This document shows, piece after piece, positions 1 through 64,000 of a stretch of DNA of 64,000 bases (positions within the stretch are counted from its first letter, which is position 1; the number at the start of each line of letters is the position of its first letter). The translations under genes were made by a program, and so were the position numbers. The DNA is taken from the sequence record MN047793.1, one strand, 5' to 3'. The notes under the pieces were generated by a model, which saw only the letters and a program-made list of their open reading frames with translations, did no database searches and was not told the origin of the DNA.

Positions 1-203
1 AGCCTGGGGGTACGGGCTGTTTAGTTTGTAAATAAAAAGTAACTCATTAATATCCCAAACTTGTTTTCAGTGTAGGACAGGGGGGTACCCCTAGGGTATG
101 AGTTGTGGCTACTAGTTAACTGTACGGTGGCATAGTTGGTATCTCTAGTGACTGTGTAGATACTATAGCACCAACGTACTGCGATGTCAACTACTATCTT
201 CTA

Positions 204-292
204 TTGACATTGTGTAGAGTTTATTATAAGATGGATGGGAGGACGGGGATATAGTTAGGGGCTACAATAAACCCCAGCATTGTGCTAGGGTT
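204..292 (+). repeat. Promoter/mini-RNA module copy 1 of 8
   Basis: TTGACA-17-TAAGAT, GGATGGG, AGGACGGGG, then the CCCCAGC..GCTAGGG hairpin. Confidence 0.8.
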
Positions 293-303
293 ATGTGGTA
301 TAC

Positions 304-705
304 TTACGGCAGTGAGTCGATGGCTTTGTTAAACATGTCAACAATGAGTTGAGGGGATTGACGTTTAATATCATTGAATCTGAATATGATATTAGAAGGT
401 GAGCAATAACCGTCATTCACATCACGTGGACTAATGGTATTGGCTAGGGCTTTCACAGCTTCTAACCTATTGAGTGCAGCATAGTTAGTATCAAACGCTA
501 TATAGTTGCCATATTCATCTTCTGGATTAATGACTACCTTACATCCAGCAGCCTTAGCGATATGTCCAAGGGCACAGAAGCATAGGCCACCATCAGCATC
601 AGGGTTACGTGCTACTAGCAACCCTTTCCCTAAGTTGTGAGGATTAGCGAGGATGGCATCACGGGCTTCGGTGAGGATTTGCTTAGTGGTCTTCATAGTA
701 GTCAT
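304..705 (-). CDS. Hypothetical phage protein (CFCALG motif)
   Basis: 133-aa ORF with translational coupling to the upstream gene (TAATG). Confidence 0.75.
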   Translation of the reverse strand: MTTMKTTKQILTEARDAILANPHNLGKGLLVARNPDADGGLCFCALGHIAKAAGCKVVINPEDEYGNYIAFDTNYAALNRLEAVKALANTISPRDVNDGYCSPSNIIFRFNDIKRQSPQLIVDMFNKAIDSLP

Positions 706-869
706 TAACCTAAATCAAGAGCGTTAGAAGTTTTGGTAACCACCGATTCATATACTTGATACGCTTCGGAGTTGTGTTTATTATCCCGTTGCAGCTGAAT
801 CATCCGCGAGCCGACCAGCACAGCAATGGCGTTCAGTTCTTGCTCAGTGAGTTCGATGGTCTTAATCAT
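705..869 (-). CDS. Small hypothetical protein (54 aa, MIKTIELTEQ...)
   Basis: Hand-translated; AGGA RBS; stop overlaps the next start. Confidence 0.6.
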   Translation of the reverse strand: MIKTIELTEQELNAIAVLVGSRMIQLQRDNKHNSEAYQVYESVVTKTSNALDLG

Positions 870-1083
870 AAAAGTCCTGTGCGTAGTATTCTTGTTCGCT
901 CCGCTTATCGGAAGCTGCGTAACGGAATCGGCGGGATGACTGGCGTGTCATCTTGGTGATGTTGGCGGCATCGGATGTGGAGATATTAAGACCACCGACC
1001 ATCGTATACACCTTGGCCTTACGTGACTTAGTAATCTCCTGATACATTTTACGATTGGACTTACGTCGTTCACGATTGGACAT
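862..1083 (-). CDS. Basic hypothetical protein
   Basis: Start moved to MSNRERRK, downstream of the sigma70 promoter at ~1110-1140. Confidence 0.55.
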   Translation of the reverse strand: MSNRERRKSNRKMYQEITKSRKAKVYTMVGGLNISTSDAANITKMTRQSSRRFRYAASDKRSEQEYYAQDFYD

Positions 1084-1144
1084 GATGGTCACGGTGTTTG
1101 GTATGGGTGTATGGTACTTGACTCTATAATTTAAGTCAAGTAGT

Positions 1145-1564
1145 TTAGAGTTTATACCATCCCAATGCATCGAGTGCTTTGGTATTCAGGCCATACTGTT
1201 GAGCCACGTCACGCATGGTTTCATCATATTCTTTTTTGAATGCCTTACCCTTTTCAGGGATAACATTGTCATGTGCATTCTGCAAATCCGCCATAAACTT
1301 ACGATGGGTATTAGGGACCATACCGGATTGAGCTAGTGCACCCCACACGCTATTGCCACCATTTTCCACCTGTCCCATGAGGTCAGCCGACTTACGACCT
1401 TCGTTCGTGAGGAATGGGGCAGCGTTGCAACCTGTGCCACCATACTGGCATGCTCCATTCTTATTGATGGACTGCTTACCAGTGGTTCCGATATGCTTAA
1501 CAGCGGTATCGAAAATGGTCTGTTCACTCATTTGCGAGAAGTTGCGGACAGTGATGAAAGGCAT
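1145..1564 (-). CDS. Hypothetical protein, paralog family A copy 1
   Basis: FDxAVxHIGxTG..CxYxGxGCNAAP..LQxxHD shared with 2692 and 3618 ORFs. Confidence 0.8.
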   Translation of the reverse strand: MPFITVRNFSQMSEQTIFDTAVKHIGTTGKQSINKNGACQYGGTGCNAAPFLTNEGRKSADLMGQVENGGNSVWGALAQSGMVPNTHRKFMADLQNAHDNVIPEKGKAFKKEYDETMRDVAQQYGLNTKALDALGWYKL

Positions 1565-1754
1565 GATGGTTGCTCGATTGATTTTGTGTTATTGTACTAG
1601 TCTTAACTTATAACGTCAAGCGCTTAAGATGTCCCAGTTATAGGCATCCTGCAATTCGAATGCATCCATGGTATCCAGTGCGTCATTAAACTGGTCATGG
1701 GTTGGATTGTTTGCCAACCACTTGGTAAGTTCATCTTTCGACATACGCGAGAAA

Positions 1755-1973
1755 TTAATCACGAAGCCCCCGGATTGCGTCAGGAATTTGTGTAACGGAT
1801 TCATCCAGCTTCAGGAAAAATGCGACAGGATACCTCGCCGCGACAGTGTTGGCGAAATGCTCATCATTGTCGAAACGGTACCACTTATAATCGCTACCTT
1901 GGTAGCACCAGTGGCCTTGTGCATTGGTGTGATGGACGTTGGACGTGTGCAGATGTTGGAAGCGACGAGCCAT
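1755..1973 (-). CDS. Hypothetical protein
   Basis: 72-aa ORF, GAAGGA RBS, own promoter. Confidence 0.6.
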   Translation of the reverse strand: MARRFQHLHTSNVHHTNAQGHWCYQGSDYKWYRFDNDEHFANTVAARYPVAFFLKLDESVTQIPDAIRGLRD

Positions 1974-2026
1974 GTTACCGTTCCTTCAGTGTATGTGTTG
2001 TCAGTATACCACGATTTTACTACTTG

Positions 2027-2293
2027 TCAATATTTCTTGTGGCTTTGTTTGGTATACTTGCGCCAGTTGGGATGCCGGGCTTCGAACGGAGTAAACTCAC
2101 GGGTCACCGGCCCTTCTACCAGCTTGATATGCGCATCACGGAGAATCGTACCGTTGGACTTAATCGAGGCCTTGCCCACGATGGTGACGATGTAGACACG
2201 ACCTTCATACATGCTTTCGAACGTGTCACCGGGCTTCTTTCCGGGATACGTACCGAAAAAGTCAACACTGACGGGTGTGGTATATTCGAGCAT
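2027..2293 (-). CDS. Hypothetical protein
   Basis: GGAG RBS before MLEYTT. Confidence 0.6.
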   Translation of the reverse strand: MLEYTTPVSVDFFGTYPGKKPGDTFESMYEGRVYIVTIVGKASIKSNGTILRDAHIKLVEGPVTREFTPFEARHPNWRKYTKQSHKKY

Positions 2294-2307
2294 GTCTGAG
2301 CACTCCA

Positions 2308-2526
2308 TTATTGTGGAATTCCAACCAAATCAGTGAAGATGTAACGATTGTCCTGTTTCGTCAGTCGCCACAAGACTAGTTGCGGCTGATACGTGTGTAT
2401 GAAATCACGCAATACTTTTTTGTCATATCCGCGATGGACCACCATATGCTCAGTGAGTGCATCAAGGGGTTCGCCCTGTAATGCTTGCTGGTCTTCATCT
2501 TTGTGGACTGCGCAATAGTATTCCAT
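2308..2526 (-). CDS. Hypothetical protein
   Basis: 72-aa ORF with TTGACA-16-TATAAT promoter at 2553-2580. Confidence 0.65.
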   Translation of the reverse strand: MEYYCAVHKDEDQQALQGEPLDALTEHMVVHRGYDKKVLRDFIHTYQPQLVLWRLTKQDNRYIFTDLVGIPQ

Positions 2527-2594
2527 GGGAGTAGTCTTGTTGGTATGTGTAAATTATAGCAGCATAAAAAGTATTGTCAACTATAATTTTGGGG

Positions 2595-2682
2595 TTGACA
2601 TGATCTAAATTATAATGTAAAATGGATGGCAGGACGGGAGAGTACACTGGCCCAAAAAGAAACCCCAGCTTGTGCTAGGGTT
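2595..2682 (+). repeat. Promoter/mini-RNA module copy 2
   Basis: TTGACA-17-TAAAAT GGATGGC AGGACGGGAG, then the hairpin. Confidence 0.85.
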
Positions 2683-2691
2683 TGAGGTGTA

Positions 2692-3072
2692 TTACCATCC
2701 TAGGTTGTCGAGGATGGTACTATCCAGTCCGTAGGTTTTTGCAAGTTTTAGCATTCTACTGTCATAATCACTTTTGAATGTAATGGGGTCTGAGTCATCA
2801 TGTGCAGATTGCAGTTGTTCAATGAATGCAGCATTATTTTTCGGGACATACTTATTTACAGCGAGTTGCGGCCATGAGCCATAGATGTCTGCAAGTTCGC
2901 GCACATCTTCACGCAACAGCGGTGCAGCATTGCAGCCAGACCCACTATACAGACATTTACCAAACGTATTAACCGACTTGACCCCAGTGCTGCCAATATG
3001 CGTGACCGCCATGTCGAAAAGCTTCTGTCTGGTCAGCTTGGAGAATCCGGGAATGGTGAGATAGTTGGGCAT
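2692..3072 (-). CDS. Hypothetical protein, paralog family A copy 2
   Basis: Clear similarity to 1145 and 3618 ORFs. Confidence 0.8.
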   Translation of the reverse strand: MPNYLTIPGFSKLTRQKLFDMAVTHIGSTGVKSVNTFGKCLYSGSGCNAAPLLREDVRELADIYGSWPQLAVNKYVPKNNAAFIEQLQSAHDDSDPITFKSDYDSRMLKLAKTYGLDSTILDNLGW

Positions 3073-3109
3073 AGCTAGTTGTCTTTAAAGGATGAGGGTA
3101 TTATAGCAC

Positions 3110-3553
3110 TTATTCAGGGTCACTGCCATTACATGTTTTGCGAATCAGCAATTCAATTGCCAATTGCATGACCAGTGGCATTGCCTTATATTCCGGACCA
3201 ATAACAGGACAACTGTAGACCAAATCGTATGGTTTGGTGCTATCCACATTATCGATGAAAATCTGGAGACGTGCGCTATTCGTATCCAAGCCTACCGTGT
3301 CATATTGTGCATCCCATGGGAGCATCAAACGCCACCGCAAGCGGGCAGGGTCAATATCCAACAGATAACCAGTTTCATTAATAGCTTTGATGACGGTTGT
3401 CCGCACATAACTATCAATTACCAAATGCGTGAATCCTTCACGCACTAAATCAGCAGGATACTTATGGCTCGAACAATTCGGTGATACTTTACTATGATAC
3501 TTCCATCTATTAGCGCATTTGACGGAAGCCAACAGAAGAGGATACATGGACAT
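3110..3553 (-). CDS. Hypothetical protein
   Basis: 147-aa ORF. Confidence 0.6.
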   Translation of the reverse strand: MSMYPLLLASVKCANRWKYHSKVSPNCSSHKYPADLVREGFTHLVIDSYVRTTVIKAINETGYLLDIDPARLRWRLMLPWDAQYDTVGLDTNSARLQIFIDNVDSTKPYDLVYSCPVIGPEYKAMPLVMQLAIELLIRKTCNGSDPE

Positions 3554-3617
3554 GTTACAATCCTTACGCGTAGGTATTGATGGTGAAGGGTTTGAGGTGT
3601 ATTACCATCCTAGGTGA

Positions 3618-4028
3618 TTATACTTTCCACTTGATACGGAGAGCATCTAGTTCGGTGCTATTGAGGTTGTGGGATTTTGCCAGGGCTTGCATATTAATTA
3701 GATATGCCTTACGGAATGATGCAGTCAAATTGCTTGCATATTTCCCACTATTATCATGTACCTCTTGAAGTTCTACAATAAATTTGACGTTATGTGCAGG
3801 AGCCATATCCTCTCCTACCAATTCAGACCATGAACCATACGCGTCAGCATCCTGTCGCATATCTTCACGCAACATCGGTGCAGCATTGCAGCCAGTCCCA
3901 CTATAGATACACTTACCATGTACATTAACCGACTTGACACCAGTGGTACCAATATGCTTGACTGCCATATCGAACATCTTCTGTTTGGTCAGCTTGGTGA
4001 ATCCGGGGATAGTGATATAGTTAGACAT
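3618..4028 (-). CDS. Hypothetical protein, paralog family A copy 3
   Basis: Start set at MSNYITIPG by alignment with paralogs. Confidence 0.8.
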   Translation of the reverse strand: MSNYITIPGFTKLTKQKMFDMAVKHIGTTGVKSVNVHGKCIYSGTGCNAAPMLREDMRQDADAYGSWSELVGEDMAPAHNVKFIVELQEVHDNSGKYASNLTASFRKAYLINMQALAKSHNLNSTELDALRIKWKV

Positions 4029-4038
4029 GTTGCATGCC

Positions 4039-4263
4039 TTATGCGTAGGTATTGATGGTGAAGGGCTTGATGACATTGACGGGAATGCTGTACACACAGC
4101 CATCGCCGTTCACTTTGAGCATGGGGATATGTTCAACACCAGTGCGGCGAGTATCGGAATGCGACATATCTGCCATCGGATTGTGATTCTTGGATTCAAC
4201 CATCACGGTTCCAGCAGCCAGACCCATACCATCGTGCTTATGAGTCAGAGTGAAAAGTGCCAT
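4039..4263 (-). CDS. Hypothetical protein
   Basis: 74-aa ORF with own promoter and RBS. Confidence 0.65.
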   Translation of the reverse strand: MALFTLTHKHDGMGLAAGTVMVESKNHNPMADMSHSDTRRTGVEHIPMLKVNGDGCVYSIPVNVIKPFTINTYA

Positions 4264-4321
4264 GATGTTGTTCTCTTGTGGTGTGGGTTAATTATAGCAC
4301 CACAAAATGGATTGTCAACAC

Positions 4322-4876
4322 TTATTGTACAGCAATTAGCATTTCTTGCAGTTCACGATTTTCGATGACAGCAGTCAGCTTGTATACACTGAACGTACCA
4401 TCAAAGTGTGCGATGATATCGAACGCTTCACCCTTAGCATTGATGTGGCGGGTTACCTTGGGCGCAGCAGGAGTTTCCGGCTGATTGATATCGTACTGTT
4501 CAGTTTCATCTTTAAGTGAAGTAGAAAACTGATTAATGAAGCTATCTAGCTGTTCCAGAGCATCATCGAAATCGCGTGGAGTAGTGTTAAACAGGTCATC
4601 ACTTCCCGGACCAAAGTAGAAGGGAAGTAATGCCTTAACTTCGAGCCAACGGCCAAACATTGACGCTCTGGCAATTCTATAGATTGATTGTTGCAGTTCA
4701 TCAGGAAGCACACCACCGGCATGAAATGCTCGGTGGATAAAACACCCGGAATTACTAGCATCTTCAGCATCAAACTGAACATTTCCCCCATTGAAATATT
4801 CAGGGTCGATATTATCGGCAAACTTTCGCAGTTTTACCAGATTAGCTAGTTGTTGCTCGGCAGTTAGTGTAGTCAT
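4322..4876 (-). CDS. Hypothetical protein
   Basis: 184-aa ORF. Confidence 0.7.
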   Translation of the reverse strand: MTTLTAEQQLANLVKLRKFADNIDPEYFNGGNVQFDAEDASNSGCFIHRAFHAGGVLPDELQQSIYRIARASMFGRWLEVKALLPFYFGPGSDDLFNTTPRDFDDALEQLDSFINQFSTSLKDETEQYDINQPETPAAPKVTRHINAKGEAFDIIAHFDGTFSVYKLTAVIENRELQEMLIAVQ

Positions 4877-4905
4877 TTTAGTATTCCGTTATAATAGGGA
4901 TTATA

Positions 4906-5352
4906 TCAATTGGTAGTTATATTGCGTAACATTTCCTCTCGCTTACTCAAGTCAATGAGCTTAGCGCTGTACTTTTTAATTTCATTCGCTGCTAACGCCT
5001 GGGCGGTTAGATTCAAGGTATTAATGGCAGTCTTCATATTGTTCATTGCAAGTTCAAGCGACTGCTTAGCGTCATTAATTTCTTGCTCGATACGCGTCAT
5101 ATCATAGTTTACGGATTTGACGGGTGTCGTAACATACTCGATTGTAGCAACCTTGATATCAGTCGCTTGACGATACATGTATTCGATGTCAACACCACAA
5201 ACTGCATGCTCAGCGCTATCAAACAAGTGTGCACGGGTAATGATATCCTGCCAAAACGGATACCCGCCACTACTGGCGTCAATATCAACATACACCACTT
5301 TACCCGCAAAGGGGGCAGAAACACCAATACCCATAACGATAAATTTATTCAT
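4906..5352 (-). CDS. Hypothetical protein with coiled-coil C-terminus
   Basis: GGAG RBS before MNKFIV. Confidence 0.7.
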   Translation of the reverse strand: MNKFIVMGIGVSAPFAGKVVYVDIDASSGGYPFWQDIITRAHLFDSAEHAVCGVDIEYMYRQATDIKVATIEYVTTPVKSVNYDMTRIEQEINDAKQSLELAMNNMKTAINTLNLTAQALAANEIKKYSAKLIDLSKREEMLRNITTN

Positions 5353-5382
5353 GGCGACATGACTCCAATAGTTTATTATAAT

Positions 5383-5418
5383 ATAATAAAAGGCTTGACA
5401 TGTCAAGCCTTTTATTAT
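5383..5418. repeat. 36-bp perfect palindrome (terminator overlapping a -35 box)
   Basis: ATAATAAAAGGCTTGACA|TGTCAAGCCTTTTATTAT. Confidence 0.85.
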
Positions 5419-5802
5419 GTGATGTTGGGTTTACTTGACCAGATACTTCGCGACGGTATCATTTTCAATCGTTTCGAAGATAGCCCAAAATTCTTGAATC
5501 TTGGGCGGGAATGCTCCCGCTGTCGAATGCAGTGACCCCATATCATCCCCCTGCGTTTGATTGGGGGTGTATGCCTTATCACTCAGGACCAATGACGATG
5601 GACCATGTACAGCTTCGAAGGCTTGAATAGCGACCGCATAACGCATCAAACTGGTAATGCAGAAGTTCGTAATCAGAGTGCCACCCCCATAGATATGATT
5701 ATGGTTAAGGTCGGATTCGGTAAGGTGCATGACGTAGGCCAATTGGGTTAGTGTGTGCTCATTATAACGCATCAAAATCAAATGTCAACTATAATTTTGG
5801 GG

Positions 5803-5893
5803 TTGACGTGATCTAAATTATAGTGTAAAATGGATGGCAGGACGGGAGCATAGGCTAACCCAAAATAAAACCCCAGCTGCTACGCCAGGGTTT
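5803..5893 (+). repeat. Promoter/mini-RNA module copy 3
   Basis: TTGACG-17-TAAAAT GGATGGC AGGACGGGAGCATAGGCTAA. Confidence 0.85.
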
Positions 5894-5898
5894 ACATA

Positions 5899-6090
5899 TT
5901 ACTTGGATTGCGGGAAGATGATTGCAGCAGCTTCATTGACACTATTGGCATACCCCAAGACTTGATAGACCTCTTCCCCCTTGGCGTTTTGTGTGGGGTT
6001 CTGGCTGACGTTCCGGATGAGGAAGCCAGGGCTATTCGGGGCATCGATGGACTTGATGACAACGAACCTTGCATATTTCTGCGGCAACAT
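5899..6090 (-). CDS. Hypothetical protein
   Basis: AGGAG RBS before MLPQKY. Confidence 0.65.
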   Translation of the reverse strand: MLPQKYARFVVIKSIDAPNSPGFLIRNVSQNPTQNAKGEEVYQVLGYANSVNEAAAIIFPQSK

Positions 6091-6140
6091 GGCTAACACT
6101 CCTGTGATGTGAGTTAATTATAGCATTCTATTGCTAAATG

Positions 6141-6320
6141 TCAAGAGGCTTTTAGAGATAGTTCGTGTATTTTTGTCTTAGCATCGATAACGCTATTGGC
6201 GTAATCTACCACCTCACTGCCGATAGTTCCATCTGACAACATTGTATGGTCTTCGCCATCATTGTTGGTAAAGTAATACGTCCCTGTTGACAAAACTCGG
6301 ATAATGATGTACGGCGACAT
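6141..6320 (-). CDS. Hypothetical protein
   Basis: Short ORF with upstream promoter. Confidence 0.5.
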   Translation of the reverse strand: MSPYIIIRVLSTGTYYFTNNDGEDHTMLSDGTIGSEVVDYANSVIDAKTKIHELSLKAS

Positions 6321-6534
6321 TACGATTCTCAATTATTAATTAATGTGATTGGCGTTCCTTAGTATGTGATAATCATACTCGATTATAATTTAACTGTCAA
6401 GCATTTGACGCTTGATTTTATTGAGAAAATGTGATCAGGTTCACATTGTCAGGCCCTTGGCTAGGTTAACTGATTCACATAACAGAAAGGCCAGGATTGC
6501 TCCCGGCCCTTGAGTGTGCTATAATTGATGTTAC

Positions 6535-6750
6535 CTATGCCTGAATGGAACGGAAGTATTGACGCAGTTGGGTTTCGACCTGATGCAGGGTGTAGCACAG
6601 CCGTCCCTCAATCTTAACGATGTTGGCCGGGTGCCTATCCATATGCTTTGCACACAGGTCATAACCATATCGCTCATTAATCATTTCATGCCGTTGCAAC
6701 TCTTTACTGTACCGGTTATAACGAATGATGGTGGCAGTACGCTTAGACAT
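6535..6750 (-). CDS. Hypothetical protein
   Basis: AAGGA RBS before MSKRTAT; terminator at ~6485-6512. Confidence 0.6.
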   Translation of the reverse strand: MSKRTATIIRYNRYSKELQRHEMINERYGYDLCAKHMDRHPANIVKIEGRLCYTLHQVETQLRQYFRSIQA

Positions 6751-6775
6751 GCAATTATCCTTGAATATGAACGAC

Positions 6776-7015
6776 TTAGAAGCAGCGGTGTGACTTCGAT
6801 TCAGCGCGCGAACGCTTCCAGCCTTCCAGCGTGTACAGCTTGTTGCGAATGTCGTTTTCCACCAGCACGTATTCAGGACGATATCGCATAGCGAACAAGT
6901 CCCGCAGCATCGTGTAATGCTCAATCAGAATGTCTAAATCGGCATCATTGATGGGGGTAACGGTGGTGTGAAAATCACTGTCGATTTTCTGGAAATGAGC
7001 ATTAGCGTCTTTCAT
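6776..7015 (-). CDS. Hypothetical protein
   Basis: AAGGA RBS before MKDANAH. Confidence 0.6.
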   Translation of the reverse strand: MKDANAHFQKIDSDFHTTVTPINDADLDILIEHYTMLRDLFAMRYRPEYVLVENDIRNKLYTLEGWKRSRAESKSHRCF

Positions 7016-7037
7016 GGCGGTATCCTTGGGATTCGTA

Positions 7038-7346
7038 TTACAGTGCATTTTTAATCAGTCGCATGATTTCGAGTGAATCATTGCGATAGAATTTAACGAA
7101 GTGATGAACCCCATGAACGTCCACGAAAATATAATATGCCGTGGCTTCCGTATCATCTTGCTCATCCCAATCAGCAACCCCAATATTGTCATATGGGATA
7201 ATGAAGTAATCTTCATCTTCACCATCATCAAAATTGAACATAAAACATTCATTCGATGGGACATACGCCACACCAGTAATCGTTCTCCCATTCATAATGA
7301 TGAGAAATTGATTAAACAATTTTAGCACTGCTTCAGCATTGTTCAT
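7038..7346 (-). CDS. Acidic hypothetical protein
   Basis: AGGA RBS before MNNAEAV. Confidence 0.65.
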   Translation of the reverse strand: MNNAEAVLKLFNQFLIIMNGRTITGVAYVPSNECFMFNFDDGEDEDYFIIPYDNIGVADWDEQDDTEATAYYIFVDVHGVHHFVKFYRNDSLEIMRLIKNAL

Positions 7347-7518
7347 ATTAGCTGTCCTGCTTGTTGCGATGTTTGGCATTACGCTTATAATCATTCTTAC
7401 GGTCACGATGGGTCGCGGCCTTGTTGAATTTGTGTGCGTGCTTGGCGACCGGGTTATTCATGACACTCTCCGTGGTTGATGTGTGTCATTATACTTATAA
7501 TTTACCAGTTGTCAAGCA

Positions 7519-7896
7519 CTATTTGTTAGCATTAATGATTTTTACGGCCAGACTTTCAAAGTCATCAAAGAAGCTACGAACCTCGCTGAGTCCAGCACTA
7601 TGACCACGTTCATATGCAATATCCATTACAATGGCATAGGTAACATCATTGAGGGTCATATTTTGCTTACGATGCAGCGCATTCCACCGTTCGATAATAT
7701 CATTACGACGGTTGCGAGCCTCAACACACGCAGCCTCAAATTCGGCCATTTGCGCTTCATATTTACGCATTTTTACGGCAAGGTCTTCAGCGTCTTTTGA
7801 CGTGGTGATGAGAGTAGATGGACGTTTAGGGCGAGAAACTGCGGCAGTATCGCGTTGCCGCAATTCAGCTTCCAGAGATTCCAAAGTGTCATTCAT
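7519..7896 (-). CDS. Coiled-coil hypothetical protein
   Basis: AAGGA RBS before MNDTLES. Confidence 0.65.
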   Translation of the reverse strand: MNDTLESLEAELRQRDTAAVSRPKRPSTLITTSKDAEDLAVKMRKYEAQMAEFEAACVEARNRRNDIIERWNALHRKQNMTLNDVTYAIVMDIAYERGHSAGLSEVRSFFDDFESLAVKIINANK

Positions 7897-7898
7897 TA

Positions 7899-8060
7899 TC
7901 ACTTTCCTTGATTGAGGGCAAAAAGGGTGAGGGTACCGACGAACCACAACAGCGAGATAAATGCCCAGCTGGTCACCTTGGGAAACCTGCAACCATTGTT
8001 ATTAGCTTCACGCAGGGTCAGGATGACAAGAATGAGGCTGATAAGGTTCCAGAGAAGCAT
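7899..8060 (-). CDS. Small two-TM membrane protein (53 aa)
   Basis: Hand-translated MLLWNLISLILVILTL...WAFISLLWFVGTLTLFALNQGK; own promoter. Confidence 0.6.
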   Translation of the reverse strand: MLLWNLISLILVILTLREANNNGCRFPKVTSWAFISLLWFVGTLTLFALNQGK

Positions 8061-8290
8061 GGTGGTGTGTCCGTTGTTGGTATGTGTTAATTATACTGGA
8101 TCACACTACGATGTCAAGCACTTTTTGCAAATAAAAATGCCGGCTAATATAGCCGGCATTGTGTCTATAGAGTAAGATAAGTATGTTCATGTTACATGAC
8201 TCTAACCCCCTCAATTGAAATTGCTCAGGTTTATGGGAATGTACCCGCCTCAAGAAACATTAGATTACGATGGTGAGTCTAGTTTGTCAA

Positions 8291-8557
8291 CTACTTTTTA
8301 GCGTTCTGTGCTTCGTCTGCGAGGAATGCTGCACGACGCAACTCATTGTAATTTTCCGGGATATCAATGAACGGTACGATTTTGTCAATTTTCGCCCATG
8401 CATTGATAGAATGTGCACACGGCCTGCAATAATATGCTTGGGTCTCGCGGTTATAGCAGAATGCCGTGTTAGGAGCCTGACACTGTGTGCGGTTGCAACT
8501 GCCACCTTTCTTGCCCTTGTCGTCACGAATGGTCTTGGCATGTGGATTGGTAAGCAT
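8291..8557 (-). CDS. Cys-rich zinc-finger-like hypothetical protein
   Basis: CNRTQC...YYCRPC. Confidence 0.65.
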   Translation of the reverse strand: MLTNPHAKTIRDDKGKKGGSCNRTQCQAPNTAFCYNRETQAYYCRPCAHSINAWAKIDKIVPFIDIPENYNELRRAAFLADEAQNAKK

Positions 8558-8595
8558 GGTGGCAATTCCTTGTGGTGTGTTAATTATAGCGCTTA

Positions 8596-8967
8596 TTATG
8601 CAAGCGGTCTCGAATTCATGCATTGTACAGCAGTCGCAGAAATAACCAAATCAATCACTTGAGTGATGTCGCTAGCCACTCCAATATGGGTTTCCAACGA
8701 CACCACGAACGTACCGCCATCACCCGGAGTCACCACGAAACGATTACCATTCGGCAGCGTATGATAGCTCGGAGAAAGTTTAGCTTCTTGCCGTACACTA
8801 TCGCGATAAGCCTCTACCACGTCTTTTACTTCTTTCAAGCTACGACCATGCAATTCAGCACGAAGTGACTTGATAGCCGGAACCATGTGGTTATTGCGAG
8901 CGTACAGCTTCCATTGAGCACTGCTAGTAAATGAATTGATGATATCAGTGATGTCAGTCGGATTCAT
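8596..8967 (-). CDS. Protein with a ribosomal L7/L12 C-terminal-like motif
   Basis: VPAIKSLRAELHGRSLKEVKDVVE resembles the bL12 CTD pattern AIKxxRxxTGxGLKEAKxxVE. Confidence 0.5.
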   Translation of the reverse strand: MNPTDITDIINSFTSSAQWKLYARNNHMVPAIKSLRAELHGRSLKEVKDVVEAYRDSVRQEAKLSPSYHTLPNGNRFVVTPGDGGTFVVSLETHIGVASDITQVIDLVISATAVQCMNSRPLA

Positions 8968-9029
8968 GATAATGTCCTTGTTAGTTTGTGTGTTAATTAT
9001 AACACTACAAATCGTAATGTCAACACATA

Positions 9030-9416
9030 TTATGAAAAATGTGCAGCGCGCGCCATACGCGATTCACTTGCACGATTCCAGTATGTGTCTTTACAATTCG
9101 CCCGGCCCTTGTTAGAACAGAATGCCTGCTGATACGACTTCTTAACGAATGACTTGCCACACGCAGGACATGTGCAGGTTGCACCAGTCTTTGCAGCCTT
9201 GCTCGCCTCGTACACACTCAGGGCATGGATTTTGGCGATGGTTGCAGCAGCTGGACGTTGTGACGTTGGTCGTAGGGAATCCACCGACCGCGAAGTTAAT
9301 GAGCCACATCGGCCATAGACATAAACGAATTCACCCGGACCATCGTGAGAAAATTCGTCATCATCGTCCATATTGTCAGAAAAGGCTTGGCCTTCAGTTC
9401 CGTCCCACTCACGCAT
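9030..9416 (-). CDS. Zinc-finger-containing hypothetical protein
   Basis: CPACGKSF..FCSNKGRANC; AAGGAG RBS. Confidence 0.7.
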   Translation of the reverse strand: MREWDGTEGQAFSDNMDDDDEFSHDGPGEFVYVYGRCGSLTSRSVDSLRPTSQRPAAATIAKIHALSVYEASKAAKTGATCTCPACGKSFVKKSYQQAFCSNKGRANCKDTYWNRASESRMARAAHFS

Positions 9417-9437
9417 AACATTCTCCTTACATGTGTG

Positions 9438-9857
9438 TTACATCATAGATTGTGGCATTGCTTTTGTCAACAGCCGACTAACTGAAATCTTCTTGAACGA
9501 TGTTGCGTCAGCTGGTATAAACGCCACCTGTGTGCCCGACTTGCCAAACTTCACTAAGTCAGCATCAATCGTATAGGCATAGATGTGCATATTCATGCTT
9601 TGCAGCACTTCCACCGTCTCACGACTGGGGAACCAGTGACGAAGTTGACGGATACTTTCGGTCCCGCAGCAATATTGCCTATTCTTATTACCTAATCCTC
9701 CCATTTCTAGACCAACATCACGGCCAATCAGTGGATGATACTTAAGGTCAGGAATGGAAGATGTCAGCACCATACGAACCTCATCTGGTGTTGAGCCATC
9801 ACGAAACGGACCAACATTATTATCGTTTTGAACTCGATAGATGGTGATGGTGTTCAT
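9438..9857 (-). CDS. Hypothetical phage protein
   Basis: IYRVQN..GPF..CGTES..QLRHWF. Confidence 0.65.
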   Translation of the reverse strand: MNTITIYRVQNDNNVGPFRDGSTPDEVRMVLTSSIPDLKYHPLIGRDVGLEMGGLGNKNRQYCCGTESIRQLRHWFPSRETVEVLQSMNMHIYAYTIDADLVKFGKSGTQVAFIPADATSFKKISVSRLLTKAMPQSMM

Positions 9858-9984
9858 GATACATACTCGGTGGGTATGTGTGTAACTATACACTATAATT
9901 TTATGTTGTCAACTATTATTTTCATCTTGACAAATAAAAAAGCCCCAGCGATGCTAGGGCTTCTTACGCAATACCGGTATCGGT

Positions 9985-10257
9985 TTACTTGCGGGTGATG
10001 GCGAAGTTCAGCGGGCCGACCTTGCCCGACACGTCACTGGCGGTCTTGGGCAGCTTCAGGCCAGCACCGACCTTCAGCGAGGAACGCACACGGTCTGCGT
10101 TGATGCGAGCGGTGGCCTTGGGCGAACGATACAGACCATTACGCACCGGCTTGGCGAGCGATTCAGCCAGATTGTACGCGGCGGTCTTAACCACTTCCTT
10201 GGCAGCGGCGAACGAAGTGGTGTCGGTGGACTTGTTGTTGATGGTCACGTCGTACAT
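9985..10257 (-). CDS. Basic hypothetical protein
   Basis: AAGGA RBS, own promoter, downstream terminator. Confidence 0.7.
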   Translation of the reverse strand: MYDVTINNKSTDTTSFAAAKEVVKTAAYNLAESLAKPVRNGLYRSPKATARINADRVRSSLKVGAGLKLPKTASDVSGKVGPLNFAITRK

Positions 10258-10277
10258 GGGTGTATCCTTTGTTGGTT

Positions 10278-10317
10278 GGTGTGTGGTTAGTATACAGCGT
10301 TAAATCGTATTGTCAAC
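10278..10317 (-). promoter_or_regulatory. Shared early promoter cassette type C (second copy 16699-16738)
   Basis: 40-bp near-identical repeat containing TTGACA-16-TATACT. Confidence 0.75.
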
Positions 10318-10325
10318 TACTTTTT

Positions 10326-10520
10326 TCAAAAACTTCCTGCGTTTTCTGCAACGATTGTCTGCAACCGGGTCAAATATTCTTCAGCCAAGGCTTCTGCTTC
10401 AGCCTGACTCATTGCCTGACGGTAGTAATGCACTACCATCTGACGAATTGTTGGCTCAGGACCATCTTTGATAGGAACGCTAGGGAATTGAACCGAAACA
10501 TCGGCGAACGGGATAAACAT
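10326..10520 (-). CDS. Hypothetical protein
   Basis: 64-aa ORF. Confidence 0.6.
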   Translation of the reverse strand: MFIPFADVSVQFPSVPIKDGPEPTIRQMVVHYYRQAMSQAEAEALAEEYLTRLQTIVAENAGSF

Positions 10521-10523
10521 GGT

Positions 10524-10616
10524 TTAGGCTTCCTCAATGGAGCCGAATTCTTCGTCATCACCAAAATACTGGTCAGCGAAGTCGTTGGCGTCAAAGCTGA
10601 ATTCATTCTCATCCAT
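10524..10616 (-). CDS. Highly acidic 30-aa micro-protein
   Basis: MDENEFSFDANDFADQYFGDDEEFGSIEEA; AAGGA RBS; promoter cassette upstream. Confidence 0.6.
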   Translation of the reverse strand: MDENEFSFDANDFADQYFGDDEEFGSIEEA

Positions 10617-10637
10617 GGTGCAGTTCCTTTGATTGGT

Positions 10638-10678
10638 GGTGTGAGTGCTATTCTACACGACTAAATTATAAAGTCAAC
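10638..10678 (-). promoter_or_regulatory. Shared early promoter cassette type A (copies 11107-11147, 14499-14539)
   Basis: 41-bp repeat TTGACT-16-TAGAAT followed by the CACTCACACC leader. Confidence 0.8.
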
Positions 10679-10682
10679 TGTT

Positions 10683-11087
10683 TTATTCAAAATAATTGCG
10701 CGAAAGTGAATGGGGACCAAATTCGATATCCGGGACAATCACGCGAGCCGCTGCATCTTCACCAAATGCATCATAAAGCCCCACACCGTGACCCATGGCC
10801 TGCATTGCCAGATAGTGGCCGAACATCGCAGCAGTCGGTTCACGGTCACCAGCAGCAACCTGTTGAATTTCGGTCAGCAATTCAACAGGTTGCTGCAAAT
10901 TCTTCTGAAAAATTGTATCAAGCAAATCATCGGCGGCAGCCAACGCTTCAGAATCAATTTCATCCGGAAGCTGATTCATAATCTCACCATGCATCGGCTG
11001 TTCAGCCTCATCCGCTTGATCCGCGAAAGCCGAACCAAAGAATGCCAGTGCAGCATGCTTACGAATTTCATCACGGATGGTATTCAT
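10683..11087 (-). CDS. Hypothetical protein
   Basis: 134-aa ORF behind a promoter cassette. Confidence 0.75.
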   Translation of the reverse strand: MNTIRDEIRKHAALAFFGSAFADQADEAEQPMHGEIMNQLPDEIDSEALAAADDLLDTIFQKNLQQPVELLTEIQQVAAGDREPTAAMFGHYLAMQAMGHGVGLYDAFGEDAAARVIVPDIEFGPHSLSRNYFE

Positions 11088-11142
11088 CGGTTCGGCCTTG
11101 TTAGTTGGTGTGAGTGCTATTCTACACGATTAAATTATAAAG

Positions 11143-11361
11143 TCAACCAATAATTCTAGTCGTATGTGAGAAATACGTCAGATAAATGGTGTCAAAATAG
11201 TCTTCCACTTCCTGTTCAGTTTTCAACGCAACGATTTCAGCGTACTGTTTATGGGTAGATGGTATGGTGACCATATCACCCGACACCATGCCGATACGAA
11301 CAGACCCATCATCACAATGCATGGTGAAGTAATCAGCACCACTTACAATCATTTTCGACAT
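11143..11361 (-). CDS. Hypothetical protein
   Basis: 72-aa ORF, AGGA RBS. Confidence 0.65.
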   Translation of the reverse strand: MSKMIVSGADYFTMHCDDGSVRIGMVSGDMVTIPSTHKQYAEIVALKTEQEVEDYFDTIYLTYFSHTTRIIG

Positions 11362-11375
11362 AGTGTTATCCTGTA

Positions 11376-11618
11376 CTATCTGAGCGAGCCAATGCCATAC
11401 ATCTGAATGAAATTCGTCATCACGTCACGGTCATTCAGAATCTCATAATCCGTGAACGTATCGGCAAAACAGAACGTCAATTCCTTTTCACGATTCACAT
11501 GAATGGTGGAGGTGAATGCAACACGCTTAGACTCGGTTTCAGGTTCGTGAGTGATTTTGACCGTGTGCCAATGCATCAACTGAAACTTGCCGAGGTGGGT
11601 ATAGGTGTTGGTGCTCAT
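11376..11618 (-). CDS. Hypothetical protein
   Basis: 80-aa ORF ending in TAG. Confidence 0.65.
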   Translation of the reverse strand: MSTNTYTHLGKFQLMHWHTVKITHEPETESKRVAFTSTIHVNREKELTFCFADTFTDYEILNDRDVMTNFIQMYGIGSLR

Positions 11619-11685
11619 CGCGTCATTCCCTGTTGTGTGTGCTCATTATAGCTGATCGAAACGCAATGTCAACTATAATTTAGTG

Positions 11686-11773
11686 TTGACAGGACCTAAA
11701 TTATAGTGTAAAATGGATGGCAGGACGGGAGCATAGGCTAAGCCTAAAGAAAACCCCAGCTTGCGCTAGGGTC
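11686..11773 (+). repeat. Promoter/mini-RNA module copy 4
   Basis: TTGACA-17-TAAAAT GGATGGC AGGACGGGAGCATAGGCTAAGCCTA, then the hairpin. Confidence 0.85.
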
Positions 11774-11787
11774 TTCAGTGGGATAGA

Positions 11788-11961
11788 TTACTTTGCAGCC
11801 AATACGATGTCCATTATTTCATCGGAAGCAACATTTTGTGCAGATGCCGCCCCCTTTCTATATGCGTCTGCATGTTCGTGGTCATTCATGTCGGCTTGAG
11901 TACGCTTTTTGATAACCCATGCTTCCAGCATTTCAACGATTTGTTCAGCAGACAGATTCAT
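11788..11961 (-). CDS. Small hypothetical protein (57 aa)
   Basis: Hand-translated MNLSAEQIVEMLEAW... Confidence 0.55.
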   Translation of the reverse strand: MNLSAEQIVEMLEAWVIKKRTQADMNDHEHADAYRKGAASAQNVASDEIMDIVLAAK

Positions 11962-11995
11962 ATGATATTCCGGTATATGAGGAGAAGGAAACTAC

Positions 11996-12289
11996 TTAGA
12001 CGACAGGCTTGAGCGTTTCGCCTTCAGCAATCAGGCCGGCTTCCTGCATTTTGGTGAACAGGGATTGCAGTGCCGCGTTGCGAGCCTTGACGGTCATACG
12101 GCCCGGAATGTCTTCCTTCACTGTCCGATTGGAAAACATTTCAAACGTGAAGGATTGAAACTTGGAATCAACGTTTTCCAGTTCCCCCTCACATGCGAAG
12201 GCATAGCCCGGACGGCCTTGCGGCTTATAGGTGTAAAGGTTCCAATGCTTGTTCTCGGCAGTGGACTTGACGTACTGGGAATCGCTCAT
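11996..12289 (-). CDS. Hypothetical protein
   Basis: 97-aa ORF with own promoter. Confidence 0.7.
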   Translation of the reverse strand: MSDSQYVKSTAENKHWNLYTYKPQGRPGYAFACEGELENVDSKFQSFTFEMFSNRTVKEDIPGRMTVKARNAALQSLFTKMQEAGLIAEGETLKPVV

Positions 12290-12358
12290 TGTTGTGGCCT
12301 TGTTTGTTGTGGTGTGAGTTAATTATAGCAGGTTAAATCGTACTGTCAACACTTATTT

Positions 12359-12889
12359 TCAACGTATGCCGTAATCGTATGCGACCAATTTACCCTTGCG
12401 ATTGTAGCCGACTTGTGCACAATCGACATAACCCACCCAATCCGGTAGAACCTCATAAGGCTCATCCGTGGACTTCACTTGTTCCATGAACAGAATTGGA
12501 GTCTTTTCAAAGTAGGCCAGACGGGTTCTAGCATACTGTACGTTATCAGGGTTATAATCCGGTTCGTCTTCCTTTGCGTTGGAAATACTGCCCTCCCAAT
12601 CGTTATCTGCGTGACCATCCCAGCTAATAGGGAATTTGATAACGTATGGCCCCATCAATAGAACGACACGATTGCGACCATTCGTGACGCCTGAAGCACG
12701 CTTAAAATACTGAACGAATTTGCTTGCGACTTTGGGACCACAACACCCTTTAATAAACTCAACACATTTTTTCATAGTCTCCAGCGTATTGGATTCTACG
12801 GAGTACCATTCTCCAGAATCTGCACGGCCTTGCACCATGTAATGTTGAATCGGGAATTTGTATTGGCGACGGCAACCAATCTTGTGCAT
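12359..12889 (-). CDS. Putative protein-kinase-like (APH/STK fold) protein
   Basis: GRNRVVL..YVIKFP, NxWE, ILFMEQV, DCAQVGY..GKLVAYDYG (DFG-like DYG). Confidence 0.55.
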   Translation of the reverse strand: MHKIGCRRQYKFPIQHYMVQGRADSGEWYSVESNTLETMKKCVEFIKGCCGPKVASKFVQYFKRASGVTNGRNRVVLLMGPYVIKFPISWDGHADNDWEGSISNAKEDEPDYNPDNVQYARTRLAYFEKTPILFMEQVKSTDEPYEVLPDWVGYVDCAQVGYNRKGKLVAYDYGIR

Positions 12890-13127
12890 GGTCAATTCCT
12901 TAATGAACCGACTTAATCTTGCGGGTCGAATATCCACACGACATGGCAAAGGTTTTGGCTTCGCTGTAGCTGGTGAAATACTTCGTAAGTGTGGGACCGC
13001 AGACGATTTTGTACATGGCTGGCTCCGTTGGTATGTGTGTAGTATACACCATCAAAATCACTTGTCAATAAAAAATCCCACTATTTCTAGTGGGATTTTG
13101 TGTTAGTCTATTGGAATCCTGAACAGA

Positions 13128-13880
13128 TTAACCGTTCAGGATGTCGGCCGGAATCCCTGCGACATCTTCCGGCAAATACGACTTGCGGGAGACAATCAGA
13201 CGCTCAAAATTGTCTTCCTTCAGGGAAAGCGCCTTCAGGCTGACAGACTTGGAATTCAGGACCTTGGCGATGCAGTTAGACATGAGCACCGGGGCACCAG
13301 ACTTCACCACCTTATATTCACCCGGAACGCGAACAGTCTTGTTCAGTTCCAGAATGGTGACCATGATGCTATCCACGGTCGGCAGACCATCGGTCAACAC
13401 CGGTTCCTTATGTTCGCCCACCTTTTCCGTGACGTAATGCACCCGGATACCATCGGCCATCTTGGCATAGCAGCGGTCATGTGCGGCACGGTGTGCATCG
13501 CTGCGGTCGGTGCTGGTAAGGGTCTTAGTCATGCTGGCGACTTCTTCAGCCTTGCGAGTATTGAACAAGGCCATTGCTTCGACTTCGGACAGCTTAGACA
13601 GAATGGGGTCCTTTTCCACATGCTCGCGAATGTCCGAAAACTTGATGTCGGACAATGCAGCGACCTTGCGCTGATACAGGCGTTCGGTGCTGAAGCGAGT
13701 CAGAACCTGCATATCTTGCACCGGACTCTTACCGGCAACATAGCCGCTGGTCGGACGATAGCCGTAAACCGTGGCAATACCACCAGCACGGGCTTCAGTC
13801 AGCGAGGCGATGGCTTCAGCCTGCGATTCCGTGGCGCGAAACTTGGTGCCGTTCAGGTCGGTGAGGATGACAAATGACAT
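13128..13880 (-). CDS. Hypothetical protein (250 aa)
   Basis: Long ORF, AGGA RBS, terminator at ~13072-13100. Confidence 0.8.
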   Translation of the reverse strand: MSFVILTDLNGTKFRATESQAEAIASLTEARAGGIATVYGYRPTSGYVAGKSPVQDMQVLTRFSTERLYQRKVAALSDIKFSDIREHVEKDPILSKLSEVEAMALFNTRKAEEVASMTKTLTSTDRSDAHRAAHDRCYAKMADGIRVHYVTEKVGEHKEPVLTDGLPTVDSIMVTILELNKTVRVPGEYKVVKSGAPVLMSNCIAKVLNSKSVSLKALSLKEDNFERLIVSRKSYLPEDVAGIPADILNG

Positions 13881-13945
13881 TGCGATTCCTAGTTAGTGTG
13901 TATGGGTGTCATTATACAGGATAAAACGATGTTGTCAACACCTAA

Positions 13946-14092
13946 TTAGGTGAAATGCGTCACCAATCGATAGATTCCCCAAATGATAGTACCCACGAAG
14001 GCAATACCCAACACACCCACAAACAACATCCACAACACCATCAACAATTCAACGACGGTATAGCCTTTCTGATACTTACGCATGCTTTTCAT
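13946..14092 (-). CDS. Type IV pilin-like micro-protein with prepilin cleavage motif (48 aa)
   Basis: MKSMRKYQKG|YTVVELLMVLWMLFVGVLGIAFVGTIIWGIYRLVTHFT; AGGA RBS; basic leader, G-1, E+5, hydrophobic helix. Confidence 0.75.
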   Translation of the reverse strand: MKSMRKYQKGYTVVELLMVLWMLFVGVLGIAFVGTIIWGIYRLVTHFT

Positions 14093-14133
14093 GTATAGTT
14101 CCTAGTTAGTGAAAATTATTGTGTACCGGTGTG

Positions 14134-14481
14134 TTAATCAATCATGGTCGAAACTGTGCAAGGTATGCCAGCATCCTTAAGACTCATAGCCATCGCCGTT
14201 AGGCATCGTGCGGCATAATCCATGCTTTGGCTCATGCCTTCAGCATACATGAACGACGGCATACGGTATTGATAGCACTTTTCATAATCCGACCAACGAA
14301 AATCATGTGCCAATAGGGTTTTCGCTAGGGCACCATTCTTGCGAATTTTGATATTCAGCCGTGCGAACCCACACGGATACCAATGCGGTTCAGGCGTCAC
14401 GCTTTCCCTCACAAGACATCCCTTGGCATTGGTAAGATGTTCAGACAACGCTGCGGCAGTCATCGAGGCGGGGAAAGTCAT
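14134..14481 (-). CDS. Hypothetical protein
   Basis: 115-aa ORF behind promoter cassette A. Confidence 0.7.
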   Translation of the reverse strand: MTFPASMTAAALSEHLTNAKGCLVRESVTPEPHWYPCGFARLNIKIRKNGALAKTLLAHDFRWSDYEKCYQYRMPSFMYAEGMSQSMDYAARCLTAMAMSLKDAGIPCTVSTMID

Positions 14482-14541
14482 TGGATAATCTCTGTGTTGG
14501 TGTGAGTGCTATTCTACACGACTAAATTATAAAGTCAACCC

Positions 14542-14757
14542 TTAAATGGCCCAATTGAGGGCCGTAGAAAGGCATTCATTGGGCGTACCGCATTGCAGGT
14601 TACGAATGCACTTGTTCGTTTCGATGCTATATTCATCCAAGCCAGTGTAACCATTACGGCGGGTTTCCTTCAGATAGGTCGTACCACCACGCTCCTTCGC
14701 AATCTCATTGATGCCCTTCAGGTCGTGGTCCAGCATTTTGTTAGTGTAGCGTGCCAT
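14542..14757 (-). CDS. Hypothetical protein
   Basis: 71-aa ORF with own promoter. Confidence 0.65.
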   Translation of the reverse strand: MARYTNKMLDHDLKGINEIAKERGGTTYLKETRRNGYTGLDEYSIETNKCIRNLQCGTPNECLSTALNWAI

Positions 14758-14830
14758 CTGAATGCCCCTAATTGTCTTAGTGTGTGGGCATTATAACGCA
14801 TCAAAATCAAATGTCAACTATAATTTAGTG

Positions 14831-14924
14831 TTGACAGGGCCTAAATTATAGTGTAAAATGGATGGCAGGACGGGAGCATAAGCTAAGCCCAAAAGAAAAC
14901 CCCCAGCCTTGCGACCAGGGGTTT
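14831..14924 (+). repeat. Promoter/mini-RNA module copy 5
   Basis: TTGACA-17-TAAAAT GGATGGC AGGACGGGAGCATAAGCTAAGCC. Confidence 0.85.
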
Positions 14925-15026
14925 AAAAGGATTCGCCGTATGTCCCAACTAATTTAGCTATGATTGTTGGCGGGTTCAACCTGACGCCATAATGTCACAA
15001 GCTAAACCATTTGTCAATAGACGTTG

Positions 15027-15356
15027 TTAGCGATAAAGTCCGTTACCATACATATCGCAGGGCTTACCCTTGCCAACGTCGCACCCATCATTCCAAATGG
15101 AACCACGGACTCCCTTAGTGGGTGACTTCCAGCTTGCAGCCTTACGAATTGACCCATCGGTCAGGTCCACGAAGCAATAGACCGACCTAGAACCGCCAGT
15201 TTCGACCACGATGCGTGCATACTTTTGGCCGTATTCCACCGTGAACGGCTTCACATAATTGGGGGTATTCAGGTGCGCCAGCGCAATGCTGTACATTTTG
15301 AACAGCGCTTCCAGAAACTCATTGATGCGGTTTTCTATTCCGGGCTGACGTGCCAT
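15027..15356 (-). CDS. Conserved phage hypothetical protein
   Basis: KYARIV..SVYCFVD..G.I.KAASWKSP motif. Confidence 0.75.
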   Translation of the reverse strand: MARQPGIENRINEFLEALFKMYSIALAHLNTPNYVKPFTVEYGQKYARIVVETGGSRSVYCFVDLTDGSIRKAASWKSPTKGVRGSIWNDGCDVGKGKPCDMYGNGLYR

Positions 15357-15387
15357 GATATGTGTCCTAAGCAGTTTAATGGTTGGA

Positions 15388-15693
15388 TTACGCCGCTGCG
15401 TTAATTCGGTTAGATATCGTTTGCAAGTCCGTCAAATGTTCAACAGACTTCATATTGTCAGGAGTGCCATGATATACGATGCTGTAACCGATATAGCCGC
15501 GCTTCTTACATTCGTCAGCGGCAATAGCTTTCCAAGTGAAATAACTCTGGCGTGCATCCAGAATGACCACGCTGCGGTCACCAGTGGCATGGATGGGCTT
15601 GCGTTCCCCAAACTGGGGCGGGATAGAACCTTCGACATAGCCGGTGGACAACTGCCAAAATTGAACGTAGGCTTTGACGGTACGAAGGTTCAT
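15388..15693 (-). CDS. Hypothetical protein
   Basis: 101-aa ORF behind promoter cassette B. Confidence 0.7.
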   Translation of the reverse strand: MNLRTVKAYVQFWQLSTGYVEGSIPPQFGERKPIHATGDRSVVILDARQSYFTWKAIAADECKKRGYIGYSIVYHGTPDNMKSVEHLTDLQTISNRINAAA

Positions 15694-15709
15694 GGCATGT
15701 TTCCGTTGT

Positions 15710-15750
15710 GGTGTGTGGTCAGTATACAGGACTAAATTATAAAGTCAACT
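15710..15750 (-). promoter_or_regulatory. Shared early promoter cassette type B (identical copy 15941-15981)
   Basis: 41-bp direct repeat containing TTGACT-16-TATACT. Confidence 0.8.
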
Positions 15751-15984
15751 TAAAAAGTTGTCGTGGTTACATTTACATTTTCTTCACAATCCTGACAAAA
15801 TGTGTCGTCGTATACTTCACCCGTTCGCACCCATTCCTGTTTAGTGACATCCCACATGCATGGTGCATCGCTAACCAAATTTACGCCATTACATTGCGCA
15901 CAATGAAAAATGATGTTGTTCATGGGCTTTATTCCGTGTTGGTGTGTGGTCAGTATACAGGACTAAATTATAAAGTCAACTGTT

Positions 15985-16257
15985 TTAGTGAAATTTTGCC
16001 TCACGTGCTTTAACCAATGCACGGCGGTCGGCCTTAATTTCAGCCTTGAATTTACGGTTGAATTCCCCATTGAACTCGCGTAGCTTTTTGAATGCCAAGT
16101 CAAACACATACTTAGCAAACTTGAATTCTGGCGTGGCCTTCACATGGTCAGGAGTCAACCCCATGGGACCCTTGGGGAACTTTTGCAGTTCCGCACTCAA
16201 CGTGTCCACCATCAATTCCAATGACTTTTTGTGTGCCTTGGATTCTTCGTAGTTCAT
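15985..16257 (-). CDS. Hypothetical protein
   Basis: 90-aa ORF, GPMGLTPD motif. Confidence 0.7.
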   Translation of the reverse strand: MNYEESKAHKKSLELMVDTLSAELQKFPKGPMGLTPDHVKATPEFKFAKYVFDLAFKKLREFNGEFNRKFKAEIKADRRALVKAREAKFH

Positions 16258-16260
16258 GGC

Positions 16261-16449
16261 TTATGCCCTAGCGTTAATGATATTGAGTGCGTCGGCGAAA
16301 ACTTCGCTTGCCATGTCCCGGCTAAGCCATTGCGCAGAAGTGCCCAATTCAACTGCCGCTTCTGCAATCAAGGTATCTGCATCCATTTCGTTCGTGGTGT
16401 GTGCAATGATTTCCTGCATCGTTTCACGCCATGCCCGATTGCTTGCCAT
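16261..16449 (-). CDS. Hypothetical protein
   Basis: AGGA RBS before MASNRAW. Confidence 0.6.
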   Translation of the reverse strand: MASNRAWRETMQEIIAHTTNEMDADTLIAEAAVELGTSAQWLSRDMASEVFADALNIINARA

Positions 16450-16508
16450 GATTGCGTTCCTGTGTGGTGTGTGTAAATTATAACTCACTTCTGAAGATGC
16501 TGCAACTA

Positions 16509-16682
16509 TTATTTGCGGGTCCAGTTGTGATATTGTGCGTCCGTAATCTCACCACTACGGTGCAGGCTGTCCGTCCAGTCATTGAATGCCGTATTGAGGG
16601 CGATGGTGTCGTTCCCATACTGCTTAATCACGGCCGGCTTGATATTTTCGTTGAAATTCTTACGGGCTTCGCGAAGGGTCAT
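16509..16682 (-). CDS. Small hypothetical protein (57 aa)
   Basis: Hand-translated MTLREARKNF..AFNDWTDSLHRSGEIT..QYHNW. Confidence 0.65.
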   Translation of the reverse strand: MTLREARKNFNENIKPAVIKQYGNDTIALNTAFNDWTDSLHRSGEITDAQYHNWTRK

Positions 16683-16777
16683 GATGGTATTCCGTGTTGG
16701 TGTGTGGTCAGTATACAGCGTTAAATCGTATTGTCAACACCTACAGGCATAAAAAATGGGCCTTTCGGCCCACTTTC

Positions 16778-17143
16778 TTACTTGAGAGAATCCAGCAGAT
16801 TCCGGGATTCATCAATCCGCCGATTCCAGTATTCCACGTCAGTGATGACCGACAACACTTCACCAGTCGGGCAATAATCAGCATTGAACTCCGCCGCCAA
16901 TTTCTCGGCATCTTCTTTGGTGAACAGCATTGGGGTATTGGTAATACCAACAGCCCAGCGGTTCACACCCTTGGGACGGTGCACAATCCGTGCGACATTC
17001 AGCGAGGACACCACCACAAAACTTTCGGCCTTCAGTACGTTAGCCGTACGCTGCAAGTATTCCATGCCCATACGAATGACGTTGTTGCATTCATCGGCAA
17101 CAACCTTGCGGGCTTCTTCGATTTGGCTGGCGGTGTAGGTCAT
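16778..17143 (-). CDS. Hypothetical protein
   Basis: 121-aa ORF with promoter and terminator. Confidence 0.7.
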   Translation of the reverse strand: MTYTASQIEEARKVVADECNNVIRMGMEYLQRTANVLKAESFVVVSSLNVARIVHRPKGVNRWAVGITNTPMLFTKEDAEKLAAEFNADYCPTGEVLSVITDVEYWNRRIDESRNLLDSLK

Positions 17144-17214
17144 GATGGTGTCTCGTTGGTGGTGTGAGTGCTATTCTACAGCATCCACACCACTTGTCAA
17201 CATGTTTTGAGGAA

Positions 17215-17469
17215 TTATTTTTTGGATTTACGTTCAGTCATTGCGATATACTTCGTGACAATATCCCGCAAATTCTTGTTATTCAACAGGTGGTCTAGCA
17301 ATTCGTGAATCGGAATCACGTATTCCGTTCCGTCCCTGTAGCCGTCCTCGCTCAGGACCTTTTCCAGAGTCGTGCGAGCTAGGATGTATTCTTCATACAC
17401 GACAGCTTCATCACGGGTATGGAATTCCGTACCATCGTGTGCCACCCATTTTTCAACGGCCCTAACCAT
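17215..17469 (-). CDS. Hypothetical protein
   Basis: 84-aa ORF coupled to the upstream gene. Confidence 0.65.
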   Translation of the reverse strand: MVRAVEKWVAHDGTEFHTRDEAVVYEEYILARTTLEKVLSEDGYRDGTEYVIPIHELLDHLLNNKNLRDIVTKYIAMTERKSKK

Positions 17470-17855
17470 TAGCGTAGCCCCAGTGCGAGAAATTTAGTAC
17501 CATTCTTCTTAAACCATTCCACCAGCTTGATAGCGCAGGCCATTTCAGTCGTCCCCTTAATCTTGCGGAACGTAACCCCCGCATTCTTCAGCGGACGGCC
17601 ATGCGACGTGGGCGCATCAATGTAATAACTACCATTGGAGCGGTCTTTATCGATACTGAACATCATGAACGCCGGGTCATTTTCCAGAATGCCACTCTGG
17701 CAGTCGTCTTTACTCGCCGCATTGGTGTAGTACAGATAGACATTGGTTTCACCAATGATATTACGGGTCAGCGGACGAATTCCCGAAGTCGGGAAAATCT
17801 TACGCAGTTCCGTGGCGAGGAAGTTGATAACGTCGGTTTGTGCTTGGGTTTCCAT
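17469..17855 (-). CDS. Hypothetical protein
   Basis: GAGG RBS before METQAQ. Confidence 0.65.
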   Translation of the reverse strand: METQAQTDVINFLATELRKIFPTSGIRPLTRNIIGETNVYLYYTNAASKDDCQSGILENDPAFMMFSIDKDRSNGSYYIDAPTSHGRPLKNAGVTFRKIKGTTEMACAIKLVEWFKKNGTKFLALGLR

Positions 17856-18044
17856 GTTAGCGCTTAGCCTCGAAATCCTGCTGCACCTTTTCGTCGCGAC
17901 GTGTCGGCCCATGAGCTTGACGGCTGGGGATGAATCCGAACATGATGGCGAGGTTACGGAGAAAGGTGCGCATGTGGATGTTTCCGTGTTGGTGTGTGGT
18001 CAGTATACAGCTATTTTTCGTACTGTCAACGTCTTTTTTCAAAA

Positions 18045-18383
18045 TTATGCAGGCTCAACTGTCCAGATGTAGGCCGCTGGATAGCCTGCACAGCTGTTAT
18101 ATACTTGCTCATACGACCCTTCACGGATAATATCCCATGAGCTAAAGCCATCCCACACCCTGATTTTCCAACGCTCCAGAATGAAAAAGTCTTCAGGAAG
18201 GTAATCACTGGTAACACCATCGGTCCAGTACAGGCCAACCGTGTGACCATTATGAAACGATACGTACCACATGCCGGCATTTCCATGAACGCGGTAGCCT
18301 GAATTTTTCCAACACACCACAACTCCTGCTTCCACTGCTGTCGTGACTTCTTTCAGGGTCTTGAATTCGGAAGTGGTAGACAT
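18045..18383 (-). CDS. Hypothetical protein
   Basis: Start at MSTTSEF; V.WK..GY.V motif. Confidence 0.65.
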   Translation of the reverse strand: MSTTSEFKTLKEVTTAVEAGVVVCWKNSGYRVHGNAGMWYVSFHNGHTVGLYWTDGVTSDYLPEDFFILERWKIRVWDGFSSWDIIREGSYEQVYNSCAGYPAAYIWTVEPA

Positions 18384-18489
18384 GTTTGCGTTCCGTGTGT
18401 GCTGTTGATGTGTATAGATTAGCACACTAAATTATAATGTCAACATCTTATTTCAATTATTTTCGTTCAGGTTGTTCAGTCTCACGGGC

Positions 18490-18540
18490 TTATGCTCCCG
18501 GCCTGCCATCCATTTTACACTATAATTTAGGTGAATGCAA
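18490..18540 (-). repeat. Promoter/mini-RNA module copy 6
   Basis: Reverse strand TTGCAT-17-TAAAAT GGATGGC AGGCCGGGAGCATAA. Confidence 0.8.
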
Positions 18541-18674
18541 GGGGTTGACAACAGAAAATATCATGGTAGGCTGTCAAATCGTACAGGCAAAAAGAAACCC
18601 CACGACCAGAGTCATGGGGTTCCGGTTCGGGACACCACTCCCGACCCTACCACACTGGGCACCACCCCAGCATG

Positions 18675-18929
18675 TTACTTGCGGGCCACCGCCATCGGCG
18701 CGTTCAGGTTCAGTTCCCAAATCTTGGGAGCCGGCCCGCGAATACCTTCCGGCTTATCAGCCGTACCGACTTCAGTAGCGAAGCCCAGGCGAGTCATGAC
18801 CGACAGTTCCGGCTGACCGACAGTGCGACCATTGATGGTGATGGAGCCAGCCAGTTCGGCAATCGTACCACGAACGGTGGTCTCGGTGAACTCGGCGGTG
18901 GTGGCAGTAGCGACCTTCGACATATGCAT
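18675..18929 (-). CDS. Hypothetical protein
   Basis: 84-aa ORF, AAGGA RBS, terminator at ~18595-18620. Confidence 0.7.
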   Translation of the reverse strand: MHMSKVATATTAEFTETTVRGTIAELAGSITINGRTVGQPELSVMTRLGFATEVGTADKPEGIRGPAPKIWELNLNAPMAVARK

Positions 18930-19004
18930 TTCCTTGGTTAGTTAGAATGATCTTGACTATGTGGATATGATATCTAAATTATTGTTGTTGTCAACACTTA
19001 TCTG

Positions 19005-19029
19005 CAAATAAGTCCTAACGCAAGCGTTA
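19005..19029. repeat. 25-bp intergenic hairpin repeat (copies 21742-21766, 26360-26384)
   Basis: CAAATAAGTCCTAACGC(A/T)xGCGTTA. Confidence 0.8.
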
Positions 19030-19145
19030 CTCCTTACATGCATGCTGGTGAACTAGCTATCCCAGCTACCCGGTAGTTATCAGCGGAGGTTACTGACTAT
19101 CCGGTTTTCTCACTTAAGGGTGCGCCAACACTTGTCTTAAGTGGT
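19030..19145 (-). ncRNA. Candidate promoter-driven structured ncRNA
   Basis: TTGACA-16-TATTAT at 19179-19152 (reverse); no ORF; hairpins 19111-19143 and 19044-19084. Confidence 0.45.
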
Positions 19146-19182
19146 GAATCTATAATACCATGGCAAATTGTATTGTCAAGTA

Positions 19183-19380
19183 TTATTGTTTGGGAACGAA
19201 TGCAGGAACACAGACAACATTGCGAGGAAGTGCAGATTCACAAGTCTTCTTCATGTCCCTCAGTTCATAGATTGTAACGCCAGTGTCCAAAGGAATGAAT
19301 GTGCGAATGGCAATACCAAAAACCGAGCCAATAGAAATCCCTACAAGAATACATGAGATAGCAATTTCACGAGATGTCAT
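19183..19380 (-). CDS. Small membrane protein
   Basis: N-terminal TM helix. Confidence 0.6.
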   Translation of the reverse strand: MTSREIAISCILVGISIGSVFGIAIRTFIPLDTGVTIYELRDMKKTCESALPRNVVCVPAFVPKQ

Positions 19381-19442
19381 GTTATAATTCCTTGGTTGAT
19401 GTGACTATCTTAGCACACTAAATTATAAAGTCAACAACTAAT

Positions 19443-19676
19443 TTACTTTCTTTTCTTATTCTTGCGGTGCTTGGCACGTTCAGCGCGCGCAGCAGCATGC
19501 TTGCTGGCCGGCTTGCTGTTGTACCAGTCAAGGTATTTCGCCATCAATGCTGGGTCGATGCCCGTGCTCTTGCCAACATTGGAGGGGTAATACCGGCGAC
19601 CTTCCTGTTCAGTTGCTTCAGCTTCGAGCATATCAGTCATGATTTTTGCCATGTTGGTGTCGTAGTTAAGTTCCAT
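19443..19676 (-). CDS. Hypothetical protein with basic tail
   Basis: 77-aa ORF. Confidence 0.6.
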   Translation of the reverse strand: MELNYDTNMAKIMTDMLEAEATEQEGRRYYPSNVGKSTGIDPALMAKYLDWYNSKPASKHAAARAERAKHRKNKKRK

Positions 19677-19737
19677 GATACGATTCTACAATACTTTATA
19701 GGATGTGGCAACTACTTTGCGAAAATTTCTATCGCAG

Positions 19738-19745
19738 CATAAATA
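19738..19745 (+). promoter_or_regulatory. T4-like late promoter motif CATAAATA (also reverse 58442-58449; CTAAATA before several tRNAs)
   Basis: Resembles the T4 late consensus TATAAATA; sits just upstream of start codons and tRNAs that lack sigma70 boxes. Confidence 0.5.
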
Positions 19746-19751
19746 AGGTTT

Positions 19752-20171
19752 ATGCTACTAGAAGACATCCGCCCTCAATCCATCCGACGCGATAACTCCG
19801 CAGAACGCCTGTACCATAAGGATATTGGCTTCCCGGACAACGTGAACATGCCCCGTGGTTTTACACCAGTAATCAAACTGCGTTATGGCGGTCATGCCCG
19901 TGAGGAAGCAATGTTAGACAAGTATGGCAACATCAAGTTACCAGATGTCGTAGACGTGCGTAAGGGTGATGTGGTTGAGGTCGGCGTTACTAACAACGTC
20001 GTTACAAAAATGGTGGTACGCTTCCACTATGATGATAGACGTGACATCGTTCTAGTGATCAATCCTAGCGATGGTTTCGTACGTACAGTATGGGCTAACG
20101 ACAAGAATGACAAACACAAGTCATTGAATCGGGCCAAATACGTTGACCCGAAACAAGACCGTAATCGTTAA
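19752..20171 (+). CDS. Conserved hypothetical protein, possible BECR/RelE-like RNase fold
   Basis: HA..D.YG.I.LP...K.VVR..YD..DIVLVI..G.V.TVW.N...D.H pattern; lone plus-strand gene behind a late motif. Confidence 0.55.
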   Translation: MLLEDIRPQSIRRDNSAERLYHKDIGFPDNVNMPRGFTPVIKLRYGGHAREEAMLDKYGNIKLPDVVDVRKGDVVEVGVTNNVVTKMVVRFHYDDRRDIVLVINPSDGFVRTVWANDKNDKHKSLNRAKYVDPKQDRNR

Positions 20172-20467
20172 GCTTCGCCCCGGCTGATTCGATACAATTG
20201 GCCGGAATACTTCAGCATACACTTCCGAACAATAGCAATTTGTCGCTTGCTCAAAAATGCAGTGCGCTTATACTGCTTTGCCATGTCAGATAGAATCGTG
20301 GCATCGAATGCATTGAATCCGATACCATTTGATTCCTTTGTGACATCTGCATTTTGCTCCTCGTCAGTCTGTCGAGCGTAGATAGCCAACAGACCACGAA
20401 TCAACCACTTGTCATCTGTCTTAAGCTTGGCGTGAATCTCTTCCTTAGTCCAGTATTGGCCCGCCAT
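20168..20467 (-). CDS. Conserved phage hypothetical protein
   Basis: DKWLIRGLLAIY.RQT.EEQ...NGIGFN.FDA. Confidence 0.75.
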   Translation of the reverse strand: MAGQYWTKEEIHAKLKTDDKWLIRGLLAIYARQTDEEQNADVTKESNGIGFNAFDATILSDMAKQYKRTAFLSKRQIAIVRKCMLKYSGQLYRISRGEA

Positions 20468-20501
20468 CTTATTAGTTCCGGTAGGTGTTGTGAATACTAT
20501 A

Positions 20502-20879
20502 CTAAATTATAGTTTTGGTGTCAACCCTTACGCCAATAATTTTTTCAAGTATGTCAATCAGCTTCTGAGTGTGCAAGAATTCGGACAGGTCAAAGATAGT
20601 TCCGCCATGGATTTGAGACCACAACTCATGGAAGCGAATAACTTCTTCACGAGTAGGCAGGTAATCCCCTTTTTTACGGTTACACTTCCCACACGATAAG
20701 ACGGTGTTACGTGTCAGAGTGTTACCCATGGCCTTGGGAAAGAAGTGGTCACGTGTGTATCCCTTACGCACTTCATTTGTCCAACCCATTTGAACCAATG
20801 CTGTGCCACAATAGAAGCATCTCCCCTGCTGCAAGTTGTACAATAGGGGTAATGAATAATACGGAGGTTTATTGGTCAT
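20502..20879 (-). CDS. HNH endonuclease
   Basis: CFYCG..TRDHFFPKAMG..N.VLSCGKCNRKKG. Confidence 0.85.
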   Translation of the reverse strand: MTNKPPYYSLPLLYNLQQGRCFYCGTALVQMGWTNEVRKGYTRDHFFPKAMGNTLTRNTVLSCGKCNRKKGDYLPTREEVIRFHELWSQIHGGTIFDLSEFLHTQKLIDILEKIIGVRVDTKTII

Positions 20880-21127
20880 TTGGAAAACTTATAAAGCAAT
20901 TCGGCTGCGCATTTTGTGGTGTAGAGATACCCATACACGGCCGATAGCTTCATTGGTCCTAAGTGATAGTAGATGTATGGACAACCGCCAAGATATGCCA
21001 TATCCTCGCACCACTCAATATAATTGTCAAGTTCGGCTTGAGTCACACTAGCAACATATTTCTTCAATCCCATGTAAACATGGTAAGGGATTTGAACTTC
21101 AGTCGTCAGAGGTTGGTGTGCAGACAT
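20876..21127 (-). CDS. Hypothetical protein
   Basis: GAGGA RBS before MSAHQP. Confidence 0.55.
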   Translation of the reverse strand: MSAHQPLTTEVQIPYHVYMGLKKYVASVTQAELDNYIEWCEDMAYLGGCPYIYYHLGPMKLSAVYGYLYTTKCAAELLYKFSK

Positions 21128-21217
21128 GGCGTTGTCCTCGTGTGTAATCTGACTATAAAGCCACCATATCGTATTGTCAAGTATTATTTTCATTCAGTTT
21201 CGGTCTGATCACTCGGC

Positions 21218-21268
21218 CTATGCTCCCGTCCTGCCATCCATTTTACACTATAATTTAGGTGAATGCAA
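21218..21268 (-). repeat. Promoter/mini-RNA module copy 7
   Basis: Reverse strand TTGCAT-17-TAAAAT GGATGGC AGGACGGGAGCATAG. Confidence 0.8.
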
Positions 21269-21335
21269 GGGGTTGACGAAAAATATTTTGATGTTACACT
21301 TTATGAATCGACATTGATGAACGCCACGAACCTGA

Positions 21336-21755
21336 ATGAATTCACCATTGTTAACCTATGTTTTATACCCATCGGTTCATGAAATGGAACCGAAAGTGAG
21401 AGGTGCGGTCAAAAAGATGGGGTTAAAGGATGATTGTGGACAATTAATTGACGTGGCTAAGGGAAAGATTAGCATTCAATATGGTGCTATTGTTCTGTTT
21501 GAAGATGATAGGCCAGTTGGTTGGGCAGCTTGTTATAGTAAGCCGACCAGCACTACCAGTAATCCGATTGAATATTCTGCCATGAGTGTATGGGTCAATA
21601 TCAAAGACCGATGCAAGGGGTATGGCTACCAGTTAACAACGTTGGCCTATCGATATTGGTACCAGAAATATGACCCTGATACATTTCGTAGAGTCAATGA
21701 TTGGTGGTATAAAAAGGAACAAGCTTCACTAAGACGTAGGGCAAATAAGTCCTAA
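21336..21755 (+). CDS. GNAT-family acetyltransferase-like protein
   Basis: PVGWA...SVWVNIKDRCKGYG (R/QxxGxG/A acetyl-CoA motif). Confidence 0.6.
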   Translation: MNSPLLTYVLYPSVHEMEPKVRGAVKKMGLKDDCGQLIDVAKGKISIQYGAIVLFEDDRPVGWAACYSKPTSTTSNPIEYSAMSVWVNIKDRCKGYGYQLTTLAYRYWYQKYDPDTFRRVNDWWYKKEQASLRRRANKS

Positions 21756-21779
21756 CGCAAGCGTTAGTATTAGGTACCC

Positions 21780-22052
21780 ATGCAGTATTGTAAGGTGGTC
21801 CTTATCCCACCAGATAAAAACATTATCTTAATTAAGACTAATGATGGACAACGTGGCACCATCGAACGAAGTAAAGCAATGTTCCTTCGTGTGGGTGACG
21901 TGTTTACGGTTCAAGGGAATAAGTTTAAACTATTGACAGACGATGACGATGTGGTTATCATGTCACACCCAGACCGTAGGCAGTTGGTTCCGTATGGATT
22001 TTTTGGACCCAAGCCCCGGCCACCGGAACCCATCCAAACTCCAAGGTCTTAA
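21780..22052 (+). CDS. Hypothetical protein
   Basis: 90-aa ORF. Confidence 0.55.
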   Translation: MQYCKVVLIPPDKNIILIKTNDGQRGTIERSKAMFLRVGDVFTVQGNKFKLLTDDDDVVIMSHPDRRQLVPYGFFGPKPRPPEPIQTPRS

Positions 22053-22053
22053 C

Positions 22054-22548
22054 ATGTATAAGCTTACCCTGATTCTTATCTTGAGTGCTGCCAGCTTTAG
22101 CGCTGTTGCACAGTCATACACCCAACGTGGTGGCATTACTACTAGTCGTTATCCGGTCTATGACCGTGTGTACGAAGGTAGTCGCGAAGAATGTCATGAT
22201 GTCATCGTGCAGGACAATCGTCCCAATGTTGGTGGGGTCATCGTTGGCTCCGTGATTGGTTATGCCATTGGTCGTGAGATTGACAGGGGCACTGGCTATC
22301 GTGGTGGGTATTACGGTCATCGTCGCCATGATTACTATCGCCAGCCTGAGAGCCGTGTAGGCCGTTACGGTGGTGCAGTGGCCGGTGGGTACATTGGTAG
22401 TCAGGTTGGCTCTGGCGGCTCATCTGTGCAGCGTGTATGCGATTCTAACCGTAGCTATCCGAACTATCGTGAAGTGCTGACAGGTTATCGTGTGGTCATT
22501 CGCTATCCGAATGGTCAGATGGATGAATACTTCGAACCTGCACGATAA
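22054..22548 (+). CDS. Secreted glycine-zipper 2TM (YcfJ/SlyB-like) protein
   Basis: Signal peptide MYKLTLILILSAASFSAVA; GGVIVGSVIG..GGAVAGGYIGSQV; VQRVC..GYRVVIRY. Confidence 0.75.
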   Translation: MYKLTLILILSAASFSAVAQSYTQRGGITTSRYPVYDRVYEGSREECHDVIVQDNRPNVGGVIVGSVIGYAIGREIDRGTGYRGGYYGHRRHDYYRQPESRVGRYGGAVAGGYIGSQVGSGGSSVQRVCDSNRSYPNYREVLTGYRVVIRYPNGQMDEYFEPAR

Positions 22549-22608
22549 GTGTTGACACCAACAAAATCTTATCTTATAATTTAGTCATTCCAAACGACAG
22601 AGAACGTT

Positions 22609-23631
22609 ATGCAAAAGTTTAGCTCTATTGAACAGTTCCGCCATGTCATCAAGACTGTGCGTGAGAACAGTGCCTATCACGGCCAGCCGATTCCGACCAT
22701 CGAATACGAAGGTACGGTGAAGCTGCATGGAACTAATGCTGGTGTCCGTGTGTATGAGGATAAGGTGCAGGCACAGAGCCGTGAAAACCTTATCAGCATT
22801 GAAAAGGACAATGCAGGCTTTGCCCATTATGTGGCGCGGAGTGAAATTGCATTCCATCACTTGGTTGCAAATATTGCATTGCACTTTGACCACGCAAGCC
22901 AACATCGTTACACCATCTTTGGTGAATGGTGTGGTGGCAATATTCAGAGCAAGGTTGGCCTGAATACGCTTGAAAAGCATCTTGTCATTTTCAATGTGTA
23001 TGACCACGAAATTCAGAGTTACCTGCCACGTACGTGGATGGATAGCCTGATGGAAAGTAATGCCGTTATGCAATCGCTTCACGACTATAACATCCATCTC
23101 ATCAAGGAAATTCCGACGTTTAATATCAGCATTGATTTTACGCAGCCGGAACAGTACATTGAAGAGTTGGAGCGTCTGACTTTGGAAGTGGAAGAGTCGT
23201 GCCCGTGGACCACGTATCGTGGTGGTACTGGTATCGGTGAAGGCATCGTGTGGGTTAAGAAAGATGCTCCCGGTGATAACCGTTATTGGTTCAAGACCAA
23301 AGGCGTGAAGCACCAGGGCAAGGGCGAAAGTAAGGTGAAGACCTTGAATGTGGACCCTGTGCGTACTGGTAAGATTCGTGATTTGGTGCTGGTACTCACT
23401 CCGGAATGGCGTTTGGAGCAAGGTGTAACCTATCTGCGTGAGAATGGTTATTCGCTTGACCAAAAGGCCACTGGTCAGTTCCTGCAATGGGTGATGAAGG
23501 ATGTTATTAAGGAAGAGTCTGACACCATTGCTGCGAATGAATTCACTTGGAAAGAATTGACCGGGTTGATGACTACTCGCATTCGTGACTGGTATTTTGC
23601 TCACCTTACTTCTGAAGCATTGAAGGCATAA
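22609..23631 (+). CDS. rnlB: RNA ligase, Rnl2 family
   Basis: Motif I KLHGTN, FGEWCG, EGIV, FKTK nucleotidyltransferase motifs; C-terminal helical domain. Confidence 0.85.
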   Translation: MQKFSSIEQFRHVIKTVRENSAYHGQPIPTIEYEGTVKLHGTNAGVRVYEDKVQAQSRENLISIEKDNAGFAHYVARSEIAFHHLVANIALHFDHASQHRYTIFGEWCGGNIQSKVGLNTLEKHLVIFNVYDHEIQSYLPRTWMDSLMESNAVMQSLHDYNIHLIKEIPTFNISIDFTQPEQYIEELERLTLEVEESCPWTTYRGGTGIGEGIVWVKKDAPGDNRYWFKTKGVKHQGKGESKVKTLNVDPVRTGKIRDLVLVLTPEWRLEQGVTYLRENGYSLDQKATGQFLQWVMKDVIKEESDTIAANEFTWKELTGLMTTRIRDWYFAHLTSEALKA

Positions 23632-23632
23632 T

Positions 23633-23866
23633 ATGTCGTGCGAATGCGATAGTTGTGTAAGAACCGCCGAGTTTAATCGGCGGCTCTCACTAATCCCTGA
23701 AGAACATCGGGAGTATTTCGATTCGATTTACGAAATGCTATTGAATGTTGAAATGGATAATGACTTTAACAGTTCCGTACTAGATGGTTCATGGCCCACG
23801 GCGGTTGAATATCTAAAAAATAGTGCTGAAAAATGTGGATATAAGTTGGTACCTATTGACAGTTGA
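23633..23866 (+). CDS. Hypothetical protein
   Basis: 77-aa ORF. Confidence 0.6.
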   Translation: MSCECDSCVRTAEFNRRLSLIPEEHREYFDSIYEMLLNVEMDNDFNSSVLDGSWPTAVEYLKNSAEKCGYKLVPIDS

Positions 23867-23906
23867 TTTTTAACTGTTAAAATGACGGCTCAAATACAGG
23901 TGTAAT

Positions 23907-24233
23907 ATGTCTGATCCGTCACAAGAATCTCCACAGCCAGTTAGTAATGTTATTGATATGGCTACCTATATCATTAGCCTCGCTCTTCCAATGCGTATTA
24001 AGTATCAAGAACTACGTGAGAAGGCTAAGAAGTGTCCTAATCAAAAGCTTGCCGAACGATTCAATAAGGAAGCAGATGATATTGCAGAAAAGGGCATTGC
24101 ATTATCTAAACATTTGAATTTCTTGAGAGGGATCAAGAATCCTGCCCCGCCAATCCAGCCACCAACACCGATTGGCATGTATGGTGCACCACCGCCAGTA
24201 ACATTAACGGTCAGTCAACCAACAAATTCGTAA
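23907..24233 (+). CDS. Hypothetical protein with Pro-rich tail
   Basis: 108-aa ORF, terminator downstream. Confidence 0.6.
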   Translation: MSDPSQESPQPVSNVIDMATYIISLALPMRIKYQELREKAKKCPNQKLAERFNKEADDIAEKGIALSKHLNFLRGIKNPAPPIQPPTPIGMYGAPPPVTLTVSQPTNS

Positions 24234-24343
24234 AATCAAGAGTCCGAAGATGAAAATCTTCGGATTTTTTGTTGACATTCAGTTTTGTAGTCATTATAAT
24301 CCAAAAATAGTCTCAAAACTATAAAAACCACAGGAGCATAGTA

Positions 24344-24706
24344 ATGAATCTAGACCTAGAGTCTGCAAGGCTGGATGACATCCAGTTAGATGCAGTATCA
24401 GGGGAAGTCTCGATCAGTCTCGTACCGCAGGAAGCGGCTACAACCACTGTGACAGAAGTCCAGACTGTTACCGCAGTAGAACCCGAAACAGTCTCCCCCG
24501 CTGTTTCTCCACGTAGTCGTGCCGGCCGTAAGGTTGACACTACAGGTAGTACGAATTTGGGAAAGGCTCGCATTCTATATGCTGCCAATTCCTCATTCTC
24601 CCCTAAGCAGTTGAAGCAGTTGTTTGAAGCAGAGCTAGGCATCAAGGCTAGTGTGGCTCAAGCGTATGCCAGTATTGTACGTAGTAAGGCCAAAGCTGTA
24701 GGTTGA
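24344..24706 (+). CDS. Hypothetical protein
   Basis: AGGAG RBS; own promoter and terminator. Confidence 0.7.
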   Translation: MNLDLESARLDDIQLDAVSGEVSISLVPQEAATTTVTEVQTVTAVEPETVSPAVSPRSRAGRKVDTTGSTNLGKARILYAANSSFSPKQLKQLFEAELGIKASVAQAYASIVRSKAKAVG

Positions 24707-24825
24707 TACTATAGCTTTACATGAATGAATTGTGGGTGAAAAATTTTGCCCACAAATTCAAATTTATTGTTGACATCTTGGATTCTTGAGTTATAATTTA
24801 CTCATCGAATCACGGAGCAACAACA

Positions 24826-25590
24826 ATGCAGACCACCAATACCCGTCGTCTCCTTTCCGTTGCAGCTGACGCTAAGACCATCAAAGGCAGCAAGAAAGGC
24901 TTTCTGACGGGAGTTCTGTATCTGGCACCTCACACCATTTCGGGCTATCAGGTCTGCCCGCAGGCTAGTGATGGGTGCCGTGTGGCATGTCTGTACACCG
25001 CTGGTCGTGGCGTTTACAACAATGTCCAAAGCTCCCGTATTAACAAAACTCAGTTGTTCCACGAACATCGTGACGAATTCATGGCGTTACTGGTTAAGGA
25101 CATCGAAGCCTTGATTCGTAAGGCAGCGCGCGAAAATATGATTCCGGTAGTACGTCTGAATGGTACGTCTGACTTGCCGTGGGAAAAACTCAAGGTAATT
25201 CGTAATGGCATTTCGTATGCATCCATGATGGAAGCATTCCCTGACATCCAATTCTATGACTACACCAAAGTGCTTGGCCGCACTAAAGCGCTGTCACTTC
25301 CTAATTACCATTTGACGTTTAGTCTGGCCGAAGACAATGACAAGCGTGCAGTGAAGGCGCTTGAACAAGGTTACAATGTGGCAGTGGTCATGCACACGCA
25401 TCGTCGTGCAGACCCGAAGCCGGCTATGTGGTCCGGCTATCCGGTTGTCAATGGCGATGAAACGGATTTGCGTTTCCTTGACCCCAAGTCGGGACACATT
25501 GTGGCTCTGTTTCCCAAGGGTAAGGCTCGCAAGGATTCCATTGGCTTCGTACGCCAACAAAATTCGGGATTTAATCTGCACAATTCATAA
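24826..25590 (+). CDS. GP88-like protein (radical-SAM-related phage family)
   Basis: CPxASxGCxxACL, VRLNGTSD, FYDYTK, YHLTFS, GDETDLRFLDP. Confidence 0.8.
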   Translation: MQTTNTRRLLSVAADAKTIKGSKKGFLTGVLYLAPHTISGYQVCPQASDGCRVACLYTAGRGVYNNVQSSRINKTQLFHEHRDEFMALLVKDIEALIRKAARENMIPVVRLNGTSDLPWEKLKVIRNGISYASMMEAFPDIQFYDYTKVLGRTKALSLPNYHLTFSLAEDNDKRAVKALEQGYNVAVVMHTHRRADPKPAMWSGYPVVNGDETDLRFLDPKSGHIVALFPKGKARKDSIGFVRQQNSGFNLHNS

Positions 25591-25653
25591 TTTCATCCTT
25601 GATAATTAAATCGAAGTGAGGCATCATTCATCCTAGCAACGATACATACTAGG

Positions 25654-26157
25654 ATGAATGATAAACCCCCCACTCACAATGTAATTATAAAATGCTCTCA
25701 CAACAAACGTTCTGAAGAAGTAGAAGTTTTACATGAGGCAATGATCTTTTTCCTTGACGACCTACTAAAAAGGTGTACAATAGGCTACAAGTTAAATGTA
25801 GAGGTGAAGTTACGAAGTAACAAAAGATTGGTGAGTGATGATGGAGCAGAGAATGTGGGTCTAGCGCATTCATCATTCAAAAAGGGTCAACGATGGTTTC
25901 ATATTGAACTAGCGAATGACCGACCGTTTCTGGAACTGTTGTCAACCCTTGCACATGAAAGCATTCATGTTAGTCAACTAGCCACCGGCCGGTTGCAGAT
26001 CACAGATTCTGAATGGATTTGGGAAGGAACAAGTTACGGCGAAGAACCTTACATTGGCGAAGATAGTGATCATCAACTTCCTTGGGAGTATGATGCATAT
26101 TCTAAAGAAATTGATCTTACTAAGAAGTTTGTTAAAAAATACTATTCCAGTTGGTAA
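25654..26157 (+). CDS. Putative HExxH metallopeptidase
   Basis: TLAHESIHVSQ...PWEYDAY. Confidence 0.7.
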   Translation: MNDKPPTHNVIIKCSHNKRSEEVEVLHEAMIFFLDDLLKRCTIGYKLNVEVKLRSNKRLVSDDGAENVGLAHSSFKKGQRWFHIELANDRPFLELLSTLAHESIHVSQLATGRLQITDSEWIWEGTSYGEEPYIGEDSDHQLPWEYDAYSKEIDLTKKFVKKYYSSW

Positions 26158-26167
26158 CCACACATAA

Positions 26168-26347
26168 ATGAGCAACATCGCAAACATTTCTAATCAAATT
26201 GCAAAGCTTAGCCGACAGCTGACGGATGCCCGTGCTAATGGTGACGCAGAATTGGCCGAGCAACTTGAAGATGCGTTGAATGATCTTGAAGATGCGTTGT
26301 CTGATGCTGAAGAAGATGCTCGCGGCACTGGCTACGGCTGGTCCTAA
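26168..26347 (+). CDS. Small acidic coiled-coil protein (59 aa)
   Basis: Hand-translated MSNIANIS...LEDALNDLEDALSDAEEDARGTGYGWS. Confidence 0.6.
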   Translation: MSNIANISNQIAKLSRQLTDARANGDAELAEQLEDALNDLEDALSDAEEDARGTGYGWS

Positions 26348-26401
26348 TTCTAATCCATTCAAATAAGTCCTAACGCATGCGTTAGGTAAAAGGACATTAC
26401 A

Positions 26402-26836
26402 ATGTGCCTGTGTGTTAGTTCCGAAATCCACGAAAAGGTTAAACCCTCGTATATTCCAAAGGTAGCGGAACGCCCCTACCAAGTCTGGAAAGTGCTGCGT
26501 ATGGATAATGGTAGTGGATGGAGGTCTCCTATCCGGCTTACGCGATTTGACCTGAATGTTATCCATACTGCCGAATTCTCCTTTGATGATGATGGTGACG
26601 TTGAAGCAGGCCTGCATGGTCTATTTGGTGCGGAACAAAATGCTCTCGATAATTGGGATTTGGATGCTGAGGAAAAAATGTTTCCGGCATTGATTCCTGC
26701 TGGTGCTGAATTTTATATTGGTGATGACAAGGAATTTGCATCTAACCAGTTGATTGTATTCCCCGCCATGGACGCCTTGTTGGCCTATTGTGGTGTCGAT
26801 GAGCTTGATGCTCCTGTCTTTGCCTATAGACTCTAA
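26402..26836 (+). CDS. Hypothetical protein, paralog family B copy 1
   Basis: MCL..VWK.L..SP..VEAGLH..PA.IP.GAE.YIG. Confidence 0.8.
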   Translation: MCLCVSSEIHEKVKPSYIPKVAERPYQVWKVLRMDNGSGWRSPIRLTRFDLNVIHTAEFSFDDDGDVEAGLHGLFGAEQNALDNWDLDAEEKMFPALIPAGAEFYIGDDKEFASNQLIVFPAMDALLAYCGVDELDAPVFAYRL

Positions 26837-26847
26837 GATATAATATC

Positions 26848-27294
26848 ATGTGCCTAATAATTAACGATAAGTATCATACTGACCGCACTCCCAAGGTTGC
26901 GACACAACCGATTCTTGTCTGGAAAGTATTGGAAAGCGCAACGGAAAAACAAGCAGTATCTCCATACCAGGGCGCTACGTGGCGATTTGGTGTACAGAAG
27001 AAAGTTAATTTCTCATTTACCCAAACTGGTGATATTACCTCAGTGGGGGCTGGCCTTCATGCATTTATTTCTAAGGATTGCCGTAGTATTTCACGAATGG
27101 TTATAAATTGGTACCATGTGTATGCAACGGTGTATCCAGCCGTCATTCCCGTTGGTGCTGAATATTTCATTGGTAGTAATGATGAAATTGTCTCAACTCA
27201 GTTGACAGTTTATAAGACCGTTGCAGAGTGTCTGGCCGCGTTTGGTGCTACTGAATTTGCCCCTGGTATCCCTCTCAACTCATTGATGGTGTAA
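26848..27294 (+). CDS. Hypothetical protein, paralog family B copy 2
   Basis: Same motifs as flanking paralogs. Confidence 0.8.
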   Translation: MCLIINDKYHTDRTPKVATQPILVWKVLESATEKQAVSPYQGATWRFGVQKKVNFSFTQTGDITSVGAGLHAFISKDCRSISRMVINWYHVYATVYPAVIPVGAEYFIGSNDEIVSTQLTVYKTVAECLAAFGATEFAPGIPLNSLMV

Positions 27295-27298
27295 TATT

Positions 27299-27712
27299 AT
27301 GTGCCTTACTATTGACGCTAAATTCCACACTAAACGTGTCCCCCATGTTGCTACTGCACCAATTTTGGTGTGGAAGTGGTTGGAATGTCCCACTTACGCA
27401 GCTGCTAGCTCTCCTTACATGTACACGCTGTGGCACTTCGGTGTAGCGAAGACTGCTAAGTTTTCATATAGGTGTCATAAGAAAGTGGTAGAAGCTGGCC
27501 TTCATGCATTTTTCTCAAAGAACCCTAAACGTATTACTGGACATGGAGTCAGCTTGTATCCCGCAGTAATTCCCGTTGGTGCGCAGTATTGGATTGGCGA
27601 AAATGGTGAAATTGTTAGCAGTAAGTTGACTGTGTATCGAAATGATGAAGAATGCTTAGCCGCATTCAATGCCAAAAAGTACGGCAAACCCATTCGTCGC
27701 CCTAAGAACTAA
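27299..27712 (+). CDS. Hypothetical protein, paralog family B copy 3
   Basis: Same motifs as preceding paralogs. Confidence 0.8.
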   Translation: MCLTIDAKFHTKRVPHVATAPILVWKWLECPTYAAASSPYMYTLWHFGVAKTAKFSYRCHKKVVEAGLHAFFSKNPKRITGHGVSLYPAVIPVGAQYWIGENGEIVSSKLTVYRNDEECLAAFNAKKYGKPIRRPKN

Positions 27713-27713
27713 T

Positions 27714-28286
27714 ATGAATACTCAATACGGCACTGAAGAAGCAATCGCATTCTTGAATGGTACTGGCACTGATGCCAAGGGTCGTACCGTTGCAGAATAT
27801 TTGCAATTTACTCCTGATAAGTGGGAAGAATGCCACGACCATATTCAATGGGCGTTCCCGAGTCATATCCCATCTCAATTTAATCCTAATGCACCAGTGG
27901 TGAATATGGATGAGTTTACTAAGAACCTTCCGGTGAAGGGTCTTGTAAATATGATGAATTTAGTTGTCAAGTATTTGGAGTCTCTTGGATTTACTGAAAC
28001 CATGCAATATGGCGAGGTGCATTGGAGTCCTCCACTTTCTGATGCATATTGGCTGACACCACGGAACCATAACTACCAACGTATTAGTCGCCTACTGAAT
28101 CTATTGGCATGGGTTAATCCTACATTAGGTCGTCATTTGTTAAAGCAGTTTTTGAATCTTGCAGAATTAGTAGCTAACAAGACCCACATCCACTATCGTA
28201 GTGATGCGGTAGGATATGTCACGTCCCCAATTATCACAGTTGACACTGTGGTATACTGGTCTAAAGCAGCCATCGGACATCTTTAA
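27714..28286 (+). CDS. OGFr (opioid growth factor receptor) conserved-domain protein
   Basis: WEECHDHIQWAFP..S.FNPNAP..W..NHNY.RISRLL. Confidence 0.8.
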   Translation: MNTQYGTEEAIAFLNGTGTDAKGRTVAEYLQFTPDKWEECHDHIQWAFPSHIPSQFNPNAPVVNMDEFTKNLPVKGLVNMMNLVVKYLESLGFTETMQYGEVHWSPPLSDAYWLTPRNHNYQRISRLLNLLAWVNPTLGRHLLKQFLNLAELVANKTHIHYRSDAVGYVTSPIITVDTVVYWSKAAIGHL

Positions 28287-28287
28287 T

Positions 28288-28575
28288 ATGTTTCAGGAAC
28301 TTCTACGCAAATTGAATCTGGTCCATGAGCCAGTCTCTTATAAACATGGCGACATTCTGGATGCATGGGAGAAGGTGAATGCAGTTCTGAAAACTGCTAA
28401 TACGGAACAGCATGTGGATGCAGCACAACGTATTTTCAATTCGATGTTGAATTATTTTGGTTTCACTGAAGAGCAATCTCAGGCTCCTATCATTCATGAT
28501 ATGCAGAATCGCATTGTGGCTAAGCGTGCAGAGATTCAGCTTTCACTTCAGGATTACCAAACGGTTGAAGCGTGA
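28288..28575 (+). CDS. Hypothetical protein
   Basis: Start at MFQELL next to the OGFr stop. Confidence 0.6.
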   Translation: MFQELLRKLNLVHEPVSYKHGDILDAWEKVNAVLKTANTEQHVDAAQRIFNSMLNYFGFTEEQSQAPIIHDMQNRIVAKRAEIQLSLQDYQTVEA

Positions 28576-28615
28576 GTATTCTTAATGTATACTCACGTTT
28601 TCAAATAGGAATCTT

Positions 28616-28963
28616 ATGTCAGACAACACACTAGCAGCACGAAAGGAAGGGCTGAACAACACCCTACGCACCCTCAAGAACTACGATATCGATAACGATA
28701 GTAACTATAAGTTCATGAATCTGCTGCGTTCTCGTCTATTGGAAGAACAAATTCCAGTCGCCGTTGCCACTCAAATCATTGCCAATCTTGATTACGATTT
28801 GTCCGCAGTCAATGAAGATGATGATTACATTGGAGATGTTGCACTAGCCTATGCCGAATTCGCGTCTGCTGTGTATGTCAAGCTGGAATCCACTGGCTGG
28901 CATCGCAACCTCACCGATAGCATGATTCGTAAGTATTTTGGGCACTACCGCATTCAGTTGTGA
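28616..28963 (+). CDS. Hypothetical protein
   Basis: 115-aa ORF, AGGA RBS. Confidence 0.7.
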   Translation: MSDNTLAARKEGLNNTLRTLKNYDIDNDSNYKFMNLLRSRLLEEQIPVAVATQIIANLDYDLSAVNEDDDYIGDVALAYAEFASAVYVKLESTGWHRNLTDSMIRKYFGHYRIQL

Positions 28964-29036
28964 CCCATACAGGTACGCGATTGACAGTAGTCTCAATTCG
29001 TACTATAATTTAGGCATACCAAACAGGAATGCCTAA

Positions 29037-30401
29037 ATGTCTTCTAGCATCGCACTTGGAAAAATCATCGATACCAATTATCGCATTGGGATTTTGTCCA
29101 AGCTTGCCAATCGACATGGCCTGATTGCTGGTGCTACGGGTACCGGCAAGAGTGTGACCCTGATGACCTTGGTGGAATCGTTCGCTAAGGCAGGAGTCCC
29201 GGTGTTCATCTCTGATGTTAAGGGTGACATTTCTGGTCTGGCTAGCAATCAGTCGCTCTCTACTGTCTTCTGGGACATCTATGGCAAGAAGGGTTTGCCC
29301 ATCAATGTCTCGTTGGAGAATGTGGGTAGCCTGATGCTGTCCAAGATTCTCAACCTCAACGAAACGCAGTCGGGTGTCATCACCATTGCATTCAAGTATG
29401 CAAAGGACCTCGGCACTAACATCGTTTCGTTTGAAGATTTGCGCAGCATCTTGAACCAGATGAATACCAATCGTGCAGACCTGTCGGTCAAGTATGGACT
29501 GATTAGTTCCATGACTGTGGCCGGCATCATGCGTGCAATTCTGGTCTTCACTGAAGAGAGTGGAGAAGACTTCTTTGGTCATCCGTCTTTCGACCTGATG
29601 AAGATGATTCGGCATGATGACAACGGTAATGGTGTCATCAACATCATGGATAGCACTCAGCTGGTGTTGAATCCTTCGTTGTACTCGACGTTTCTTCTGT
29701 GGATGCTGACCGAGTTGTTCCGCAAGTTGCCCGAACTGGGTGATGTGGCAAAGCCTAAGTTCGTGTTCGTGTTCGATGAAAGCCATTTGCTGTTCCGTGA
29801 TGCCACTCCGATGCTGTTGCAGAAAATTGAGCAAGTCGTTCGTTTGATTCGTTCGAAGGGTGTAGGTATCTATTTCTGTTCTCAGGTCCCGGACGATATT
29901 CCGAATGAGATTCTGGGTCAGTTGGGCAACAAGATTCAGCATGCTTTGCGTGCATTCACTCCTCGCGACCAGAAGATGATTAAGAGTTGTGCCGAGTCAT
30001 TTGCTCCCAATCCGAACATCGATACGTTGGCAATGATTCAAAGTCTGGGCACGGGTGAAGCATTGGTGTCGTTCCTGTCTGCCAAAGGTGTTCCGCAGCC
30101 AGTCCAGCACGTTAAGGTGCAGATGCCAGAGTGCAAGCTTGGGGAATTGAGTGAGGAAGCACGTCAGGCCATTATCAAGGCTACCGATTTCTTGGTGACG
30201 CGTAAGACTGAGACTCCGGCACCGACTATGGTTGCTCCAGCGCGCGTGTCTCCTGCCACTCCTTCGTTTCCTTCTGGTAGCTTTCAGACCAGTGTGATGC
30301 GTGGAATGCTTGGTGTGGTCTCGCCCAAGGAGCCGACTCAGTTGACGGAAGTCCGGTTGTCCTTTGTGCAGCGGATGCGTCGGATGTTCAAAACCGCTTG
30401 A
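29037..30401 (+). CDS. yjgR: HerA-like P-loop ATPase, YjgR/DUF853 family
   Basis: LANRHGLIAGATGTGKSVTL, DVKGDISGL, FVFDESHLLF, RLIRSKGVG, LGNKIQHALRAFTP. Confidence 0.9.
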   Translation: MSSSIALGKIIDTNYRIGILSKLANRHGLIAGATGTGKSVTLMTLVESFAKAGVPVFISDVKGDISGLASNQSLSTVFWDIYGKKGLPINVSLENVGSLMLSKILNLNETQSGVITIAFKYAKDLGTNIVSFEDLRSILNQMNTNRADLSVKYGLISSMTVAGIMRAILVFTEESGEDFFGHPSFDLMKMIRHDDNGNGVINIMDSTQLVLNPSLYSTFLLWMLTELFRKLPELGDVAKPKFVFVFDESHLLFRDATPMLLQKIEQVVRLIRSKGVGIYFCSQVPDDIPNEILGQLGNKIQHALRAFTPRDQKMIKSCAESFAPNPNIDTLAMIQSLGTGEALVSFLSAKGVPQPVQHVKVQMPECKLGELSEEARQAIIKATDFLVTRKTETPAPTMVAPARVSPATPSFPSGSFQTSVMRGMLGVVSPKEPTQLTEVRLSFVQRMRRMFKTA

Positions 30402-30431
30402 CTTTAAGAAAATAGGATGTAAACTATAATT

Positions 30432-31073
30432 ATGAAAACTACTCTTCCTACCAGCGTTGTCATCCCCGAGTTCATTCAGAACAATGATGTCTTTCTGCAT
30501 GCCGCAGAATTTGCCCATATCCATCATCATGGTGTTGGTCAGACGCGCGAAGCATCGGGTCAGCCGTACATTGTCCATCCTCTTGAGGTGGCGAGTCTGG
30601 TGTATGCCCTTGGTGTGGAGTTCCAGTATCCGCCTGAATGGCTCTCTGTGGCCGTCGTAGCTGCACTGCTACACGACACCATCGAAGACACGAAATGCAC
30701 GTACAACTTGATTGAGACCGATTTTGGGGTGGTTGTACGTGATACTGTCTTCTGGTTGACGGATGTGGTGGATAAGAAGCATGGTAATCGCCGAGTTCGT
30801 AAGGAACTTGAGCGTGTCCGTCTCACTGCTGCACCGGGTCGGGTGAAGTTTGTCAAGTGTTGCGACATCATCGCCAATGCCCGTACGGTACTGGCAGACA
30901 AGCCGGAATCGGCTCAGATGTTCCTCACGGAGAAGATGGCATTGATTGATGCATTCGTGAGTCACAACCGTCTGTATAAGGGTGTAGATGAGCCGAGCAA
31001 GCTGGATAAGCAGATGCTGGCTAAGTGCCGTAATGTACTAGTCGAAATGATGGATAGTGTTTCTAAACCTTAA
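30432..31073 (+). CDS. HD-domain phosphohydrolase, Mesh1/SpoT-hydrolase-like
   Basis: H..QTR..SG.PYIVHP.EVA, AALLHDTIEDT, VKCCD..AN. Confidence 0.85.
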   Translation: MKTTLPTSVVIPEFIQNNDVFLHAAEFAHIHHHGVGQTREASGQPYIVHPLEVASLVYALGVEFQYPPEWLSVAVVAALLHDTIEDTKCTYNLIETDFGVVVRDTVFWLTDVVDKKHGNRRVRKELERVRLTAAPGRVKFVKCCDIIANARTVLADKPESAQMFLTEKMALIDAFVSHNRLYKGVDEPSKLDKQMLAKCRNVLVEMMDSVSKP

Positions 31074-31081
31074 GGATTGTT

Positions 31082-31324
31082 ATGATAGTAGTAGCCCAAA
31101 AACAGGTTTACCCTATTATCCTAAGTAAGTGTATGTCTGATAGTACTTGGCGACATGAGGTCGTGGGGGTTGCATATTCACGTGATGTAGCGGACAACGA
31201 AGTTACTCGCCTGAATTCAGCTATTCCTAAGAACTATCCAGAATCGATTACGTATTCCGTTGGTGTAACTATTCCACTGTATACCAAATTGTTGCGTCGT
31301 AAGGTAGATTTAAATAATGAATAA
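31082..31324 (+). CDS. Hypothetical protein
   Basis: 80-aa ORF in an operon. Confidence 0.55.
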   Translation: MIVVAQKQVYPIILSKCMSDSTWRHEVVGVAYSRDVADNEVTRLNSAIPKNYPESITYSVGVTIPLYTKLLRRKVDLNNE

Positions 31325-31676
31325 ATTTGACCAAAAAATTCAACGGTTGACGCGAATGGAAGAACTGACGGGACATGTCAGGAGTGAACTTCAAGACCTG
31401 TTGGAACCATTATTGAGCAAATTTAGTAGTAGAGTTGGCTTTATTGAAAAGGTGTCCCGTGGGAATGGATGTGTTACCATTCATACGGTAGAATATTTCC
31501 GTGGCGAGAGCTATTGGGAAGACATTAATATTCCATATAATGTCTGGAACGCTGAAGACCCTGTGGCCGAAGCTACTAAGTACCTTGCCGATAAGAAAGC
31601 TACTGAAGAAGCTGCCAAACAGTTATCCATTCAAAAAGAAATTGACCGTTTACAAAAACAGTTAACTTCAAAATGA
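31317..31676 (+). CDS. Hypothetical protein
   Basis: 119-aa ORF overlapping its neighbour. Confidence 0.65.
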   Translation: MNKFDQKIQRLTRMEELTGHVRSELQDLLEPLLSKFSSRVGFIEKVSRGNGCVTIHTVEYFRGESYWEDINIPYNVWNAEDPVAEATKYLADKKATEEAAKQLSIQKEIDRLQKQLTSK

Positions 31677-31686
31677 AAAATGAAAA

Positions 31687-32022
31687 ATGAAACGTAACGA
31701 CATTGTTTTCTCAAAAGAAGAGCAACAGAATGGATGGATTCTGTATGGTCGCGTCTGGAAAGTTCTTAAGGATGGCCGTCTAGTTGTAGTATGTGGTGGG
31801 TCGCATGTATCCATCTATAATCCTGATGAATTAGTGCTGTCGGATTACAAAGGATACTTCCGACGTGGCCGATGGGTTCCTATGGATTCCCTGAAACGTC
31901 TTAAATTATATGCATCTATGTTTAATCCCTATTTTGCAAAAGGTAAGAGATGGTCTAAAGACAAGCGAAAGAAAGCGCTTGCTGCTTTGGAAGATGGAAT
32001 CCACTGGATTGATATGAAATGA
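31687..32022 (+). CDS. Hypothetical protein
   Basis: 111-aa ORF. Confidence 0.65.
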   Translation: MKRNDIVFSKEEQQNGWILYGRVWKVLKDGRLVVVCGGSHVSIYNPDELVLSDYKGYFRRGRWVPMDSLKRLKLYASMFNPYFAKGKRWSKDKRKKALAALEDGIHWIDMK

Positions 32023-32222
32023 GCGCGATTGTACAGCCACCAATGGTAACTCTTAAATTTGGGTATCACTCTCAGTATTTGGGAAGAATGAGTACACTTC
32101 CACGTATTGGTGAAAGTTTCTGTTGTGATGCACAGAATTATAAAGTAATTGATGTGGAATGGTCCTACAATGACGGAGCACGTGAGTGGGAAGTGACAGT
32201 TTCTCTTGACAGTTTCTATTGA
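32019..32222 (+). CDS. Hypothetical protein
   Basis: ATGA overlap. Confidence 0.6.
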   Translation: MSAIVQPPMVTLKFGYHSQYLGRMSTLPRIGESFCCDAQNYKVIDVEWSYNDGAREWEVTVSLDSFY

Positions 32223-32229
32223 GTAATAC

Positions 32230-32634
32230 ATGACCACTAAAGCAAAATTCTATGTTTACCGCAACCTTAATGCTGGCGGCTTTTCTATCAAACATCGTGG
32301 TAAAGTAATATACCGGTTTGGTAGTGATGGATTGGGATGGGTGTGCAAACCCCAGTTTCAAGTGTCAGAAGTAGTTAGTGCCAAGGTTAAGGCTACTAAG
32401 ACACGCTCAGTTCATGCATATGTGGTGTCAAATAATTATGGCTATATGAGTTTTGAAGGCAGTGAACCTCTTGACAAATTCCCAACACTTCGCTATAATC
32501 CTCACCATGATACAGAGTTTAGTGCAAGTGATGGTAGTGATTTGTCACTAGTCGAATATGCTGCATTCTTTAATGATAAAGTATATTTGATGTCATCTAA
32601 AGATTTTAGCGACTTGCCAAAATGGTGGTCATAA
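32230..32634 (+). CDS. Conserved phage hypothetical protein
   Basis: YVYRNL..GFSI..FQVSE..VHAYV. Confidence 0.7.
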   Translation: MTTKAKFYVYRNLNAGGFSIKHRGKVIYRFGSDGLGWVCKPQFQVSEVVSAKVKATKTRSVHAYVVSNNYGYMSFEGSEPLDKFPTLRYNPHHDTEFSASDGSDLSLVEYAAFFNDKVYLMSSKDFSDLPKWWS

Positions 32635-32647
32635 ATAAGTTCATATT

Positions 32648-32737
32648 GGAAGTGTGGCCGAGTGGTTTAAGGCACCGGTCTTGAAAACCGACGACCCCGG
32701 AAGGGGTCCGTGAGTTCGAATCTCACCGCTTCCGCCA
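32648..32737 (+). tRNA. tRNA-Ser(TGA)
   Basis: Type II cloverleaf, loop CTTGAAA, CCA. Confidence 0.95.
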
Positions 32738-32759
32738 AATTCAACATACCGTGAGCATC

Positions 32760-33056
32760 ATGGAAATCAACTTCCCCGAAGCGTTTAATGAACTGATAAC
32801 TTCTGAACGCATTAAAATGCAGAAGTTGTTTTTAAAGCAAGTTGCTCAGAACGTTATAGCACATGACCGCGCTGTCATTGCTCGCGAAAATCCTACCAAT
32901 AGAAATCTGGACCGTGCATTCACTGCAATCTCTCGTGCGTCTATGGGGATTGGCTTCATGAATCGGCATGCCAAAAATCTATGGGGTCTCAGCCGGCCAA
33001 AATACTGGAGTGAATTTATCATTCAAGAAACCAATCGAATCCGAGAAGTATCATGA
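32760..33056 (+). CDS. Hypothetical protein
   Basis: ORF after the tRNA. Confidence 0.55.
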   Translation: MEINFPEAFNELITSERIKMQKLFLKQVAQNVIAHDRAVIARENPTNRNLDRAFTAISRASMGIGFMNRHAKNLWGLSRPKYWSEFIIQETNRIREVS

Positions 33057-33262
33057 ATCGTAATGTAGATGGTATTCTACCATGCCCATTCTGTGGGTTT
33101 GATGTTGGTAAAGCCTTTAATTTCGAATCACAAGATATTTCTTATCCAGTCAGTGGTAACGTGTGGCAGTTTGGTTGCAATGCTACCATTGGTGGATGTG
33201 ATGCAACCATGCTTGGTGTCAGTGAAAAAGATGCCATTAAAAATTGGAATAAACGTGCCTAA
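33053..33262 (+). CDS. Lar-like restriction-alleviation zinc-ribbon protein
   Basis: LPCPFCG...C..GGC.A...EKDAIKNWNKR. Confidence 0.65.
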   Translation: MNRNVDGILPCPFCGFDVGKAFNFESQDISYPVSGNVWQFGCNATIGGCDATMLGVSEKDAIKNWNKRA

Positions 33263-33373
33263 ACTTACTAAAAATGTGTGGGATTCATTTCTTGATACCA
33301 CCTACAAATTGCGTTGGGTGTACATTATTGGTGTTCCTGTGGCATTTGTAGTGGGTCTATACCTGCGATAATT

Positions 33374-33562
33374 ATGGTCACTGACTACTATGAGATGTGG
33401 AAATGGGCGGATGCTGATCGGCATCGGCTCATTGGTGCTGAATGGGTTGCCACAAAGCGTGCAATCCGTGCTGAAGCTGAAGTCAAAGAATTGAAGAAGA
33501 AAATCCTTGACATGCAGCGGCAACCTGAATTATTATTCCCATCTATTAAACATAAAGGTTAA
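33374..33562 (+). CDS. Hypothetical protein
   Basis: Coiled-coil ORF. Confidence 0.5.
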   Translation: MVTDYYEMWKWADADRHRLIGAEWVATKRAIRAEAEVKELKKKILDMQRQPELLFPSIKHKG

Positions 33563-33567
33563 TTCAC

Positions 33568-33777
33568 ATGTCTGATGATGCTATAAAGCGCCAACGAAAT
33601 GAATTTGATGCGGTACTTGATCTAGTCAATGCCTATAATAGTCTGGCACCTATTGTAGATGATGATTATCCGGAAACCCGCTATCGTTATGAAATGGCTC
33701 TCGGTGGACTAGTAGAGGCAATGAAGGCCAATGAACGATTCGTAGCAGGTAATCGTTTTCACCTAGCAGTTAAATAA
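33568..33777 (+). CDS. Hypothetical protein
   Basis: 69-aa ORF. Confidence 0.6.
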   Translation: MSDDAIKRQRNEFDAVLDLVNAYNSLAPIVDDDYPETRYRYEMALGGLVEAMKANERFVAGNRFHLAVK

Positions 33778-33819
33778 AAGTTGACACCGGCAACTGATTC
33801 AAGTAGTATAGCAGTCATT

Positions 33820-33915
33820 GGGGAGTTAGCTCAGTTGGTAGAGCATCGGGCAATAAACCGGCCGGTTTGCTAGAAGTCCCGAGGGTCGATGGTTCGAGAC
33901 CATCACTCCCCACCA
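33820..33915 (+). ncRNA. tRNA-like RNA with a 27-nt anticodon loop
   Basis: GGGGAGT/ACTCCCC-A-CCA, canonical D and T arms, TCGGG/CCCGA stem enclosing 27 nt. Confidence 0.8.
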
Positions 33916-33933
33916 ATATTATCGAGATTAATA

Positions 33934-34146
33934 ATGACTTACCTTGTAAATCAACCCCTTCGCAAAGGTGATATTGTCAAGGTTGTAGGTAATAAAACTG
34001 GGGTAGACAATGCAATTGGAGTAGTTCATTATATGAACAACCTTACTGCTATTGCAACTATTGACTTTAGACGTACTCGTAAAGAATTACACATTAGTAA
34101 ATTGGAATTAATTGATAGGAAAAATAATCAATTAAATTTATTTTGA
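33934..34146 (+). CDS. Small SH3/KOW-like hypothetical protein
   Basis: LRKGDIVKV..G.V. Confidence 0.55.
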   Translation: MTYLVNQPLRKGDIVKVVGNKTGVDNAIGVVHYMNNLTAIATIDFRRTRKELHISKLELIDRKNNQLNLF

Positions 34147-34254
34147 CAATTTAATACAGAAACACTAAATAAGAATTATGAACAAACTTTATTACAAACG
34201 ATATTATAAAAAGCTTCCGTAAGGATTGCGTACGTTTGTATGCGGTCCTGCAAC

Positions 34255-34330
34255 GGGACCGTAGCTCAATGGTTAGAGCATTCGCCTCTTAAGCGACAGG
34301 TTGTGAGTTCGAGTCTCACCGGTCCCACCA
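34255..34330 (+). tRNA. tRNA-Lys(CTT)
   Basis: Loop CTCTTAA, CCA. Confidence 0.9.
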
Positions 34331-34352
34331 AATTCCACCCAAAGATACCACC

Positions 34353-34592
34353 ATGTATACACTAGAACAGTTAGCGCTTTTTGATAGATGCTTGTTCCCT
34401 GGAGATTTTCAGACTCAGTTGATGAATGTTGGTATGTCTGGGTTCCAAGCAGCTGTGATTAGTGGATTCATAGAATCGAATCGACGTAAGGGTAACATGG
34501 TAGGAATTATTCAAGTGTATCAAGAATTTATCGATAGTGAAGAAATAACCAAGGCAATCGATGCCGTTGTAAGTGAGTTCGTAAACAAGTAA
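34353..34592 (+). CDS. Hypothetical protein
   Basis: 79-aa ORF between tRNAs. Confidence 0.55.
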   Translation: MYTLEQLALFDRCLFPGDFQTQLMNVGMSGFQAAVISGFIESNRRKGNMVGIIQVYQEFIDSEEITKAIDAVVSEFVNK

Positions 34593-34599
34593 AGAATAA

Positions 34600-34675
<76 letters not shown>

Positions 34676-34764
34676 GTTTCTTGCAAGAAGAAAGCTCGTG
34701 ACCCTGCGTAAGACTGGGGCACCGTATCAAGAGGGGTACAAGTCCTCAAGTCTTACTCAAATTC

Positions 34765-34851
34765 GGATGAGTATGCAAGCGGTCAAAGCTCGGGGACTGT
34801 AAATCCTCTCCCTTAACGGGTTCGTAGGTTCAAATCCTACTTCATCCACCA
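34765..34851 (+). tRNA. tRNA-Tyr(GTA)
   Basis: Type II, loop CTGTAAA, CCA. Confidence 0.92.
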
Positions 34852-34936
34852 AATCAGAAGTCAAGTATCGAAAGGTGCTTGACTTTTTTATTTTCTATCG
34901 TTATAATTTAAATATCACTCAACTAGGAAATTTTAC

Positions 34937-35332
34937 ATGGGCACTCGGTCTACCACTCTCATCACTCTTGATGGCGAACCTCTGGTCAAGTTGTACCGTC
35001 AATACGATGGGTACCCCTCCAGACATGGTTCGGAACTCGCTGAATTCATGGATGGTTTCACCTATGTAAATGGTATTAGCCGTGATATTACCGGTAAGAT
35101 TGCCAATGGCGTTGGCTGCTTTGCGGCTCAGTTGATTAAGCACTTCAAGAAGGATGCTGGTGGGGTGTATATCATCCCGATGACATCAGGCGGTCAAGAT
35201 TTCGACTATGTGATCAAATTTGTCACTGTCGATGAAGGGTTTGAATATCTGGAAGCACTGGATACGATTGAAATTGTGGACCACTTCTCCGGTAATCTCG
35301 TTGAATTCACGGAGTTTTGTAGCAAAGATTGA
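34937..35332 (+). CDS. Conserved phage hypothetical protein
   Basis: MGTRS..LYRQYDGYP..G. Confidence 0.75.
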   Translation: MGTRSTTLITLDGEPLVKLYRQYDGYPSRHGSELAEFMDGFTYVNGISRDITGKIANGVGCFAAQLIKHFKKDAGGVYIIPMTSGGQDFDYVIKFVTVDEGFEYLEALDTIEIVDHFSGNLVEFTEFCSKD

Positions 35333-35580
35333 CTTGACTTCTTTCGTTTTCGTGTTATAATTTACTAATAGTTAATAAGGGAGTAGTCATGAGCAATGAA
35401 TTTATTCTTTCCCAGATGGAATACTACAAGAACAACTTGAACTGTGGTCCGTCACGTGACTGGAACCTGATTTCTGGCCTGTATCAGCATTATCGTAGCG
35501 TAGCAGTGGCCCGTGGTTTGATTGCTTGACTTCTTTCGTTTTAGTGTTATAATTTATGCATACCAACCGGAGATACTGAC

Positions 35581-35829
35581 ATGGGTTACTACAAAGATAA
35601 TCAAGGCATTGACTGTTTCAGCCCGGATAACACCGAAAATACATTGTATATCGAGATAGGCAACGGTGAAAAAAGTGCAGATGCACTTACGGAAAGTATT
35701 CACGAACATTTCGGCGATATCGGTAATGCGTACAGCATTTCTGCCGAAAAGATTCATACCCGTTGCCTTGGGTATGACCTGTATGATTCCAGTGATTACG
35801 ATATGTTCCTTATTATTACGAAGGATTGA
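35581..35829 (+). CDS. Hypothetical protein
   Basis: GGAG RBS, own promoter. Confidence 0.65.
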   Translation: MGYYKDNQGIDCFSPDNTENTLYIEIGNGEKSADALTESIHEHFGDIGNAYSISAEKIHTRCLGYDLYDSSDYDMFLIITKD

Positions 35830-35864
35830 GTTGACACTACAACTTAATATGATAAGATGAGGGT

Positions 35865-36227
35865 ATGAAATATATCCTCATTCTATTACTATTAATGTTG
35901 ACCGGCTGCAACAGACCACATTGGAGCCGTCAGATGTCTGATCTTGAAGTGAAAATTGCGACTGACAAATGCACTAAAAATCATCATGGAACAACTGAAT
36001 TAGCTGTTCGACAGATACGCCGTGGTTCTGATGAAACGTATGCCGTCAGATGCTATACTGAAGATGGATTAGTCAGTGTGACGTATTCTTATGTAGTTGA
36101 ATATGATCGGTGGGAACTTATATGCAAAGAACAACATTCAACGGTCGAAATGACCCCTAATGGATTGGCATGTAAGAATGATATTAGTAAGACTTCACTA
36201 GAAACTATCGCAGAAGATCATCTATAA
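35865..36227 (+). CDS. Putative lipoprotein
   Basis: MKYILILLLLMLTG|C lipobox. Confidence 0.65.
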   Translation: MKYILILLLLMLTGCNRPHWSRQMSDLEVKIATDKCTKNHHGTTELAVRQIRRGSDETYAVRCYTEDGLVSVTYSYVVEYDRWELICKEQHSTVEMTPNGLACKNDISKTSLETIAEDHL

Positions 36228-36264
36228 TTGTTGACATCTCAATTCGTTGTGTTATAATTTATCC

Positions 36265-36555
36265 ATGCCTACGATAACATACGACCAAACGTACATTAAT
36301 CTTCAGCGCGCATATGAAGTGTTGAAGTTACTGGCTGATCATAGTGATGAACCAGTAGTAGTGAATCGGTCATACATTCGTGACGATACGATTGGTTTGA
36401 ATTTCAAGTTCAAACGGTTGAATTATCTATTGGTCATGTCTAATGATAAAGAACGTAACTTTGCAGTGTGGTATACTTCCCGTCAAGGGCATGTAATTAA
36501 GAAGCCATATACAACAATTGAAATCTACACTCAAAAATTTATTGACAAGTCATAA
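36265..36555 (+). CDS. Hypothetical protein
   Basis: Start at MPTITY after the promoter. Confidence 0.55.
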   Translation: MPTITYDQTYINLQRAYEVLKLLADHSDEPVVVNRSYIRDDTIGLNFKFKRLNYLLVMSNDKERNFAVWYTSRQGHVIKKPYTTIEIYTQKFIDKS

Positions 36556-36593
36556 TTTGTGTAGTTAAATACTATCGTATCGGCATTATAACC

Positions 36594-36779
36594 ATGAAAA
36601 ATATTAAATTTCGCGAAAATTGGTCTAATGGTAAGGTTGATGTTTATCTTGATGACAGAGTAGTATATTCTTCGCGGGAATATAAATTTGCCGCAGAATA
36701 TGTAATGAGAAATCATGGTGTAACCGAGTCACAAATGCACGAGATTTACACCGATTATAAAGAAGATTACGACTCGTAA
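36594..36779 (+). CDS. Hypothetical protein
   Basis: 61-aa ORF. Confidence 0.5.
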   Translation: MKNIKFRENWSNGKVDVYLDDRVVYSSREYKFAAEYVMRNHGVTESQMHEIYTDYKEDYDS

Positions 36780-36790
36780 ATACAATATTT

Positions 36791-36866
36791 GGCCTTGTAG
36801 CTCAGCGGTCAGAGCAGGAGCCTCTAAAACTCTAGGTCGTGGGTTCGATCCCCACCAAGGCCACCA
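36791..36866 (+). tRNA. tRNA with CTA anticodon (amber suppressor-type), Lys-like body
   Basis: GGCCTTG/CAAGGCC-A-CCA; arm GGAGC-CTCTAAA-ACTCT; T arm like the neighbouring Lys(TTT). Confidence 0.85.
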
Positions 36867-36884
36867 AATTACAGGTACCCCAAC

Positions 36885-37508
36885 ATGCCTATAGGTAATA
36901 GCAAAGTAATGGTTACCAAGCATGTTATGGAACGGATTCAACAACGCTTCCCTAATTTGTTTGGAAAGTATTTCGGCAACGAAACCATGTTGCGAAATCT
37001 GATCATTGCTCAGGTTTCGACTGGTGAACGCTTAGAAGACTGGAAGCGGGTTCCATTTTATAAAAACAAAATGGATACCGAATATGGTCCAGGCACTGAG
37101 ATTGTTCGTAAGTCTGGTGTCTACTATCTGTGTCAGCTAACCGATAACAGTAAGTACCTTCGGGTGTTGACAGCAGTTCCAGGGACGCTCTATTACCCTA
37201 GAGCTGACTCCATTGCGGTCGGTACGAAGGGTGGAGCTAGATACTTCAATGTGAATGAGTACATTAACCGGTTGCATGGTGAGGCTCTAAAAGAGTATCG
37301 AATCCGTAGCAATGGGGTTAATCCCGCTCAGAAGCATGCTGGACACTCTTCATCGGCGGAATTTGCTCAAGTAAATGCACTAAAGCAGTCACTTAGACAA
37401 AATATCTACAACTCGCGGAAGAAAATGCTAAAGAATCCGCGTGATGTAGTAGGGCGATTGAAGCACGAAGAAAAATCGCCAAATTGCAAAAACAGCTTGA
37501 CGAATTAG
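36885..37508 (+). CDS. Hypothetical protein
   Basis: 207-aa ORF; N-terminal TKHVMERI.QRF resembles RelE-like folds (weak). Confidence 0.6.
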   Translation: MPIGNSKVMVTKHVMERIQQRFPNLFGKYFGNETMLRNLIIAQVSTGERLEDWKRVPFYKNKMDTEYGPGTEIVRKSGVYYLCQLTDNSKYLRVLTAVPGTLYYPRADSIAVGTKGGARYFNVNEYINRLHGEALKEYRIRSNGVNPAQKHAGHSSSAEFAQVNALKQSLRQNIYNSRKKMLKNPRDVVGRLKHEEKSPNCKNSLTN

Positions 37509-37534
37509 AAAAAAGTGGTAAATTATAGATGTAC

Positions 37535-37631
37535 GGGGAGTAAGCACATTGGTTATGGGCATCGACTGAGGAGGGAGTGAAACCTAACTCCGGCGAAGGT
37601 AGTGAGGTTCGATTCCTCATACTCTCCACCA
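37535..37631 (+). ncRNA. tRNA-like RNA with expanded anticodon domain
   Basis: GGGGAGT/ACTCTCC-A-CCA, T arm TGAGG-TTCGATT-CCTCA, internal GGAG/CTCC hairpin; own sigma70 promoter. Confidence 0.7.
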
Positions 37632-37666
37632 ATTAACGATCTTATTTAACACATTAGAGCGTACTA

Positions 37667-37978
37667 ATGAACGAAGTCCTCCAGAAAATGTTCCCCACCG
37701 GTGTCCTTAATGGACATGGTACCGAAGTGAATGGACTGAACGCTGGTGTGATTCCGCAAGGGGTCATCCTGAAACAGGCCCAGAGTAGTTTTGACAAATA
37801 TAACCGCAGGGAATGGTTTCTTGTGGAATCTGATGGATACACAGCATTACTGCGGGTATGCACTGCTAGTAAGGGTGCAGGTTATGATGAATTCGCGGTC
37901 ATTCGCGGTATTGTGCCTAGCAGTGATGCAACGCAAGTGGCTGAATTTCACAGGTTCTTTGAACAACAGACTAGCTAA
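37667..37978 (+). CDS. Hypothetical protein
   Basis: 103-aa ORF. Confidence 0.65.
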   Translation: MNEVLQKMFPTGVLNGHGTEVNGLNAGVIPQGVILKQAQSSFDKYNRREWFLVESDGYTALLRVCTASKGAGYDEFAVIRGIVPSSDATQVAEFHRFFEQQTS

Positions 37979-38081
37979 AAAGTAGTTGACAATTTGAAGA
38001 AACGTGGTAAAGTAGTTACATGAGGTGACGGCATCGAGGCCACTCACCAGTTCTTTTACAATTTGAGCGGTAATGAACGAA

Positions 38082-38296
38082 AGTTCATATATGGGAGCGG
38101 CTTCGGTAGGTTCGAATGCCAATCCATCGGATGTTGTCATGGTGAACGGCGTAAGCCCTATCCACTAGCTAGGAAAAAATGGCAGCAAGTTGAGATAACG
38201 CCACTAGCCCGGTATCTCTCTATTCACTATCAGGACTGTGTGCACGCTAATGTCCGGCGAATCCGAAAGCCAGAGGCCAATCCCATATATGATCTT
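38082..38296 (+). ncRNA. Multi-branched structured RNA cassette
   Basis: Perfect 12-bp closing helix TCATATATGGGA(38085-96)/TCCCATATATGA(38281-92); GNRA and T-loop-like hairpins inside. Confidence 0.65.
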
Positions 38297-38348
38297 AACA
38301 ACCACAAGAGGGCAATGAGTAATCATCCTGGCGGGGTTGTTGTGTTTA

Positions 38349-38472
38349 CGGCAGGTAAGCAAGGGGCCAAAGCTGGGCGCTTAAGGTGTAGATACTTGAA
38401 AAGGTATCAGAGATGGTAGAGTCTCCCACAAGCACCTCTAATTCGTAGGTTCGAATCCTACCCTGACGACCA
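38349..38472 (+). ncRNA. 124-nt tRNA-like RNA with a two-hairpin insert in the anticodon arm
   Basis: CGGCAGG/CCTGACG-A-CCA; Tyr-like D arm; T arm GTAGG-TTCGAAT-CCTAC. Confidence 0.7.
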
Positions 38473-38479
38473 AGTTAGT

Positions 38480-38563
38480 ATACACATTTGCTAGAAGGTG
38501 AGCCTTCGAAGTAAGCTAAGTAAGAAATACCGGAGAAAGCCCGAGCTTACAGCAGATGTGTAT
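38480..38563 (+). ncRNA. Stem-closed structured RNA cassette
   Basis: 13-bp helix ATACACATTTGCT/AGCAGATGTGTAT with inner GAAGG/CCTTC and GTAAGCT/AGCTTAC stems. Confidence 0.55.
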
Positions 38564-38669
38564 CTAAAAACGTAGGAATACTGCCCAAAGCCGGTTCCTA
38601 TTGTCTGGAATGCGATAAAAAATTGCCGAGCTAGCGTTTCTAGCCCATGTCCAGACACCCTTTTTAAAT

Positions 38670-38819
38670 ATTTTGGTGGCGAAAGTGGTATACGCGGGGG
38701 CCAAGGCCAATATGATGTGGGGAGCTAAACATTCTCCATGCTGCTCATGGCCGAAAACTGCTGTCTTAGACGTTGCAGCTATACGTGACGACATGTGGGT
38801 TCGACTCCCACCCAAAATA
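38670..38819 (+). ncRNA. 150-nt tRNA-like RNA (Leu-type D arm, ~100-nt insert, no encoded CCA)
   Basis: ATTTTGG/CCAAAAT; TGGCGAAAGTGGTATACGC; GTGGG-TTCGACT-CCCAC. Confidence 0.65.
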
Positions 38820-38894
38820 CTATATAAGTTATACTGTGACTTTCTACGGTAGAGTACTTGGAAACAAGCTCCGAATGTAGACACAGTTGCAATA

Positions 38895-38998
38895 TCAAAA
38901 ATACTCACGTATTTGGCACAGGAAAACCAGACGGAGTAATCGGTCGCTTATTTTCTCGGGTGCGTCCCCAGGATTTAGAGTGGTTAGAGTATTTTTGA
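38895..38998 (+). ncRNA. Stem-closed structured RNA cassette
   Basis: Perfect 12-bp IR TCAAAAATACTC/GAGTATTTTTGA. Confidence 0.5.
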
Positions 38999-39002
38999 AC
39001 AA

Positions 39003-39083
39003 TATGACTGTAGAGGGATTCGTCCCTCAGATGTTGAAATGAAGGACAGGAACACGGGAGTTCGATTCTCCCCAGGTCCACCA
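39003..39083 (+). ncRNA. ssrA: tmRNA acceptor piece (3' part of a permuted ssrA; 5' boundary approximate)
   Basis: GGGAG-TTCGATT-CTCCC T arm, CAGGTCC-A-CCA; pairs with GGGCCTG at 39231 giving G3:U70. Confidence 0.85.
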
Positions 39084-39230
39084 AAAATATATTACCCTAC
39101 CCAAGGGGTTGTCAGCAGGGTTGGAAGGACTGACACATGCAAAAACTATTCAGCCGTTGTAATGGCGTGTTGTTGGGAAGGTTCAAAATCCCGGTATAAA
39201 TGAATAGCGAATCCGTAATGTATTTTTGAT

Positions 39231-39410
39231 GGGCCTGCACTGGTTTCGACTCTTGGAGATAATGGAGATTGACAGTTGGTCACACAAGACTTTAAAATGA
39301 AGACAGAGAAGTCTCTAATCACAAAGAATTAAACGACAACGTTGATTCATTCGATTTCGCCATGGCGGCCTAATCCCAAGCACATCTAGCACTTGGTCAC
39401 CCGACGCTAG
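39231..39410 (+). ncRNA. ssrA: tmRNA coding piece (5' acceptor strand plus tag ORF; 3' boundary approximate)
   Basis: GGGCCTGcaCTGGTTTCGAC start; tag reading frame ...NDNVDSFDFAMAA* at 39332-39373. Confidence 0.88.
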
Positions 39411-39432
39411 AGCAATATGTAGTCTCGACTGC

Positions 39433-39534
39433 ATATTGTCCTACAATCTTGTGATATGTGTGGCTTCGTCTCCATACTCATAATCATGAATGTTATTCGG
39501 CCATGTCGATGTGGCTTAGATTGTAGGACAATAT
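39433..39534 (+). ncRNA. Stem-closed RNA cassette
   Basis: Perfect 17-bp IR ATATTGTCCTACAATCT/AGATTGTAGGACAATAT. Confidence 0.55.
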
Positions 39535-39542
39535 ACAGTTTT

Positions 39543-39686
39543 AGAGTGTATATTAAAGCCAAAGTTGCTATTAAATCTCGATAACTGGTTTAGGTCTTGC
39601 TCACCTTCCAGATAAACGAGAGCCTTGAGCGAGAAGGAATGAGGGGACGGCAGTCGCCCTCCAATGGAGGCTTTAATATACATTTT
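39543..39686 (+). ncRNA. Stem-closed RNA cassette
   Basis: 15-bp helix GTGTATATTAAAGCC(39546-60)/GGCTTTAATATACAT(39669-83). Confidence 0.55.
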
Positions 39687-39688
39687 AT

Positions 39689-39768
39689 GCGATAGTAGAT
39701 GTAAGCCAAGAATGGTAATGGTGGGGCTGTAGGGCTACGCATGCATGGTTCGAATCCATGCCATCGTC
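39689..39768 (+). pseudogene. Degenerate tRNA-like element
   Basis: GCGATAG/CCATCGT acceptor, CATGG-TTCGAAT-CCATG T arm, no clear anticodon arm or CCA. Confidence 0.4.
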
Positions 39769-39890
39769 AATCTATCGAAGTCAGAGCGGTCATTATGGCA
39801 CTCATATTTGATTTGAGTAAACGGCGTAAATGGTCTAACGGGACCTAGCTCTGGCGGTACTATTCTAGGAGAAGTGATATGGGTTGTGGA

Positions 39891-40160
39891 ATGAGTGCAG
39901 TACGTGATGATCAAGACGAATTAGCCGATATTTTAAAGCAATTTCGTCTCAATAATCATCCTGAATTTGGTAACATTGACGTTTATTCACATGAAGCACG
40001 ACTATTAAAGTCGTTAAGTCGTGATGTAACAGTAACGACAGAACAAGCAATTGAAAAGCTAGTGTGGGATAAGCATGAACGTGCAGCTAAGGCCGCGTTC
40101 GCCAAGGAAATGGAAGAGCGTAAGACTCTTGCCGAACTCCGTACTAAATACGGTAGTTAA
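39891..40160 (+). CDS. Hypothetical protein
   Basis: 89-aa ORF. Confidence 0.55.
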   Translation: MSAVRDDQDELADILKQFRLNNHPEFGNIDVYSHEARLLKSLSRDVTVTTEQAIEKLVWDKHERAAKAAFAKEMEERKTLAELRTKYGS

Positions 40161-40168
40161 AAGTTTAT

Positions 40169-40243
40169 GCGAGCTTAACTCAGTGGTAGAGTGTCAGCCT
40201 TCCAAGCTGTTCGTCATCGGTTCGAATCCGATAGTTCGCTCCA
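40169..40243 (+). tRNA. tRNA-Gly(TCC)
   Basis: Loop CTTCCAA, U73, CCA. Confidence 0.93.
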
Positions 40244-40247
40244 CATT

Positions 40248-40884
40248 TTGATGGGTGGTCGGTAGCTCTACAAGGCCCTATTATTACTCCATATCTTTAG
40301 CGAAAGTGCACGCCCGGAATTAACTGGGTCTGCGGTATGCAGAGGGAGATTGATTATTATCTACACATGACCCATCAATTTTTAATTGGATAGAGTGCAG
40401 TTAGCCGGTATCATTGGAAATATCCAAGCATCGCAAAGTGACAATGCCGATGATATCCTGATGCACATAATCCATACTAATACTGATGCGATAAAGTGTA
40501 AGTGGCTACATACAAGGCTCATAACCTTGAGTGCCGGTTCGACTCCGGAATTCGCTACCAAATTGTAAACATCATGCAAAATGTGTAAAAATAGTGATCA
40601 CTGATCGGCTAGTGAAACAGATTAGGATGTTGTTTACAACCAAATACCATCAGGTCAAAAGTTAACGACTAGTATTAACGAGTATGTGTAAGAACATATA
40701 CCTATGGTACCCAAATCAAAGCATGTGATTCATGCCCCGCCACATGGGAAGCGTGGCTCTGCTCTATCATTGCAAACTGTATATGATATGCGTTTTGATG
40801 GTTTCAAGTAAACCATTGGTGCTAAGCCGGTTTTGGGAGTCATTTTCTGCACCCGATAAAGAAAACTCCACATGGTCTGGTATT
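40248..40884 (+). ncRNA. Second block of stem-closed structured RNA cassettes
   Basis: Closing helices 40248-56/40370-78, 40563-70/40632-39, 40643-49/40878-84; T-loop+ACCA end at 40533-40560; no credible ORF. Confidence 0.5.
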
Positions 40885-40940
40885 GACAAATGCTTATACT
40901 GATGATAAAGTATTGGCTACTAAATTTCTAGGACATCTTT

Positions 40941-41204
40941 ATGAATATTCAAGCACGTGTTGTAAGTACGCACCAAGGCCATAAAGGTGATGGACAGCAA
41001 ATCCTCGACGCAGGACTCAATATCAATGACATCGTGGATGTTGATAAAATTGATATGGGTGGCTCCTATACCACAATCACTCTGAAAGGCCATAAGGGCT
41101 ATTTCAATAGTGTGAACTTCGAATTTTTGGAAAATGGTAAGATGCTGGATATCTACCAAGATAAGCGCTTCTTTTCTAACGATTATTTTATTAGTTCACA
41201 ATAA
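40941..41204 (+). CDS. Hypothetical protein
   Basis: AGGA RBS, promoter upstream. Confidence 0.65.
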   Translation: MNIQARVVSTHQGHKGDGQQILDAGLNINDIVDVDKIDMGGSYTTITLKGHKGYFNSVNFEFLENGKMLDIYQDKRFFSNDYFISSQ

Positions 41205-41839
41205 TTATATGTGAGGTAGTTGTTGGCTTTCATGAGGCCAGCCAAACCTTAAATGGTTGCTTCACCCCCAATTCGTAATAACATAGGAATTCAACATGAT
41301 GTATGAAGGCGGTCCCGTCTATCCTGAGATGACCAGCATCCCTAAAGACCACTTGGACCAACTCAAAAAGGTATTGAAGTGGGTCAAGGACAATCCAGGG
41401 ATTCATCCGGAAAATATCAAAACCGAATTGCGTAATTTGGAAAAACTTTTCGGAGTGTAATAAATAGAAATTCATAGAGGAGTACATTATGAAAAATCTA
41501 AGCGATAAAGATACAATGGTAGATACTGCGGTAGGTGAAGGCATTGCTTGCGAAGAGATTCGTAAGGTAGAACCAGATTGGACAATTAGCCAAGATAAGC
41601 AAGGCTAGTAAGTAAACTGCGACTATTTGTCGAACTGCTCCGGTGGAGTGGGCTTATGTAGGGCCAAAGTGTGCAGGGAGTTCCCCTAGTATCTCATTGC
41701 AACGACGTTACATAAGTTATGGACTAGGAATACCTCACGTTCTCAATTAGTAGTCTGACGAACGGTTGATTAATGACTATTCAAAGTGCCTTGTGGTAAA
41801 AAACTTTCGGTGATGAAAAGGCTATAACCGAACATATTT

Positions 41840-41924
41840 GGGCTGGTGGCGGAATTGGTAGACGCGCCAGATTTAGGTTCTGGTACCGAAAGGTGTGAGG
41901 GTTCGATTCCCTCCTAGCCCACCA
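41840..41924 (+). tRNA. tRNA-Leu(TAG)
   Basis: Type II, loop TTTAGGT. Confidence 0.95.
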
Positions 41925-42117
41925 ATAGATGATGGCGAACGATGTAAGGGCATCAAGTAGTCTAGCGAAGTGTATTCTAGTTGGAGCACAATAGCGAAGT
42001 GGCCTCGGAACACATGGGGAGAGACTAGATAGGCCGCATCCTAACTGCGTATGGTAATTCATATGAGAGTATTGAACACTGAAATAGCCGTTCGCGGTCC
42101 CCACTCTCACTAATTTT

Positions 42118-42192
42118 GGACCCTTCGTCTACTGGCTAGGATAGGAGCCTTTCAAGCTCTTGAAAGGGGATCGAAACCCCTAGGGTCTACCA
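42118..42192 (+). tRNA. tRNA-Glu(TTC)
   Basis: Loop CTTTCAA, CCA. Confidence 0.9.
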
Positions 42193-42254
42193 ACAATACT
42201 TGACAGATACGATTTGTTCGTATAAGATATCTATCAAGTAATCAAACATGTACC

Positions 42255-42301
42255 AGTGAGCAAGATTTCGCGGGTTATAGCTCACTCGGATGTAAACCCG
42301 C
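42255..42301 (+). ncRNA. H-type pseudoknot RNA element
   Basis: P1 AGTGAGC/GCTCACT, P2 GCGGGTT/AACCCGC interleaved. Confidence 0.6.
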
Positions 42302-42588
42302 CAATTTTTAAGTCTAGAGACCTTTGTGCAGACGGCCATTAAAGTGGGCTATGCATAGAATCGACAAAATTGCAATGATGCTACTCATTGTGGACAAAGC
42401 GATTGCTCTCGTAGCAGAGAGAACGGGTAGAAAAGTGAAGTTGGCCTGAATGCGGTTTGCTAGTATGGTTCGGAAACGCCGAAAGGGTTTGCCCAAGAAG
42501 ACAACACTGACTAACCAAGGTACTGTAGATTTTATTTGACAACTCCTGTGTTCTGATCTATAATTTAGAAAATCAAACGAGAACACCC

Positions 42589-43299
42589 ATGCTTATCAAG
42601 AATATTTCCCCAACTACTCTCATCACCAGTGGTGTTGGTGTTGCAGTGTCTTGGGTTATTGGTCTTATGACCGTTTCTGTTCTCTTCGTAGTGTTCAGCT
42701 ATCTCAACGATGCTCGGAACAATTACAACGCTGTCAAGCAACTGGATATTGTGTCTGTTGGCCGAATCCATACCTTCAGTGGTATTACGTCTAAGAATGG
42801 CTCCAACATTGTCCACCATGATTGTGTAGCTGTTGAAGTAAACAACGACGTTATGATGCGCGATAAGAGCGCTCCGTCCGGGTCAAGTGCTTATTGTAAT
42901 AATCTATTCATTGAATATCTTCCTAACTGGAAGTTGCTGGCTAGTCCGGATTCGATGAAGATTATTGAACGGTCGTTCTGGTCGGTGGCTATCTGTGTGG
43001 TCGTCATTGCTGGCTTCTATCTTGCTTTGCGTATTCCTGCAATCCTCATCTGCTGTGTCGTTAAGCCGTTGATGCCTTATTACAATTTGGTTACGTTTGT
43101 CTTCCTGCTTCCTGTGTTCTATGTCCTGGCTTTGTTCCTCAGTAGTGCATGGGAGTATCATCCTAAGCTCTGGGTGACGCCTGACGGCCGTGGCGTGAGT
43201 ACTGAAGCCATCTACGTCACTAAGGACGGAAGCCTCTACAATCGCCCGGAATCGTCCTTTGAGTGGACTCAGGCAAAAGCAGGTAAGCCGATTCGATGA
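42589..43299 (+). CDS. Multi-pass membrane protein
   Basis: One N-terminal and two C-terminal TM segments. Confidence 0.75.
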   Translation: MLIKNISPTTLITSGVGVAVSWVIGLMTVSVLFVVFSYLNDARNNYNAVKQLDIVSVGRIHTFSGITSKNGSNIVHHDCVAVEVNNDVMMRDKSAPSGSSAYCNNLFIEYLPNWKLLASPDSMKIIERSFWSVAICVVVIAGFYLALRIPAILICCVVKPLMPYYNLVTFVFLLPVFYVLALFLSSAWEYHPKLWVTPDGRGVSTEAIYVTKDGSLYNRPESSFEWTQAKAGKPIR

Positions 43300-43715
43300 G
43301 TACTGAGTTCCTTTCCGTACCGAGTCGTCGTGAAGAACGGTTTTTCAAGCGAGCACGTGAAATTAGTCTCAAGTCTGACCATACCAAATGTAAGATTGGT
43401 GCTGTCATTGTTTTGGGCAATTATGTGGTGTCATCTGGCGTAAATCGGATGAAAAGCCACACAATTCAGGCAAGATATGACAAGAAAATGAACTATTATG
43501 GCCTTTTTCAGCGTTTGCACTCTGAAATTGATGCCCTGATTAGTAGTTCTAGGGTTGATTTGGGTGATGCAGAGATTTATGTGTACCGCGAATCTAGCCT
43601 TGGACAGATTGGCAACTGTAGGCCTTGTGTCAGCTGTACACAGGCCATTAGGGATGCTGGTATCCGTCATGTGTTCTATACCTTGCCCGAAGGGTTTGCA
43701 TACGAACATTGGTGA
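43296..43715 (+). CDS. Cytidine/deoxycytidylate deaminase-family protein
   Basis: IGAVIV..SGVN, HSEIDAL, PCVSC zinc motifs. Confidence 0.85.
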   Translation: MSTEFLSVPSRREERFFKRAREISLKSDHTKCKIGAVIVLGNYVVSSGVNRMKSHTIQARYDKKMNYYGLFQRLHSEIDALISSSRVDLGDAEIYVYRESSLGQIGNCRPCVSCTQAIRDAGIRHVFYTLPEGFAYEHW

Positions 43716-43812
43716 TTGACATTGTGGCAACTAGTTGCTATTATAGATTCATAGTCACTGACTAGATACATGAATAAACAGCAATACTAAATAGATTCAC
43801 AATTAAACTCAT

Positions 43813-43889
43813 CCGGGTTTAGCGCAGTCTGGTAGCGCGTCTGCTTTGGGAGCAGAGGGTCGCAGGTTCGAATCCTGCAATCCGGACCA
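43813..43889 (+). tRNA. tRNA-Pro(TGG)
   Basis: Loop TTTGGGA. Confidence 0.95.
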
Positions 43890-43932
43890 AATTCAAAAGT
43901 GAGCCACTACTTAATGTGGCCCTAAAATATAC

Positions 43933-44009
43933 GCCGGTATAGCTCAGCCCGGTAGAGCAACCGCCTTGTAAGCGGTAGGTCCACAGTTCGAATCTGTGTG
44001 CCGGCACCA
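43933..44009 (+). tRNA. tRNA-Thr(TGT)
   Basis: Loop CTTGTAA. Confidence 0.95.
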
Positions 44010-44037
44010 AATAACACACCTTAATAAGGTATAACTC

Positions 44038-44706
44038 ATGTCTACGCTCGGTCTTGACTTCGCGCCCTCTCATAAATCCACACGTACTGTCACTATTGCT
44101 CGTCAAGCATACTTGGAGCTATTGCATACTGAGTTAGAGCCTCTTAAGCTATTGCGTGATGCCCGTGAATTGGAAATTGAAACATGGATATCTTCTCCCG
44201 AACGTAAGGAAGAAGCCAAGAAATTATTGGTTCAGAGTGTGTTGAAAACATGCTATAGTGAACTGGTTAGCTTTACTTTGAAAAAATATCTGTACCCAAA
44301 GCTTAACCTTTTTCAAAAGGTAAAGTGGAATTGGGGATTTGCGTATACCCAAAAAGTTGACTATGCTGAATCTGTAGGGTTTAATTATCCAGTTGAAGGG
44401 TTCTATAAACATTACTCTTATTGGATGGATAACGGACTTCAGCAAGTATATGGTGTGTATCAAGAGTACGCTGACACCAATCTAACGTATGATGAATTTG
44501 CACAACAACTGTTAGATGAATACATGGCTAAGCACGAAATTGAAGCATGGCAAGTAGTTTGCCGACTGAACCATGTATGGCATCATGCTAGAAATGTATA
44601 CAGCGACAAAGTTAAAACCATCGAGACTTTGGCAGCATCAATTGATAAAGTGACAGATGCAACATTTACTATCTCTGAAAACGAATTTATCAATCTAACT
44701 AAATAA
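44038..44706 (+). CDS. Hypothetical protein
   Basis: 222-aa ORF. Confidence 0.75.
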   Translation: MSTLGLDFAPSHKSTRTVTIARQAYLELLHTELEPLKLLRDARELEIETWISSPERKEEAKKLLVQSVLKTCYSELVSFTLKKYLYPKLNLFQKVKWNWGFAYTQKVDYAESVGFNYPVEGFYKHYSYWMDNGLQQVYGVYQEYADTNLTYDEFAQQLLDEYMAKHEIEAWQVVCRLNHVWHHARNVYSDKVKTIETLAASIDKVTDATFTISENEFINLTK

Positions 44707-44716
44707 GCAGTATTAT

Positions 44717-44971
44717 ATGCAATTGGATTCAATCGTAAAACTAAAAGCTAAAGACCGTGACAAATTTGTTGATGAAGTATATGGTGGTTGGAGTCTTGCA
44801 GACCAACTCCCTGAAATCTTCACTACGGGAGTAGAAGTTGTCAAATATAAAAATGGCAACTATTACCTAATCAATGAGCACGGTAAGCCGCTTGATAAGG
44901 TTCATTCGTTTGAGGCAAGTACGTGCTTCTTCACGCAAGAAGAAGTTGACAGCTGCATGCAATTCGTTTAA
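44717..44971 (+). CDS. Hypothetical protein
   Basis: 84-aa ORF. Confidence 0.6.
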   Translation: MQLDSIVKLKAKDRDKFVDEVYGGWSLADQLPEIFTTGVEVVKYKNGNYYLINEHGKPLDKVHSFEASTCFFTQEEVDSCMQFV

Positions 44972-45048
44972 GGGTACCTAGCTCAATCCGGCAGAGCATT
45001 CGCCTCCAAAGCGAACGGTTGGGGGTTCGATTCCCTCGGTGCCCGCCA
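44972..45048 (+). tRNA. tRNA-Trp(CCA)
   Basis: Loop CTCCAAA, G73. Confidence 0.92.
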
Positions 45049-45253
45049 AATTCCGGCTCCTTTATTCAACTAAGTGAATAAACTGAGACTTCCGGATACA
45101 AATATGAGTGAATGCGTAGGCTGATACGTGGCTGAACATACATAAAGCAGGGTCAGGTTGTATGGAATCAGGGATAGTCCTGAAAATGGAATCTCCTGAT
45201 AAAGAATCCTGAATGTTAGGGATATTGCAGTACCTAACCACTCATTAAAACAT

Positions 45254-45328
45254 AGGGGTATAGCCAAGCGGTTACGGCAATGGGTTTTGATCCCATCATC
45301 CTAGGTTCGAATCCTAGTACCCCTACCA
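45254..45328 (+). tRNA. tRNA-Gln(TTG)
   Basis: Loop TTTTGAT. Confidence 0.92.
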
Positions 45329-45411
45329 AATATGACTTCTGCACACAGTTGATGGACGCATCAACGGGTTGATGACATACCGGAAAAGAGTCATCCAGAA
45401 GTCCCCTTCAC

Positions 45412-45454
45412 GCCTCAGTCACATCGATTAACCGTCGATTACTGAGGCTTTTTT
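45412..45454 (+). terminator. Intrinsic terminator
   Basis: GCCTCAGT..ACTGAGGC followed by T6. Confidence 0.75.
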
Positions 45455-45503
45455 ATGCCCGTAGATATCAATCTAAATAAATTTACAATATAGGAGCTAC
45501 ACA

Positions 45504-45653
45504 ATGTTTACTACCGTTTGTCTATTCGTCGCTTTCATCATCTTCGTAATCGCTGCTGCCATCACTGGTCCTACATGGAACCGTCTACTCGCTGGTGGTC
45601 TCGCGTTCCTGGCTGCTGGCCTAGGTGCACTAAAACTTCTCGGTCTTGGCTAA
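45504..45653 (+). CDS. Small hydrophobic two-TM protein (49 aa)
   Basis: MFTTVCLFVAFIIFVIAAAITGPTWNRLLAGGLAFLAAGLGALKLLGLG; AGGAG RBS; late motif CTAAATA. Confidence 0.65.
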   Translation: MFTTVCLFVAFIIFVIAAAITGPTWNRLLAGGLAFLAAGLGALKLLGLG

Positions 45654-45719
45654 ATTATAGTTGACAAGTCGGAAAATGCTGGTATAGTTGTCACATCACC
45701 TAACAACTGGTACCAGCAA

Positions 45720-46091
45720 ATGAATCTTGCCGCACAAGTCCAAGCCATTGTAAAGCCGGATATTACTTCCATCCTTGAAAGCCTGAAGGATAAGTCTATC
45801 TGGATTGAAGAACGCTGGTATGCATTCACCTTGCTCGTTACTAGTAATCTTCTGGTATCGAACGAAAGTTATGGTGATGGATTTGTTAATTTGCTAGTGT
45901 CTGAAAATAATGCTGGCTATGAATATGAATTGTATGATGATTTTCATATTGACCGTGGCGAAACAATTTCATATGTAGATTTGTATCGTAAAATTTGTAA
46001 CATCAGTAATCACGTCACAACTGAAAGTATTGTTAAGTGGCAGGAAAAGGTTCTTGAGTCTGGTCGGTCTGGGTTTCGGCACGACTGGTAA
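45720..46091 (+). CDS. Hypothetical protein
   Basis: 123-aa ORF with promoter. Confidence 0.7.
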   Translation: MNLAAQVQAIVKPDITSILESLKDKSIWIEERWYAFTLLVTSNLLVSNESYGDGFVNLLVSENNAGYEYELYDDFHIDRGETISYVDLYRKICNISNHVTTESIVKWQEKVLESGRSGFRHDW

Positions 46092-46406
46092 TATAAGTTG
46101 ACAAGTGAAGTTAGTCTGCTATAATGACTGACATCGGGTAAGCCTTCTAACCGACCAGTGAGTCTGAGAGAAGGAGAGGCATAGGCCGGGTAAGCTGGGG
46201 GCGCTATGAACCAATCAGGAATTCAAAATGGCTAAGATGAAACAACTACAGATTGACGAATTCGAAAGTCAGGTTCAAGATGAATGGTCGTATGACTTTC
46301 CTGACCATCCCATCTTCATCACTAAACCCCTCACATTCTGCAACGGAAAATCCGTAGAACGTGACGTTCAGTCCTCAGATGATTCTGAGTAACATTTAAC
46401 ACATTC

Positions 46407-46493
46407 GGCTCGTTGGCGGAACTGGTATACGCAACAGACTTAAAATCTGTCGCCCGAAAGGGCATGAGGGTTCGAATCCCTCACGGGCCACCA
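46407..46493 (+). tRNA. tRNA-Leu(TAA)
   Basis: Type II, loop CTTAAAA. Confidence 0.95.
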
Positions 46494-46509
46494 TTTAAGG
46501 ATTTAACTC

Positions 46510-46692
46510 ATGCCATTGGAATTTGCTGACGAAGTGCCCAACTATACAGAAGGCCGTAAGCTTAATCAGGCCTTTGACCTGGGATGGGCTATGGCATGCC
46601 GATGGGCAGAGCGACGCGATTTGATTGATGATATCGGCTCTCCTGCATATATGAAAGCTCGTGGTGAGTTACTAGATTCAGAAATACCATAA
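46510..46692 (+). CDS. Hypothetical protein
   Basis: AAGGA RBS. Confidence 0.55.
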   Translation: MPLEFADEVPNYTEGRKLNQAFDLGWAMACRWAERRDLIDDIGSPAYMKARGELLDSEIP

Positions 46693-46697
46693 TTTAT

Positions 46698-46774
46698 GGG
46701 CCTATAGCTCAATTGGTTAGAGCGCGCGACTCATAATCGTTAGGTTCCCGGTTCAAGTCCGGGTTGGCCCACCA
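46698..46774 (+). tRNA. tRNA-Ile2/Met(CAT), Ile2-like body
   Basis: Loop CTCATAA; GCGACTCATAATCG arm typical of the lysidine tRNA-Ile2. Confidence 0.85.
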
Positions 46775-46953
46775 CTTTTGGACACCCATATGACCCGACC
46801 ATATTACCTTGAATGGGAAAATGCTCCACCATGGGCAGGCTGGTTAGGCTGGAACGATGATGGGGTATATGAATTCACCTTGTTTGACCCCCGACCATGG
46901 CATGCATTGAAATGGCAACATGTAGAGAAGCGACCCAAACATAAAAAATTGCT

Positions 46954-47334
46954 ATGACAACTGAATATACTCCACCTGAAACCATTTCGGTTGACGACCT
47001 TCCGTTCCCACGTCTAGAATTACGTTGGCGTGAGCAAGATGAGACCGAACATTATTACAATTGGGTATGTGACTATTTTCTAGTGTTGGCTCCACGTACT
47101 GTGTCGGATATTCGGTCCAGTACATACGTTGATGACAATGAAAAATTTCATACCACGGATGTAGAATATCTACTAGCTAGTAGTCAGCGTAAAAGTGTGC
47201 GAGAACCATATCCTGGCGACACTCCATATCGTGATGGCTCTCATGCAGGATGGGATAGCTGTGCATTGAATATTCCTGCATATGTGACATACAAAGGAGT
47301 TTCAGTATTAGTTCCTAATAAGGAAAGGGTATGA
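46954..47334 (+). CDS. Hypothetical protein
   Basis: 126-aa ORF. Confidence 0.7.
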   Translation: MTTEYTPPETISVDDLPFPRLELRWREQDETEHYYNWVCDYFLVLAPRTVSDIRSSTYVDDNEKFHTTDVEYLLASSQRKSVREPYPGDTPYRDGSHAGWDSCALNIPAYVTYKGVSVLVPNKERV

Positions 47335-47480
47335 AACCTTTCCATGAGTGGAAAGAAGAACAAATTGCTAGTCACACTCGTGAAAATAATGGGGTTAAAA
47401 CATTTAAAGAGCGCGAGTGGTACTGGAAAGAATATGGGAAGTACTGCACTAAAATGCGAAAGCAATCTAAATAGAAAAAT

Positions 47481-47556
47481 GGTACAGTAGCTCAGTTGGT
47501 AGAGCGACGCTTTCATACGGCGTTGGTCGAGTGTTCGATTCACTCCTGTACCACCA
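47481..47556 (+). tRNA. tRNA-Met(CAT), elongator-type
   Basis: Loop TTCATAC; paired 1-72. Confidence 0.88.
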
Positions 47557-47562
47557 AAATTC

Positions 47563-47664
47563 AGTCCTGTTGCTAATGTTGGCCGTAGGGGCACCCTTAT
47601 ACAGTGCTAGAGCAATCTCCAGATAAGAGATGTAACGTGGGTTCGATTCCCACCGGGACTACCA
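47563..47664 (+). tRNA. Atypical tRNA-Ile(TAT)-like RNA with a 29-nt variable region
   Basis: AGTCCTG/CGGGACT-A-CCA; GCACC-CTTATAC-AGTGC; ATCTC/GAGAT extra hairpin. Confidence 0.65.
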
Positions 47665-47729
47665 AATTCGCTTGACAGCCTCATAAGAGGCTGTTATAAT
47701 TTTGTTTATATCAAAATTGAGTACGACTC

Positions 47730-48434
47730 ATGACACCGCACACCTTCATCGACGCTGATAATAACAAGACAATCAAGGCTAACCAGCCTGAACCATATAT
47801 CAATGTGAAGTGGCCGGCTATGTTGGTGACTGGTGATAAAGTTACGCCGGAACAGGCTCGGGATATCATTTTTAGAACCAATGGCTCGTATATCAGCACC
47901 AATGACCGTGATTTTGAAGCTAAAGTCATGGAATATCTTGGTATCCCTAAAGGTGAATATGGATATTACAACGGATATGATAAACTCAGGGAAAAATTCC
48001 AATCCCTTTCTCTACATTATCTTAATAATGACCGTATTTCATCTTGCTGGGTTGGTGGGTTTCATGGTTGGATGAATTGGGATGGTACGGTATTCAGTAA
48101 TAATTACAACATTGGTAAATGGCCGAGTGTTGAGGAAGTGTTAGAAGACTGGGCCGCGATTGCTCAGGCATTCCCTTACCTCAATCTGCGATGCCAGTTG
48201 CTTAACCATGAATCTTCTGAAGATATTGAAGAACCTAAAGTAACGGTTGAGTATGTTGTTAAGGATGGCACCGTTGCTATGTTTCTTCCTGAAGATGTTT
48301 CAAAGCTTGTGGTTTCTATTAAGCCGTTGAGCGATGATGACATCCTGCCAATGTTTGACCTCAATTACAAAGATAATATTGGTTTCACTCGCTTCAAAAG
48401 TGAATTTGAAAAATTCAAGAAACAAAATCCTTGA
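47730..48434 (+). CDS. Hypothetical protein
   Basis: 234-aa ORF. Confidence 0.75.
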   Translation: MTPHTFIDADNNKTIKANQPEPYINVKWPAMLVTGDKVTPEQARDIIFRTNGSYISTNDRDFEAKVMEYLGIPKGEYGYYNGYDKLREKFQSLSLHYLNNDRISSCWVGGFHGWMNWDGTVFSNNYNIGKWPSVEEVLEDWAAIAQAFPYLNLRCQLLNHESSEDIEEPKVTVEYVVKDGTVAMFLPEDVSKLVVSIKPLSDDDILPMFDLNYKDNIGFTRFKSEFEKFKKQNP

Positions 48435-48471
48435 CACGTACAAATAGTAGAGTTAAAGTAACAACTTAAAT

Positions 48472-48560
48472 GGCTAGGTGGCGGAGAAGTCGAACGCAGG
48501 GGACTGCAAATCCTCATGGAGAAATCCTCATCACAGGTGCAAATCCTGTTCTGGCCTCCA
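48472..48560 (+). tRNA. tRNA-Cys(GCA) with long variable arm
   Basis: Loop CTGCAAA, U73, 17-nt variable region. Confidence 0.85.
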
Positions 48561-48764
48561 AATTTCAGAGAAATAGATGAAAACCTTCATTCAATCATTA
48601 TTTTGCTTGCCACTCACTGCATTTGTTGGTATCATCTTTCACCAAGAGCCAGCAGTTATCTGGCAAGCTGCATTAACATTCTGGCCGGTCTGGTGGTTGT
48701 TATTGCATCTGGATAATCGAACGGTTACACCTGTTGTACAAGAAAGCTAAATAGATTCATAATT

Positions 48765-48851
48765 GGGTCAGTCGCTCAGCGGCCGAGAGCACGAGACTGT
48801 TAATCTCGCGACGAAAGTCCATCGCTGGTTCGAATCCAGCCTGTCCCTCCA
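48765..48851 (+). tRNA. tRNA-Asn(GTT) with long variable arm
   Basis: Loop CTGTTAA; GAC-GAAA-GTC extra arm; U73. Confidence 0.82.
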
Positions 48852-49078
48852 AATTCGCAACATCGTTACACAAACACTATATAAGACTATGACACTCTCT
48901 GAATTCCAAAATATTAAGGCAGACTTTACCGCCATTCTTGCAGACGCTTTTGAGCGGAAACTGCGAGATATGGGCGACGATGCCAAAGGTATTACTTGGT
49001 TTTCGTCAGTAGCAAAGAGTCATAGTAAGAACAAGCAAGAGTAAAGCATCGAAAACATTCCGGTGCTTTAAGTAACAC

Positions 49079-49154
49079 GGGAATGTAGCTCAGTTGGTAG
49101 AGCAGTCGCTTGAAAAGCTTCGTGTCATAGGTTCAATTCCTATCATTCCCACCA
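49079..49154 (+). tRNA. tRNA-Phe(GAA), weak anticodon stem
   Basis: GTCGC-TTGAAAA-GCTTC (two mismatches). Confidence 0.75.
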
Positions 49155-49174
49155 ATTTTGTTGTATGATATAAC

Positions 49175-49249
49175 GGAGCCGTAGTTTAACGGTCAGAATA
49201 GAGGCTTGTCACGCCTTTGGAAGGGGTTCGATTCCCCTCGGTTCCGCCA
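49175..49249 (+). tRNA. tRNA-Asp(GTC)
   Basis: Loop TTGTCAC, G73. Confidence 0.93.
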
Positions 49250-49263
49250 CATTTAGGATAATT

Positions 49264-49506
49264 ATGTTATTCAGGTCTAAAAACACAGGCAAGGTTGTAG
49301 GAGAGATTCAAGACCCGCAGCTGTTGCGGATTGGACCATGTACTGCAATTGATGTTACATGCATCACTGCCGTGTACAAAAAGAATGGTAATCTGATTAT
49401 CCGTTTCGGTGGAATTGGAACTATTGAAGTTCCACCGGCAGAGTTGTACAGCACAATTCAGCTTACTGTGGAAAAGTTGCTGAAGTATGTGAAAGTTATT
49501 GTATGA
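49264..49506 (+). CDS. Hypothetical protein
   Basis: AGGA RBS. Confidence 0.55.
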   Translation: MLFRSKNTGKVVGEIQDPQLLRIGPCTAIDVTCITAVYKKNGNLIIRFGGIGTIEVPPAELYSTIQLTVEKLLKYVKVIV

Positions 49507-49691
49507 TTATTCAATGTGATAGCAAATTGACACGTACACTTGATTCTCTTGGTAAGAATCGGTTTACTCGGGCTGAAATCATTCGCCAATCAATTGCTTT
49601 ACTGAAAATGGTCGTAGAAGCCAATAATCTGGGTAACAAGGTAGTTCTAATTGCCAAGGATGGCAGGGAAAGAGAGATTATTGTAAATTAA
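49503..49691 (+). CDS. Ribbon-helix-helix (CopG-like) DNA-binding protein
   Basis: LDSL..TRAEIIRQSIALL..G.KVVL..G..REI. Confidence 0.6.
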   Translation: MIIQCDSKLTRTLDSLGKNRFTRAEIIRQSIALLKMVVEANNLGNKVVLIAKDGREREIIVN

Positions 49692-49694
49692 TAT

Positions 49695-49770
49695 TGGACT
49701 GTAGCTCAGGGGTTAGAGCGTCCGGCTGATAACCGGGAGGTCGATGGTTCGAAACCATCTAGTCCAACCA
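49695..49770 (+). tRNA. tRNA-Ile(GAT)
   Basis: Loop CTGATAA. Confidence 0.95.
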
Positions 49771-49926
49771 AATTCGCTTGACAAATCGTAAAATTAGTCT
49801 ATAATTGGCTAATCACTTAAAAAGTTCTCGGACTTATAACCGAGTGGTGGAGGCGACTGCTAGGAAACTAGTGTACCGCCCTGGTCCGGTAGGGGACTTG
49901 AAAGTTCCTACCAAAATTTGAGGTTT

Positions 49927-50003
49927 ACGGGTGTAACCGCCAACGCTACGAACGTTGAGTCAGGTAATGGATGAAAATGCAGGTTCGACCCCTGCCACCC
50001 GTG
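49927..50003 (+). ncRNA. D-armless/rearranged tRNA-Arg(ACG)-like RNA
   Basis: ACGGGTG/CACCCGT; CAACG-CTACGAA-CGTTG directly after a 7-nt linker; GCAGG-TTCGACC-CCTGC. Confidence 0.65.
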
Positions 50004-50153
50004 CATTAGAGCACTATGGTAATGACTAGACCGGCCACCAGAATTGCGCAAGAAGAGTCGAACTAGTGACAGCGGGAGAGTGCCGCACAATATTAACAGG
50101 AGAACATCATGTCTAACCTTATGCTGTAACGTAACACCCAACTAAAGGAAAAC

Positions 50154-50576
50154 ATGATGGAAACAGTAACCCCGCTACAAAATGAATGGCTACGTAAGCT
50201 CGTACCAGATGAATTCTCCGATGTAGACTACCTCTTCGAAACAGTACTCTTCGAAGGACTAATCTTCTTCTGGGAAAAGGATAGAGGCCTAGAGACCTTA
50301 GAGTTCAACGCCGACCCCCAATCCTGGGAAGATTCGAACTGCGATGGCTGGTCACAGGAAAGAGTAGATTGTTTCGAAGCAATGAAAGCTGCGTATGAAT
50401 GGGCTAAAGCGCGAGACTCAACCGAGCCGCAACCCCCACCATACGAATTGGTACGCGATAAAGAGCAATACATGAAGTTGGCAGATGTATACCAACAAGA
50501 CCTCCAGAAATGGGATGCAGAGAAAGATTTACACGTACTAAATATCGTAAAATACCGTAAGTACCTGTGGTCATAA
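50154..50576 (+). CDS. Hypothetical protein
   Basis: AAGGA RBS, 140 aa. Confidence 0.7.
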   Translation: MMETVTPLQNEWLRKLVPDEFSDVDYLFETVLFEGLIFFWEKDRGLETLEFNADPQSWEDSNCDGWSQERVDCFEAMKAAYEWAKARDSTEPQPPPYELVRDKEQYMKLADVYQQDLQKWDAEKDLHVLNIVKYRKYLWS

Positions 50577-50650
50577 TCTAAAGGATATAACATGAACGTA
50601 TATGAGGGCTATTTCAAGGGTTAAGTTACTTCAAAAAGGAGACTTAACAA

Positions 50651-51334
50651 ATGAAATACAAAACAGTAGAAACCGTTCCGTTTAAGACCACCTACATGCT
50701 TGTGAGTCGTTATCACAAGAAACAATATGGTCCGTTCGATAGCATCACTGAAGTAAAGGTTTTCCACCGAACATTAAATTGGTGGTACAATCCCTTCATT
50801 GATAAAGTCGAACTTACGGAAAAGGAACAACGTCATTTTAATTTTCTGAAAAGCATCCTCCGTGTAGAGGAAGTTTATCGCCTTGAACACCAGTATTGCA
50901 TTACCGATTTATACGGAAATGTAATACCGATTGCCGAGGTAAATGCTGCCGCTGGTGGTCGAACTTACCGAAATCATAACTGGGAAGTTCGAGAACTCAA
51001 ATGGGACCAAACCGTCCAACGCTTGGTGAAAGTCAAGGGTGATGGTAAGAAGATTAAAAAGGATTGGGCGTACACAAATAACGGTGGTTATGGGTTTGGC
51101 CGTTATTGTGAATATGCAAACCGTGCAGTAGGTTCCATCCGTTACGTCCGTACACAGGCAGAGCGTCGTGCAAGCGCTGCTCATGATGCTGATTACGGGC
51201 AGGGTCTGGTTCGTGCTGCACGTCGAGGACGCCACCTTCCACATTCTTGGGATGACCCACGTTGTGGAATGTACGACCTGCAAATCTGCTGGAAGCACAG
51301 CACGAAGCGTCGTAAGCAGTGGATTCCTAAATAA
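50651..51334 (+). CDS. Conserved phage hypothetical protein
   Basis: C-terminal R.TQAERR..R..R.LP.SWDD..CWK..TKRRKQW. Confidence 0.75.
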   Translation: MKYKTVETVPFKTTYMLVSRYHKKQYGPFDSITEVKVFHRTLNWWYNPFIDKVELTEKEQRHFNFLKSILRVEEVYRLEHQYCITDLYGNVIPIAEVNAAAGGRTYRNHNWEVRELKWDQTVQRLVKVKGDGKKIKKDWAYTNNGGYGFGRYCEYANRAVGSIRYVRTQAERRASAAHDADYGQGLVRAARRGRHLPHSWDDPRCGMYDLQICWKHSTKRRKQWIPK

Positions 51335-51340
51335 GAATGA

Positions 51341-51416
51341 GGGGCCTTAGCTCAGCTGGGAGAGCGTCGCACTTGCACTGCGAAGGTCATCGGTTCGAAC
51401 CCGATAGGCTCCACCA
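51341..51416 (+). tRNA. tRNA-Ala(TGC)
   Basis: G3:U70, loop CTTGCAC. Confidence 0.95.
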
Positions 51417-51466
51417 AAAAGTGCTTGACAGATTTAAAGTAATCTGTCATTCTATATCTACAGTTT

Positions 51467-51541
51467 GGCCGGTTAGCTCAGTGGTAGAGCGTCTCCTTTA
51501 CACGGAGAGGGTCGGGGGTTCGAAACCCTCACCGGCTACCA
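51467..51541 (+). tRNA. tRNA-Val(TAC)
   Basis: Loop TTTACAC. Confidence 0.95.
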
Positions 51542-51550
51542 ATTTTCTAT

Positions 51551-51601
51551 GTCGATGTTGGGAAACGCCAGGGGCGCGTACCCCTGCCCACATCGGCTCC
51601 A
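51551..51601 (+). ncRNA. CCA-ended minihelix-like RNA
   Basis: GTCGATGT/ACATCGGC-T-CCA with inner CAGGGG/CCCCTG hairpin, between two tRNAs. Confidence 0.5.
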
Positions 51602-51606
51602 ATTAT

Positions 51607-51696
51607 GGAAGTGTGGCCGAGTGGCTTAAGGCGGCTCCTTGCTAAGGAGTTGACCCCGTAAGGGGTCCGGGAGTTCGAATCTCTCCACTTCCGCCA
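51607..51696 (+). tRNA. tRNA-Ser(GCT)
   Basis: Type II, loop TTGCTAA. Confidence 0.95.
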
Positions 51697-51720
51697 ATTT
51701 GATCCCTTTATCTATTTGGA

Positions 51721-52062
51721 ATGTATAACATGTATCGATTCTTTCTCGCGGTTGTCATTCTTGCTATTGGCATTCCTGTTGGGTTGTACAACGCATGGCT
51801 ATTCATCGATTTGTGGAAGTGGTTTGTTGTCCCCCTCAGTCCTGAAAATATTCCGGTACTGACGGTATGGTGGGCATACGGTCTTTTGTATGTGATTGGA
51901 TGGTCACATATGACGACACTGGTGTCTTTGCCGGGTAATGTATCTGACGAAGATATTGGTGAATGTTTTGCTAATAAGATTGCGACAATTCTAGCTATTG
52001 CTGTGGTATACACTCTTATGTGGGTGGTTGCCAAATTCATCGTTTACCCTGCTGCTTTCTAA
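51721..52062 (+). CDS. Membrane protein (three hydrophobic segments)
   Basis: Hydrophobic ORF. Confidence 0.65.
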   Translation: MYNMYRFFLAVVILAIGIPVGLYNAWLFIDLWKWFVVPLSPENIPVLTVWWAYGLLYVIGWSHMTTLVSLPGNVSDEDIGECFANKIATILAIAVVYTLMWVVAKFIVYPAAF

Positions 52063-52069
52063 GAACAAT

Positions 52070-52145
52070 GGGTGGTGTATCTCAACGGCTAGAGTCGCGC
52101 ACTGTGACTGCGTGTATGAGGGTTCGATTCCCTCCACCACCCCCA
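52070..52145 (+). tRNA. tRNA-His(GTG)
   Basis: G-1:C73, loop CTGTGAC. Confidence 0.93.
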
Positions 52146-52210
52146 AAATAAATGTTGACGATATAAGATGGTGATGCTATAATAGCGTCACCATTTTACT
52201 TTTAGGGATT

Positions 52211-52807
52211 ATGAAAATGCCACGCGCCAATAGCCGCATTAATTTCTCTAGTGAGACCAAGGAACGTGCACAGAAAGCGGAATGGTTAGACCTTGATGCA
52301 CTCCTGCGTCAGGACTTCCCTGAATTGGTTGAGAATGATGAAGTTGACTTCGTTCACCTTCAGATGCTGAATGCGACATCGTTCGTCCCACTCAAGTCTG
52401 AGTTCTCTATCTGGATGCTGCACGACGACGATGCTGACATGAACGACTTCCTCTACTGGAAGCGCTTTGAGGCCATCACCTTCAACGTGTTTGGTACCGG
52501 GACGGTCCATGAGCAGTTGATGTGCCAGATTTACACCTTAGAGATGCTTCGCAAGCATGACCAACCCAGCTTTCGCTCTAGCCGGCGCAATCTGAAGTCG
52601 TTCATGGATGCACAGGACAAGGTGTCTTCGGATTGGGGGCTGCGGTCAACCGAGGAAGCTGCCGAACGTTTCATCACTGAGGGGTATGGAATGTTCATGT
52701 CGTCCCAACGTGGATATGGGGCACCAAAGATTGTTGCCGGTGAGGACTATAGCCTGTCCTTCACCGAGAAGATGGCCTTTAAACGGTTCAGTTTGCGCAG
52801 AATCTGA
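52211..52807 (+). CDS. Hypothetical protein
   Basis: 198-aa ORF with promoter. Confidence 0.7.
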   Translation: MKMPRANSRINFSSETKERAQKAEWLDLDALLRQDFPELVENDEVDFVHLQMLNATSFVPLKSEFSIWMLHDDDADMNDFLYWKRFEAITFNVFGTGTVHEQLMCQIYTLEMLRKHDQPSFRSSRRNLKSFMDAQDKVSSDWGLRSTEEAAERFITEGYGMFMSSQRGYGAPKIVAGEDYSLSFTEKMAFKRFSLRRI

Positions 52808-52840
52808 GCCTGCATCTAAGTTTCATAAGTAAGCGTATAT

Positions 52841-52917
52841 GCGTCTGTAGCTCAACTGGACAGAGCAGCGAGCTTCTACCTCGCGGGTTGGGGGTTCGAA
52901 TCCCTCCAGGCGCACCA
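52841..52917 (+). tRNA. tRNA-Arg(TCT)
   Basis: Loop CTTCTAC. Confidence 0.95.
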
Positions 52918-53057
52918 TCTCAAGATGAACACGTTCAGATAATTGTTGGTCCTATACCCCTGAAAGCGTGAAAGATTTGTGGACAAGGCGTTATGACTAT
53001 GGCAACATAGCTTCACGGTCACCGCACTAACGACCGGAACTAACTTGAGACCATTTT

Positions 53058-53327
53058 GTGAACGACACTTCCTCTTCTCTTTTAAACGCACAGCACGTCG
53101 AACAACTGATCGAGCAATACGAAGCCATGTGTAATGTAGACAGTGGCAATGAAGAAGCCGATGAGAGCTTCCGCCACGCTGTCCAGATGATGGTTTCTGA
53201 TCTTAAATCGTTGATGAACAACATCAACCCGCTAGACGAATACACCGCCGAATTCGCCAACGAAGTGGACAACTCGCGCCCCTTCATCCCGGTCGGCTTC
53301 AAAATGCACTCTGTCGCAATTCATTGA
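53058..53327 (+). CDS. Hypothetical protein
   Basis: 89-aa ORF followed by a terminator at ~53333-53365. Confidence 0.55.
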   Translation: MNDTSSSLLNAQHVEQLIEQYEAMCNVDSGNEEADESFRHAVQMMVSDLKSLMNNINPLDEYTAEFANEVDNSRPFIPVGFKMHSVAIH

Positions 53328-53543
53328 TTTACAAGGGGTTCTCTCTCAAAATGAGAACCCCTTTTCACTGAAAGACATTTTTTCTCCAAAAAGTTCGAAA
53401 AAGTGTTGACAAGACAAAACTAAAGACTTATAGTTTCTCCACCGTAAGGTTTCGGGGAAACACAATAGTTTCCTCCGGATTGTAAATCGGAGTTTTAGGT
53501 CCATTCTTGTAACACTTTCTAACTAGCCCTTTGGAGTATCAAA

Positions 53544-53954
53544 ATGAACAAGCAGTACAACATTAAGTCCATCCCCCAGACCCTAACCCACATCCCGGCG
53601 AAGACTCGTACTGTTACGACCCCTCCGCTGGAAGCCAAGATGAAGTCGATGAAGGTCAACGAATCCTTCATGCTTGAAGGCGCTGAAATGAAGTCCGCCG
53701 CACCGAATTGCTATGCAACTGCACGTCGATTGGGGATCAAGGTCACTCTGCGTCAACTTGATGATGGTGTTGGTGTGTGGCGCGTCCGTAACGCAACCCC
53801 ACGTACCGAACTGGAAGAACGTAAGGAAGAAACTGCAACTCCTTCCCGTCGTGGTCGCCCTCTGGGCAGCAAGAACAAGCCGAAAGAGGCTGTTCAAGCT
53901 ACTACCGGTCGCCGTACCCGCCAGACCCAGCATCAGCAAGTGGCAAACGCCTAA
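53544..53954 (+). CDS. Putative DNA-binding protein with AT-hook
   Basis: ESF..A.R.G.K..LR...GVGVWR domain plus RRGRPLGSKNKPK; GGAG RBS; terminator at ~53983-54013. Confidence 0.7.
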   Translation: MNKQYNIKSIPQTLTHIPAKTRTVTTPPLEAKMKSMKVNESFMLEGAEMKSAAPNCYATARRLGIKVTLRQLDDGVGVWRVRNATPRTELEERKEETATPSRRGRPLGSKNKPKEAVQATTGRRTRQTQHQQVANA

Positions 53955-54128
53955 TCCAATCGTAAAACCTATCTCCGACTTAGAAAGCCCCGGTCTAGCC
54001 CACCGGGGCTTTCGTTTGTGTGCCTTTGGTGAAGCAAATATTAGGGTAGTGTGAGGGACTTGTCAAGAACTTTTTTCTATTGACATGTACGATTTGTTGG
54101 ATTATAATTATTCAAATACAAGATTAGG

Positions 54129-54509
54129 ATGAACCCCATGCCTCGCAAGAATTCCAAGACTAAGCAACCCAAGCCGTTTATCGAGAACTGGAGCGTCGCC
54201 ATTCAACACCTCCATGGGCCGCACGACGCTGAAGAATTGATTCCCACCGTGGACGACTCTCCCGTAGACCCCATGCCTCCTGAACCTCAAGCAGAAGAAC
54301 TGCCAGCAGTATTCACCGAAGCACAGGAAGAGCGGATTCGTGCAATTATCCGCGAAGAGATTACGGAAAAACTGTCGATTTCTGATAGCTCTTTCTCTGG
54401 CTACTACGGGGAGAATGGTGTCAACCTTTCGTTGAATTATGGGGAAAGCTATCGCTATGGTGAATATCAAACTCTCTCTTCCATTTCCATTAACATCCCC
54501 AAGGGCTAA
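54129..54509 (+). CDS. Hypothetical protein
   Basis: 126-aa ORF. Confidence 0.65.
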   Translation: MNPMPRKNSKTKQPKPFIENWSVAIQHLHGPHDAEELIPTVDDSPVDPMPPEPQAEELPAVFTEAQEERIRAIIREEITEKLSISDSSFSGYYGENGVNLSLNYGESYRYGEYQTLSSISINIPKG

Positions 54510-54515
54510 TCCTCC

Positions 54516-55103
54516 ATGATTCCATACATCAATACCCATCTGAGTCTGCCTGACCAGCCCGAACTGCTCCAGCAGCCACATCGCTACCTTGTTGCTCTAA
54601 CCGAGAATGCCACGAACAAGTCAGCGTCCCGTGTCATCATCTATGGTCAACACGCACAACAGGGGGTACATGCCCTGGTGAAGGAGATGGTGGCCGAGAT
54701 TAACCCAGAATATAAGAGTGCTGAACTCTCTCGTGGGACCTTGGATTGGTTCTTGGATGATGCCTTCCTTTACCCTGAGCGCTATGAGTGGCGTGATAAC
54801 GATGATAGACCCGAGAATCGAAGGGACAATTTCGATGGCTTTGACTCCTTCAGTCTAAATGAGTCAGTGCTGGTGCTGACAGATAAATCATTGATTCGTT
54901 TCAAGATGCGAGGCTTCTGTAAGTGGTCCTATGCAGAATTCACTCTCATTATCACGGATATGGGAGAATTCCTGGTGGACTGGTTAGAACAGAAAAATAT
55001 CCAGAATACACGTGAGTGGACCGAGGCAGCTATTGCTAAGGTGGAAGCACACTCAACCAAGGTGATTGCCGAACTGAAGAAGTTTCATGCCACGCTAAAA
55101 TAA
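54516..55103 (+). CDS. Hypothetical protein
   Basis: 195-aa ORF. Confidence 0.7.
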   Translation: MIPYINTHLSLPDQPELLQQPHRYLVALTENATNKSASRVIIYGQHAQQGVHALVKEMVAEINPEYKSAELSRGTLDWFLDDAFLYPERYEWRDNDDRPENRRDNFDGFDSFSLNESVLVLTDKSLIRFKMRGFCKWSYAEFTLIITDMGEFLVDWLEQKNIQNTREWTEAAIAKVEAHSTKVIAELKKFHATLK

Positions 55104-55129
55104 ATAAGCTTCACAGACAGGAATTATCT

Positions 55130-55492
55130 ATGAAGCTTGACCTATTTAACAAATGGCGTGACATCACTAAGTGGGACGGATTGACCTTGCAGTCTCAGTC
55201 AGTACGAAAGGGTGACGTATATGCCACCTACATCCGTGACAAAGACAGCAAGGCCAATATCACCTTTGCAATCAGTCGTGAGTCAAAGGAACAATCACTA
55301 GAACGTGCTATCGCTAAGCTACGTCAAATCGGCACCGATGGCGTTCGTAAGGCTATCCAGACTGGTCAGATGGTTCTACCTCGTGACGAACTGGCTCCAG
55401 CAAACGAGAAGGATGTTCAATGGCGTGATGGTGCAAACCACAGCCATCGTGCCCAGCGTGACATTGTAGACCGTGAACGCGGTTACAATTAA
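55130..55492 (+). CDS. Hypothetical protein
   Basis: AGGA RBS, 120 aa. Confidence 0.7.
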   Translation: MKLDLFNKWRDITKWDGLTLQSQSVRKGDVYATYIRDKDSKANITFAISRESKEQSLERAIAKLRQIGTDGVRKAIQTGQMVLPRDELAPANEKDVQWRDGANHSHRAQRDIVDRERGYN

Positions 55493-55575
55493 AAGATAAA
55501 AATACGTTTTAACAGTTGACTCCGGGTGAAGTTGTCCCTATAATTTAGGCACACCAACCAACCCGGAGCATCAAC

Positions 55576-56175
55576 ATGACCACTTCTGGTCGTATTGCCG
55601 TCCTGATTGCAGCCTTGGCCGCAGCTTCTTGTTCTTTCTTACACAAGAAATCACAGGATGAAGTTATCGATATCTCTCACATCAAGCCCATCACGGAAGT
55701 CATTTTGGTCGATGCCAGTGACTTTCTCGTCAAGATCGACCCGGTTGAGTACGATTGCATGCGTACCAACATGTACTACGAAGCCCGTAACCAACGTACT
55801 GACACTGCTTACATCGCAGTTGGCTATACCGTGTTGAATCGCACTGCATCCAAGCGGTATCCCAACACCGTATGTGGTGTGGTGACCCAAGCACGTCGTG
55901 ACATCAAGGGCAACCCGATTCGTCATAAGTGCCAATTCTCGTGGTATTGCGATGGCAAGTCGAACAAGCCCAGGCTGGACAATGTGATTGAACAGCGCGC
56001 GTGGGACCGAGCTAGCCTACTTGCCCTCAAAGTAATGAGGAAAGAAGTTGACAATCCGATTGGGTCAGCTACAATGTATCACGCTAATTATGTAAAACCA
56101 TTTTGGAAGGATTCGTACCGGCAAGTTGCAGTGATTGAATCCCACATCTTCTATACCAAACCTACAAAGGCATAA
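55576..56175 (+). CDS. Cell wall hydrolase, SleB/Hydrolase_2 family
   Basis: C...NMYYEARNQ, AVGYTVLNR, YPNTVCGVV.Q, CQFSWYCDGK, ATMYHANYV.P.W. Confidence 0.9.
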   Translation: MTTSGRIAVLIAALAAASCSFLHKKSQDEVIDISHIKPITEVILVDASDFLVKIDPVEYDCMRTNMYYEARNQRTDTAYIAVGYTVLNRTASKRYPNTVCGVVTQARRDIKGNPIRHKCQFSWYCDGKSNKPRLDNVIEQRAWDRASLLALKVMRKEVDNPIGSATMYHANYVKPFWKDSYRQVAVIESHIFYTKPTKA

Positions 56176-56179
56176 GGCC

Positions 56180-56647
56180 ATGCAATTCAATTCTAATTCG
56201 TGGTTCTTTCGTACGTATCTGCGCAATTACATGCTTCCATGTACCGTATGCGAATTGCTGACTACCACCTTTCGCGCTACTGCTAGGTATGCAGCCGTAA
56301 TTTGGTTCATAACCCTGCTGGTGCTATCACCAATCATGGTAGGTTTAATAATTTTTGAAGTCCCTATGGCAGTGGGCTTTCCCCCAATACTGAAAACAGT
56401 ATTCACCGGGATTGGTTTTCTTGAAGCATTATTTGGTATAGCTTTCGTAGTAGGTTACTTATTTCTGAAAATTGAAGCTTATATTGTGGAAAAGACTTGC
56501 GATAGTTGGACCGACTGGGGATACGTGCCTAAAGCTAGGACTCCTGGCAAAGTATATAACTTCTTTCTTACCCTGAAGAACCTGACCAAAGCGGTATATG
56601 CCCGTGTCAAGGACAAGACTTGCGTCATGATTGAGTACAAGGATTAA
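56180..56647 (+). CDS. Two-TM membrane protein
   Basis: Two hydrophobic helices. Confidence 0.65.
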   Translation: MQFNSNSWFFRTYLRNYMLPCTVCELLTTTFRATARYAAVIWFITLLVLSPIMVGLIIFEVPMAVGFPPILKTVFTGIGFLEALFGIAFVVGYLFLKIEAYIVEKTCDSWTDWGYVPKARTPGKVYNFFLTLKNLTKAVYARVKDKTCVMIEYKD

Positions 56648-56737
56648 AAAAGTTTTGACAAATCCTTGACAGAATCGAATTCAAGTAGTAATCTACAACC
56701 TCTCCCAACAACATCAACAACAAACGGTAATCACAAT

Positions 56738-57067
56738 ATGAATCTTGTCCGTTATGCACATGTCCAGAAGCCTCGTCTTCGCTATACCGTCGCCTACAAC
56801 TTCAAGCGTGAAGGTGACAAACTCGAAATCAACTATGGTATCGCCCAGTGTAGTAAGGAAGATACTTTCACTCGCGCTGAGGGTCGTAATGTCGCCGAGG
56901 AGCGCCTACGCATCGCTAGTTCGGCTAGCCAGAGTACCAGTGCTAGTACCCCCGCGCTTCGCCTCGGAACGCTTGTGGTGAAGGATACGGACGGTCTGAA
57001 CGTCTCTAAGACCATCCGTGAGCACTTCGAAGCACAGCGTAAGGCTGTTCTTAACAACTCCAAGTAA
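56738..57067 (+). CDS. Conserved phage hypothetical protein
   Basis: YTVAY..YGIAQCS.ED.F.R.EGR.VA..R. Confidence 0.7.
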   Translation: MNLVRYAHVQKPRLRYTVAYNFKREGDKLEINYGIAQCSKEDTFTRAEGRNVAEERLRIASSASQSTSASTPALRLGTLVVKDTDGLNVSKTIREHFEAQRKAVLNNSK

Positions 57068-57158
57068 TACTAACAACCCGGTGTCGTGATATGGCTTCCT
57101 GCACGACACCGGGCCTCCTGTTAGGAAGCCACTATTTTATTACTTGGATTTACTTTAA

Positions 57159-57353
57159 ATGATTAAGAAAGAACTGATCTTTACATACCACAGTGATGGT
57201 ACTTACTTCTCATTCGCTCCCTTCAAGAGCGTTTATGATCGTCAAGCTAGGAAGCAGCGTTATCAGCTTGATATGTACCGTGATCTTGTAGCCGAACGTG
57301 ATTCTGCGTCGGTTTTCATTCTGGATAACACCGGGCACGAACTAGCTAAATAA
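57159..57353 (+). CDS. Hypothetical protein
   Basis: 64-aa ORF. Confidence 0.55.
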   Translation: MIKKELIFTYHSDGTYFSFAPFKSVYDRQARKQRYQLDMYRDLVAERDSASVFILDNTGHELAK

Positions 57354-57378
57354 GATTCCCATCCCCAAGAGAGGAATC

Positions 57379-57576
57379 ATGAATACTTTTCGTACGACGC
57401 TACTAGAAACCTTCGGAATCGAACACGACTTCACTGCAATTGGTCATACGGACATTAAGCTCCAACACTTAAATGCCGAGGAACCTTTTGGTGAAATTGT
57501 AACAAATGACAAAGGCAAGACTACATTGCGAGTAGGGCACGTTCTGTCAAACGGCCCCACACTTACTATCAAGTAA
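57379..57576 (+). CDS. Hypothetical protein
   Basis: GAGGA RBS. Confidence 0.6.
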   Translation: MNTFRTTLLETFGIEHDFTAIGHTDIKLQHLNAEEPFGEIVTNDKGKTTLRVGHVLSNGPTLTIK

Positions 57577-57581
57577 ATCGG

Positions 57582-58436
57582 TTAATTTGATGTGGCAAGG
57601 CGGTGAAAATCCTTCACCGCCTTTTTCCATTTTAGTGGATTATTACGGTATAAGGATTTGAAGAACCGACTATGAAAGTTCGGCTTATACTTCAAAAATC
57701 CTTCAGGCATTGGTGCTACTGGATTCAAGAATGCTCGCATCAGTGCAGTAGCCTGTTCAGGCGATACTTCTTGACGTTTACGCACAGCAGCCAATGTTCG
57801 CTTGAAATCTCCAACCGCTGTGGTAATCTGGGGCTGGAATTCAATCTGTGAATTTAGATACGTATCTTCATCGTCATCAGCCTTTGGCATTGCCATCTGA
57901 CTCGGATGAAACTTGCGGAGTACGACATCTTGTGTTGCGTGTTGCATTTCGTGGGAAATCATGTTCTCTAATTCTTTTAAATCATGGGCGATAGATTGTG
58001 CATCTCCAGGGTTATCAGTGATACCGGGAACTGCATTAAGATTGACGAATATACTGGCTGAACTGCCTCGACTCATCTGGTAATATTCTGCCCCATTCTT
58101 TGTGTTCGTTGCGTGAGCATCTACCACAATCTTGATAGGATAACTTTTCTGAAGTCTTACTGTCTTCTTGCGATAGTTATCTGGTAATTCAGATGGATTG
58201 TATGATACAGTGCCTTGAATGGTATCACTATCATACACCTTGAACGTCCCATACTTCTGTCTAGCAGCCTTCAGAGCTTGTGTGAATTCCTTGCTCGGTT
58301 GCTCACCACTCTCTCGCATCAATCTCGAAATGTAACTAAAGTATCCACATGCCACAATGTTCATGGCCTGTTGAACTGCTGAAGTAGGTACAGCAATGCG
58401 AAATTCTAAAAGATATTGGGAGAAGGTCTGTTTCAT
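57582..58436 (-). CDS. HExxH protein, possible late/internal head protein
   Basis: SHEMQH motif; N-terminus MKQTFSQYLLE; CATAAATA upstream. Confidence 0.7.
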   Translation of the reverse strand: MKQTFSQYLLEFRIAVPTSAVQQAMNIVACGYFSYISRLMRESGEQPSKEFTQALKAARQKYGTFKVYDSDTIQGTVSYNPSELPDNYRKKTVRLQKSYPIKIVVDAHATNTKNGAEYYQMSRGSSASIFVNLNAVPGITDNPGDAQSIAHDLKELENMISHEMQHATQDVVLRKFHPSQMAMPKADDDEDTYLNSQIEFQPQITTAVGDFKRTLAAVRKRQEVSPEQATALMRAFLNPVAPMPEGFLKYKPNFHSRFFKSLYRNNPLKWKKAVKDFHRLATSN

Positions 58437-58451
58437 CCCAATATTTATGGG

Positions 58452-58502
58452 ATACATCCCCGTCCTGCCATCCATTTTACACTATAATTTATACAAATGC
58501 AA
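58452..58502 (-). repeat. Promoter/mini-RNA module copy 8
   Basis: Reverse strand TTGCAT-17-TAAAAT GGATGGC AGGACGGGGATG. Confidence 0.8.
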
Positions 58503-58634
58503 TAGACAGAAGCTAACCAGGGCAGGTTGCAATAGGAACCGTTGAGTGTATAGTGGGTAGTAAGTAGTTTATGACGCCCATAAAAAAGTCCCCCAGACCA
58601 CAAGGGACTAGGGGGACAACGCACTGCTACTGTC

Positions 58635-59357
58635 TTACTGTGTCAGGAACGCTGTGGGGTTCACCAGCGACCCATTGCGCCGTACCTCTACGTGTACGTG
58701 CACACCTGTTGCTACACCGGTCCTACCGGCTTTAGCAATTACCGTTCCTGTGTCCACCACGTCTCCCACCTTCACAAGGATGGCAGAATGGTGTGCAAGA
58801 AGAGAAGTGTAACCGTTCTCATGATCGATTTCAACAACCATTCCGTAACCGTTACGGAATCCTGCGAACACGACAACTCCAGCGGCTGGAGCCATCACTG
58901 GGGTTCCAAGCTTCGCTGCTAGATCAATTCCATCATGGTGACGGACTCTGCCACGTACAGGGTGCTTCCTGTATCCAAATGCAGAAGTAATCATGCCGGT
59001 GATTAAAGGGATGCGGGAAGAGGCTTGTGATGGATCATCACCCAGAATATTCTCTGGCTTCCTAATGAATGTGGCTAGAGAGTTTTCTTCTAGCTTTGGC
59101 AAATTACAATTGAATTCCCTTGGGGGAAGTTTCTTCGGGAGTTTAAATAAATCACTCACTGTAAAATGCGGACTACCCGTAAATACATATGGTGATGATG
59201 TTGCTGTTGCTGTTGCGGCAATCGCATTAACGTTATCTTGTGCTTTCGCTTCGTTAAATGCGCTTCCAATAAACGTCATGGTTATTGAAAGGAATATCGC
59301 TGCTGCCTTCTTACTTACGGAACGATGTTGCTGTTCCTTGGTTAATATTTCATGCAT
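58635..59357 (-). CDS. M23-family peptidoglycan endopeptidase with N-terminal TM/signal
   Basis: HDGIDLA, GYGMVVEIDH, HHS, TGVHVHVEV (HxxxD, HxH). Confidence 0.9.
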   Translation of the reverse strand: MHEILTKEQQHRSVSKKAAAIFLSITMTFIGSAFNEAKAQDNVNAIAATATATSSPYVFTGSPHFTVSDLFKLPKKLPPREFNCNLPKLEENSLATFIRKPENILGDDPSQASSRIPLITGMITSAFGYRKHPVRGRVRHHDGIDLAAKLGTPVMAPAAGVVVFAGFRNGYGMVVEIDHENGYTSLLAHHSAILVKVGDVVDTGTVIAKAGRTGVATGVHVHVEVRRNGSLVNPTAFLTQ

Positions 59358-59654
59358 AGAGTTTCCTTAATAATCTAAGCCTTGCGGGGCTTATAATTTT
59401 TCCTCATAAAGTAGATATTTAGTAACAAAGAAAGAAGGCCTAGTGTATCATCACTAAGCCTTCATTACAACTTCATGTCATATTTTAAGTGTATTAGCTA
59501 AGCCAGCCCTTCAAATGCTGACGCTCACTATTACTGAGTTCCCGTTGCAGAAACCCTTCAAGCTCAAACAGGGTGGTCATTTGCGCCACTTCTTGAGTCT
59601 CAGATTGACTCAATTCTTTCCCCAACATGCCTTCAACGATAAAAGGTAAATCAT

Positions 59655-60080
59655 TCATAAAACCATGTCCTCAGTCTTATACGAATATGCGCTTTCGTTA
59701 CCATCAAACTCTTCAAACGCGACCAAATATCCAGGCCGTCCCCACTGTACACACAATTCATGCGCAGACCAATAAGCATCCGGCCACTTAGTATTGGCGT
59801 AGTTAATGATTTCAATATAACGACGCTTCAATTCCGGGTGCTTAGCAGAATCCCAATTACGCTTTTCCGCATGTGCCAATACATCTTCATTGGCTTTAAT
59901 CCAATCCCATACGTTTAACACCATCCTAATCAAGGTGGGGTCTGTTCCGCAATCTGGATACGTATCACCATTTTGACTAAACCAGCCAACTCCATAGCCA
60001 GGGGATACAATGTATCCCACTTCACCCTTGTCATTATAATATCGATTAGTCTGCCGTGGAAGATTCATCAGTGATTCCAT
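59655..60080 (-). CDS. Conserved phage hypothetical protein
   Basis: SPGYG.GWFS..EFDGNES. Confidence 0.7.
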   Translation of the reverse strand: MESLMNLPRQTNRYYNDKGEVGYIVSPGYGVGWFSQNGDTYPDCGTDPTLIRMVLNVWDWIKANEDVLAHAEKRNWDSAKHPELKRRYIEIINYANTKWPDAYWSAHELCVQWGRPGYLVAFEEFDGNESAYSYKTEDMVL

Positions 60081-61215
60081 AAAGCTTATAGTTCTTAATC
60101 AAATGTTCCTTCAGGCCCATATCACGACCAATATACAGGTTCATCGCCAGAGAGAATACACCATCTGCCTTAAGCACTTCCTGTCCCTTGATTGCATAAT
60201 CCTTACGAGACAGCCCAGCATTTTCATTGTAGAATTCTTCCACCACACGATGCAGTCGGTTATACAGGGTCCGCCCCTTTTCTTCCATCTGTTCGATACG
60301 CAGAATTGCCAGCGGGTCCGCCACAAACAGCGCCTTGAGGTCATCCGACTGTTCCATGATGACAGACTCAAACAGACGACGCGGGTTGTTAATCTGGTCC
60401 TTTTGCAGATGCAGATTGGAATACCAGTTAGTCTTAAGCTTTACCTTGAGACCATTCTGGAAAGTGAACACATATCCTTCGATACCCGTCATCTCCCGCA
60501 CTTCCTCCACAAACGCTTCCATGTCGGCCGGCAGCGGATGTTCCTTACGCGTGAACCATTCCGGGAAGCCAGACGTTGCAAGGTCCACATATTCGCCAGT
60601 ACCATTGTGACGAATGTTCAGAACGCGAAGCGTCGGCTTGGAATATCCGATAACAATCTGGTTATCCGGAGCCATGTATTCCATGTTGACAGTGCAGCCA
60701 AGGTCCACATAGCCAGCAACCAACTTCTGAAATTCCCAATACTCTTCAGTCTCGATAAGAGCCTGTGCCGCAACTGCCTGAGCAGACGACAGAGAAGTCT
60801 TAGACTTCAGAATGAAACTGCGACCAGCATTGACAGCCTGACGCGGCAATGCCACCGTTGAGATAAGCGAACCGTCCAGCTTGTCTTCAATGGAAACCAC
60901 CTTGGTCCAATCAAGGTCCATGGTGAACGGGTTCTCACCCACATTGAAAAACTTCTGCATCGGCAGCGAAACCAGAATCGGCTCTACCTGTGCATAGCCA
61001 CCATTCTCAGAAACTGCCACGGTGTCCGTATCATTATACGGAAGCAGGAAGGTATGACCACGGCATTCCAATGCACCCGGCTTCAGGAATTCGGTGTAAG
61101 ACGCAAGACGATACGTGAACACGCGAAACGTCCGGCCATAGCGAACATGGTCCACAAAATAGAACGCATCAGTGTCTGCACACAAGGCCATCAGTTGGGA
61201 GTAAAGGTTACGCAT
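60046..61215 (-). CDS. rnlA: RNA ligase, T4 RnlA (Rnl1) family
   Basis: Y.LAS..F..GALECRG, MQKFFNVGE, KLDGSLIS, EGYV, KLKT.WY.H. Confidence 0.9.
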   Translation of the reverse strand: MRNLYSQLMALCADTDAFYFVDHVRYGRTFRVFTYRLASYTEFLKPGALECRGHTFLLPYNDTDTVAVSENGGYAQVEPILVSLPMQKFFNVGENPFTMDLDWTKVVSIEDKLDGSLISTVALPRQAVNAGRSFILKSKTSLSSAQAVAAQALIETEEYWEFQKLVAGYVDLGCTVNMEYMAPDNQIVIGYSKPTLRVLNIRHNGTGEYVDLATSGFPEWFTRKEHPLPADMEAFVEEVREMTGIEGYVFTFQNGLKVKLKTNWYSNLHLQKDQINNPRRLFESVIMEQSDDLKALFVADPLAILRIEQMEEKGRTLYNRLHRVVEEFYNENAGLSRKDYAIKGQEVLKADGVFSLAMNLYIGRDMGLKEHLIKNYKLYGITDESSTAD

Positions 61216-61314
61216 ATAAGTTCTTCCTGTCATTTGATGGATAAATTATAGAACAAAAAATGGGCCGTGTCAATAAGACACAGCCCATGAAGTACAACAA
61301 ATTGGGATTTTGTA

Positions 61315-62394
61315 TTACTTGACGTGGGTGTACGTCTCACCATCACGAATACGTGCTACGGTGCGAGCACTTGTGCCAATTGCACGAGCAATCGATGCAA
61401 GCGGCCACTCTTCAGCCAACATGCCGCGAATATCACGCACTTGCTGGTCGGTCAGTGACAAGCCGGCAACATATGAAGTCTTCAGCGTCGGAGCAGAAAC
61501 GGGAGGTGCTGACGTAGCCAACGGGGCCGGGGCAACAATACCGAACGTATTCGAAAGAATCTGAACTACTTCTTCTTCACTTAGCTCGATGTCGTCGTTA
61601 TCATCATCTTCATCTAATTCGTCATCATCCTGAGCAACGGATTGACCATATGAAGAGGTATAGCCAGACTTGATATCTTCCAGTGGCTGTAGGGTATCGG
61701 TCAGACTGAGTTCGTCAACTACCTCATAGCGCCAGCAGCGGCCCTTGGCATCATTGTAGTCGGCAGGAATCGACACGACATCAGCCGGGTTAATCTTGAC
61801 TACGACGATACGTTCACCACCAAAGTGAGCCAGATACGACTTCGAACAGAAGTGCAGACCCGCAGAACAGGTGCGGTTACGGTCATCGTCAACAGCATTT
61901 CGCGGCATTTCGCAAATCTTGCCAACGCTGTTATCGAACGTACCGCTATGCACGTCGGTGTAGTCACTACGAACACGCTTGTACGCCAGGAAGTGACCAT
62001 CATCCGTAATCGGAAGGTCGCACTTGCTCAGGAAGCTATACAGTTCGTCCACTGCACGCTTGGACGGATTCTGCATCAGGTTCTCTAGGAACGTCAGCAG
62101 CGGAGCCACGTTGCCAGCTTCTTCCAATACTGCCAGAATGCGGTCGGTTAGAGCGCCATGAATCGGACGACCGTTGTACATGAGGCGTGAGCCTTCAAGG
62201 GTAACCAGACCCTGAGACACCTTGACGATTTCCTTACGGATTTCTACAGCACTACGGACGGCTTCAATGTCGCCAGCAGTGATTGCAGTAATCACTAGGT
62301 CGTACTGCGGAGTATTTGATGGAATAATATAATCGGTACCGTCAATAAAGACGGTCACGTTCTGTGACGATTTAATATGTGGGATATGCGGCAT
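61315..62394 (-). CDS. rIIB: rIIB-like protein with C-terminal HTH
   Basis: DGHFLAYKRV, FDNSVG..MPR..VDDD..TCS.GLH, NPADVVSIP.DY..KGRC..YEV. Confidence 0.9.
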   Translation of the reverse strand: MPHIPHIKSSQNVTVFIDGTDYIIPSNTPQYDLVITAITAGDIEAVRSAVEIRKEIVKVSQGLVTLEGSRLMYNGRPIHGALTDRILAVLEEAGNVAPLLTFLENLMQNPSKRAVDELYSFLSKCDLPITDDGHFLAYKRVRSDYTDVHSGTFDNSVGKICEMPRNAVDDDRNRTCSAGLHFCSKSYLAHFGGERIVVVKINPADVVSIPADYNDAKGRCWRYEVVDELSLTDTLQPLEDIKSGYTSSYGQSVAQDDDELDEDDDNDDIELSEEEVVQILSNTFGIVAPAPLATSAPPVSAPTLKTSYVAGLSLTDQQVRDIRGMLAEEWPLASIARAIGTSARTVARIRDGETYTHVK

Positions 62395-62452
62395 TGAAAC
62401 TTCCTTTATAAGTTGAAAGAATTATACAGAGTTATTTGTGTTACGTCAACAA

Positions 62453-64000
62453 TTACTTGTCAAAATGATTTACATATGCTGCCATGTGTACTGCTTCCGC
62501 TTCTTCAAACGCGCCCCAGCTACCACGTGTCGCCGTAACCAGTAGTGGAACCTTTTCATACAGATTTTCTGAATACGTCTGAATAATCTTCAGCGCAGGA
62601 TGTCCACCAACGTCATGTGACGCAATATTCATCTGATAGCTATTGACTTGAGCACGTTCCACATAATCCTTCACACGACGGTGCAGCATGCCCATACGGC
62701 GAATCTTACTACGGGTTTCCAACTTATCCACCAGACTATTCAAGCGGTCCGTCACAACTCCACGCAATACAGTGTGCATCTTGAGAGCAAGAGCATACCG
62801 CTTAACCTTCGGGTCTTCCAGAATTTCCTGACGCTTCTGTTGAACAAAGTCGCTCAGTTCAATCCATTTGATATTGGTCTTTGCCAACTTATCCAAATCA
62901 GAAGTACGAATTGCATACAACGGAATATCATTCACCATGCCAGCCATTGTCAACTGGTAGAAGATTCCGGCGGCACCAGCATATGGCGTAGACGTGCGCT
63001 GACGTTCTACCGTCATATAAATGGCTTCGGTTACCGGGTCACCATTCTCATCTTCAAGGGCATCCAGCTTATCATATACACGTTCCCAATTTGCCACCGA
63101 ATCCAAATCATTTGAATTAGTATTGAGATATGCAGTTGGACGGGTGTAATCACGTGGGGTCGTACTCGATGCATAGACAGCCTTTGGTGCATCCGGAAGT
63201 TCACTGTCCAGAATGACTGTAATACTATTCGAACCCAAATAATTCTTAAGGCTCTTAACCAGTTGCTTATCTACCAGCACTTCCTTTGACACCGCTACTG
63301 AATACAGACGGTCCAAAGAATTGTCCAAGAAATAATGGCGCATCTTTGCAATAGGTGCTCGCACGTCATCACTACGCAATACAATTGCATACTTCGTTGT
63401 GTTGTCAGGAGTAATCAGACCCCTGGATTCCGATGAACGAGAACCAGAGAATCCAGAATTTCCATTCGGAGTATATTCAGTAATAGACGCGGCATTACGC
63501 GTACGTGTCACCGTTTGGCCGTTAACATCGGTTGAGTCATAAGATACCGTGAATTCGGGCAGAGCAACAATACTAAAGTAATATTCACCCGCAGTACTAC
63601 GCTTAGCCGGCTTCAAATCCATTTCGTTATCAATGAATTTGGAAAACATGGTGTTGGTATTGATAAAGCGAGCCTTATCATACACATTGGTGAATCGTGC
63701 TAGTTCACCCTTCAGCCACGCAATAACTTCCAAGCGAGCCGTGTCAATCTTATTCTTAATATTGAGGATGGTAAAATCGTTGTATTCCACACCCTCACGG
63801 CTAGCAGTAACACCAATATCACCAATATTAAACTTCAGATGAATACCATAAGGATTCACCACGTCCATGAATGCACGTAGCTCAGCATTCAAATGTGGCT
63901 TCACCAAATCGTAATCCATGGCATAACCTACAGGTCCCTGCACAATGTAATTACGATTACCATAGCGATTCGGTGACACATTCATAACACGAATGTTTTC
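62453..64000 (-). CDS. rIIA: rIIA-like protein (5' part outside the window)
   Basis: Open frame to the window edge directly upstream of rIIB; F.IGDI..TASRE...Y motif. Confidence 0.8.
   Translation of the reverse strand, partial: ENIRVMNVSPNRYGNRNYIVQGPVGYAMDYDLVKPHLNAELRAFMDVVNPYGIHLKFNIGDIGVTASREGVEYNDFTILNIKNKIDTARLEVIAWLKGELARFTNVYDKARFINTNTMFSKFIDNEMDLKPAKRSTAGEYYFSIVALPEFTVSYDSTDVNGQTVTRTRNAASITEYTPNGNSGFSGSRSSESRGLITPDNTTKYAIVLRSDDVRAPIAKMRHYFLDNSLDRLYSVAVSKEVLVDKQLVKSLKNYLGSNSITVILDSELPDAPKAVYASSTTPRDYTRPTAYLNTNSNDLDSVANWERVYDKLDALEDENGDPVTEAIYMTVERQRTSTPYAGAAGIFYQLTMAGMVNDIPLYAIRTSDLDKLAKTNIKWIELSDFVQQKRQEILEDPKVKRYALALKMHTVLRGVVTDRLNSLVDKLETRSKIRRMGMLHRRVKDYVERAQVNSYQMNIASHDVGGHPALKIIQTYSENLYEKVPLLVTATRGSWGAFEEAEAVHMAAYVNHFDK

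Follow-up and report, generated by a model that had tools for sequence, protein, structure and literature searches.

A conserved, putative early promoter module, often aimed at the terminators of neighbouring operons, in Xanthomonas phage Xoo-sp13

Analysis of a 64,000-nucleotide stretch of phage DNA (the window throughout) identified eight copies, five on the plus strand and three on the minus strand, of a 50-bp module in which a TTGACA-like -35 hexamer is followed after 17 bp by TAAAAT or TAAGAT and then by GGATGG(C/G)AGG(A/C)CGGG. Judged by its sequence, this module, here called class A, represents a distinct class of host-type early promoter: the ordinary promoters of the region (class B) all follow the genes, while this one conserved class is exempt and usually points the opposite way. 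The reading that we favour, with some hesitation, is that the module is a special early promoter and a portable unit at operon boundaries, and that its inverted copies would act in cis on the neighbouring operons. Transcription signals in the early regions of jumbo phages are almost unstudied, and the module offers a small, defined element (50 bp, ten copies) with which to test whether non-coding convergent transcription organises host-takeover operons.

Identification and anatomy of the module

A search of the window with the pattern TAARATGGATGGSAGGMCGGG, allowing up to three mismatches, returned eight matches, each with no mismatch, where about 0.01 would be expected by chance. They start at 227, 2618, 5826, 11709 and 14854 on the plus strand, and span 18497-18517, 21225-21245 and 58459-58479 on the minus strand. 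The corresponding -35 hexamers, by which the copies are named here, start at 204, 2595, 5803, 11686 and 14831 (plus) and at 18540, 21268 and 58502 (minus). All eight had been listed, with the same -35 starts, in a sequence-only reading of the window, and the hexamers, 17-bp spacer and downstream motif which it described were confirmed. A profile HMM, built from 55 copies, recovers these eight sites in the window and no other, the next match having E=1.5. When the whole Xoo-sp13 genome was scanned with this profile in pieces, two further copies were found, at ~64796 (plus) and ~71177 (minus), so that the earlier count of eight holds for the window but becomes ten genome-wide. All ten lie within 204-71177, and the same scan found no copy from 71.2 to 309 kb. 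BLAST undercounts the module, returning eight copies in Xoo-sp13 against ten by profile and missing those at ~64796 and ~71177. The copies in the window and their immediate neighbours are as follows.

204..253, plus strand: class A, the most divergent copy (TTGACA-17-TAAGAT-GGATGGGAGGACGGGG; nhmmer E=3e-8); antisense, back-to-back with a minus-strand promoter at 190-162
2594..2644, plus strand: class A; antisense, presumed start A2631
5802..5852, plus strand: class A with -35 TTGACG; antisense, presumed start A5839
11685..11735, plus strand: class A; antisense, presumed start A11722
14830..14880, plus strand: class A; antisense, facing the 3' end of Xoosp13_35 (DUF7717)
18623-18594, minus strand: terminator preceding copy 18540
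18491..18540, minus strand: class A, AGGCCGGG variant with -35 TTGCAT; sense, in tandem ~75 nt upstream of the class B promoter 18443-18416
ATG at 18383, minus strand: Xoosp13_45, the sense gene downstream of copy 18540 and class B promoter 18443-18416
21219..21268, minus strand: class A; sense, where leftward and rightward genes diverge, in tandem upstream of the class B promoter 21180-21152
20876-21193, minus strand: unannotated ORF, likely ATG 21127, downstream of copy 21268 and class B promoter 21180-21152
58453..58502, minus strand: class A; sense, directly upstream of Xoosp13_117 (annotated ATG 58457)

Within the window the -35 hexamer is TTGACA in four copies, TTGCAT in three and TTGACG in one; the spacer is 17 bp in all eight; and the -10 hexamer is TAAAAT in seven and TAAGAT in one. 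The module has the -35 element, the spacer and the TAnnnT -10 of a sigma-70 promoter: 10-11 of 12 positions agree with the consensus, and 17 bp separate the two hexamers. Because of this match, and because three copies are sited where gene promoters belong, we consider it highly probable that the module is a promoter read by the host polymerase. Conservation extends from -36 to +14: the spacer is fixed in its proximal half (TAAATTATAGTG), and beyond the -10 there follow the G-rich discriminator GGATGGC and the initial transcript AGGMCGGGRnnAUA, with ATA at +12 to +14. Transcription probably starts at the invariant A after the discriminator, which would put the starts at or near 240, 2631, 5839, 11722 and 14867 (plus) and 18504, 21232 and 58466 (minus). 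An alternative -10, TATAGT within the spacer, was rejected, as its distance from the conserved -35 would be 10 bp.

Since 21 core positions served to find the copies, the unbiased evidence for conservation comes from the spacer and from the positions after +8, which carry ~1-1.5 bits each. Among the modules of relatives one -35 position is split between T and G, and the alignment suggests two spacer registers, of 17 bp in ~36 distinct copies and 16 bp in ~18, figures that represent a reading and not a direct count. AGGA, which figured in the name first given to the module, is replaced by AGGC in 44 of the 54 distinct copies, and is specific to the Xoo-sp13 lineage.

The phage and its early region

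Over its first 20 kb the window matches nt 1-20000 of Xanthomonas phage Xoo-sp13 (MN047793.1, 309,023 bp) with 100% identity, and as a whole it corresponds to nt 1-64000 of that genome. The sole other phage with DNA similarity to the first 20 kb is XacN1, and the similarity consists of short patches that are the module itself. According to the paper describing it, XacN1 is a 384,670-bp jumbo myovirus whose 65,875-bp direct terminal repeats hold small genes and most of the tRNA genes, and its clade is placed near the Rak2-like and T4-like phages. That paper, which we checked for any description of promoters or of the module, mentions no promoters, and within this scope the module class is undescribed.

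The length of the Xoo-sp13 record is close to the non-redundant length of XacN1. The first part of the record, 1-6.5 kb, is without homology to XacN1, whereas from 7 kb onward the record is colinear with the XacN1 repeat (7-24 kb in the comparison made); that terminal repeat has been mapped, and the Xoo-sp13 record is colinear with its left end. Given the match in length and the colinearity from 7 kb, we take the window to be the equivalent of the XacN1 terminal repeat. Genes in Xoo-sp13 run leftward from 0.3 to 21.2 kb, rightward from 21.3 to 57.5 kb, in a block that includes 26 tRNA genes, and leftward again to 71 kb. No skew signal was seen beyond that which follows gene orientation.

A late sigma factor of T4 type is the only transcription-related product annotated in Xoo-sp13; no RNA-polymerase subunit gene is found among the annotated products, most of which are hypothetical proteins. 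Transcription of early genes by the host sigma-70 polymerase is therefore to be expected, and early transcription in Xoo-sp13 probably depends on it. Near-consensus sigma-70 promoters occur at 9.5 per 10 kb in the window against 0.6-3.2 elsewhere in the genome, a contrast which places the module in a promoter-dense early region. The XacN1 terminal repeat also encodes a GTP pyrophosphokinase, and Xoo-sp13 encodes MazG; the replication genes are T4-like.

Orientation, genomic context and facing hairpins

Class B promoters were collected from the window and the XacN1 repeat as TTGAC[A/T/G], a spacer of 16-17 bp and a -10 matching TATAAT at five positions or more, without the downstream sequence of the module. 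There are 105 of them, roughly 57 in the window. None of the 105 is antisense, all being co-oriented with the local genes; by comparison, 12 of the 20 class A copies are antisense (5/8 in the window, 7/12 in XacN1; Fisher p=7e-12). The classes differ also in their sequence. A conserved spacer and a conserved initial transcribed sequence, with a profile that extends to +14, are found in class A only, whereas class B promoters have no conserved spacer and only a weak CA-rich leader.

Modules are found in three contexts. The inverted arrangement consists of a minus-strand gene, its terminator hairpin, the module aimed into the hairpin, and then a back-to-back class B promoter that drives the next gene. 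The tandem arrangement (copies 18540 and 21268) has a terminator, the module, ~50-75 nt that include an A/T-rich stretch, then a class B promoter and a gene. Finally, copy 58502 stands straight before a gene start, a direct arrangement seen also in XacN1 and three metagenomic contigs. Here the start of Xoosp13_117 comes 22 nt downstream of the first T of the -10 and is preceded, at a distance of five nt, by AGGA, and the transcribed AGGACGGGG appears to serve as the ribosome-binding region of the gene. It had been supposed that the predicted transcript holds no pair of ribosome-binding site and start codon; this does not apply to the three minus-strand copies, since 58502 leads into Xoosp13_117 while 18540 and 21268 lead through a second promoter into genes. 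The five plus-strand copies, on the other hand, are sited among minus-strand genes, and the annotation confirms that they are antisense to early genes. The elements on either side of them are as follows.

269..292, minus strand: hairpin faced by copy 204, with G-U pairing on the minus strand; base at +30
2660..2683, minus strand: intrinsic terminator faced by copy 2595, ending 8 nt after the Xoosp13_7 stop; base at +30
5868..5893, minus strand: terminator faced by copy 5803, with two minus-strand G-U pairs that are plus-strand mismatches; base at +30
11751..11772, minus strand: hairpin faced by copy 11686; base at +30
14897..14924, minus strand: terminator faced by copy 14831; base at +31
2553..2580, minus strand: gene-driving class B promoter TTGACA-16-TATAAT, back-to-back with copy 2595
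162-190, 5761-5788, 11645-11672 and 14790-14817, minus strand: the class B partners of the other inverted copies, back-to-back and gene-driving

The base of the hairpin lies at +30 or +31 from the presumed start in all five inverted copies of the window, and across all relatives its GC core begins between +27 and +36 in 16 of the 19 copies scored. The predicted transcript hence reaches the facing terminator at +30/+31, which is the convergent geometry of a 3'-overlapping antisense RNA. The tight spacing of module and hairpin could merely reflect genome compaction.

The earlier proposal that these hairpins are built for the opposite strand is borne out. A terminator scanner called those at 2660-2683, 5868-5893 and 14897-14924 on the minus strand and none of the five on the plus strand, where the G-U pairs of the minus strand become C-A mismatches and only three U follow. 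Across the family, too, the gene strand gives the more stable hairpin (for example -25.6 vs -17.0 and -24.4 vs -16.4 kcal/mol). Several relatives have U-runs on both sides of the hairpin, which makes a short terminated RNA plausible in them. The module is no general requirement of termination, since it is missing from three of the ~9 minus-strand terminators in 1-21 kb. A leftward promoter that is not a module also faces a terminator, at 54066-54038. No paralogy was detected among the genes facing modules, which include a single orthologous pair between Xoo-sp13 and XacN1. The five antisense cassettes of Xoo-sp13 share linker sequence, so that some gene conversion adds to their similarity within the genome.

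Conservation in related phages

XacN1 carries 12 copies of the module per 66-kb terminal repeat. One metagenome pattern scan gave 24 loci, several contigs having 2-5 copies, and more than 20 metagenomic contigs carry the module. Altogether 55 distinct copies were collected, from XacN1, from metagenomic contigs and from two contigs of an Anaerolinea MAG bin which, given their phage-type module context, we take to be mis-binned phage DNA. Stenotrophomonas phage RAS14 has a homologue of Xoosp13_35 (48% identity), and the 80 kb of it that were examined contain four profile matches: two are antisense, each facing a hairpin, and two are co-oriented with downstream genes. Of the latter two copies, one precedes another promoter in tandem, and the other stands immediately before an apparent homologue of Xoosp13_117.

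Five phages (Xoo-sp13, XacN1, RAS14 and two known from metagenomes) share the locus of the antisense copy aimed at the 3' end of the DUF7717 gene; the adjacent protein is only 48-57% identical among them. Between orthologous copies the linker, that is the transcript beyond +14, drifts freely and is not conserved. From this shared locus in five phages, and from the drift beyond +14, the antisense copies appear to be old, positionally stable and under constraint. The distance between the back-to-back -35 hexamers at the orthologous locus varies from 4 to 26 bp, which argues against the module being a position-dependent activator site for its partner. The view that conservation of the module implies selection gains from its persistence in XacN1, RAS14 and the metagenomic relatives although the flanks have no DNA similarity. 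None of the module sites in Xoo-sp13, XacN1 and RAS14 carries an annotation, and a better annotation of all three genomes is now possible.

A collection of species-representative genomes yielded no copy of the module in Xanthomonas or in any host-like genome. The matches in it are the Anaerolinea MAG contigs and one unrelated family, and mimicry of a host promoter or leader was rejected. An identical 21-mer is found in Bacillaceae prophages (eight loci), downstream of a gene for a sigma-like late regulator, but the identity ends exactly at the edges of the search pattern. All scans together matched three unrelated families, which is at or below chance expectation, and the Bacillaceae match is therefore regarded as coincidence.

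Relation to known promoter and terminator units

The closest likeness is to the PeSL units of T4-type phages, in which a stem-loop ends the upstream transcript and a promoter drives the next gene co-directionally (PMC2839356, Arbiol et al. 2010; PMC4122927, Comeau et al. 2014). Like these, the Xoo-sp13 units are repeated and intergenic, each pairing an early promoter of sigma-70 consensus type with a G/C stem-loop terminator; they belong to a T4-related phage that relies on the host polymerase early; and they cluster where small genes without known function undergo shuffling, the variable region here being 1-6.5 kb. The co-directional arrangement holds for class B and for the three sense modules, but five of the eight modules in the window are inverted. 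The module differs also in being an added second promoter class, usually inverted into the stem-loop and non-coding, with a conserved spacer and initial transcribed sequence. Class B promoters with their terminators fit the PeSL description, whereas the module, of which most copies are inverted relative to the stem-loop and give no coding transcript, is best regarded from its sequence as a variant of PeSL cassettes and not as a member.

The resemblances to other systems are more partial. A terminal repeat packed with short operons of small genes under very strong host-type promoters recalls the early promoters PE1-PE12 of SPO1 and the pre-early region of T5, which are terminal-repeat host-takeover modules (cited also in the XacN1 paper). 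We know of no conserved antisense promoter class in host-takeover regions of the SPO1/T5 type.

Type I toxin-antitoxin pairs such as txpA/RatA, bsrG/SR4 and par RNA I/RNA II consist of 3'-overlapping cis-antisense RNAs with a shared bidirectional terminator. The module has in common with them a convergent promoter and a short RNA that overlaps the terminator or 3' end of the facing mRNA; however, the facing genes here are mutually unrelated and include no demonstrated toxin, the overlap may be confined to the hairpin, and the module also drives ordinary genes. The lambda late promoter PR' with qut, on which the antiterminator Q acts, is conserved at an element between its -35 and -10 and in the first part of the transcribed region, and a terminator follows a short way downstream; all of these have counterparts here. 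In contrast to it, the module lacks a -10-like pause element (the nnATA at +10 to +14 is mostly without the required last-position T), occurs in many dispersed copies, and has no genes downstream in the antisense direction.

Possible roles of the inverted copies

Every functional consequence considered here is, like the start site and the length of the transcript, something we infer from the anatomy, copy number, orientation, spacing and conservation of the module. In the favoured explanation it would be read by the host sigma-70 RNA polymerase. Co-directional copies (3/8 in the window) would be extra upstream promoters of genes, while inverted copies (5/8 in the window; 12/20 in Xoo-sp13 and XacN1) would drive non-coding transcription into the terminator that closes the preceding operon, at a distance of 30 nt. 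Transcripts of that upstream operon should end in the U-tract, at about +18 to +26 of the module, and a polymerase bound at or leaving the module would occupy the DNA where they end. The footprint of an open complex extends to about +20, and that of an elongating polymerase ~18 bp beyond the active site. The U-tract would in consequence lie at the edge of the bound polymerase and well within the reach of a terminating one, so that the two units would have to interfere. An occupied module might in this way fence off its back-to-back promoter from read-through, with mutual interference as the result. Besides, the short transcript would be perfectly complementary to the 3' hairpin or 3' end of the upstream mRNA and could tune its stability, as 3'-overlapping antisense RNAs do elsewhere.

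Action in cis would account for the orientation of the inverted copies, their constant position at terminators, the free divergence of the rest of the transcript and the conserved synteny. By itself it leaves the strict spacer and +1 to +14 unexplained, for which selection on promoter strength or escape, or a bound factor, has to be invoked. The sequence-only reading had offered an antisense regulator of early genes and an insulator among the possible roles; both ideas are viable and come close to the explanation favoured here. Another of its suggestions, a sink for RNA polymerase, is implausible with 10-24 sites per genome.

Next to be weighed is a family of trans-acting small RNAs, in which each inverted copy would encode an RNA of 50-65 nt, made up of a common 5' end (14 nt, G-rich and Shine-Dalgarno-like), an A-rich linker and a terminator hairpin, and acting on host RNAs or titrating Hfq, RsmA/CsrA or 30S/S1. 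We consider this unlikely, even though sibling copies are multiple and +1 to +14 is conserved while the remaining transcript drifts; this conserved segment is not consistently paired, as expected of the seed of an Hfq-type sRNA. The U-runs on the module side of the hairpin in several relatives, the presence of GGA nearly always within GGGA or GGGGA, and the resemblance of the A-rich run to ARN repeats also agree with such a family. That run is, however, forced by the opposite-strand U-tract, the AGGA reads AGGC in most relatives, and the Xoo-sp13 hairpins, with their C-A mismatches and only three U, are poor terminators in the module direction. Moreover, the same 5' sequence also heads ordinary mRNAs.

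At the level of the RNA itself, no module gave an Rfam match at the gathering threshold or at E<=1, and a conserved fold that would present the motif is missing: the first 32 nt fold no better than shuffles (p=0.16), and G-runs in the 5' transcript are paired only slightly more (3.85 vs 3.37 nt in shuffles). On these two results a conserved 5' hairpin was rejected as a defining feature. Each predicted transcript has one or two GGA, GGATGG being in the discriminator and upstream of the likely start. The many GGA in hairpin loops and the curated family match of CsrB- or RsmY/Z-type RNAs are not found. The idea of a GGA-motif sponge for CsrA/RsmA, raised when only the sequence had been read, is weak because the GGA are few, GGATGG precedes the start, and there is neither a conserved hairpin nor an Rfam match. 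Complements of the 5' sequence in the phage genome, modules excluded, number ~14 windows against 9.5 in shuffles, which is chance level, and targets in the phage genome were accordingly rejected. A mini-ORF from the ATG inside TAAAATGG was likewise discarded, as this ATG is upstream of the likely start and an in-frame stop follows in only about half of the copies. The four G-tracts of the module are invariant, but two are upstream of the start, so that half of them fall outside the predicted transcript and an RNA G-quadruplex is unlikely.

It seems improbable that class A is a separately regulated promoter class, in which a phage or host regulator would use the fixed spacer and +1 to +14 as its operator, or these would make up a core sensitive to supercoiling or ppGpp, so that class A is timed differently from class B and the inverted copies shut early operons by convergent transcription. 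A special control of this kind would fit conservation that takes in the spacer and the sequence on either side of the start, more than polymerase itself reads, and a discriminator rich in G/C. Counted from the first T of the -10 hexamer, ATAG is found at -7..-3 and again ~30 bp further on, at +23..+27, and the GTP pyrophosphokinase of the XacN1 terminal repeat and the MazG of Xoo-sp13 could also be cited in support. No candidate regulator was found, though, nor any dyad symmetry in the module, and its -35, spacer length and -10 should suffice for unaided initiation.

The module might instead be a recombination cassette whose product has no function, mainly providing homology patches by which small genes are shuffled, with inverted copies as by-products of inversion. 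PeSLs are documented to act as recombination or shuffling patches (PMC2839356, PMC4122927), and this precedent, the cassettes that flank small genes of unknown function, and the contrast between 1-6.5 kb, without XacN1 homology, and the colinear 7-24 kb all point that way. We nevertheless give this proposal little credence, given that inverted copies are conserved as well as direct ones and that one of them keeps its locus in five phages beside a protein 48-57% identical. Furthermore, ordinary promoters are never inverted (0/105), which means that inversions are rare or selected against, unless the module is involved.

Very unlikely, in our judgement, is transcription-assisted genome entry of the T7 type, in which rightward non-coding promoters would let the host polymerase reel the DNA in from the left end, across segments whose genes are directed outward. 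It is true that all inverted Xoo-sp13 copies point rightward (204, 2595, 5803, 11686, 14831 and 64796), that facing terminators stop rightward transcription poorly, and that inverted copies occur only where genes run leftward, the 21-57 kb block having its own rightward promoters and no module. This block has few terminator slots, however, and so neither the absence of the module there nor the polarity is significant. The first copy lies 204 nt from the start of a record that is colinear with the left end of the XacN1 repeat, but in XacN1 the first rightward copy is at 3268, with none near the left end, and the start of the Xoo-sp13 record may not be a physical end. Leftward copies make up 4/10 in Xoo-sp13 and 5/12 in XacN1, and the terminator at 54066-54038 is faced by a leftward promoter that is not a module.

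Taken as one claim, that the inverted modules either are non-coding promoters that pull the 380-kb genome in from the left, or bring about a separately timed convergent shut-off of early operons, has only a slim chance of being right. Were it true, the promoter would have been selected for the act of transcription and not for its product, and entry in the manner of T7 would extend to a jumbo myovirus.

Origins of the T4 oriF/oriG type, in which a promoter gives a G-rich initial RNA that hybridises as an R-loop beside a downstream A/T-rich segment, can practically be dismissed: the G-rich transcript start with its A-rich run and the T4-like replication genes are suggestive, but 10-12 dispersed copies greatly outnumber the origins known in T4, the opposite-strand terminator accounts for the A-run, and no skew signal accompanies it beyond that of gene orientation.

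Whatever the role of the inverted copies, a by-product of the analysis is a set of what should be very strong, compact Xanthomonas and Stenotrophomonas promoters, together with predicted one-directional terminators, for use in constructs.

Terminators and further promoter sites

The terminators listed below form a repeat family in which AAACCCYAGC is followed by a loop and then GCTGGGGTTT. Read on the gene strand they contain G-U pairs, and they are therefore one-directional. The members are:

269-292, terminator repeat
2660-2683, terminator repeat
5868-5893, terminator repeat
9937-9965, terminator repeat
11751-11772, terminator repeat
14897-14924, terminator repeat

One promoter-like site and one further promoter deserve mention:

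54038-54066 (-), antisense promoter-like site TTGACA-17-TAATAT (10/12 match)
162-190 (-), leftmost of the ordinary near-consensus sigma-70 promoters, pointing to the record start

The first lies within the rightward gene block, where it adjoins a terminator at 53983-54013 (+) and a promoter at 54080-54108 (+). Apart from the copies of the early-promoter module, it is the only antisense promoter-like site in the window that faces a terminator and stands back-to-back with a gene promoter. The sequence downstream of it is unlike that of the module, and the site may be due to chance or may be a second case of the inverted-module architecture.

The promoter at 162-190 (-) has only about 150 nt left before the start of the record, without a gene. 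Transcription from it would reach the minus-strand genes at 304-308 kb if the promoter stood in a right-hand repeat copy or in a concatemer, which suggests that the Xoo-sp13 record starts at a repeat boundary.

Gene content of the window

All 26 tRNA genes (32648-52917) lie on the plus strand, and they include two calls of note:

36791-36866 (+), suppressor-type tRNA with anticodon CTA, labelled Pyl by ARAGORN
33820-33915 (+), unusually long tRNA call, tRNA-Tyr(ATA)

Within an ORF-poor gap between tRNA genes, the segment 39030-39373 (+) matches the Rfam permuted tmRNA family (RF04321), scoring 65.7 bits where the gathering score is 47; ARAGORN reported no tmRNA there. The counterpart position in the related phage XacN1 is an unannotated gap (36.6-39.0 kb).

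The GenBank record lacks two ORFs at 20499-21193 (-), namely 20502-20879, whose homologue in XacN1 is the HNH endonuclease ORF062, and 20876-21193. The label 'major head protein' on a 48-aa ORF at 13946-14092 looks like an annotation error, because the true capsid gene lies at 169.7 kb. Beyond the window, the Xoo-sp13 gene at 158858-160558 (locus L044) carries the annotation of a T5 A1 protein homologue; its place is in mid-genome and not in the terminal-repeat region. In T5 itself, A1 is required for second-step DNA transfer.

A conserved 21-mer in prophages

Bacillaceae-type prophages (scan loci L004-L007, L009, L035, L036 and L038), whose hosts include Thalassobacillus and Virgibacillus, conserve the 21-mer TAAAATGGATGGCAGGACGGG exactly, with CAGG after it. 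Kinship with the Xoo-sp13 module was rejected, the match being judged a coincidence. In the prophages a sigma/ArpU-like late regulator gene has its stop just before the 21-mer, the terminase genes lie downstream, and the flanks of the 21-mer have otherwise diverged. Its GGACG appears to pair with a complement downstream, and the element looks like an undescribed late-operon leader.

What the first reader, a model, noticed from the sequence alone, without database searches (positions are those of the whole stretch)
13946..14092. Headless type IV pilin mimic in the early region
This 48-aa ORF is below the ORF-track cutoff: MKSMRKYQKG|YTVVELLMVLWMLFVGVLGIAFVGTIIWGIYRLVTHFT. It has the class III signal peptide (basic leader, G-1, aromatic +1, E+5) recognised by PilD-type prepilin peptidases and the alpha-1 helix, but no globular head. 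It could poison or cap pilus or T2SS assembly or titrate PilD, giving superinfection exclusion against pilus-dependent phages (inference). It also suggests a piliated host.
Basis: partly seen in the sequence, partly recalled or inferred. Interest (0 to 1): 0.8.

Follow-up and report, generated by a model that had tools for sequence, protein, structure and literature searches.

The report
Phage-encoded headless mini-prepilin
A 48-residue early gene of the jumbo Xanthomonas phage Xoo-sp13 belongs to a previously undescribed, phage-only family of tiny membrane proteins that join a genuine pilin-type signal peptide to a conserved non-pilin tail; it most likely interferes with the host's pilus or secretion machinery, but this has not been tested.

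Summary
The ORF is real, but on the minus strand (13946..14092; Xoosp13_32, mis-annotated "major head protein"). It has its own Shine-Dalgarno site and sits in a region with 27 perfect sigma-70 promoters.

It is not an orphan. About 25 phage proteins of 41-63 aa share 45-60% identity with it. G(-1) is kept in 24/25, [YF](+1) and T(+2) in 25/25, and E(+5) in 22/25. The mature part is 38 aa in every short-form member with an intact cleavage motif. Family profiles match pilin N-termini (Pfam N_methyl in 19/25; PDB MshA, Geobacter PilA-N, PilA). Members lie in the early block of N4-like podophages and in Xoo-sp13-like contigs. None was found in 185,579 bacterial genomes.

New finding: the protein has two modules. 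The TM helix plus the tail W-A-I-x-[KR]-L-V-x-H-F-T also occurs without any prepilin leader (hhalign 99.4%). Examples are sister phage XacN1, Streptomyces phages and a Micromonospora prophage, and in one phage the two forms sit in tandem.

Pilus, T2SS or PilD interference remains the best-supported reading but is unproven (about 0.4). The main rival is that the tail acts on a non-pilus membrane target. Sztanko et al. 2026 already noted untested truncated PilA in virulent phages, so this is a new variant of a known kind.

The parts
13946..14092 (-). Mini-prepilin gene (Xoosp13_32), 48 aa: leader MKSMRKYQKG, predicted cleavage after G10, 38-aa mature helix ending in the tail W-G-I-Y-R-L-V-T-H-F-T
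   Evidence: ORF and translation; family alignments A1/A2; N_methyl hit; AF2 single helix
14063..14092 (-). Codons 1-10: hydrophilic, basic leader ending in Gly(-1), the predicted prepilin-peptidase cleavage site
   Evidence: Leader 6-12 aa with charge +2 to +4 in all members; G(-1) in 24/25
13949..13981 (-). Codons 38-48: conserved C-terminal tail module (W38 invariant; A/G39, V44, H46, F47, T48 highly conserved), shared with leaderless Group B proteins
   Evidence: Column conservation; hhalign A2 vs A5 99.4%; Group B sequences
14099..14111 (-). 5'UTR / Shine-Dalgarno element CACTAACTAGGAA, repeated identically in front of gene 31
   Evidence: 3 matches vs 0.05 expected
14134..14481 (-). Upstream gene 33 (115 aa, phrog_22149, unknown function), probably co-transcribed with gene 32
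   Evidence: ORF; XacN1 ORF044 homologue; PHROG hit
14511..14538 (-). Sigma-70-like promoter TTGACT-16-TAGAAT upstream of gene 33: the likely promoter of the gene 33-32 unit
   Evidence: no promoter-like site between genes 33 and 32
13911..13938 (-). Perfect-consensus promoter TTGACA-16-TATAAT of gene 31, starting 8 nt after the gene 32 stop; marks the end of the gene 32 unit

Best explanation
Gene 32 encodes an early-expressed, single-helix inner-membrane protein built from two modules. Module 1 is a type IVa-style class III signal peptide plus alpha1-N helix. It should insert the protein with the N-terminus in and the C-terminus out, have it cleaved after G10 by the host prepilin peptidase (PilD/XpsO in Xanthomonas), and place the 38-residue mature helix in the membrane pilin pool. 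From there E(+5) and the alpha1-N surface can dock it onto the type IV pilus or T2SS assembly platform, or onto the base of a growing filament. Module 2 is the conserved tail W-x-I-x-[KR]-L-V-x-H-F-T at the periplasmic membrane face, which replaces the pilin head and acts as the blocking or effector element. The predicted result is loss or alteration of surface pili (and possibly of T2SS function) soon after infection. That would give superinfection exclusion and spare progeny from adsorbing to infected cells. SHOWN: the ORF, its translation signals and its early-region setting; a phage-only family with the motif positions conserved and a constant 38-aa mature length; profile similarity to pilin N-termini; a single-helix prediction. 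INFERRED: cleavage and methylation by PilD, entry into the pilus or T2SS machinery, and the exclusion phenotype.
For: Conserved family from the exhaustive search and the profile search. G(-1) 24/25, [YF](+1) 25/25, T(+2) 25/25, E(+5) 22/25, L(+6) 24/25, while the TM core varies. The mature part is exactly 38 aa in all short-form members with an intact cleavage motif, with leaders of 6-12 aa. N_methyl hits in 19/25 members and TIGR02532 IV_pilin_GFxxxE in 12/25. The best PDB hits of the family profile are pilin residues 1-25: MshA, geopilin PilA-N, PilA. pN is well below pS between lineages. All placed members lie in phage early regions: N4-like contigs just after the gp1/gp2 homologues and before RNAP, and Xoo-sp13-like contigs. 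None was confirmed in 185,579 species genomes. A leaderless and a leader-bearing paralogue sit in tandem in L016/L017, which implies the leader adds a distinct function. Other 'headless prepilins' with different tails recur in T4-like and jumbo-like phage contigs. Precedents: P-FimU gives exclusion and truncated PilA has been noted in virulent phages (PMC12952977); the 30-aa PfsE blocks T4P through PilC (PMC8764522). G(-1) is critical for processing and E5 for assembly (PMC4471445).
Against: There is no experimental datum on this family. The window ORF alone is below the Pfam N_methyl gathering score and fails strict PS00409. The most conserved segment is the non-pilin tail. Leaderless homologues exist in sister phage XacN1, which infects the same piliated genus, and in Streptomyces phages and a Micromonospora prophage whose hosts lack type IVa pili and T2SS. 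Allele P0025, seen on 7 contigs, has lost G(-1) and E(+5) but keeps an intact tail, and two members have Q at +5. The receptors of Xoo-sp13 and of the N4-like phages are unknown, and no pilus gene lies nearby.
Confidence: 0.4

Rival explanations
1. The tail module is the effector and acts on a non-pilus inner-membrane target. The conserved TM plus W-A-I-x-K-L-V-x-H-F-T tail binds or perturbs a membrane component common to Gram-negative and actinobacterial hosts. In this subfamily the prepilin-type N-terminus only provides membrane insertion and topology, or a PilD-dependent maturation step that removes the cytoplasmic basic anchor.
For: hhalign gives 99.4% / E 2e-21 between leader-bearing and leaderless groups. 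The Group B profile recovers 88 proteins with a highly conserved tail and freely varying N-termini, including XacN1 ORF053, Streptomyces phage Circinus/BillNye gp217 and a Micromonospora prophage. The P0025 allele destroys the motif but preserves the tail. W38 is invariant, whereas E(+5) is not.
Against: It does not explain why G(-1), aromatic(+1), T(+2), E(+5) and L(+6), the exact pilin signature, are kept across about 50% divergence. It does not explain why the mature length is fixed at 38 aa, nor why both forms are kept in tandem in one phage. Ordinary N-in anchors, as in Group B, already insert the tail, so a class III signal is not needed for insertion.
Confidence: 0.3
2. Prepilin-peptidase decoy. 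The protein is made in quantity early in infection and acts as a competitive substrate or tight-binding pseudo-substrate of PilD/XpsO, so that host prepilins and pseudopilins stay unprocessed and both T4P and T2SS shut down.
For: The leader, G(-1) and alpha1-N are all that PilD needs for recognition (PMC4471445). The gene is expressed from strong consensus promoters and is too small to be a structural pilin. Q(-3) is conserved in 24/25 members as well as G(-1).
Against: A pure decoy would not need E(+5), a fixed 38-aa mature length or the conserved tail. PilD is an efficient enzyme, so titration would require very high expression. There is no direct evidence.
Confidence: 0.12
3. It is a polymerising mini-pilin. 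Like the very short Flp/Tad and Geobacter PilA-N pilins, the 38-aa mature helix is incorporated along the host pilus (a mixed filament lacking receptor epitopes) or forms a filament of its own.
For: Natural pilins can be almost headless: 44-residue prepilins in Caulobacter (PMC4471445), and geopilin domain 1 is among the best PDB matches. Sztanko et al. raise this option for truncated P-PilA.
Against: The mature helix is 26 uncharged residues after E5 plus an 8-residue tail, with no amphipathic alpha1-C or surface-exposed hydrophilic part. A filament surface built from it would be hydrophobic. No partner like PilA-C is encoded nearby.
Confidence: 0.08
4. Chance resemblance, or a mis-called or structural gene: a hydrophobic peptide that only looks like a prepilin, or the 'major head protein' of the GenBank annotation.
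For: The single-sequence Pfam score is sub-threshold. The GenBank label says major head protein.
Against: 0/200 shuffles produce the motif and it is conserved in about 25 homologues. A 48-aa transmembrane helix in an early-promoter region cannot be the capsid protein of a 309-kb myovirus, and nothing supports that label: the Pfam, PHROG and NCBIfam scans and the PDB profile search returned no capsid hit.
Confidence: 0.02

Closest known systems
Truncated phage PilA ('P-PilA', N-terminal ~60 residues) noted in six virulent Pseudomonas phages, Sztanko et al., Cell Rep 2026 (PMC12952977)
   Same: It is a phage-encoded pilin N-terminus without a head, in non-temperate phages. The two proposed, untested mechanisms are the same: incorporation without receptor epitopes, or inhibition of assembly leading to superinfection exclusion.
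   Different: That family is described as a truncated PilA. This one is shorter (38 aa mature) and ends in a conserved non-pilin tail shared with leaderless phage proteins. It occurs in N4-like and Xanthomonas jumbo phages. Direct sequence comparison was not possible because Table S3 is not held.
Prophage FimU mimics (P-FimU) of F10-like Pseudomonas phages (PMC12952977)
   Same: A phage-encoded type IV pilin-class protein that enters the host pilus system and blocks pilus-dependent phages.
   Different: P-FimU is a full-length minor pilin with a globular domain. It is functional in twitching and is expressed from prophages. It replaces a component rather than poisoning assembly.
PfsE of Pf4 filamentous phage (PMC8764522)
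   Same: A very small (30 aa) phage inner-membrane protein with the N-terminus in the cytoplasm and a conserved aromatic cluster near the periplasmic end. It blocks T4P extension by binding PilC and gives superinfection exclusion.
   Different: It has no class III signal peptide and no detectable sequence relation. It resembles the leaderless Group B proteins in architecture only.
Type IVa pilins / T2SS pseudopilins (Pfam N_methyl PF07963; TIGR02532)
   Same: Hydrophilic basic leader, G(-1), aromatic(+1), T(+2), E(+5), the L-L-x-V-L hydrophobic alpha1-N helix, and profile-level similarity.
   Different: It has no alpha1-C or beta-sheet head, is not encoded with pilus or secretion genes, and is found only in phages. 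Tyr rather than Phe predominates at +1.
Naturally short pilins: Flp/Tad pilins and Geobacter PilA-N
   Same: Mature pilins of about 40-60 residues that are almost entirely one helix.
   Different: Flp pilins carry the G/xxxxEY motif and are processed by TadV; here residue +6 is Leu. PilA-N pairs with PilA-C. Both are cellular and are encoded in pilus loci.
Pfam DUF7248 (PF23906)
   Same: Small (~58 aa) proteins with an N_methyl-type N-terminus and one TM. P0070, a true member, lies in a phage-like small-gene contig. Family members give sub-threshold hits (13-23 bits).
   Different: All members of this family score below the 27-bit gathering threshold. The tail is different: DUF7248 ends in a charged soluble segment.

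Membership tests
Type IV pilin class (class III signal peptide; Berry & Pelicic 2015, PMC4471445) | Hydrophilic leader of 6-26 residues | tested here: met
   MKSMRKYQKG, 10 aa, net +4; family leaders are 6-12 aa with charge +2 to +4
Type IV pilin class (class III signal peptide) | Leader ends in an invariant Gly(-1) | tested here: met
   G10 in the window ORF; 24/25 family members
Type IV pilin class (class III signal peptide) | About 21 predominantly hydrophobic residues after the cleavage site, interrupted by Glu5 | tested here: met
   YTVVE then 26 uncharged residues; E(+5) in 22/25 members
Type IV pilin class (class III signal peptide) | Profile match above curated thresholds (Pfam PF07963 gathering score 21.2; PROSITE PS00409) | tested here: inconclusive
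   Window ORF scores 16.3 bits, E 0.007, and fails PS00409 only at +3. Across the family, 19/25 members hit N_methyl at E<=0.01 and at least one clears the gathering score (P0022, 25.3 bits); 4/25 match strict PS00409
Type IV pilin class (class III signal peptide) | Cleavage (and N-methylation) by a dedicated prepilin peptidase | not testable with these tools
   Needs expression in pilD+ and pilD- hosts
Type IVa pilin / pseudopilin proper | alpha1-C plus a beta-sheet globular domain after the N-terminal helix | tested here: not met
   The protein ends 38 residues after the cleavage site; AF2 predicts a single helix 13-47
Type IVa pilin / pseudopilin proper | Encoded with, or dependent on, pilus or T2SS biogenesis genes; assembles into a filament | tested here: not met
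   Genomic context is not met: all contexts are phage early regions with no pil/gsp genes within +-10 kb. Assembly is not testable here
Flp/Tad (type IVb/c) pilins | G/xxxxEY processing motif; Pfam Flp_Fap | tested here: not met
   Residue +6 is Leu in 24/25; no Flp_Fap hit, only a weak TadF hit at E 0.2
Pfam DUF7248 (PF23906) | Score at or above the 27-bit gathering threshold | tested here: not met
   The window ORF has no hit; members score 13.6-23.1 bits
New phage 'W-A-I-x-K-L-V-x-H-F-T tail' small membrane protein superfamily (defined here) | Single TM helix ending in the conserved C-terminal tail; phage-borne | tested here: met
   hhalign A2 vs A5 99.4%, E 1.7e-21; 88 Group B hits; phage contexts
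Major head (capsid) protein (GenBank label of Xoosp13_32) | Capsid fold, size of several hundred residues, late structural module | tested here: not met
   48 aa, one TM helix, early-promoter region, no capsid family hit

The most novel reading that the evidence does not exclude
Phages have grafted the host prepilin signal (leader plus alpha1-N) onto an older, phage-specific membrane-effector module. The host's own prepilin peptidase and pilus or T2SS platform would then process the effector and deliver it precisely to that machinery, or the machinery would even extract and export the 38-aa peptide. If so, this is a modular, PilD-activated, machinery-targeted inhibitor class that spans N4-like and jumbo phages, and the leaderless relatives reveal a second, still unknown, universal membrane target.
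Probability: 0.15. Interest if true: 0.8.

Novelty: new variant of a known kind. Interest (0 to 1): 0.62.

Why it matters
Type IV pili and the T2SS are major phage receptors and virulence machines in Xanthomonas, Pseudomonas and relatives. A 38-residue peptide that the host processes itself and that disables these machines would be the smallest pilin-class inhibitor known. It would also be a clean tool for dissecting prepilin-peptidase recognition and platform loading. The family gives a concrete, testable case for the published speculation that virulent phages use truncated pilins for superinfection exclusion. Xoo-sp13 is the only cultured phage found to carry it, so it supplies a tractable laboratory system. 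The leader-plus and leader-minus pairs, found in sister phages, in tandem paralogues and as a natural motif-loss allele, are ready-made controls that separate the role of pilin mimicry from that of the tail. The work also corrects a wrong 'major head protein' annotation.

Tried and rejected
- A single-sequence word-indexed search found only the ORF itself. The family appeared only in the exhaustive phmmer search.
- The syntenic interval in XacN1 (between the gene 31 and gene 33 homologues) holds unrelated genes and no mini-prepilin. The Stenotrophomonas phage RAS14 locus has none either.
- tblastn of P0070 (DUF7248) and P0027 (T4-like headless prepilin) against 50,697 phage records gave no match. 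The low-complexity filter probably limits such short hydrophobic queries.
With A3 it returned 599 pattern matches, none confirmed. The tail-pattern scan gave 15 loci, of which only the Micromonospora one is a true relative.
- The JGI metagenome scan returned only ordinary full-length pilins.
- The UniRef label 'DUF2474' on the Micromonospora protein was not reproduced by Pfam, so the lead was dropped.
- The neighbouring genes gave no functional clue: only DUF and PHROG families of unknown function.
- Table S3 of Sztanko et al. is not held, so the relation to their truncated P-PilA family could not be checked.
- A Foldseek search of the model was not run, because a single helix gives meaningless matches.
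- The host of the N4-like contigs could not be assigned. The terminase is at most 77% identical to that of P. putida phage Zuri, and contig GC is 51-58%.
- The holin/lysis reading was considered and rejected: the gene lies in an early region, not a lysis cassette.
- A compensated frameshift as the origin of P0025 was rejected: the DNA alignment shows substitutions only.

Full report
**Origin and observation**

The window is the left 64 kb of Xanthomonas oryzae jumbo phage Xoo-sp13 (MN047793.1). Window coordinates equal record coordinates.

The reported ORF exists with exactly the quoted translation, but on the minus strand, at 13946..14092. GenBank calls it Xoosp13_32, 'major head protein'. 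That label cannot be right for a 48-residue hydrophobic peptide.

The gene has an AGGA Shine-Dalgarno site 7 nt upstream of the ATG. This lies within a 13-nt element, CACTAACTAGGAA, that is repeated identically in front of gene 31. The gene has no promoter of its own. It lies 41 nt downstream of gene 33, which has a TTGACT-16-TAGAAT promoter. A perfect TTGACA-16-TATAAT promoter for gene 31 starts 8 nt after its stop codon.

The window contains 27 perfect TTGACA-N15-17-TAWAAT sites against 0.12 expected by chance. The 'early, host-RNA-polymerase-transcribed region' reading is therefore well founded, although it remains an inference from sequence.

**Is the motif more than chance?**

Taken alone, the ORF is borderline.
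- Pfam N_methyl gives 16.3 bits (E 0.007), below the 21.2-bit gathering score.
- Strict PROSITE PS00409 fails because of Val at +3.
- A relaxed class III pattern occurs once in the six-frame translation of the window and never in 200 dinucleotide shuffles.

Comparative data settle the question. A word-indexed search found only the ORF itself. The exhaustive phmmer search over 1.84 billion representatives found seven proteins of 44-63 aa that are 45-55% identical over their full length. A profile search extended this to about 25 members at E<1e-8.

In the alignment, the most conserved columns in the N-terminal half are exactly the pilin signature positions:
- Q(-3) and G(-1): 24/25 each
- aromatic(+1) and T(+2): 25/25 each
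- E(+5): 22/25
- L(+6): 24/25

The transmembrane core varies freely. The leader varies from 6 to 12 residues (charge +2 to +4). The mature part is exactly 38 residues in every short-form member with an intact cleavage motif. This implies a fixed register between the cleavage site, E(+5) and the C-terminus.

Further family-level support:
- 19/25 members hit N_methyl (best E 2e-6) and 12/25 hit TIGR02532 IV_pilin_GFxxxE.
- The best matches of the family profile among solved structures are residues 1-25 of MshA, Geobacter 'geopilin domain 1' (PilA-N) and PilA.
- Non-synonymous divergence is well below synonymous divergence between lineages.
- AlphaFold2 with the family alignment predicts a disordered leader and one continuous helix at residues 13-47, mean pLDDT 88.

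**Where the family lives**

Every member that could be placed is on phage DNA.
- Five distinct lineages are on N4-like podophage contigs, in the early block just after the gp1 and gp2 homologues and before the RNAP gene.
- P0015, 60% identical to the window ORF, is on a small-gene contig distantly related to Xoo-sp13 and XacN1, at a non-syntenic position.

Among 50,697 isolated-phage records, Xoo-sp13 is the only carrier, and the hit is reciprocal. Two independent scans of 185,579 species-representative bacterial and archaeal genomes found no leader-bearing member. One scan used patterns from the leader and the TM helix; the other used the C-terminal tail.

The hosts of the N4-like phages could not be assigned.

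**The unexpected part: two modules**

The most conserved segment of the family is not pilin-like. It is the C-terminal tail W-A-I-x-[KR]-L-V-x-H-F-T, in which W38 is invariant. The same TM-plus-tail module occurs with unrelated, non-prepilin N-termini ('Group B'):
- XacN1 ORF053, in the sister jumbo phage infecting X. citri
- an IMG/VR 78-kb contig
- several metagenomic phage contigs
- Streptomyces phages Circinus and BillNye gp217, a 32-aa protein
- a Micromonospora prophage

Profile-profile comparison of the two groups gives 99.4% probability, E 1.7e-21. A Group B profile recovers 88 proteins, almost all without a source name and none with a precomputed Pfam domain.

The reverse combination also exists. 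'Headless prepilins' with the same style of leader but different tails ('Group C') occur in a jumbo-like contig (P0033, whose first 19 residues almost match the window ORF), in a 168-kb T4-like contig (P0027) and as Pfam DUF7248 (P0070). N_methyl-motif ORFs in T4-like Aeromonas phages were listed as long ago as 2006 (PMC1524935).

Two natural 'experiments' stand out.
- In L016/L017, a leaderless 56-aa paralogue is immediately followed by a leader-bearing 63-aa paralogue.
- Allele P0025 is seen on 7 contigs of an otherwise near-identical N4-like phage. Seven of its 11 amino-acid changes fall in residues 5-12, including G(-1) to S and E(+5) to G, while the tail is untouched (hypergeometric P=5e-5).

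**Mechanism**

Established knowledge comes from Berry & Pelicic 2015 (PMC4471445):
- The class III signal is sufficient for N-in/C-out insertion.
- G(-1) is absolutely required for cleavage by the prepilin peptidase.
- E5 is dispensable for cleavage but needed for homopolymer assembly.

The conserved signature therefore argues that these proteins are recognised by the same host factors as pilins. I put the probability that they are prepilin-peptidase substrates at about 0.65.

The best-supported overall explanation (0.4) is that the processed 38-aa helix enters the pilin pool and docks at the T4P or T2SS platform or the filament base, where its tail blocks function. That would give early superinfection exclusion.

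Precedents exist for each element:
- P-FimU pilin mimics confer exclusion (PMC12952977).
- The 30-aa PfsE blocks pilus extension by binding PilC (PMC8764522).

The main rival (0.3) is that the tail acts on a non-pilus membrane target and the leader is only an insertion or maturation device. The leaderless homologues in XacN1 and in actinobacterial phages favour this view, as does the P0025 allele. The strict conservation of the pilin signature, the fixed mature length and the retention of both forms in tandem argue against it.

Weaker alternatives are a PilD decoy (0.12) and a polymerising mini-pilin (0.08). Chance or a capsid role is effectively excluded.

**Comparison, novelty and verdict**

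The protein meets the sequence definition of a class III signal peptide. It fails the structural and genomic criteria of a true type IVa pilin or pseudopilin: it has no head domain and is not in a pilus locus. It also fails the Flp motif and the DUF7248 threshold. It should be described as a phage 'mini-prepilin', not filed as a pilin.

Phage pilin mimicry and small membrane inhibitors of T4P are already known, and truncated phage PilA has been noticed. The finding is therefore a new variant of a known kind. The new elements are a distinct, unannotated, phage-only family; the two-module architecture with exchangeable leader; and its presence in the early regions of N4-like and jumbo phages.

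Function is untested. Xoo-sp13 offers a cultured system, and the natural leader-plus and leader-minus pairs provide built-in controls. Interest: 0.62.

Noticed in passing
window 13946-14092 (-): GenBank annotates this 48-aa transmembrane peptide as 'major head protein' (Xoosp13_32). This is almost certainly an annotation error.
   Followed up: yes
window 14134-14481 (-): Gene 33 is annotated in GenBank as only 14134-14262 (42 aa). The ORF extends to 14481 (115 aa), matches XacN1 ORF044 over residues 23-112 and phrog_22149 over residues 11-115, and has a promoter and RBS at the longer start, so the deposited start is probably wrong.
   Followed up: partly
window 1-64000: There are 27 perfect TTGACA-N15-17-TAWAAT promoters (0.12 expected). 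They are on the minus strand up to ~15 kb and on the plus strand from ~22.5 kb, suggesting two divergent early transcription blocks. Many are followed by reused ~25-nt UTR modules (for example GTCCTGTATACTGACCACACACCA before genes 36, 37 and 40, and TGTAGAATAGCACTCACACC before genes 26, 33 and 41).
   Followed up: partly
window 2595-2623, 11686-11714, 14831-14859 (+): Three near-identical plus-strand promoter-like sites (TTGACAnGnnCTAAATTATAnTGTAAAAT) face against the minus-strand gene array. Each lies beside a minus-strand promoter, so they may be antisense or divergent promoters, or part of one repeated intergenic cassette.
   Followed up: no
window 13939-13952: A perfect 14-bp palindrome, CACCTAATTAGGTG, overlaps the stop codon of gene 32 and abuts the -35 box of the gene 31 promoter. 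It could be an operator-like site.
   Followed up: no
window 14897-14924 (-): A strong intrinsic terminator (12-bp stem, 6 G-C pairs, T-run) lies upstream of the gene 34 promoter and delimits transcription units in the early array.
   Followed up: no
window 11376-11618 (-): An 80-aa ORF with its own CTATAAT -10 box and GGGA RBS is not annotated in the GenBank record.
   Followed up: no
L010/L011/L012 gene at 10001-10138 (P0025) vs L004/L007 (P0011): This natural allele of the mini-prepilin has substitutions (no frameshift) clustered over the prepilin motif (G-1 to S, E+5 to G, and others), while the tail is unchanged. It is present on 7 contigs. dN/dS against the neighbouring allele is ~1.
   Followed up: yes
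L016:2441-2611 and 2623-2814; L017:40-210 and 222-413: Tandem paralogues in one phage: a leaderless 56-aa form followed 12 nt later by a 63-aa leader-bearing form that has Q instead of E at +5 and a 17-aa C-terminal extension. XacN1 ORF053 carries a related extension.
   Followed up: partly
L015:5003-5155: A 50-aa DUF7230 gene directly upstream of the mini-prepilin in the JGI contig matches Xoosp13_17 (window 7348-7461) and an XacN1 ORF at ~80% DNA identity. Small early genes appear to be shuffled between these jumbo phages.
   Followed up: no
L004, L008, L013, L018 (N4-like contigs): The early regions of these uncultured N4-like phages also carry DUF4326, NADAR, RadC and CxxCxxCC-motif genes next to the mini-prepilin. 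The terminase is at most 77% identical to that of any isolated phage, so these are new Schitoviridae-type lineages.
   Followed up: no

What the first reader, a model, noticed from the sequence alone, without database searches (positions are those of the whole stretch)
33820..33915. Otherwise perfect tRNA with a 27-nt anticodon loop containing a 14-nt palindrome
The acceptor, D, anticodon-stem, variable and T elements are all canonical. The loop is CAATAAACCGGCCGGTTTGCTAGAAGT and includes the self-complementary AAACCGGCCGGTTT. Removing 20 nt near the 5' side would leave a 7-nt loop with GAA (Phe), and the regular Phe tRNA here has a defective stem. It may be an intron-like insert needing ligase, or a non-decoding decoy or dimerising RNA. 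It has its own sigma70 promoter at ~33781.
Basis: partly seen in the sequence, partly recalled or inferred. Interest (0 to 1): 0.75.

Follow-up and report, generated by a model that had tools for sequence, protein, structure and literature searches.

The report
Phage tRNA mimic with palindromic anticodon loop
A giant Xanthomonas phage makes a tRNA-shaped RNA whose codon-reading loop is replaced by a self-pairing segment kept by selection in related phages, so it is most likely a non-decoding tRNA mimic, not a tRNA awaiting splicing.

Summary
Window 33820-33915 (Xanthomonas jumbo phage Xoo-sp13) scores as a tRNA (Rfam 57 bits). All four stems are perfect and CCA is encoded, but the anticodon loop has 27 nt and holds the palindrome AAACCGGCCGGTTT. 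A TTGACA-17-TAGTAT promoter starts at 33781.

The intron / tRNA-Phe reading fails:
- No single deletion restores U33.
- There is no bulge-helix-bulge motif, and 20 nt is too short for a group I intron.
- The phage has no splicing endonuclease or RtcB.
- An ortholog (L017) with an identical body has GCA where Xoo-sp13 has GAA.

It is not a dead gene either. Against L017 the body is 68/69 identical and the palindrome 14/14, while the flanking ORF is 71% and the neighbouring tRNA-Lys 77%. A third ortholog (L078) carries a different perfect palindrome, GGTTGCGCAACC, centred on the same column. Five of seven pairs changed on both sides, including the central pair, which cannot form within one hairpin.

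Best reading: a non-decoding tRNA-like RNA with a selected self-complementary module (hairpin or tail-to-tail dimer). It heads an operon with tRNA-Lys(CUU), tRNA-Lys(UUU) and tRNA-Tyr. A decoy role against tRNA-targeting host factors is inferred, not shown. Earlier first-reader notes of this scan had already flagged sibling tRNA-like RNAs in this window.

The parts
33781..33809 (+). sigma-70-type promoter (TTGACA, 17 nt, TAGTAT); predicted start a few nt before G33820
   Evidence: Promoter-like hexamers read from the sequences stand directly upstream of most of the related elements: L029, L017, XacN1 and L027 and L076; L078's lies about 80 nt upstream, behind a leader.
33820..33915 (+). tRNA-like RNA gene (96 nt with encoded CCA), canonical acceptor, D and T arms and anticodon stem
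   Evidence: Rfam RF00005 at 57 bits; ARAGORN; fold; orthologs L017:1925-2017 and L078:2082-2174.
33851..33877 (+). 27-nt 'anticodon loop': linker CAAU, self-complementary segment, linker GCUAGAAGU; A at position 33
   Evidence: The loop flanks are the only fast-changing part between orthologs: 7 of 13 identical against 82 of 83 elsewhere.
33855..33868 (+). perfect 14-nt palindrome AAACCGGCCGGTTT (6-bp hairpin with GGCC loop, or 14-16-bp intermolecular duplex)
   Evidence: It occurs once in the 309-kb genome. It is 14/14 conserved in L017 and replaced by GGTTGCGCAACC at the same centre in L078. Predicted dimer is 18.9 kcal/mol more stable than two monomers.
33934..34146 (+). small ORF (Xoosp13_79, 70 aa), no known domain; absent from close relatives
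   Evidence: Replaced by 29 nt in the wastewater relative and absent in L017.
34161..34254 (+). highly conserved non-coding leader in front of tRNA-Lys(CUU)
   Evidence: Nearly identical to L017, where other flanks are 50-70%. Recognisable in L028, L076, L078 and XacN1.
34255..34330 (+). tRNA-Lys(CUU), same predicted transcription unit
34353..34592 (+). small ORF (Xoosp13_80, 79 aa), no known domain, conserved in relatives
34600..34675 (+). tRNA-Lys(UUU)
34765..34851 (+). tRNA-Tyr(GUA)
34856..34887 (+). strong intrinsic-terminator-like hairpin (14 pairs plus T run) that closes the unit

Best explanation
33820-33915 encodes a stable tRNA-shaped RNA that does not decode. Host RNA polymerase transcribes it from its own sigma-70-type promoter. 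It is the first gene of a small unit: tRNA-like RNA, ORF79, tRNA-Lys(CUU), ORF80, tRNA-Lys(UUU), tRNA-Tyr(GUA), terminator. It keeps everything that tRNA-processing and tRNA-binding proteins see in the upper body: a 7-bp acceptor stem, A73, an encoded CCA and the D/T elbow. RNase P and the 3'-end enzymes should therefore mature it like a tRNA. The anticodon loop is replaced by two short, fast-evolving, mostly A-rich linkers around a perfectly self-complementary segment. That segment folds as a hairpin or pairs with a second copy into a 14-16-bp duplex, joining two molecules tail to tail. Without a 7-nt loop and without U33 it cannot read a codon. Shown here: the anatomy, the conservation and the covariation. 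Inferred: expression, processing and the choice between dimer and hairpin. The proposed role is the most speculative step, at roughly 0.3: a tRNA mimic that occupies a tRNA-binding factor without entering translation. The most attractive target is a host tRNA-targeting defence enzyme, because the unit also supplies tRNA-Lys and tRNA-Tyr.
For: - It is a tRNA by covariance model, with the insert confined to the anticodon loop.
- Against the ortholog L017 the body is 68/69 identical and the palindrome 14/14. The loop flanks are 7/13, the flanking ORF78 71%, the promoter/leader 49%, and the adjacent genuine tRNA-Lys(CUU) 77% with compensatory changes.
- The ortholog L078 has about 80% body identity with compensatory changes in the acceptor, anticodon and T stems. 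It carries a different perfect palindrome at the same centre. Five of 7 palindrome pairs changed on both sides, including the central pair, and 97.6% of cells pair against 40-56% when partners are slid.
- A wastewater relative keeps the gene with 3 differences and no gaps although it lost ORF79.
- Promoter and terminator define the unit.
- Promoter-driven tRNA-likes with closed or non-U33 anticodon arms fill the same slot in relatives: XacN1, L027, L029, L076. Another one, with no promoter-like site seen upstream, stands in the tRNA cluster of an unplaced viral contig, L030.
- Across 8 such RNAs the acceptor, D and T helices are 98.4% paired, with 8 covarying pairs.
- The phage carries tRNA-repair and maintenance genes: Rnl1-like and Rnl2-like ligases, an AAA_33 kinase, a CCA-adding enzyme and an HD hydrolase.
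- Published work shows that phages evade the retron-Eco7 effector PtuAB, whose expression leads to tRNA-Tyr degradation, by expressing tRNA-Tyr, and counteract PrrC170, a tRNA anticodon defence system, by expressing tRNA-Lys (PMC11555353).
Against: - There are no expression, processing, charging or binding data.
- Only three orthologs exist, giving two independent palindromes.
- The closest relative found (L029, ORF78 about 95% identical at the DNA level) has only a truncated 3' remnant of this gene. Behind the same promoter it carries a different tRNA-like RNA with a 7-nt loop. The gene is therefore dispensable or replaceable.
- Near-total identity of the body with L017 could partly reflect recent exchange rather than constraint.
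- The decoy role rests on context only. The isotype of the body is ambiguous: the nearest matches are Lys, Val and Met tRNAs, in a biased sample.
- Perfect palindromes could also arise by a DNA-level inverted-duplication process.
Confidence: 0.55

Rival explanations
1. Intron-containing tRNA. About 20 nt are cut from the loop and the halves are rejoined by a phage RNA ligase, giving a tRNA-Phe(GAA) that replaces the mismatched regular tRNA-Phe.
For: Removing 20 nt leaves CAGAAGU. The phage encodes Rnl1-like and Rnl2-like ligases. The regular tRNA-Phe has two anticodon-stem mismatches. The syntenic XacN1 element shares its acceptor stem with tRNA-Phe.
Against: All single deletions leave A33. 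The insert is one straight hairpin, so there is no BHB motif. Twenty nt is far too short for a group I intron, and Rfam finds no intron model there. The phage has no EndA and no RtcB. The would-be anticodon is GAA in Xoo-sp13, GCA in L017 and AAU in L078, on the same body. What is conserved is the insert, not the residual loop. XacN1 tRNA-Phe shares the U28.U42 mismatch.
Confidence: 0.03
2. Dead tRNA gene: a former tRNA (Lys/Val type) inactivated by a palindromic insertion and now drifting. This matches the 'pseudogene' label given to one tRNA-like sequence per terminal repeat of XacN1; the paper does not say which, and the counterpart of this gene is unannotated there.
For: XacN1 authors list one tRNA pseudogene per terminal repeat (PMC5852040). 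L029 shows a truncated remnant and a replacement at this locus.
Against: Body 68/69 and palindrome 14/14 identical, where neighbouring coding and non-coding DNA is 49-71%. L078 shows compensatory changes in three stems and a new perfect palindrome. The gene keeps its own promoter.
Confidence: 0.08
3. The selected feature is the DNA palindrome, for example a binding site for a dimeric protein, a cruciform or a recombination site. The tRNA-like gene merely hosts it.
For: The palindrome is perfect including its centre, which a simple RNA hairpin does not require. The locus is recombinationally active.
Against: The palindrome sequence is completely different in L078 (GGTTGCGCAACC against AAACCGGCCGGTTT), while its place within the RNA fold is kept. 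A fixed protein site would conserve sequence, not only symmetry. The palindrome occurs once in the genome. The RNA body around it is under strong constraint.
Confidence: 0.07
4. Cis-acting processing or stability module. The tRNA-like fold at the 5' end of the transcript recruits RNase P and other tRNA-processing enzymes to mature or stabilise the downstream ORF79/tRNA-Lys/tRNA-Tyr transcript. The RNA has no role of its own.
For: It lies directly after the promoter, with no terminator before 34856. tRNA-like elements head comparable units in relatives.
Against: A processing signal would not need a selected self-complementary insert in the anticodon loop, nor near-perfect sequence conservation of every arm. 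Ordinary tRNAs in the cluster already provide such signals.
Confidence: 0.12
5. A chargeable but non-ribosomal tRNA. It is aminoacylated through acceptor-stem identity and used as an amino-acid donor, or to titrate a synthetase or EF-Tu.
For: Intact acceptor stem, A73 and CCA. A sibling RNA at 37535-37631 even has G3:U70, the alanine identity pair.
Against: This RNA has G3:C70 and no long variable arm. Most synthetases for Lys/Val/Met-type bodies need the anticodon (established knowledge, not tested here).
Confidence: 0.07

Closest known systems
Canonical elongator tRNA (Rfam RF00005), especially phage tRNA-Lys/Val/Met types
   Same: Full cloverleaf, conserved tertiary nucleotides (U8, A14, G18G19, G15:C48, T54-T55-C56), A73 and encoded CCA; scores 57 bits.
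   Different: 27-nt loop instead of 7, A33 instead of U33, and no conserved anticodon among orthologs.
Intron-containing tRNAs (archaeal/eukaryal BHB introns; bacterial group I introns in anticodon loops)
   Same: Extra sequence inside the anticodon loop of an otherwise normal tRNA gene.
   Different: No BHB motif, no splicing endonuclease, an insert ten-fold too short for group I, and a residual loop that is not conserved.
Unassigned RNAs of phage tRNA clusters: T4 RNAC and RNAD, and the XacN1 tRNA 'pseudogene'
   Same: Small RNA genes embedded in a phage tRNA cluster. The roles of the T4 RNAs are unknown (PMC3014915); XacN1 is reported to hold one tRNA 'pseudogene' per terminal repeat (PMC5852040).
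   Different: Here orthologs show purifying selection and covariation of a self-complementary loop module. No such feature is reported for those RNAs. The paper does not identify the XacN1 pseudogene, and the syntenic element seen here is unannotated in the record.
Bacillus cereus tRNA-Other (pseudo-tRNA)
   Same: A tRNA-shaped RNA that does not function in translation yet has a physiological role (PMC3399842).
   Different: That RNA is chromosomal and bacterial and flanks a genomic island. No palindromic insert is known to me for it (from memory).
Phage tRNAs that counter tRNA-targeting defences
   Same: Phage-encoded and strongly promoted, in a tRNA-rich region, in a unit with tRNA-Lys and tRNA-Tyr (PMC11555353).
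   Different: Those are functional decoding tRNAs that replenish the pool. This one cannot decode, so it would have to act by mimicry.
Self-complementary RNA dimerisation elements (for example the retroviral dimer initiation site; from memory)
   Same: A GC-rich, perfectly self-complementary segment flanked by purine-rich single strands.
   Different: It is embedded in a tRNA anticodon arm, and dimerisation is untested here.

Membership tests
Canonical decoding tRNA | Cloverleaf with 7/4/5/5-bp stems and conserved elbow nucleotides | tested here: met
   all stems Watson-Crick, 57 bits on RF00005.
Canonical decoding tRNA | 7-nt anticodon loop with U33 and a purine at 37 | tested here: not met
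   The loop has 27 nt. Every single contiguous deletion to 7 nt leaves A33. Orthologs have 24 and 25 nt.
Canonical decoding tRNA | Anticodon conserved among orthologs | tested here: not met
   The three letters at the would-be anticodon position are GAA, GCA and AAU in Xoo-sp13, L017 and L078.
tRNA with archaeal/eukaryal-type intron | Bulge-helix-bulge motif at the exon-intron junctions | tested here: not met
   The insert folds as one uninterrupted hairpin with no 3-nt bulges flanking a 4-bp helix (inspection).
tRNA with archaeal/eukaryal-type intron | Splicing endonuclease (EndA) and a joining ligase available | tested here: not met
   PF01974 and RtcB (PF01139) are absent from the 309-kb genome. 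Rnl1-like and Rnl2-like ligases are present. Bacteria lack EndA (established knowledge).
Group I intron in a tRNA anticodon loop | Catalytic core of about 200 nt or more (P1-P9) | tested here: not met
   The insert is 20 nt. Rfam finds no intron family at E up to 10.
tRNA pseudogene | Relaxed constraint compared with functional neighbours | tested here: not met
   Body 68/69 and palindrome 14/14 identical, against 77% for the adjacent tRNA-Lys and 49-71% for the flanks. L078 shows compensatory changes.
tmRNA tRNA-like domain | G3:U70 and an absent anticodon arm, joined to an mRNA-like part | tested here: not met
   It has G3:C70 and an anticodon stem, and Rfam gives no tmRNA match here. The phage's tmRNA is at 39030-39373.
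Y RNA-like (YrlA) tRNA mimics | Ro-binding helix formed by the RNA ends, and a Ro/TROVE partner protein | tested here: not met
   No YrlA/YrlB match at this site. TROVE is absent from Xoo-sp13 and XacN1. The RNA ends form an acceptor stem with CCA.
Non-decoding tRNA-like RNA (functional mimic) | tRNA fold under selection, no usable anticodon loop, expressed and stable | tested here: inconclusive
   Fold, selection and lack of a usable loop are shown. Expression is only predicted from the promoter. The public runs that hold relatives gave contigs only, most probably DNA, and no usable RNA evidence.

The most novel reading that the evidence does not exclude
This phage lineage encodes promoter-driven, anticodon-less tRNA mimics as swappable cassettes. 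The type studied here pairs tail to tail through its self-complementary loop segment into a two-headed tRNA dimer. That dimer traps a multimeric tRNA-binding enzyme, such as an anticodon nuclease or another tRNA-targeting defence, and so protects the phage's and host's real tRNA-Lys and tRNA-Tyr. It would be an RNA-based anti-defence decoy of a kind not yet described.
Probability: 0.2. Interest if true: 0.85.

Novelty: new variant of a known kind. Interest (0 to 1): 0.62.

Why it matters
Phage tRNA clusters are now understood partly as counter-measures to bacterial immunity that cuts tRNAs. This RNA cannot decode, yet it is better conserved than the genuine tRNA beside it. Its loop insert is kept self-complementary through a complete change of sequence. 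That points to tRNA mimicry, not tRNA supply, as a second strategy. It also suggests that items labelled 'tRNA pseudogenes' in jumbo-phage genomes are worth re-examining as a possible hidden class of functional RNAs. It offers a simple test system: one 96-nt RNA, one palindrome, and clear compensatory-mutation experiments.

Tried and rejected
- **Splicing readings.** I enumerated all single deletions that give a 7-nt loop, and all leave A33. I looked for a BHB motif and found none. Rfam at E up to 10 over 33700-34000 gave only the tRNA hit. EndA, RtcB and TROVE searches of the whole phage genome were negative.
- **Mobile palindromic element.** The palindrome occurs once in Xoo-sp13 and not in XacN1 or CM1. 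Site counts for CGGCCG, GCCGGC, CCGG and GGCC are unremarkable.
- **Overlapping coding.** Only mechanical ORFs of at most 34 aa, plus an upstream extension of ORF79, overlap the gene.
- **Homolog hunts that found nothing.** These were the INPHARED phage collection by DNA, IMG/VR patterns, both JGI metagenome scans, and an HD-hydrolase-guided IMG/VR locus, which was unrelated. The acceptor-anchored scans of viral and prokaryote contigs mainly returned ordinary Val, Met and Lys tRNAs with the same acceptor stem. P0016 contigs had an unrelated context.
- **Isotype assignment.** Nearest matches are Lys(UUU), Val and Met tRNAs, but the sample is biased, so I left the isotype open.
- **RNA evidence.** The runs labelled RNA-Seq that hold relatives are probably DNA and exist only as contigs, so they say nothing about expression or splicing.
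- **ORF78 as partner.** A homolog lies next to the element in five relatives. The XacN1 neighbour is only 18% identical, and L018 has the ORF without an element. I did not pursue it.
- **Not run.** I did not model a complex of two RNA copies. It would only restate the base complementarity.

Full report
**Origin and observation.** The window is bases 1-64000 of Xanthomonas oryzae jumbo phage Xoo-sp13 (MN047793.1, 309 kb), with identical coordinates. The record annotates no RNA genes in this region. ARAGORN finds 26 tRNA genes between 32.6 and 52.9 kb, covering all 20 amino acids plus a CUA suppressor. Rfam adds a permuted tmRNA at 39030-39373.

- a 7-bp acceptor stem, 4-bp D stem, 5-bp anticodon stem (UCGGG/CCCGA) and 5-bp T stem
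- variable region GGGTC, A73 and an encoded CCA
- a 27-nt loop made of CAAT, AAACCGGCCGGTTT and GCTAGAAGT

Rfam's tRNA model gives 57 bits and places the extra letters in the anticodon loop. A TTGACA-17-TAGTAT promoter starts at 33781. A 14-nt palindrome alone is not unusual: the window has 5 against 4.25 expected. This one occurs once in the genome.

**Surroundings.** No terminator follows the gene. The next strong one is at 34856-34887, after tRNA-Tyr. The predicted unit is therefore: promoter, tRNA-like RNA, ORF79, a conserved leader, tRNA-Lys(CUU), ORF80, tRNA-Lys(UUU), tRNA-Tyr(GUA), terminator. ORF78, ORF79 and ORF80 have no known domains. No credible ORF overlaps the gene on either strand.

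The phage encodes several genes that repair or maintain tRNA:
- a T4 Rnl1-like ligase at 60046-61233 and an Rnl2-like ligase at 22609-23631
- an AAA_33 kinase and a CCA-adding enzyme
- an HD-domain hydrolase at 30432-31073 at the head of the tRNA region

**Relatives.** The phage database holds only distant kin: XacN1 (rIIA 40% identical) and Stenotrophomonas phages CM1 and RAS14 (32%). Gene order around the site is shared with XacN1: HD hydrolase, tRNA-Ser(UGA), the element, tRNA-Lys, tRNA-Lys, tRNA-Tyr, suppressor.

In the same slot XacN1 has an unannotated 109-nt tRNA-like gene. It has its own TTGACA-17-TAATAT promoter and a long irregular anticodon arm. The XacN1 paper reports one tRNA 'pseudogene' per terminal repeat (PMC5852040), without saying where it lies.

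Closer relatives came from metagenomes, reached through neighbouring proteins:
- L017:1925-2017 (ORF78 69% identical at protein level) is a clear ortholog with a 24-nt loop: CAC, the same palindrome, AAGCAGT.
- L078:2082-2174 is a more distant ortholog with a 25-nt loop: AAAAA, GGTTGCGCAACC, AAAATAAT.
- A wastewater contig keeps 33781-33916 with 3 differences and no gaps, while ORF79 is replaced by 29 nt.
- L029, the closest relative (ORF78 about 95% identical at the DNA level), has a truncated 3' half of the gene. Behind a nearly identical promoter and the same acceptor stem it carries a different 79-nt tRNA-like RNA with loop CAUACGC, again with A33.

**Constraint.** Aligned with L017:

| Segment | Identity to L017 |
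|---|---|
| tRNA-like body | 68/69 |
| Palindrome | 14/14 |
| Loop flanks | 7/13 |
| ORF78 (DNA) | 71% |
| Promoter and leader | 49% |
| Adjacent tRNA-Lys(CUU) | 77%, with compensatory stem changes |

The gene is thus more conserved than a genuine tRNA next to it, and change is concentrated in the two linkers.

With L078 added, the cloverleaf shows compensatory changes at pairs 7:66, 31:39 and 49:65. The palindrome helix has 5 of 7 pairs changed on both sides while still pairing. Overall 97.6% of cells pair, against 40-56% when partners are slid by one to three columns.

The central pair changes from G-C to C-G, and the central four letters (GGCC, GCGC) stay self-complementary. A single hairpin cannot use those pairs. 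This favours selection on the whole segment as a duplex, or a process that generates perfect palindromes. Folding predicts a 6-bp hairpin with a GGCC loop. The homodimer is predicted to be 18.9 kcal/mol more stable than two monomers.

**Against splicing.**
- Every single deletion that restores a 7-nt loop leaves A33.
- The insert is a straight hairpin with no bulge-helix-bulge motif.
- Twenty nucleotides cannot hold a group I core, and Rfam sees none.
- EndA and RtcB are absent from the genome.
- On one and the same body the would-be anticodon is GAA, GCA or AAU in the three orthologs.
- XacN1's tRNA-Phe shares the U28.U42 mismatch, so the mismatched stem is at least partly ancestral and tolerated.

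**Against a dead gene or a DNA site.** The conservation and covariation above are not expected for a pseudogene. A fixed protein-binding site would conserve sequence, but here only the symmetry and the position within the RNA fold are kept.

**A wider class.** The same lineage holds other tRNA-likes, most of them promoter-driven, with closed or abnormal anticodon arms:

| Element | Feature |
|---|---|
| window 37535-37631 | Same GGGGAGU start, G3:U70 |
| window 47563-47664 | D-loop insert, loop CAGAUAA with A33 |
| L030 | Anticodon arm capped by a GCAA tetraloop |
| L027 and XacN1 | Shared 3' half |
| L076 | Duplicated D-arm segment, loop GUAAAAC |
| L078:2181-2255 | G33 |

Across eight of them the acceptor, D and T helices are 98.4% paired, with eight covarying pairs. 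Contigs and L029 show duplications, remnants and replacements at this slot. That turnover is typical of accessory genes that face the host.

**Mechanism.** I conclude that this is a non-decoding tRNA-like RNA with a selected self-complementary module.

Its role is inferred only. Published work shows that phage tRNA-Tyr and tRNA-Lys rescue infection from the retron-Eco7 effector PtuAB and from PrrC (PMC11555353), and that jumbo phages carry several tRNA-repair systems (PMC7824862). This RNA heads the unit that supplies exactly those tRNAs and presents a complete tRNA upper body.

A mimic that occupies a tRNA-targeting or tRNA-binding factor is therefore the most economical proposal, at about 0.3. 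A tail-to-tail dimer is a plausible form, at about 0.35-0.4.

**Limits.**
- There are no transcript data.
- There are only two independent palindromes.
- The gene is dispensable in at least one close relative.
- The high identity with L017 may be partly due to recent exchange.

**Comparison with known kinds.** It is tRNA-derived but fails the defining loop features of a decoding tRNA. It also fails the tests for intron-bearing tRNAs, the tmRNA tRNA-like domain and Y-RNA-like mimics. It resembles other non-decoding tRNA-like RNAs, namely B. cereus tRNA-Other (PMC3399842) and the unassigned T4 RNAs C and D (PMC3014915). It differs from them by the covarying palindromic loop. Four targeted full-text searches of the open-access library turned up no description of such a phage RNA; papers outside that library were not covered.

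Noticed in passing
window 37535-37631 (+): A second tRNA-like RNA that starts with the same GGGGAGU. It has an 8-bp acceptor stem containing G3:U70 (the alanine identity pair), a hairpin-extended central arm and its own TTGACG promoter. RF00005 does not detect it.
   Followed up: partly
window 47563-47664 (+): A 102-nt tRNA-like (Rfam 35 bits) directly after a tRNA-Met. It has a roughly 25-nt hairpin insert in the D loop and an anticodon loop CAGAUAA: the GAU anticodon of Ile, but with A33. A canonical tRNA-Ile(GAU) stands at 49695.
   Followed up: partly
window 34161-34254 (+): A non-coding leader of about 95 nt in front of tRNA-Lys(CUU). It is nearly identical in L017 and recognisable in L028, L076, L078 and XacN1, while surrounding DNA is 50-70% identical. 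It may be a structured processing or regulatory element.
   Followed up: no
window 48472-48560 and 48765-48851; L074 (XacN1) 764-852, 9254-9339, 12770-12860, 15403-15491, 16180-16268: tRNA-Cys and tRNA-Asn carry long, class-II-like variable arms, as do Gly, Thr and Lys in XacN1. Each arm is a short hairpin, and in those read out, except XacN1 Gly, it is followed by CATC. This is unusual for these isotypes and recurs across the lineage.
   Followed up: no
window 49079-49154 (+): tRNA-Phe(GAA) has two mismatches in its anticodon stem (U28.U42 and C29.U41). XacN1's ortholog has only U28.U42.
   Followed up: partly
window 36791-36866 (+): An amber-suppressor-type tRNA (anticodon CUA), also present in XacN1 (two copies) and in CM1.
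   Followed up: no
window 40487-40560 (+): A weak tRNA-like (27 bits) with loop CUCAUAA (CAU) and a poor acceptor stem. It may be a third Met/Ile2-type gene or another mimic.
   Followed up: no
window 30432-31073 (+): The gene annotated 'GTP pyrophosphokinase' matches only HD hydrolase domains (HD_4), so it looks like a small alarmone-hydrolase-type protein. It is 73% identical in XacN1 and always sits at the head of the tRNA region.
   Followed up: partly
L029:343-381 and 544-622: In the closest metagenomic relative, a truncated 3' half of the palindrome-type gene lies just before a spacer, a nearly identical promoter and a different 79-nt tRNA-like RNA. This looks like cassette replacement at the locus.
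   Followed up: partly
L022:14742-15168: A GOLLD RNA (Rfam 211 bits) in a metagenomic phage contig that carries a 49%-identical homolog of ORF80 (34353-34592) and some of the other gene families of this region (HD_4, Band_7).
   Followed up: no
L078:2181-2255: A tRNA-like gene 6 nt after the palindrome-type ortholog. It has a good cloverleaf, but its loop CGUUGAG has G33.
   Followed up: no
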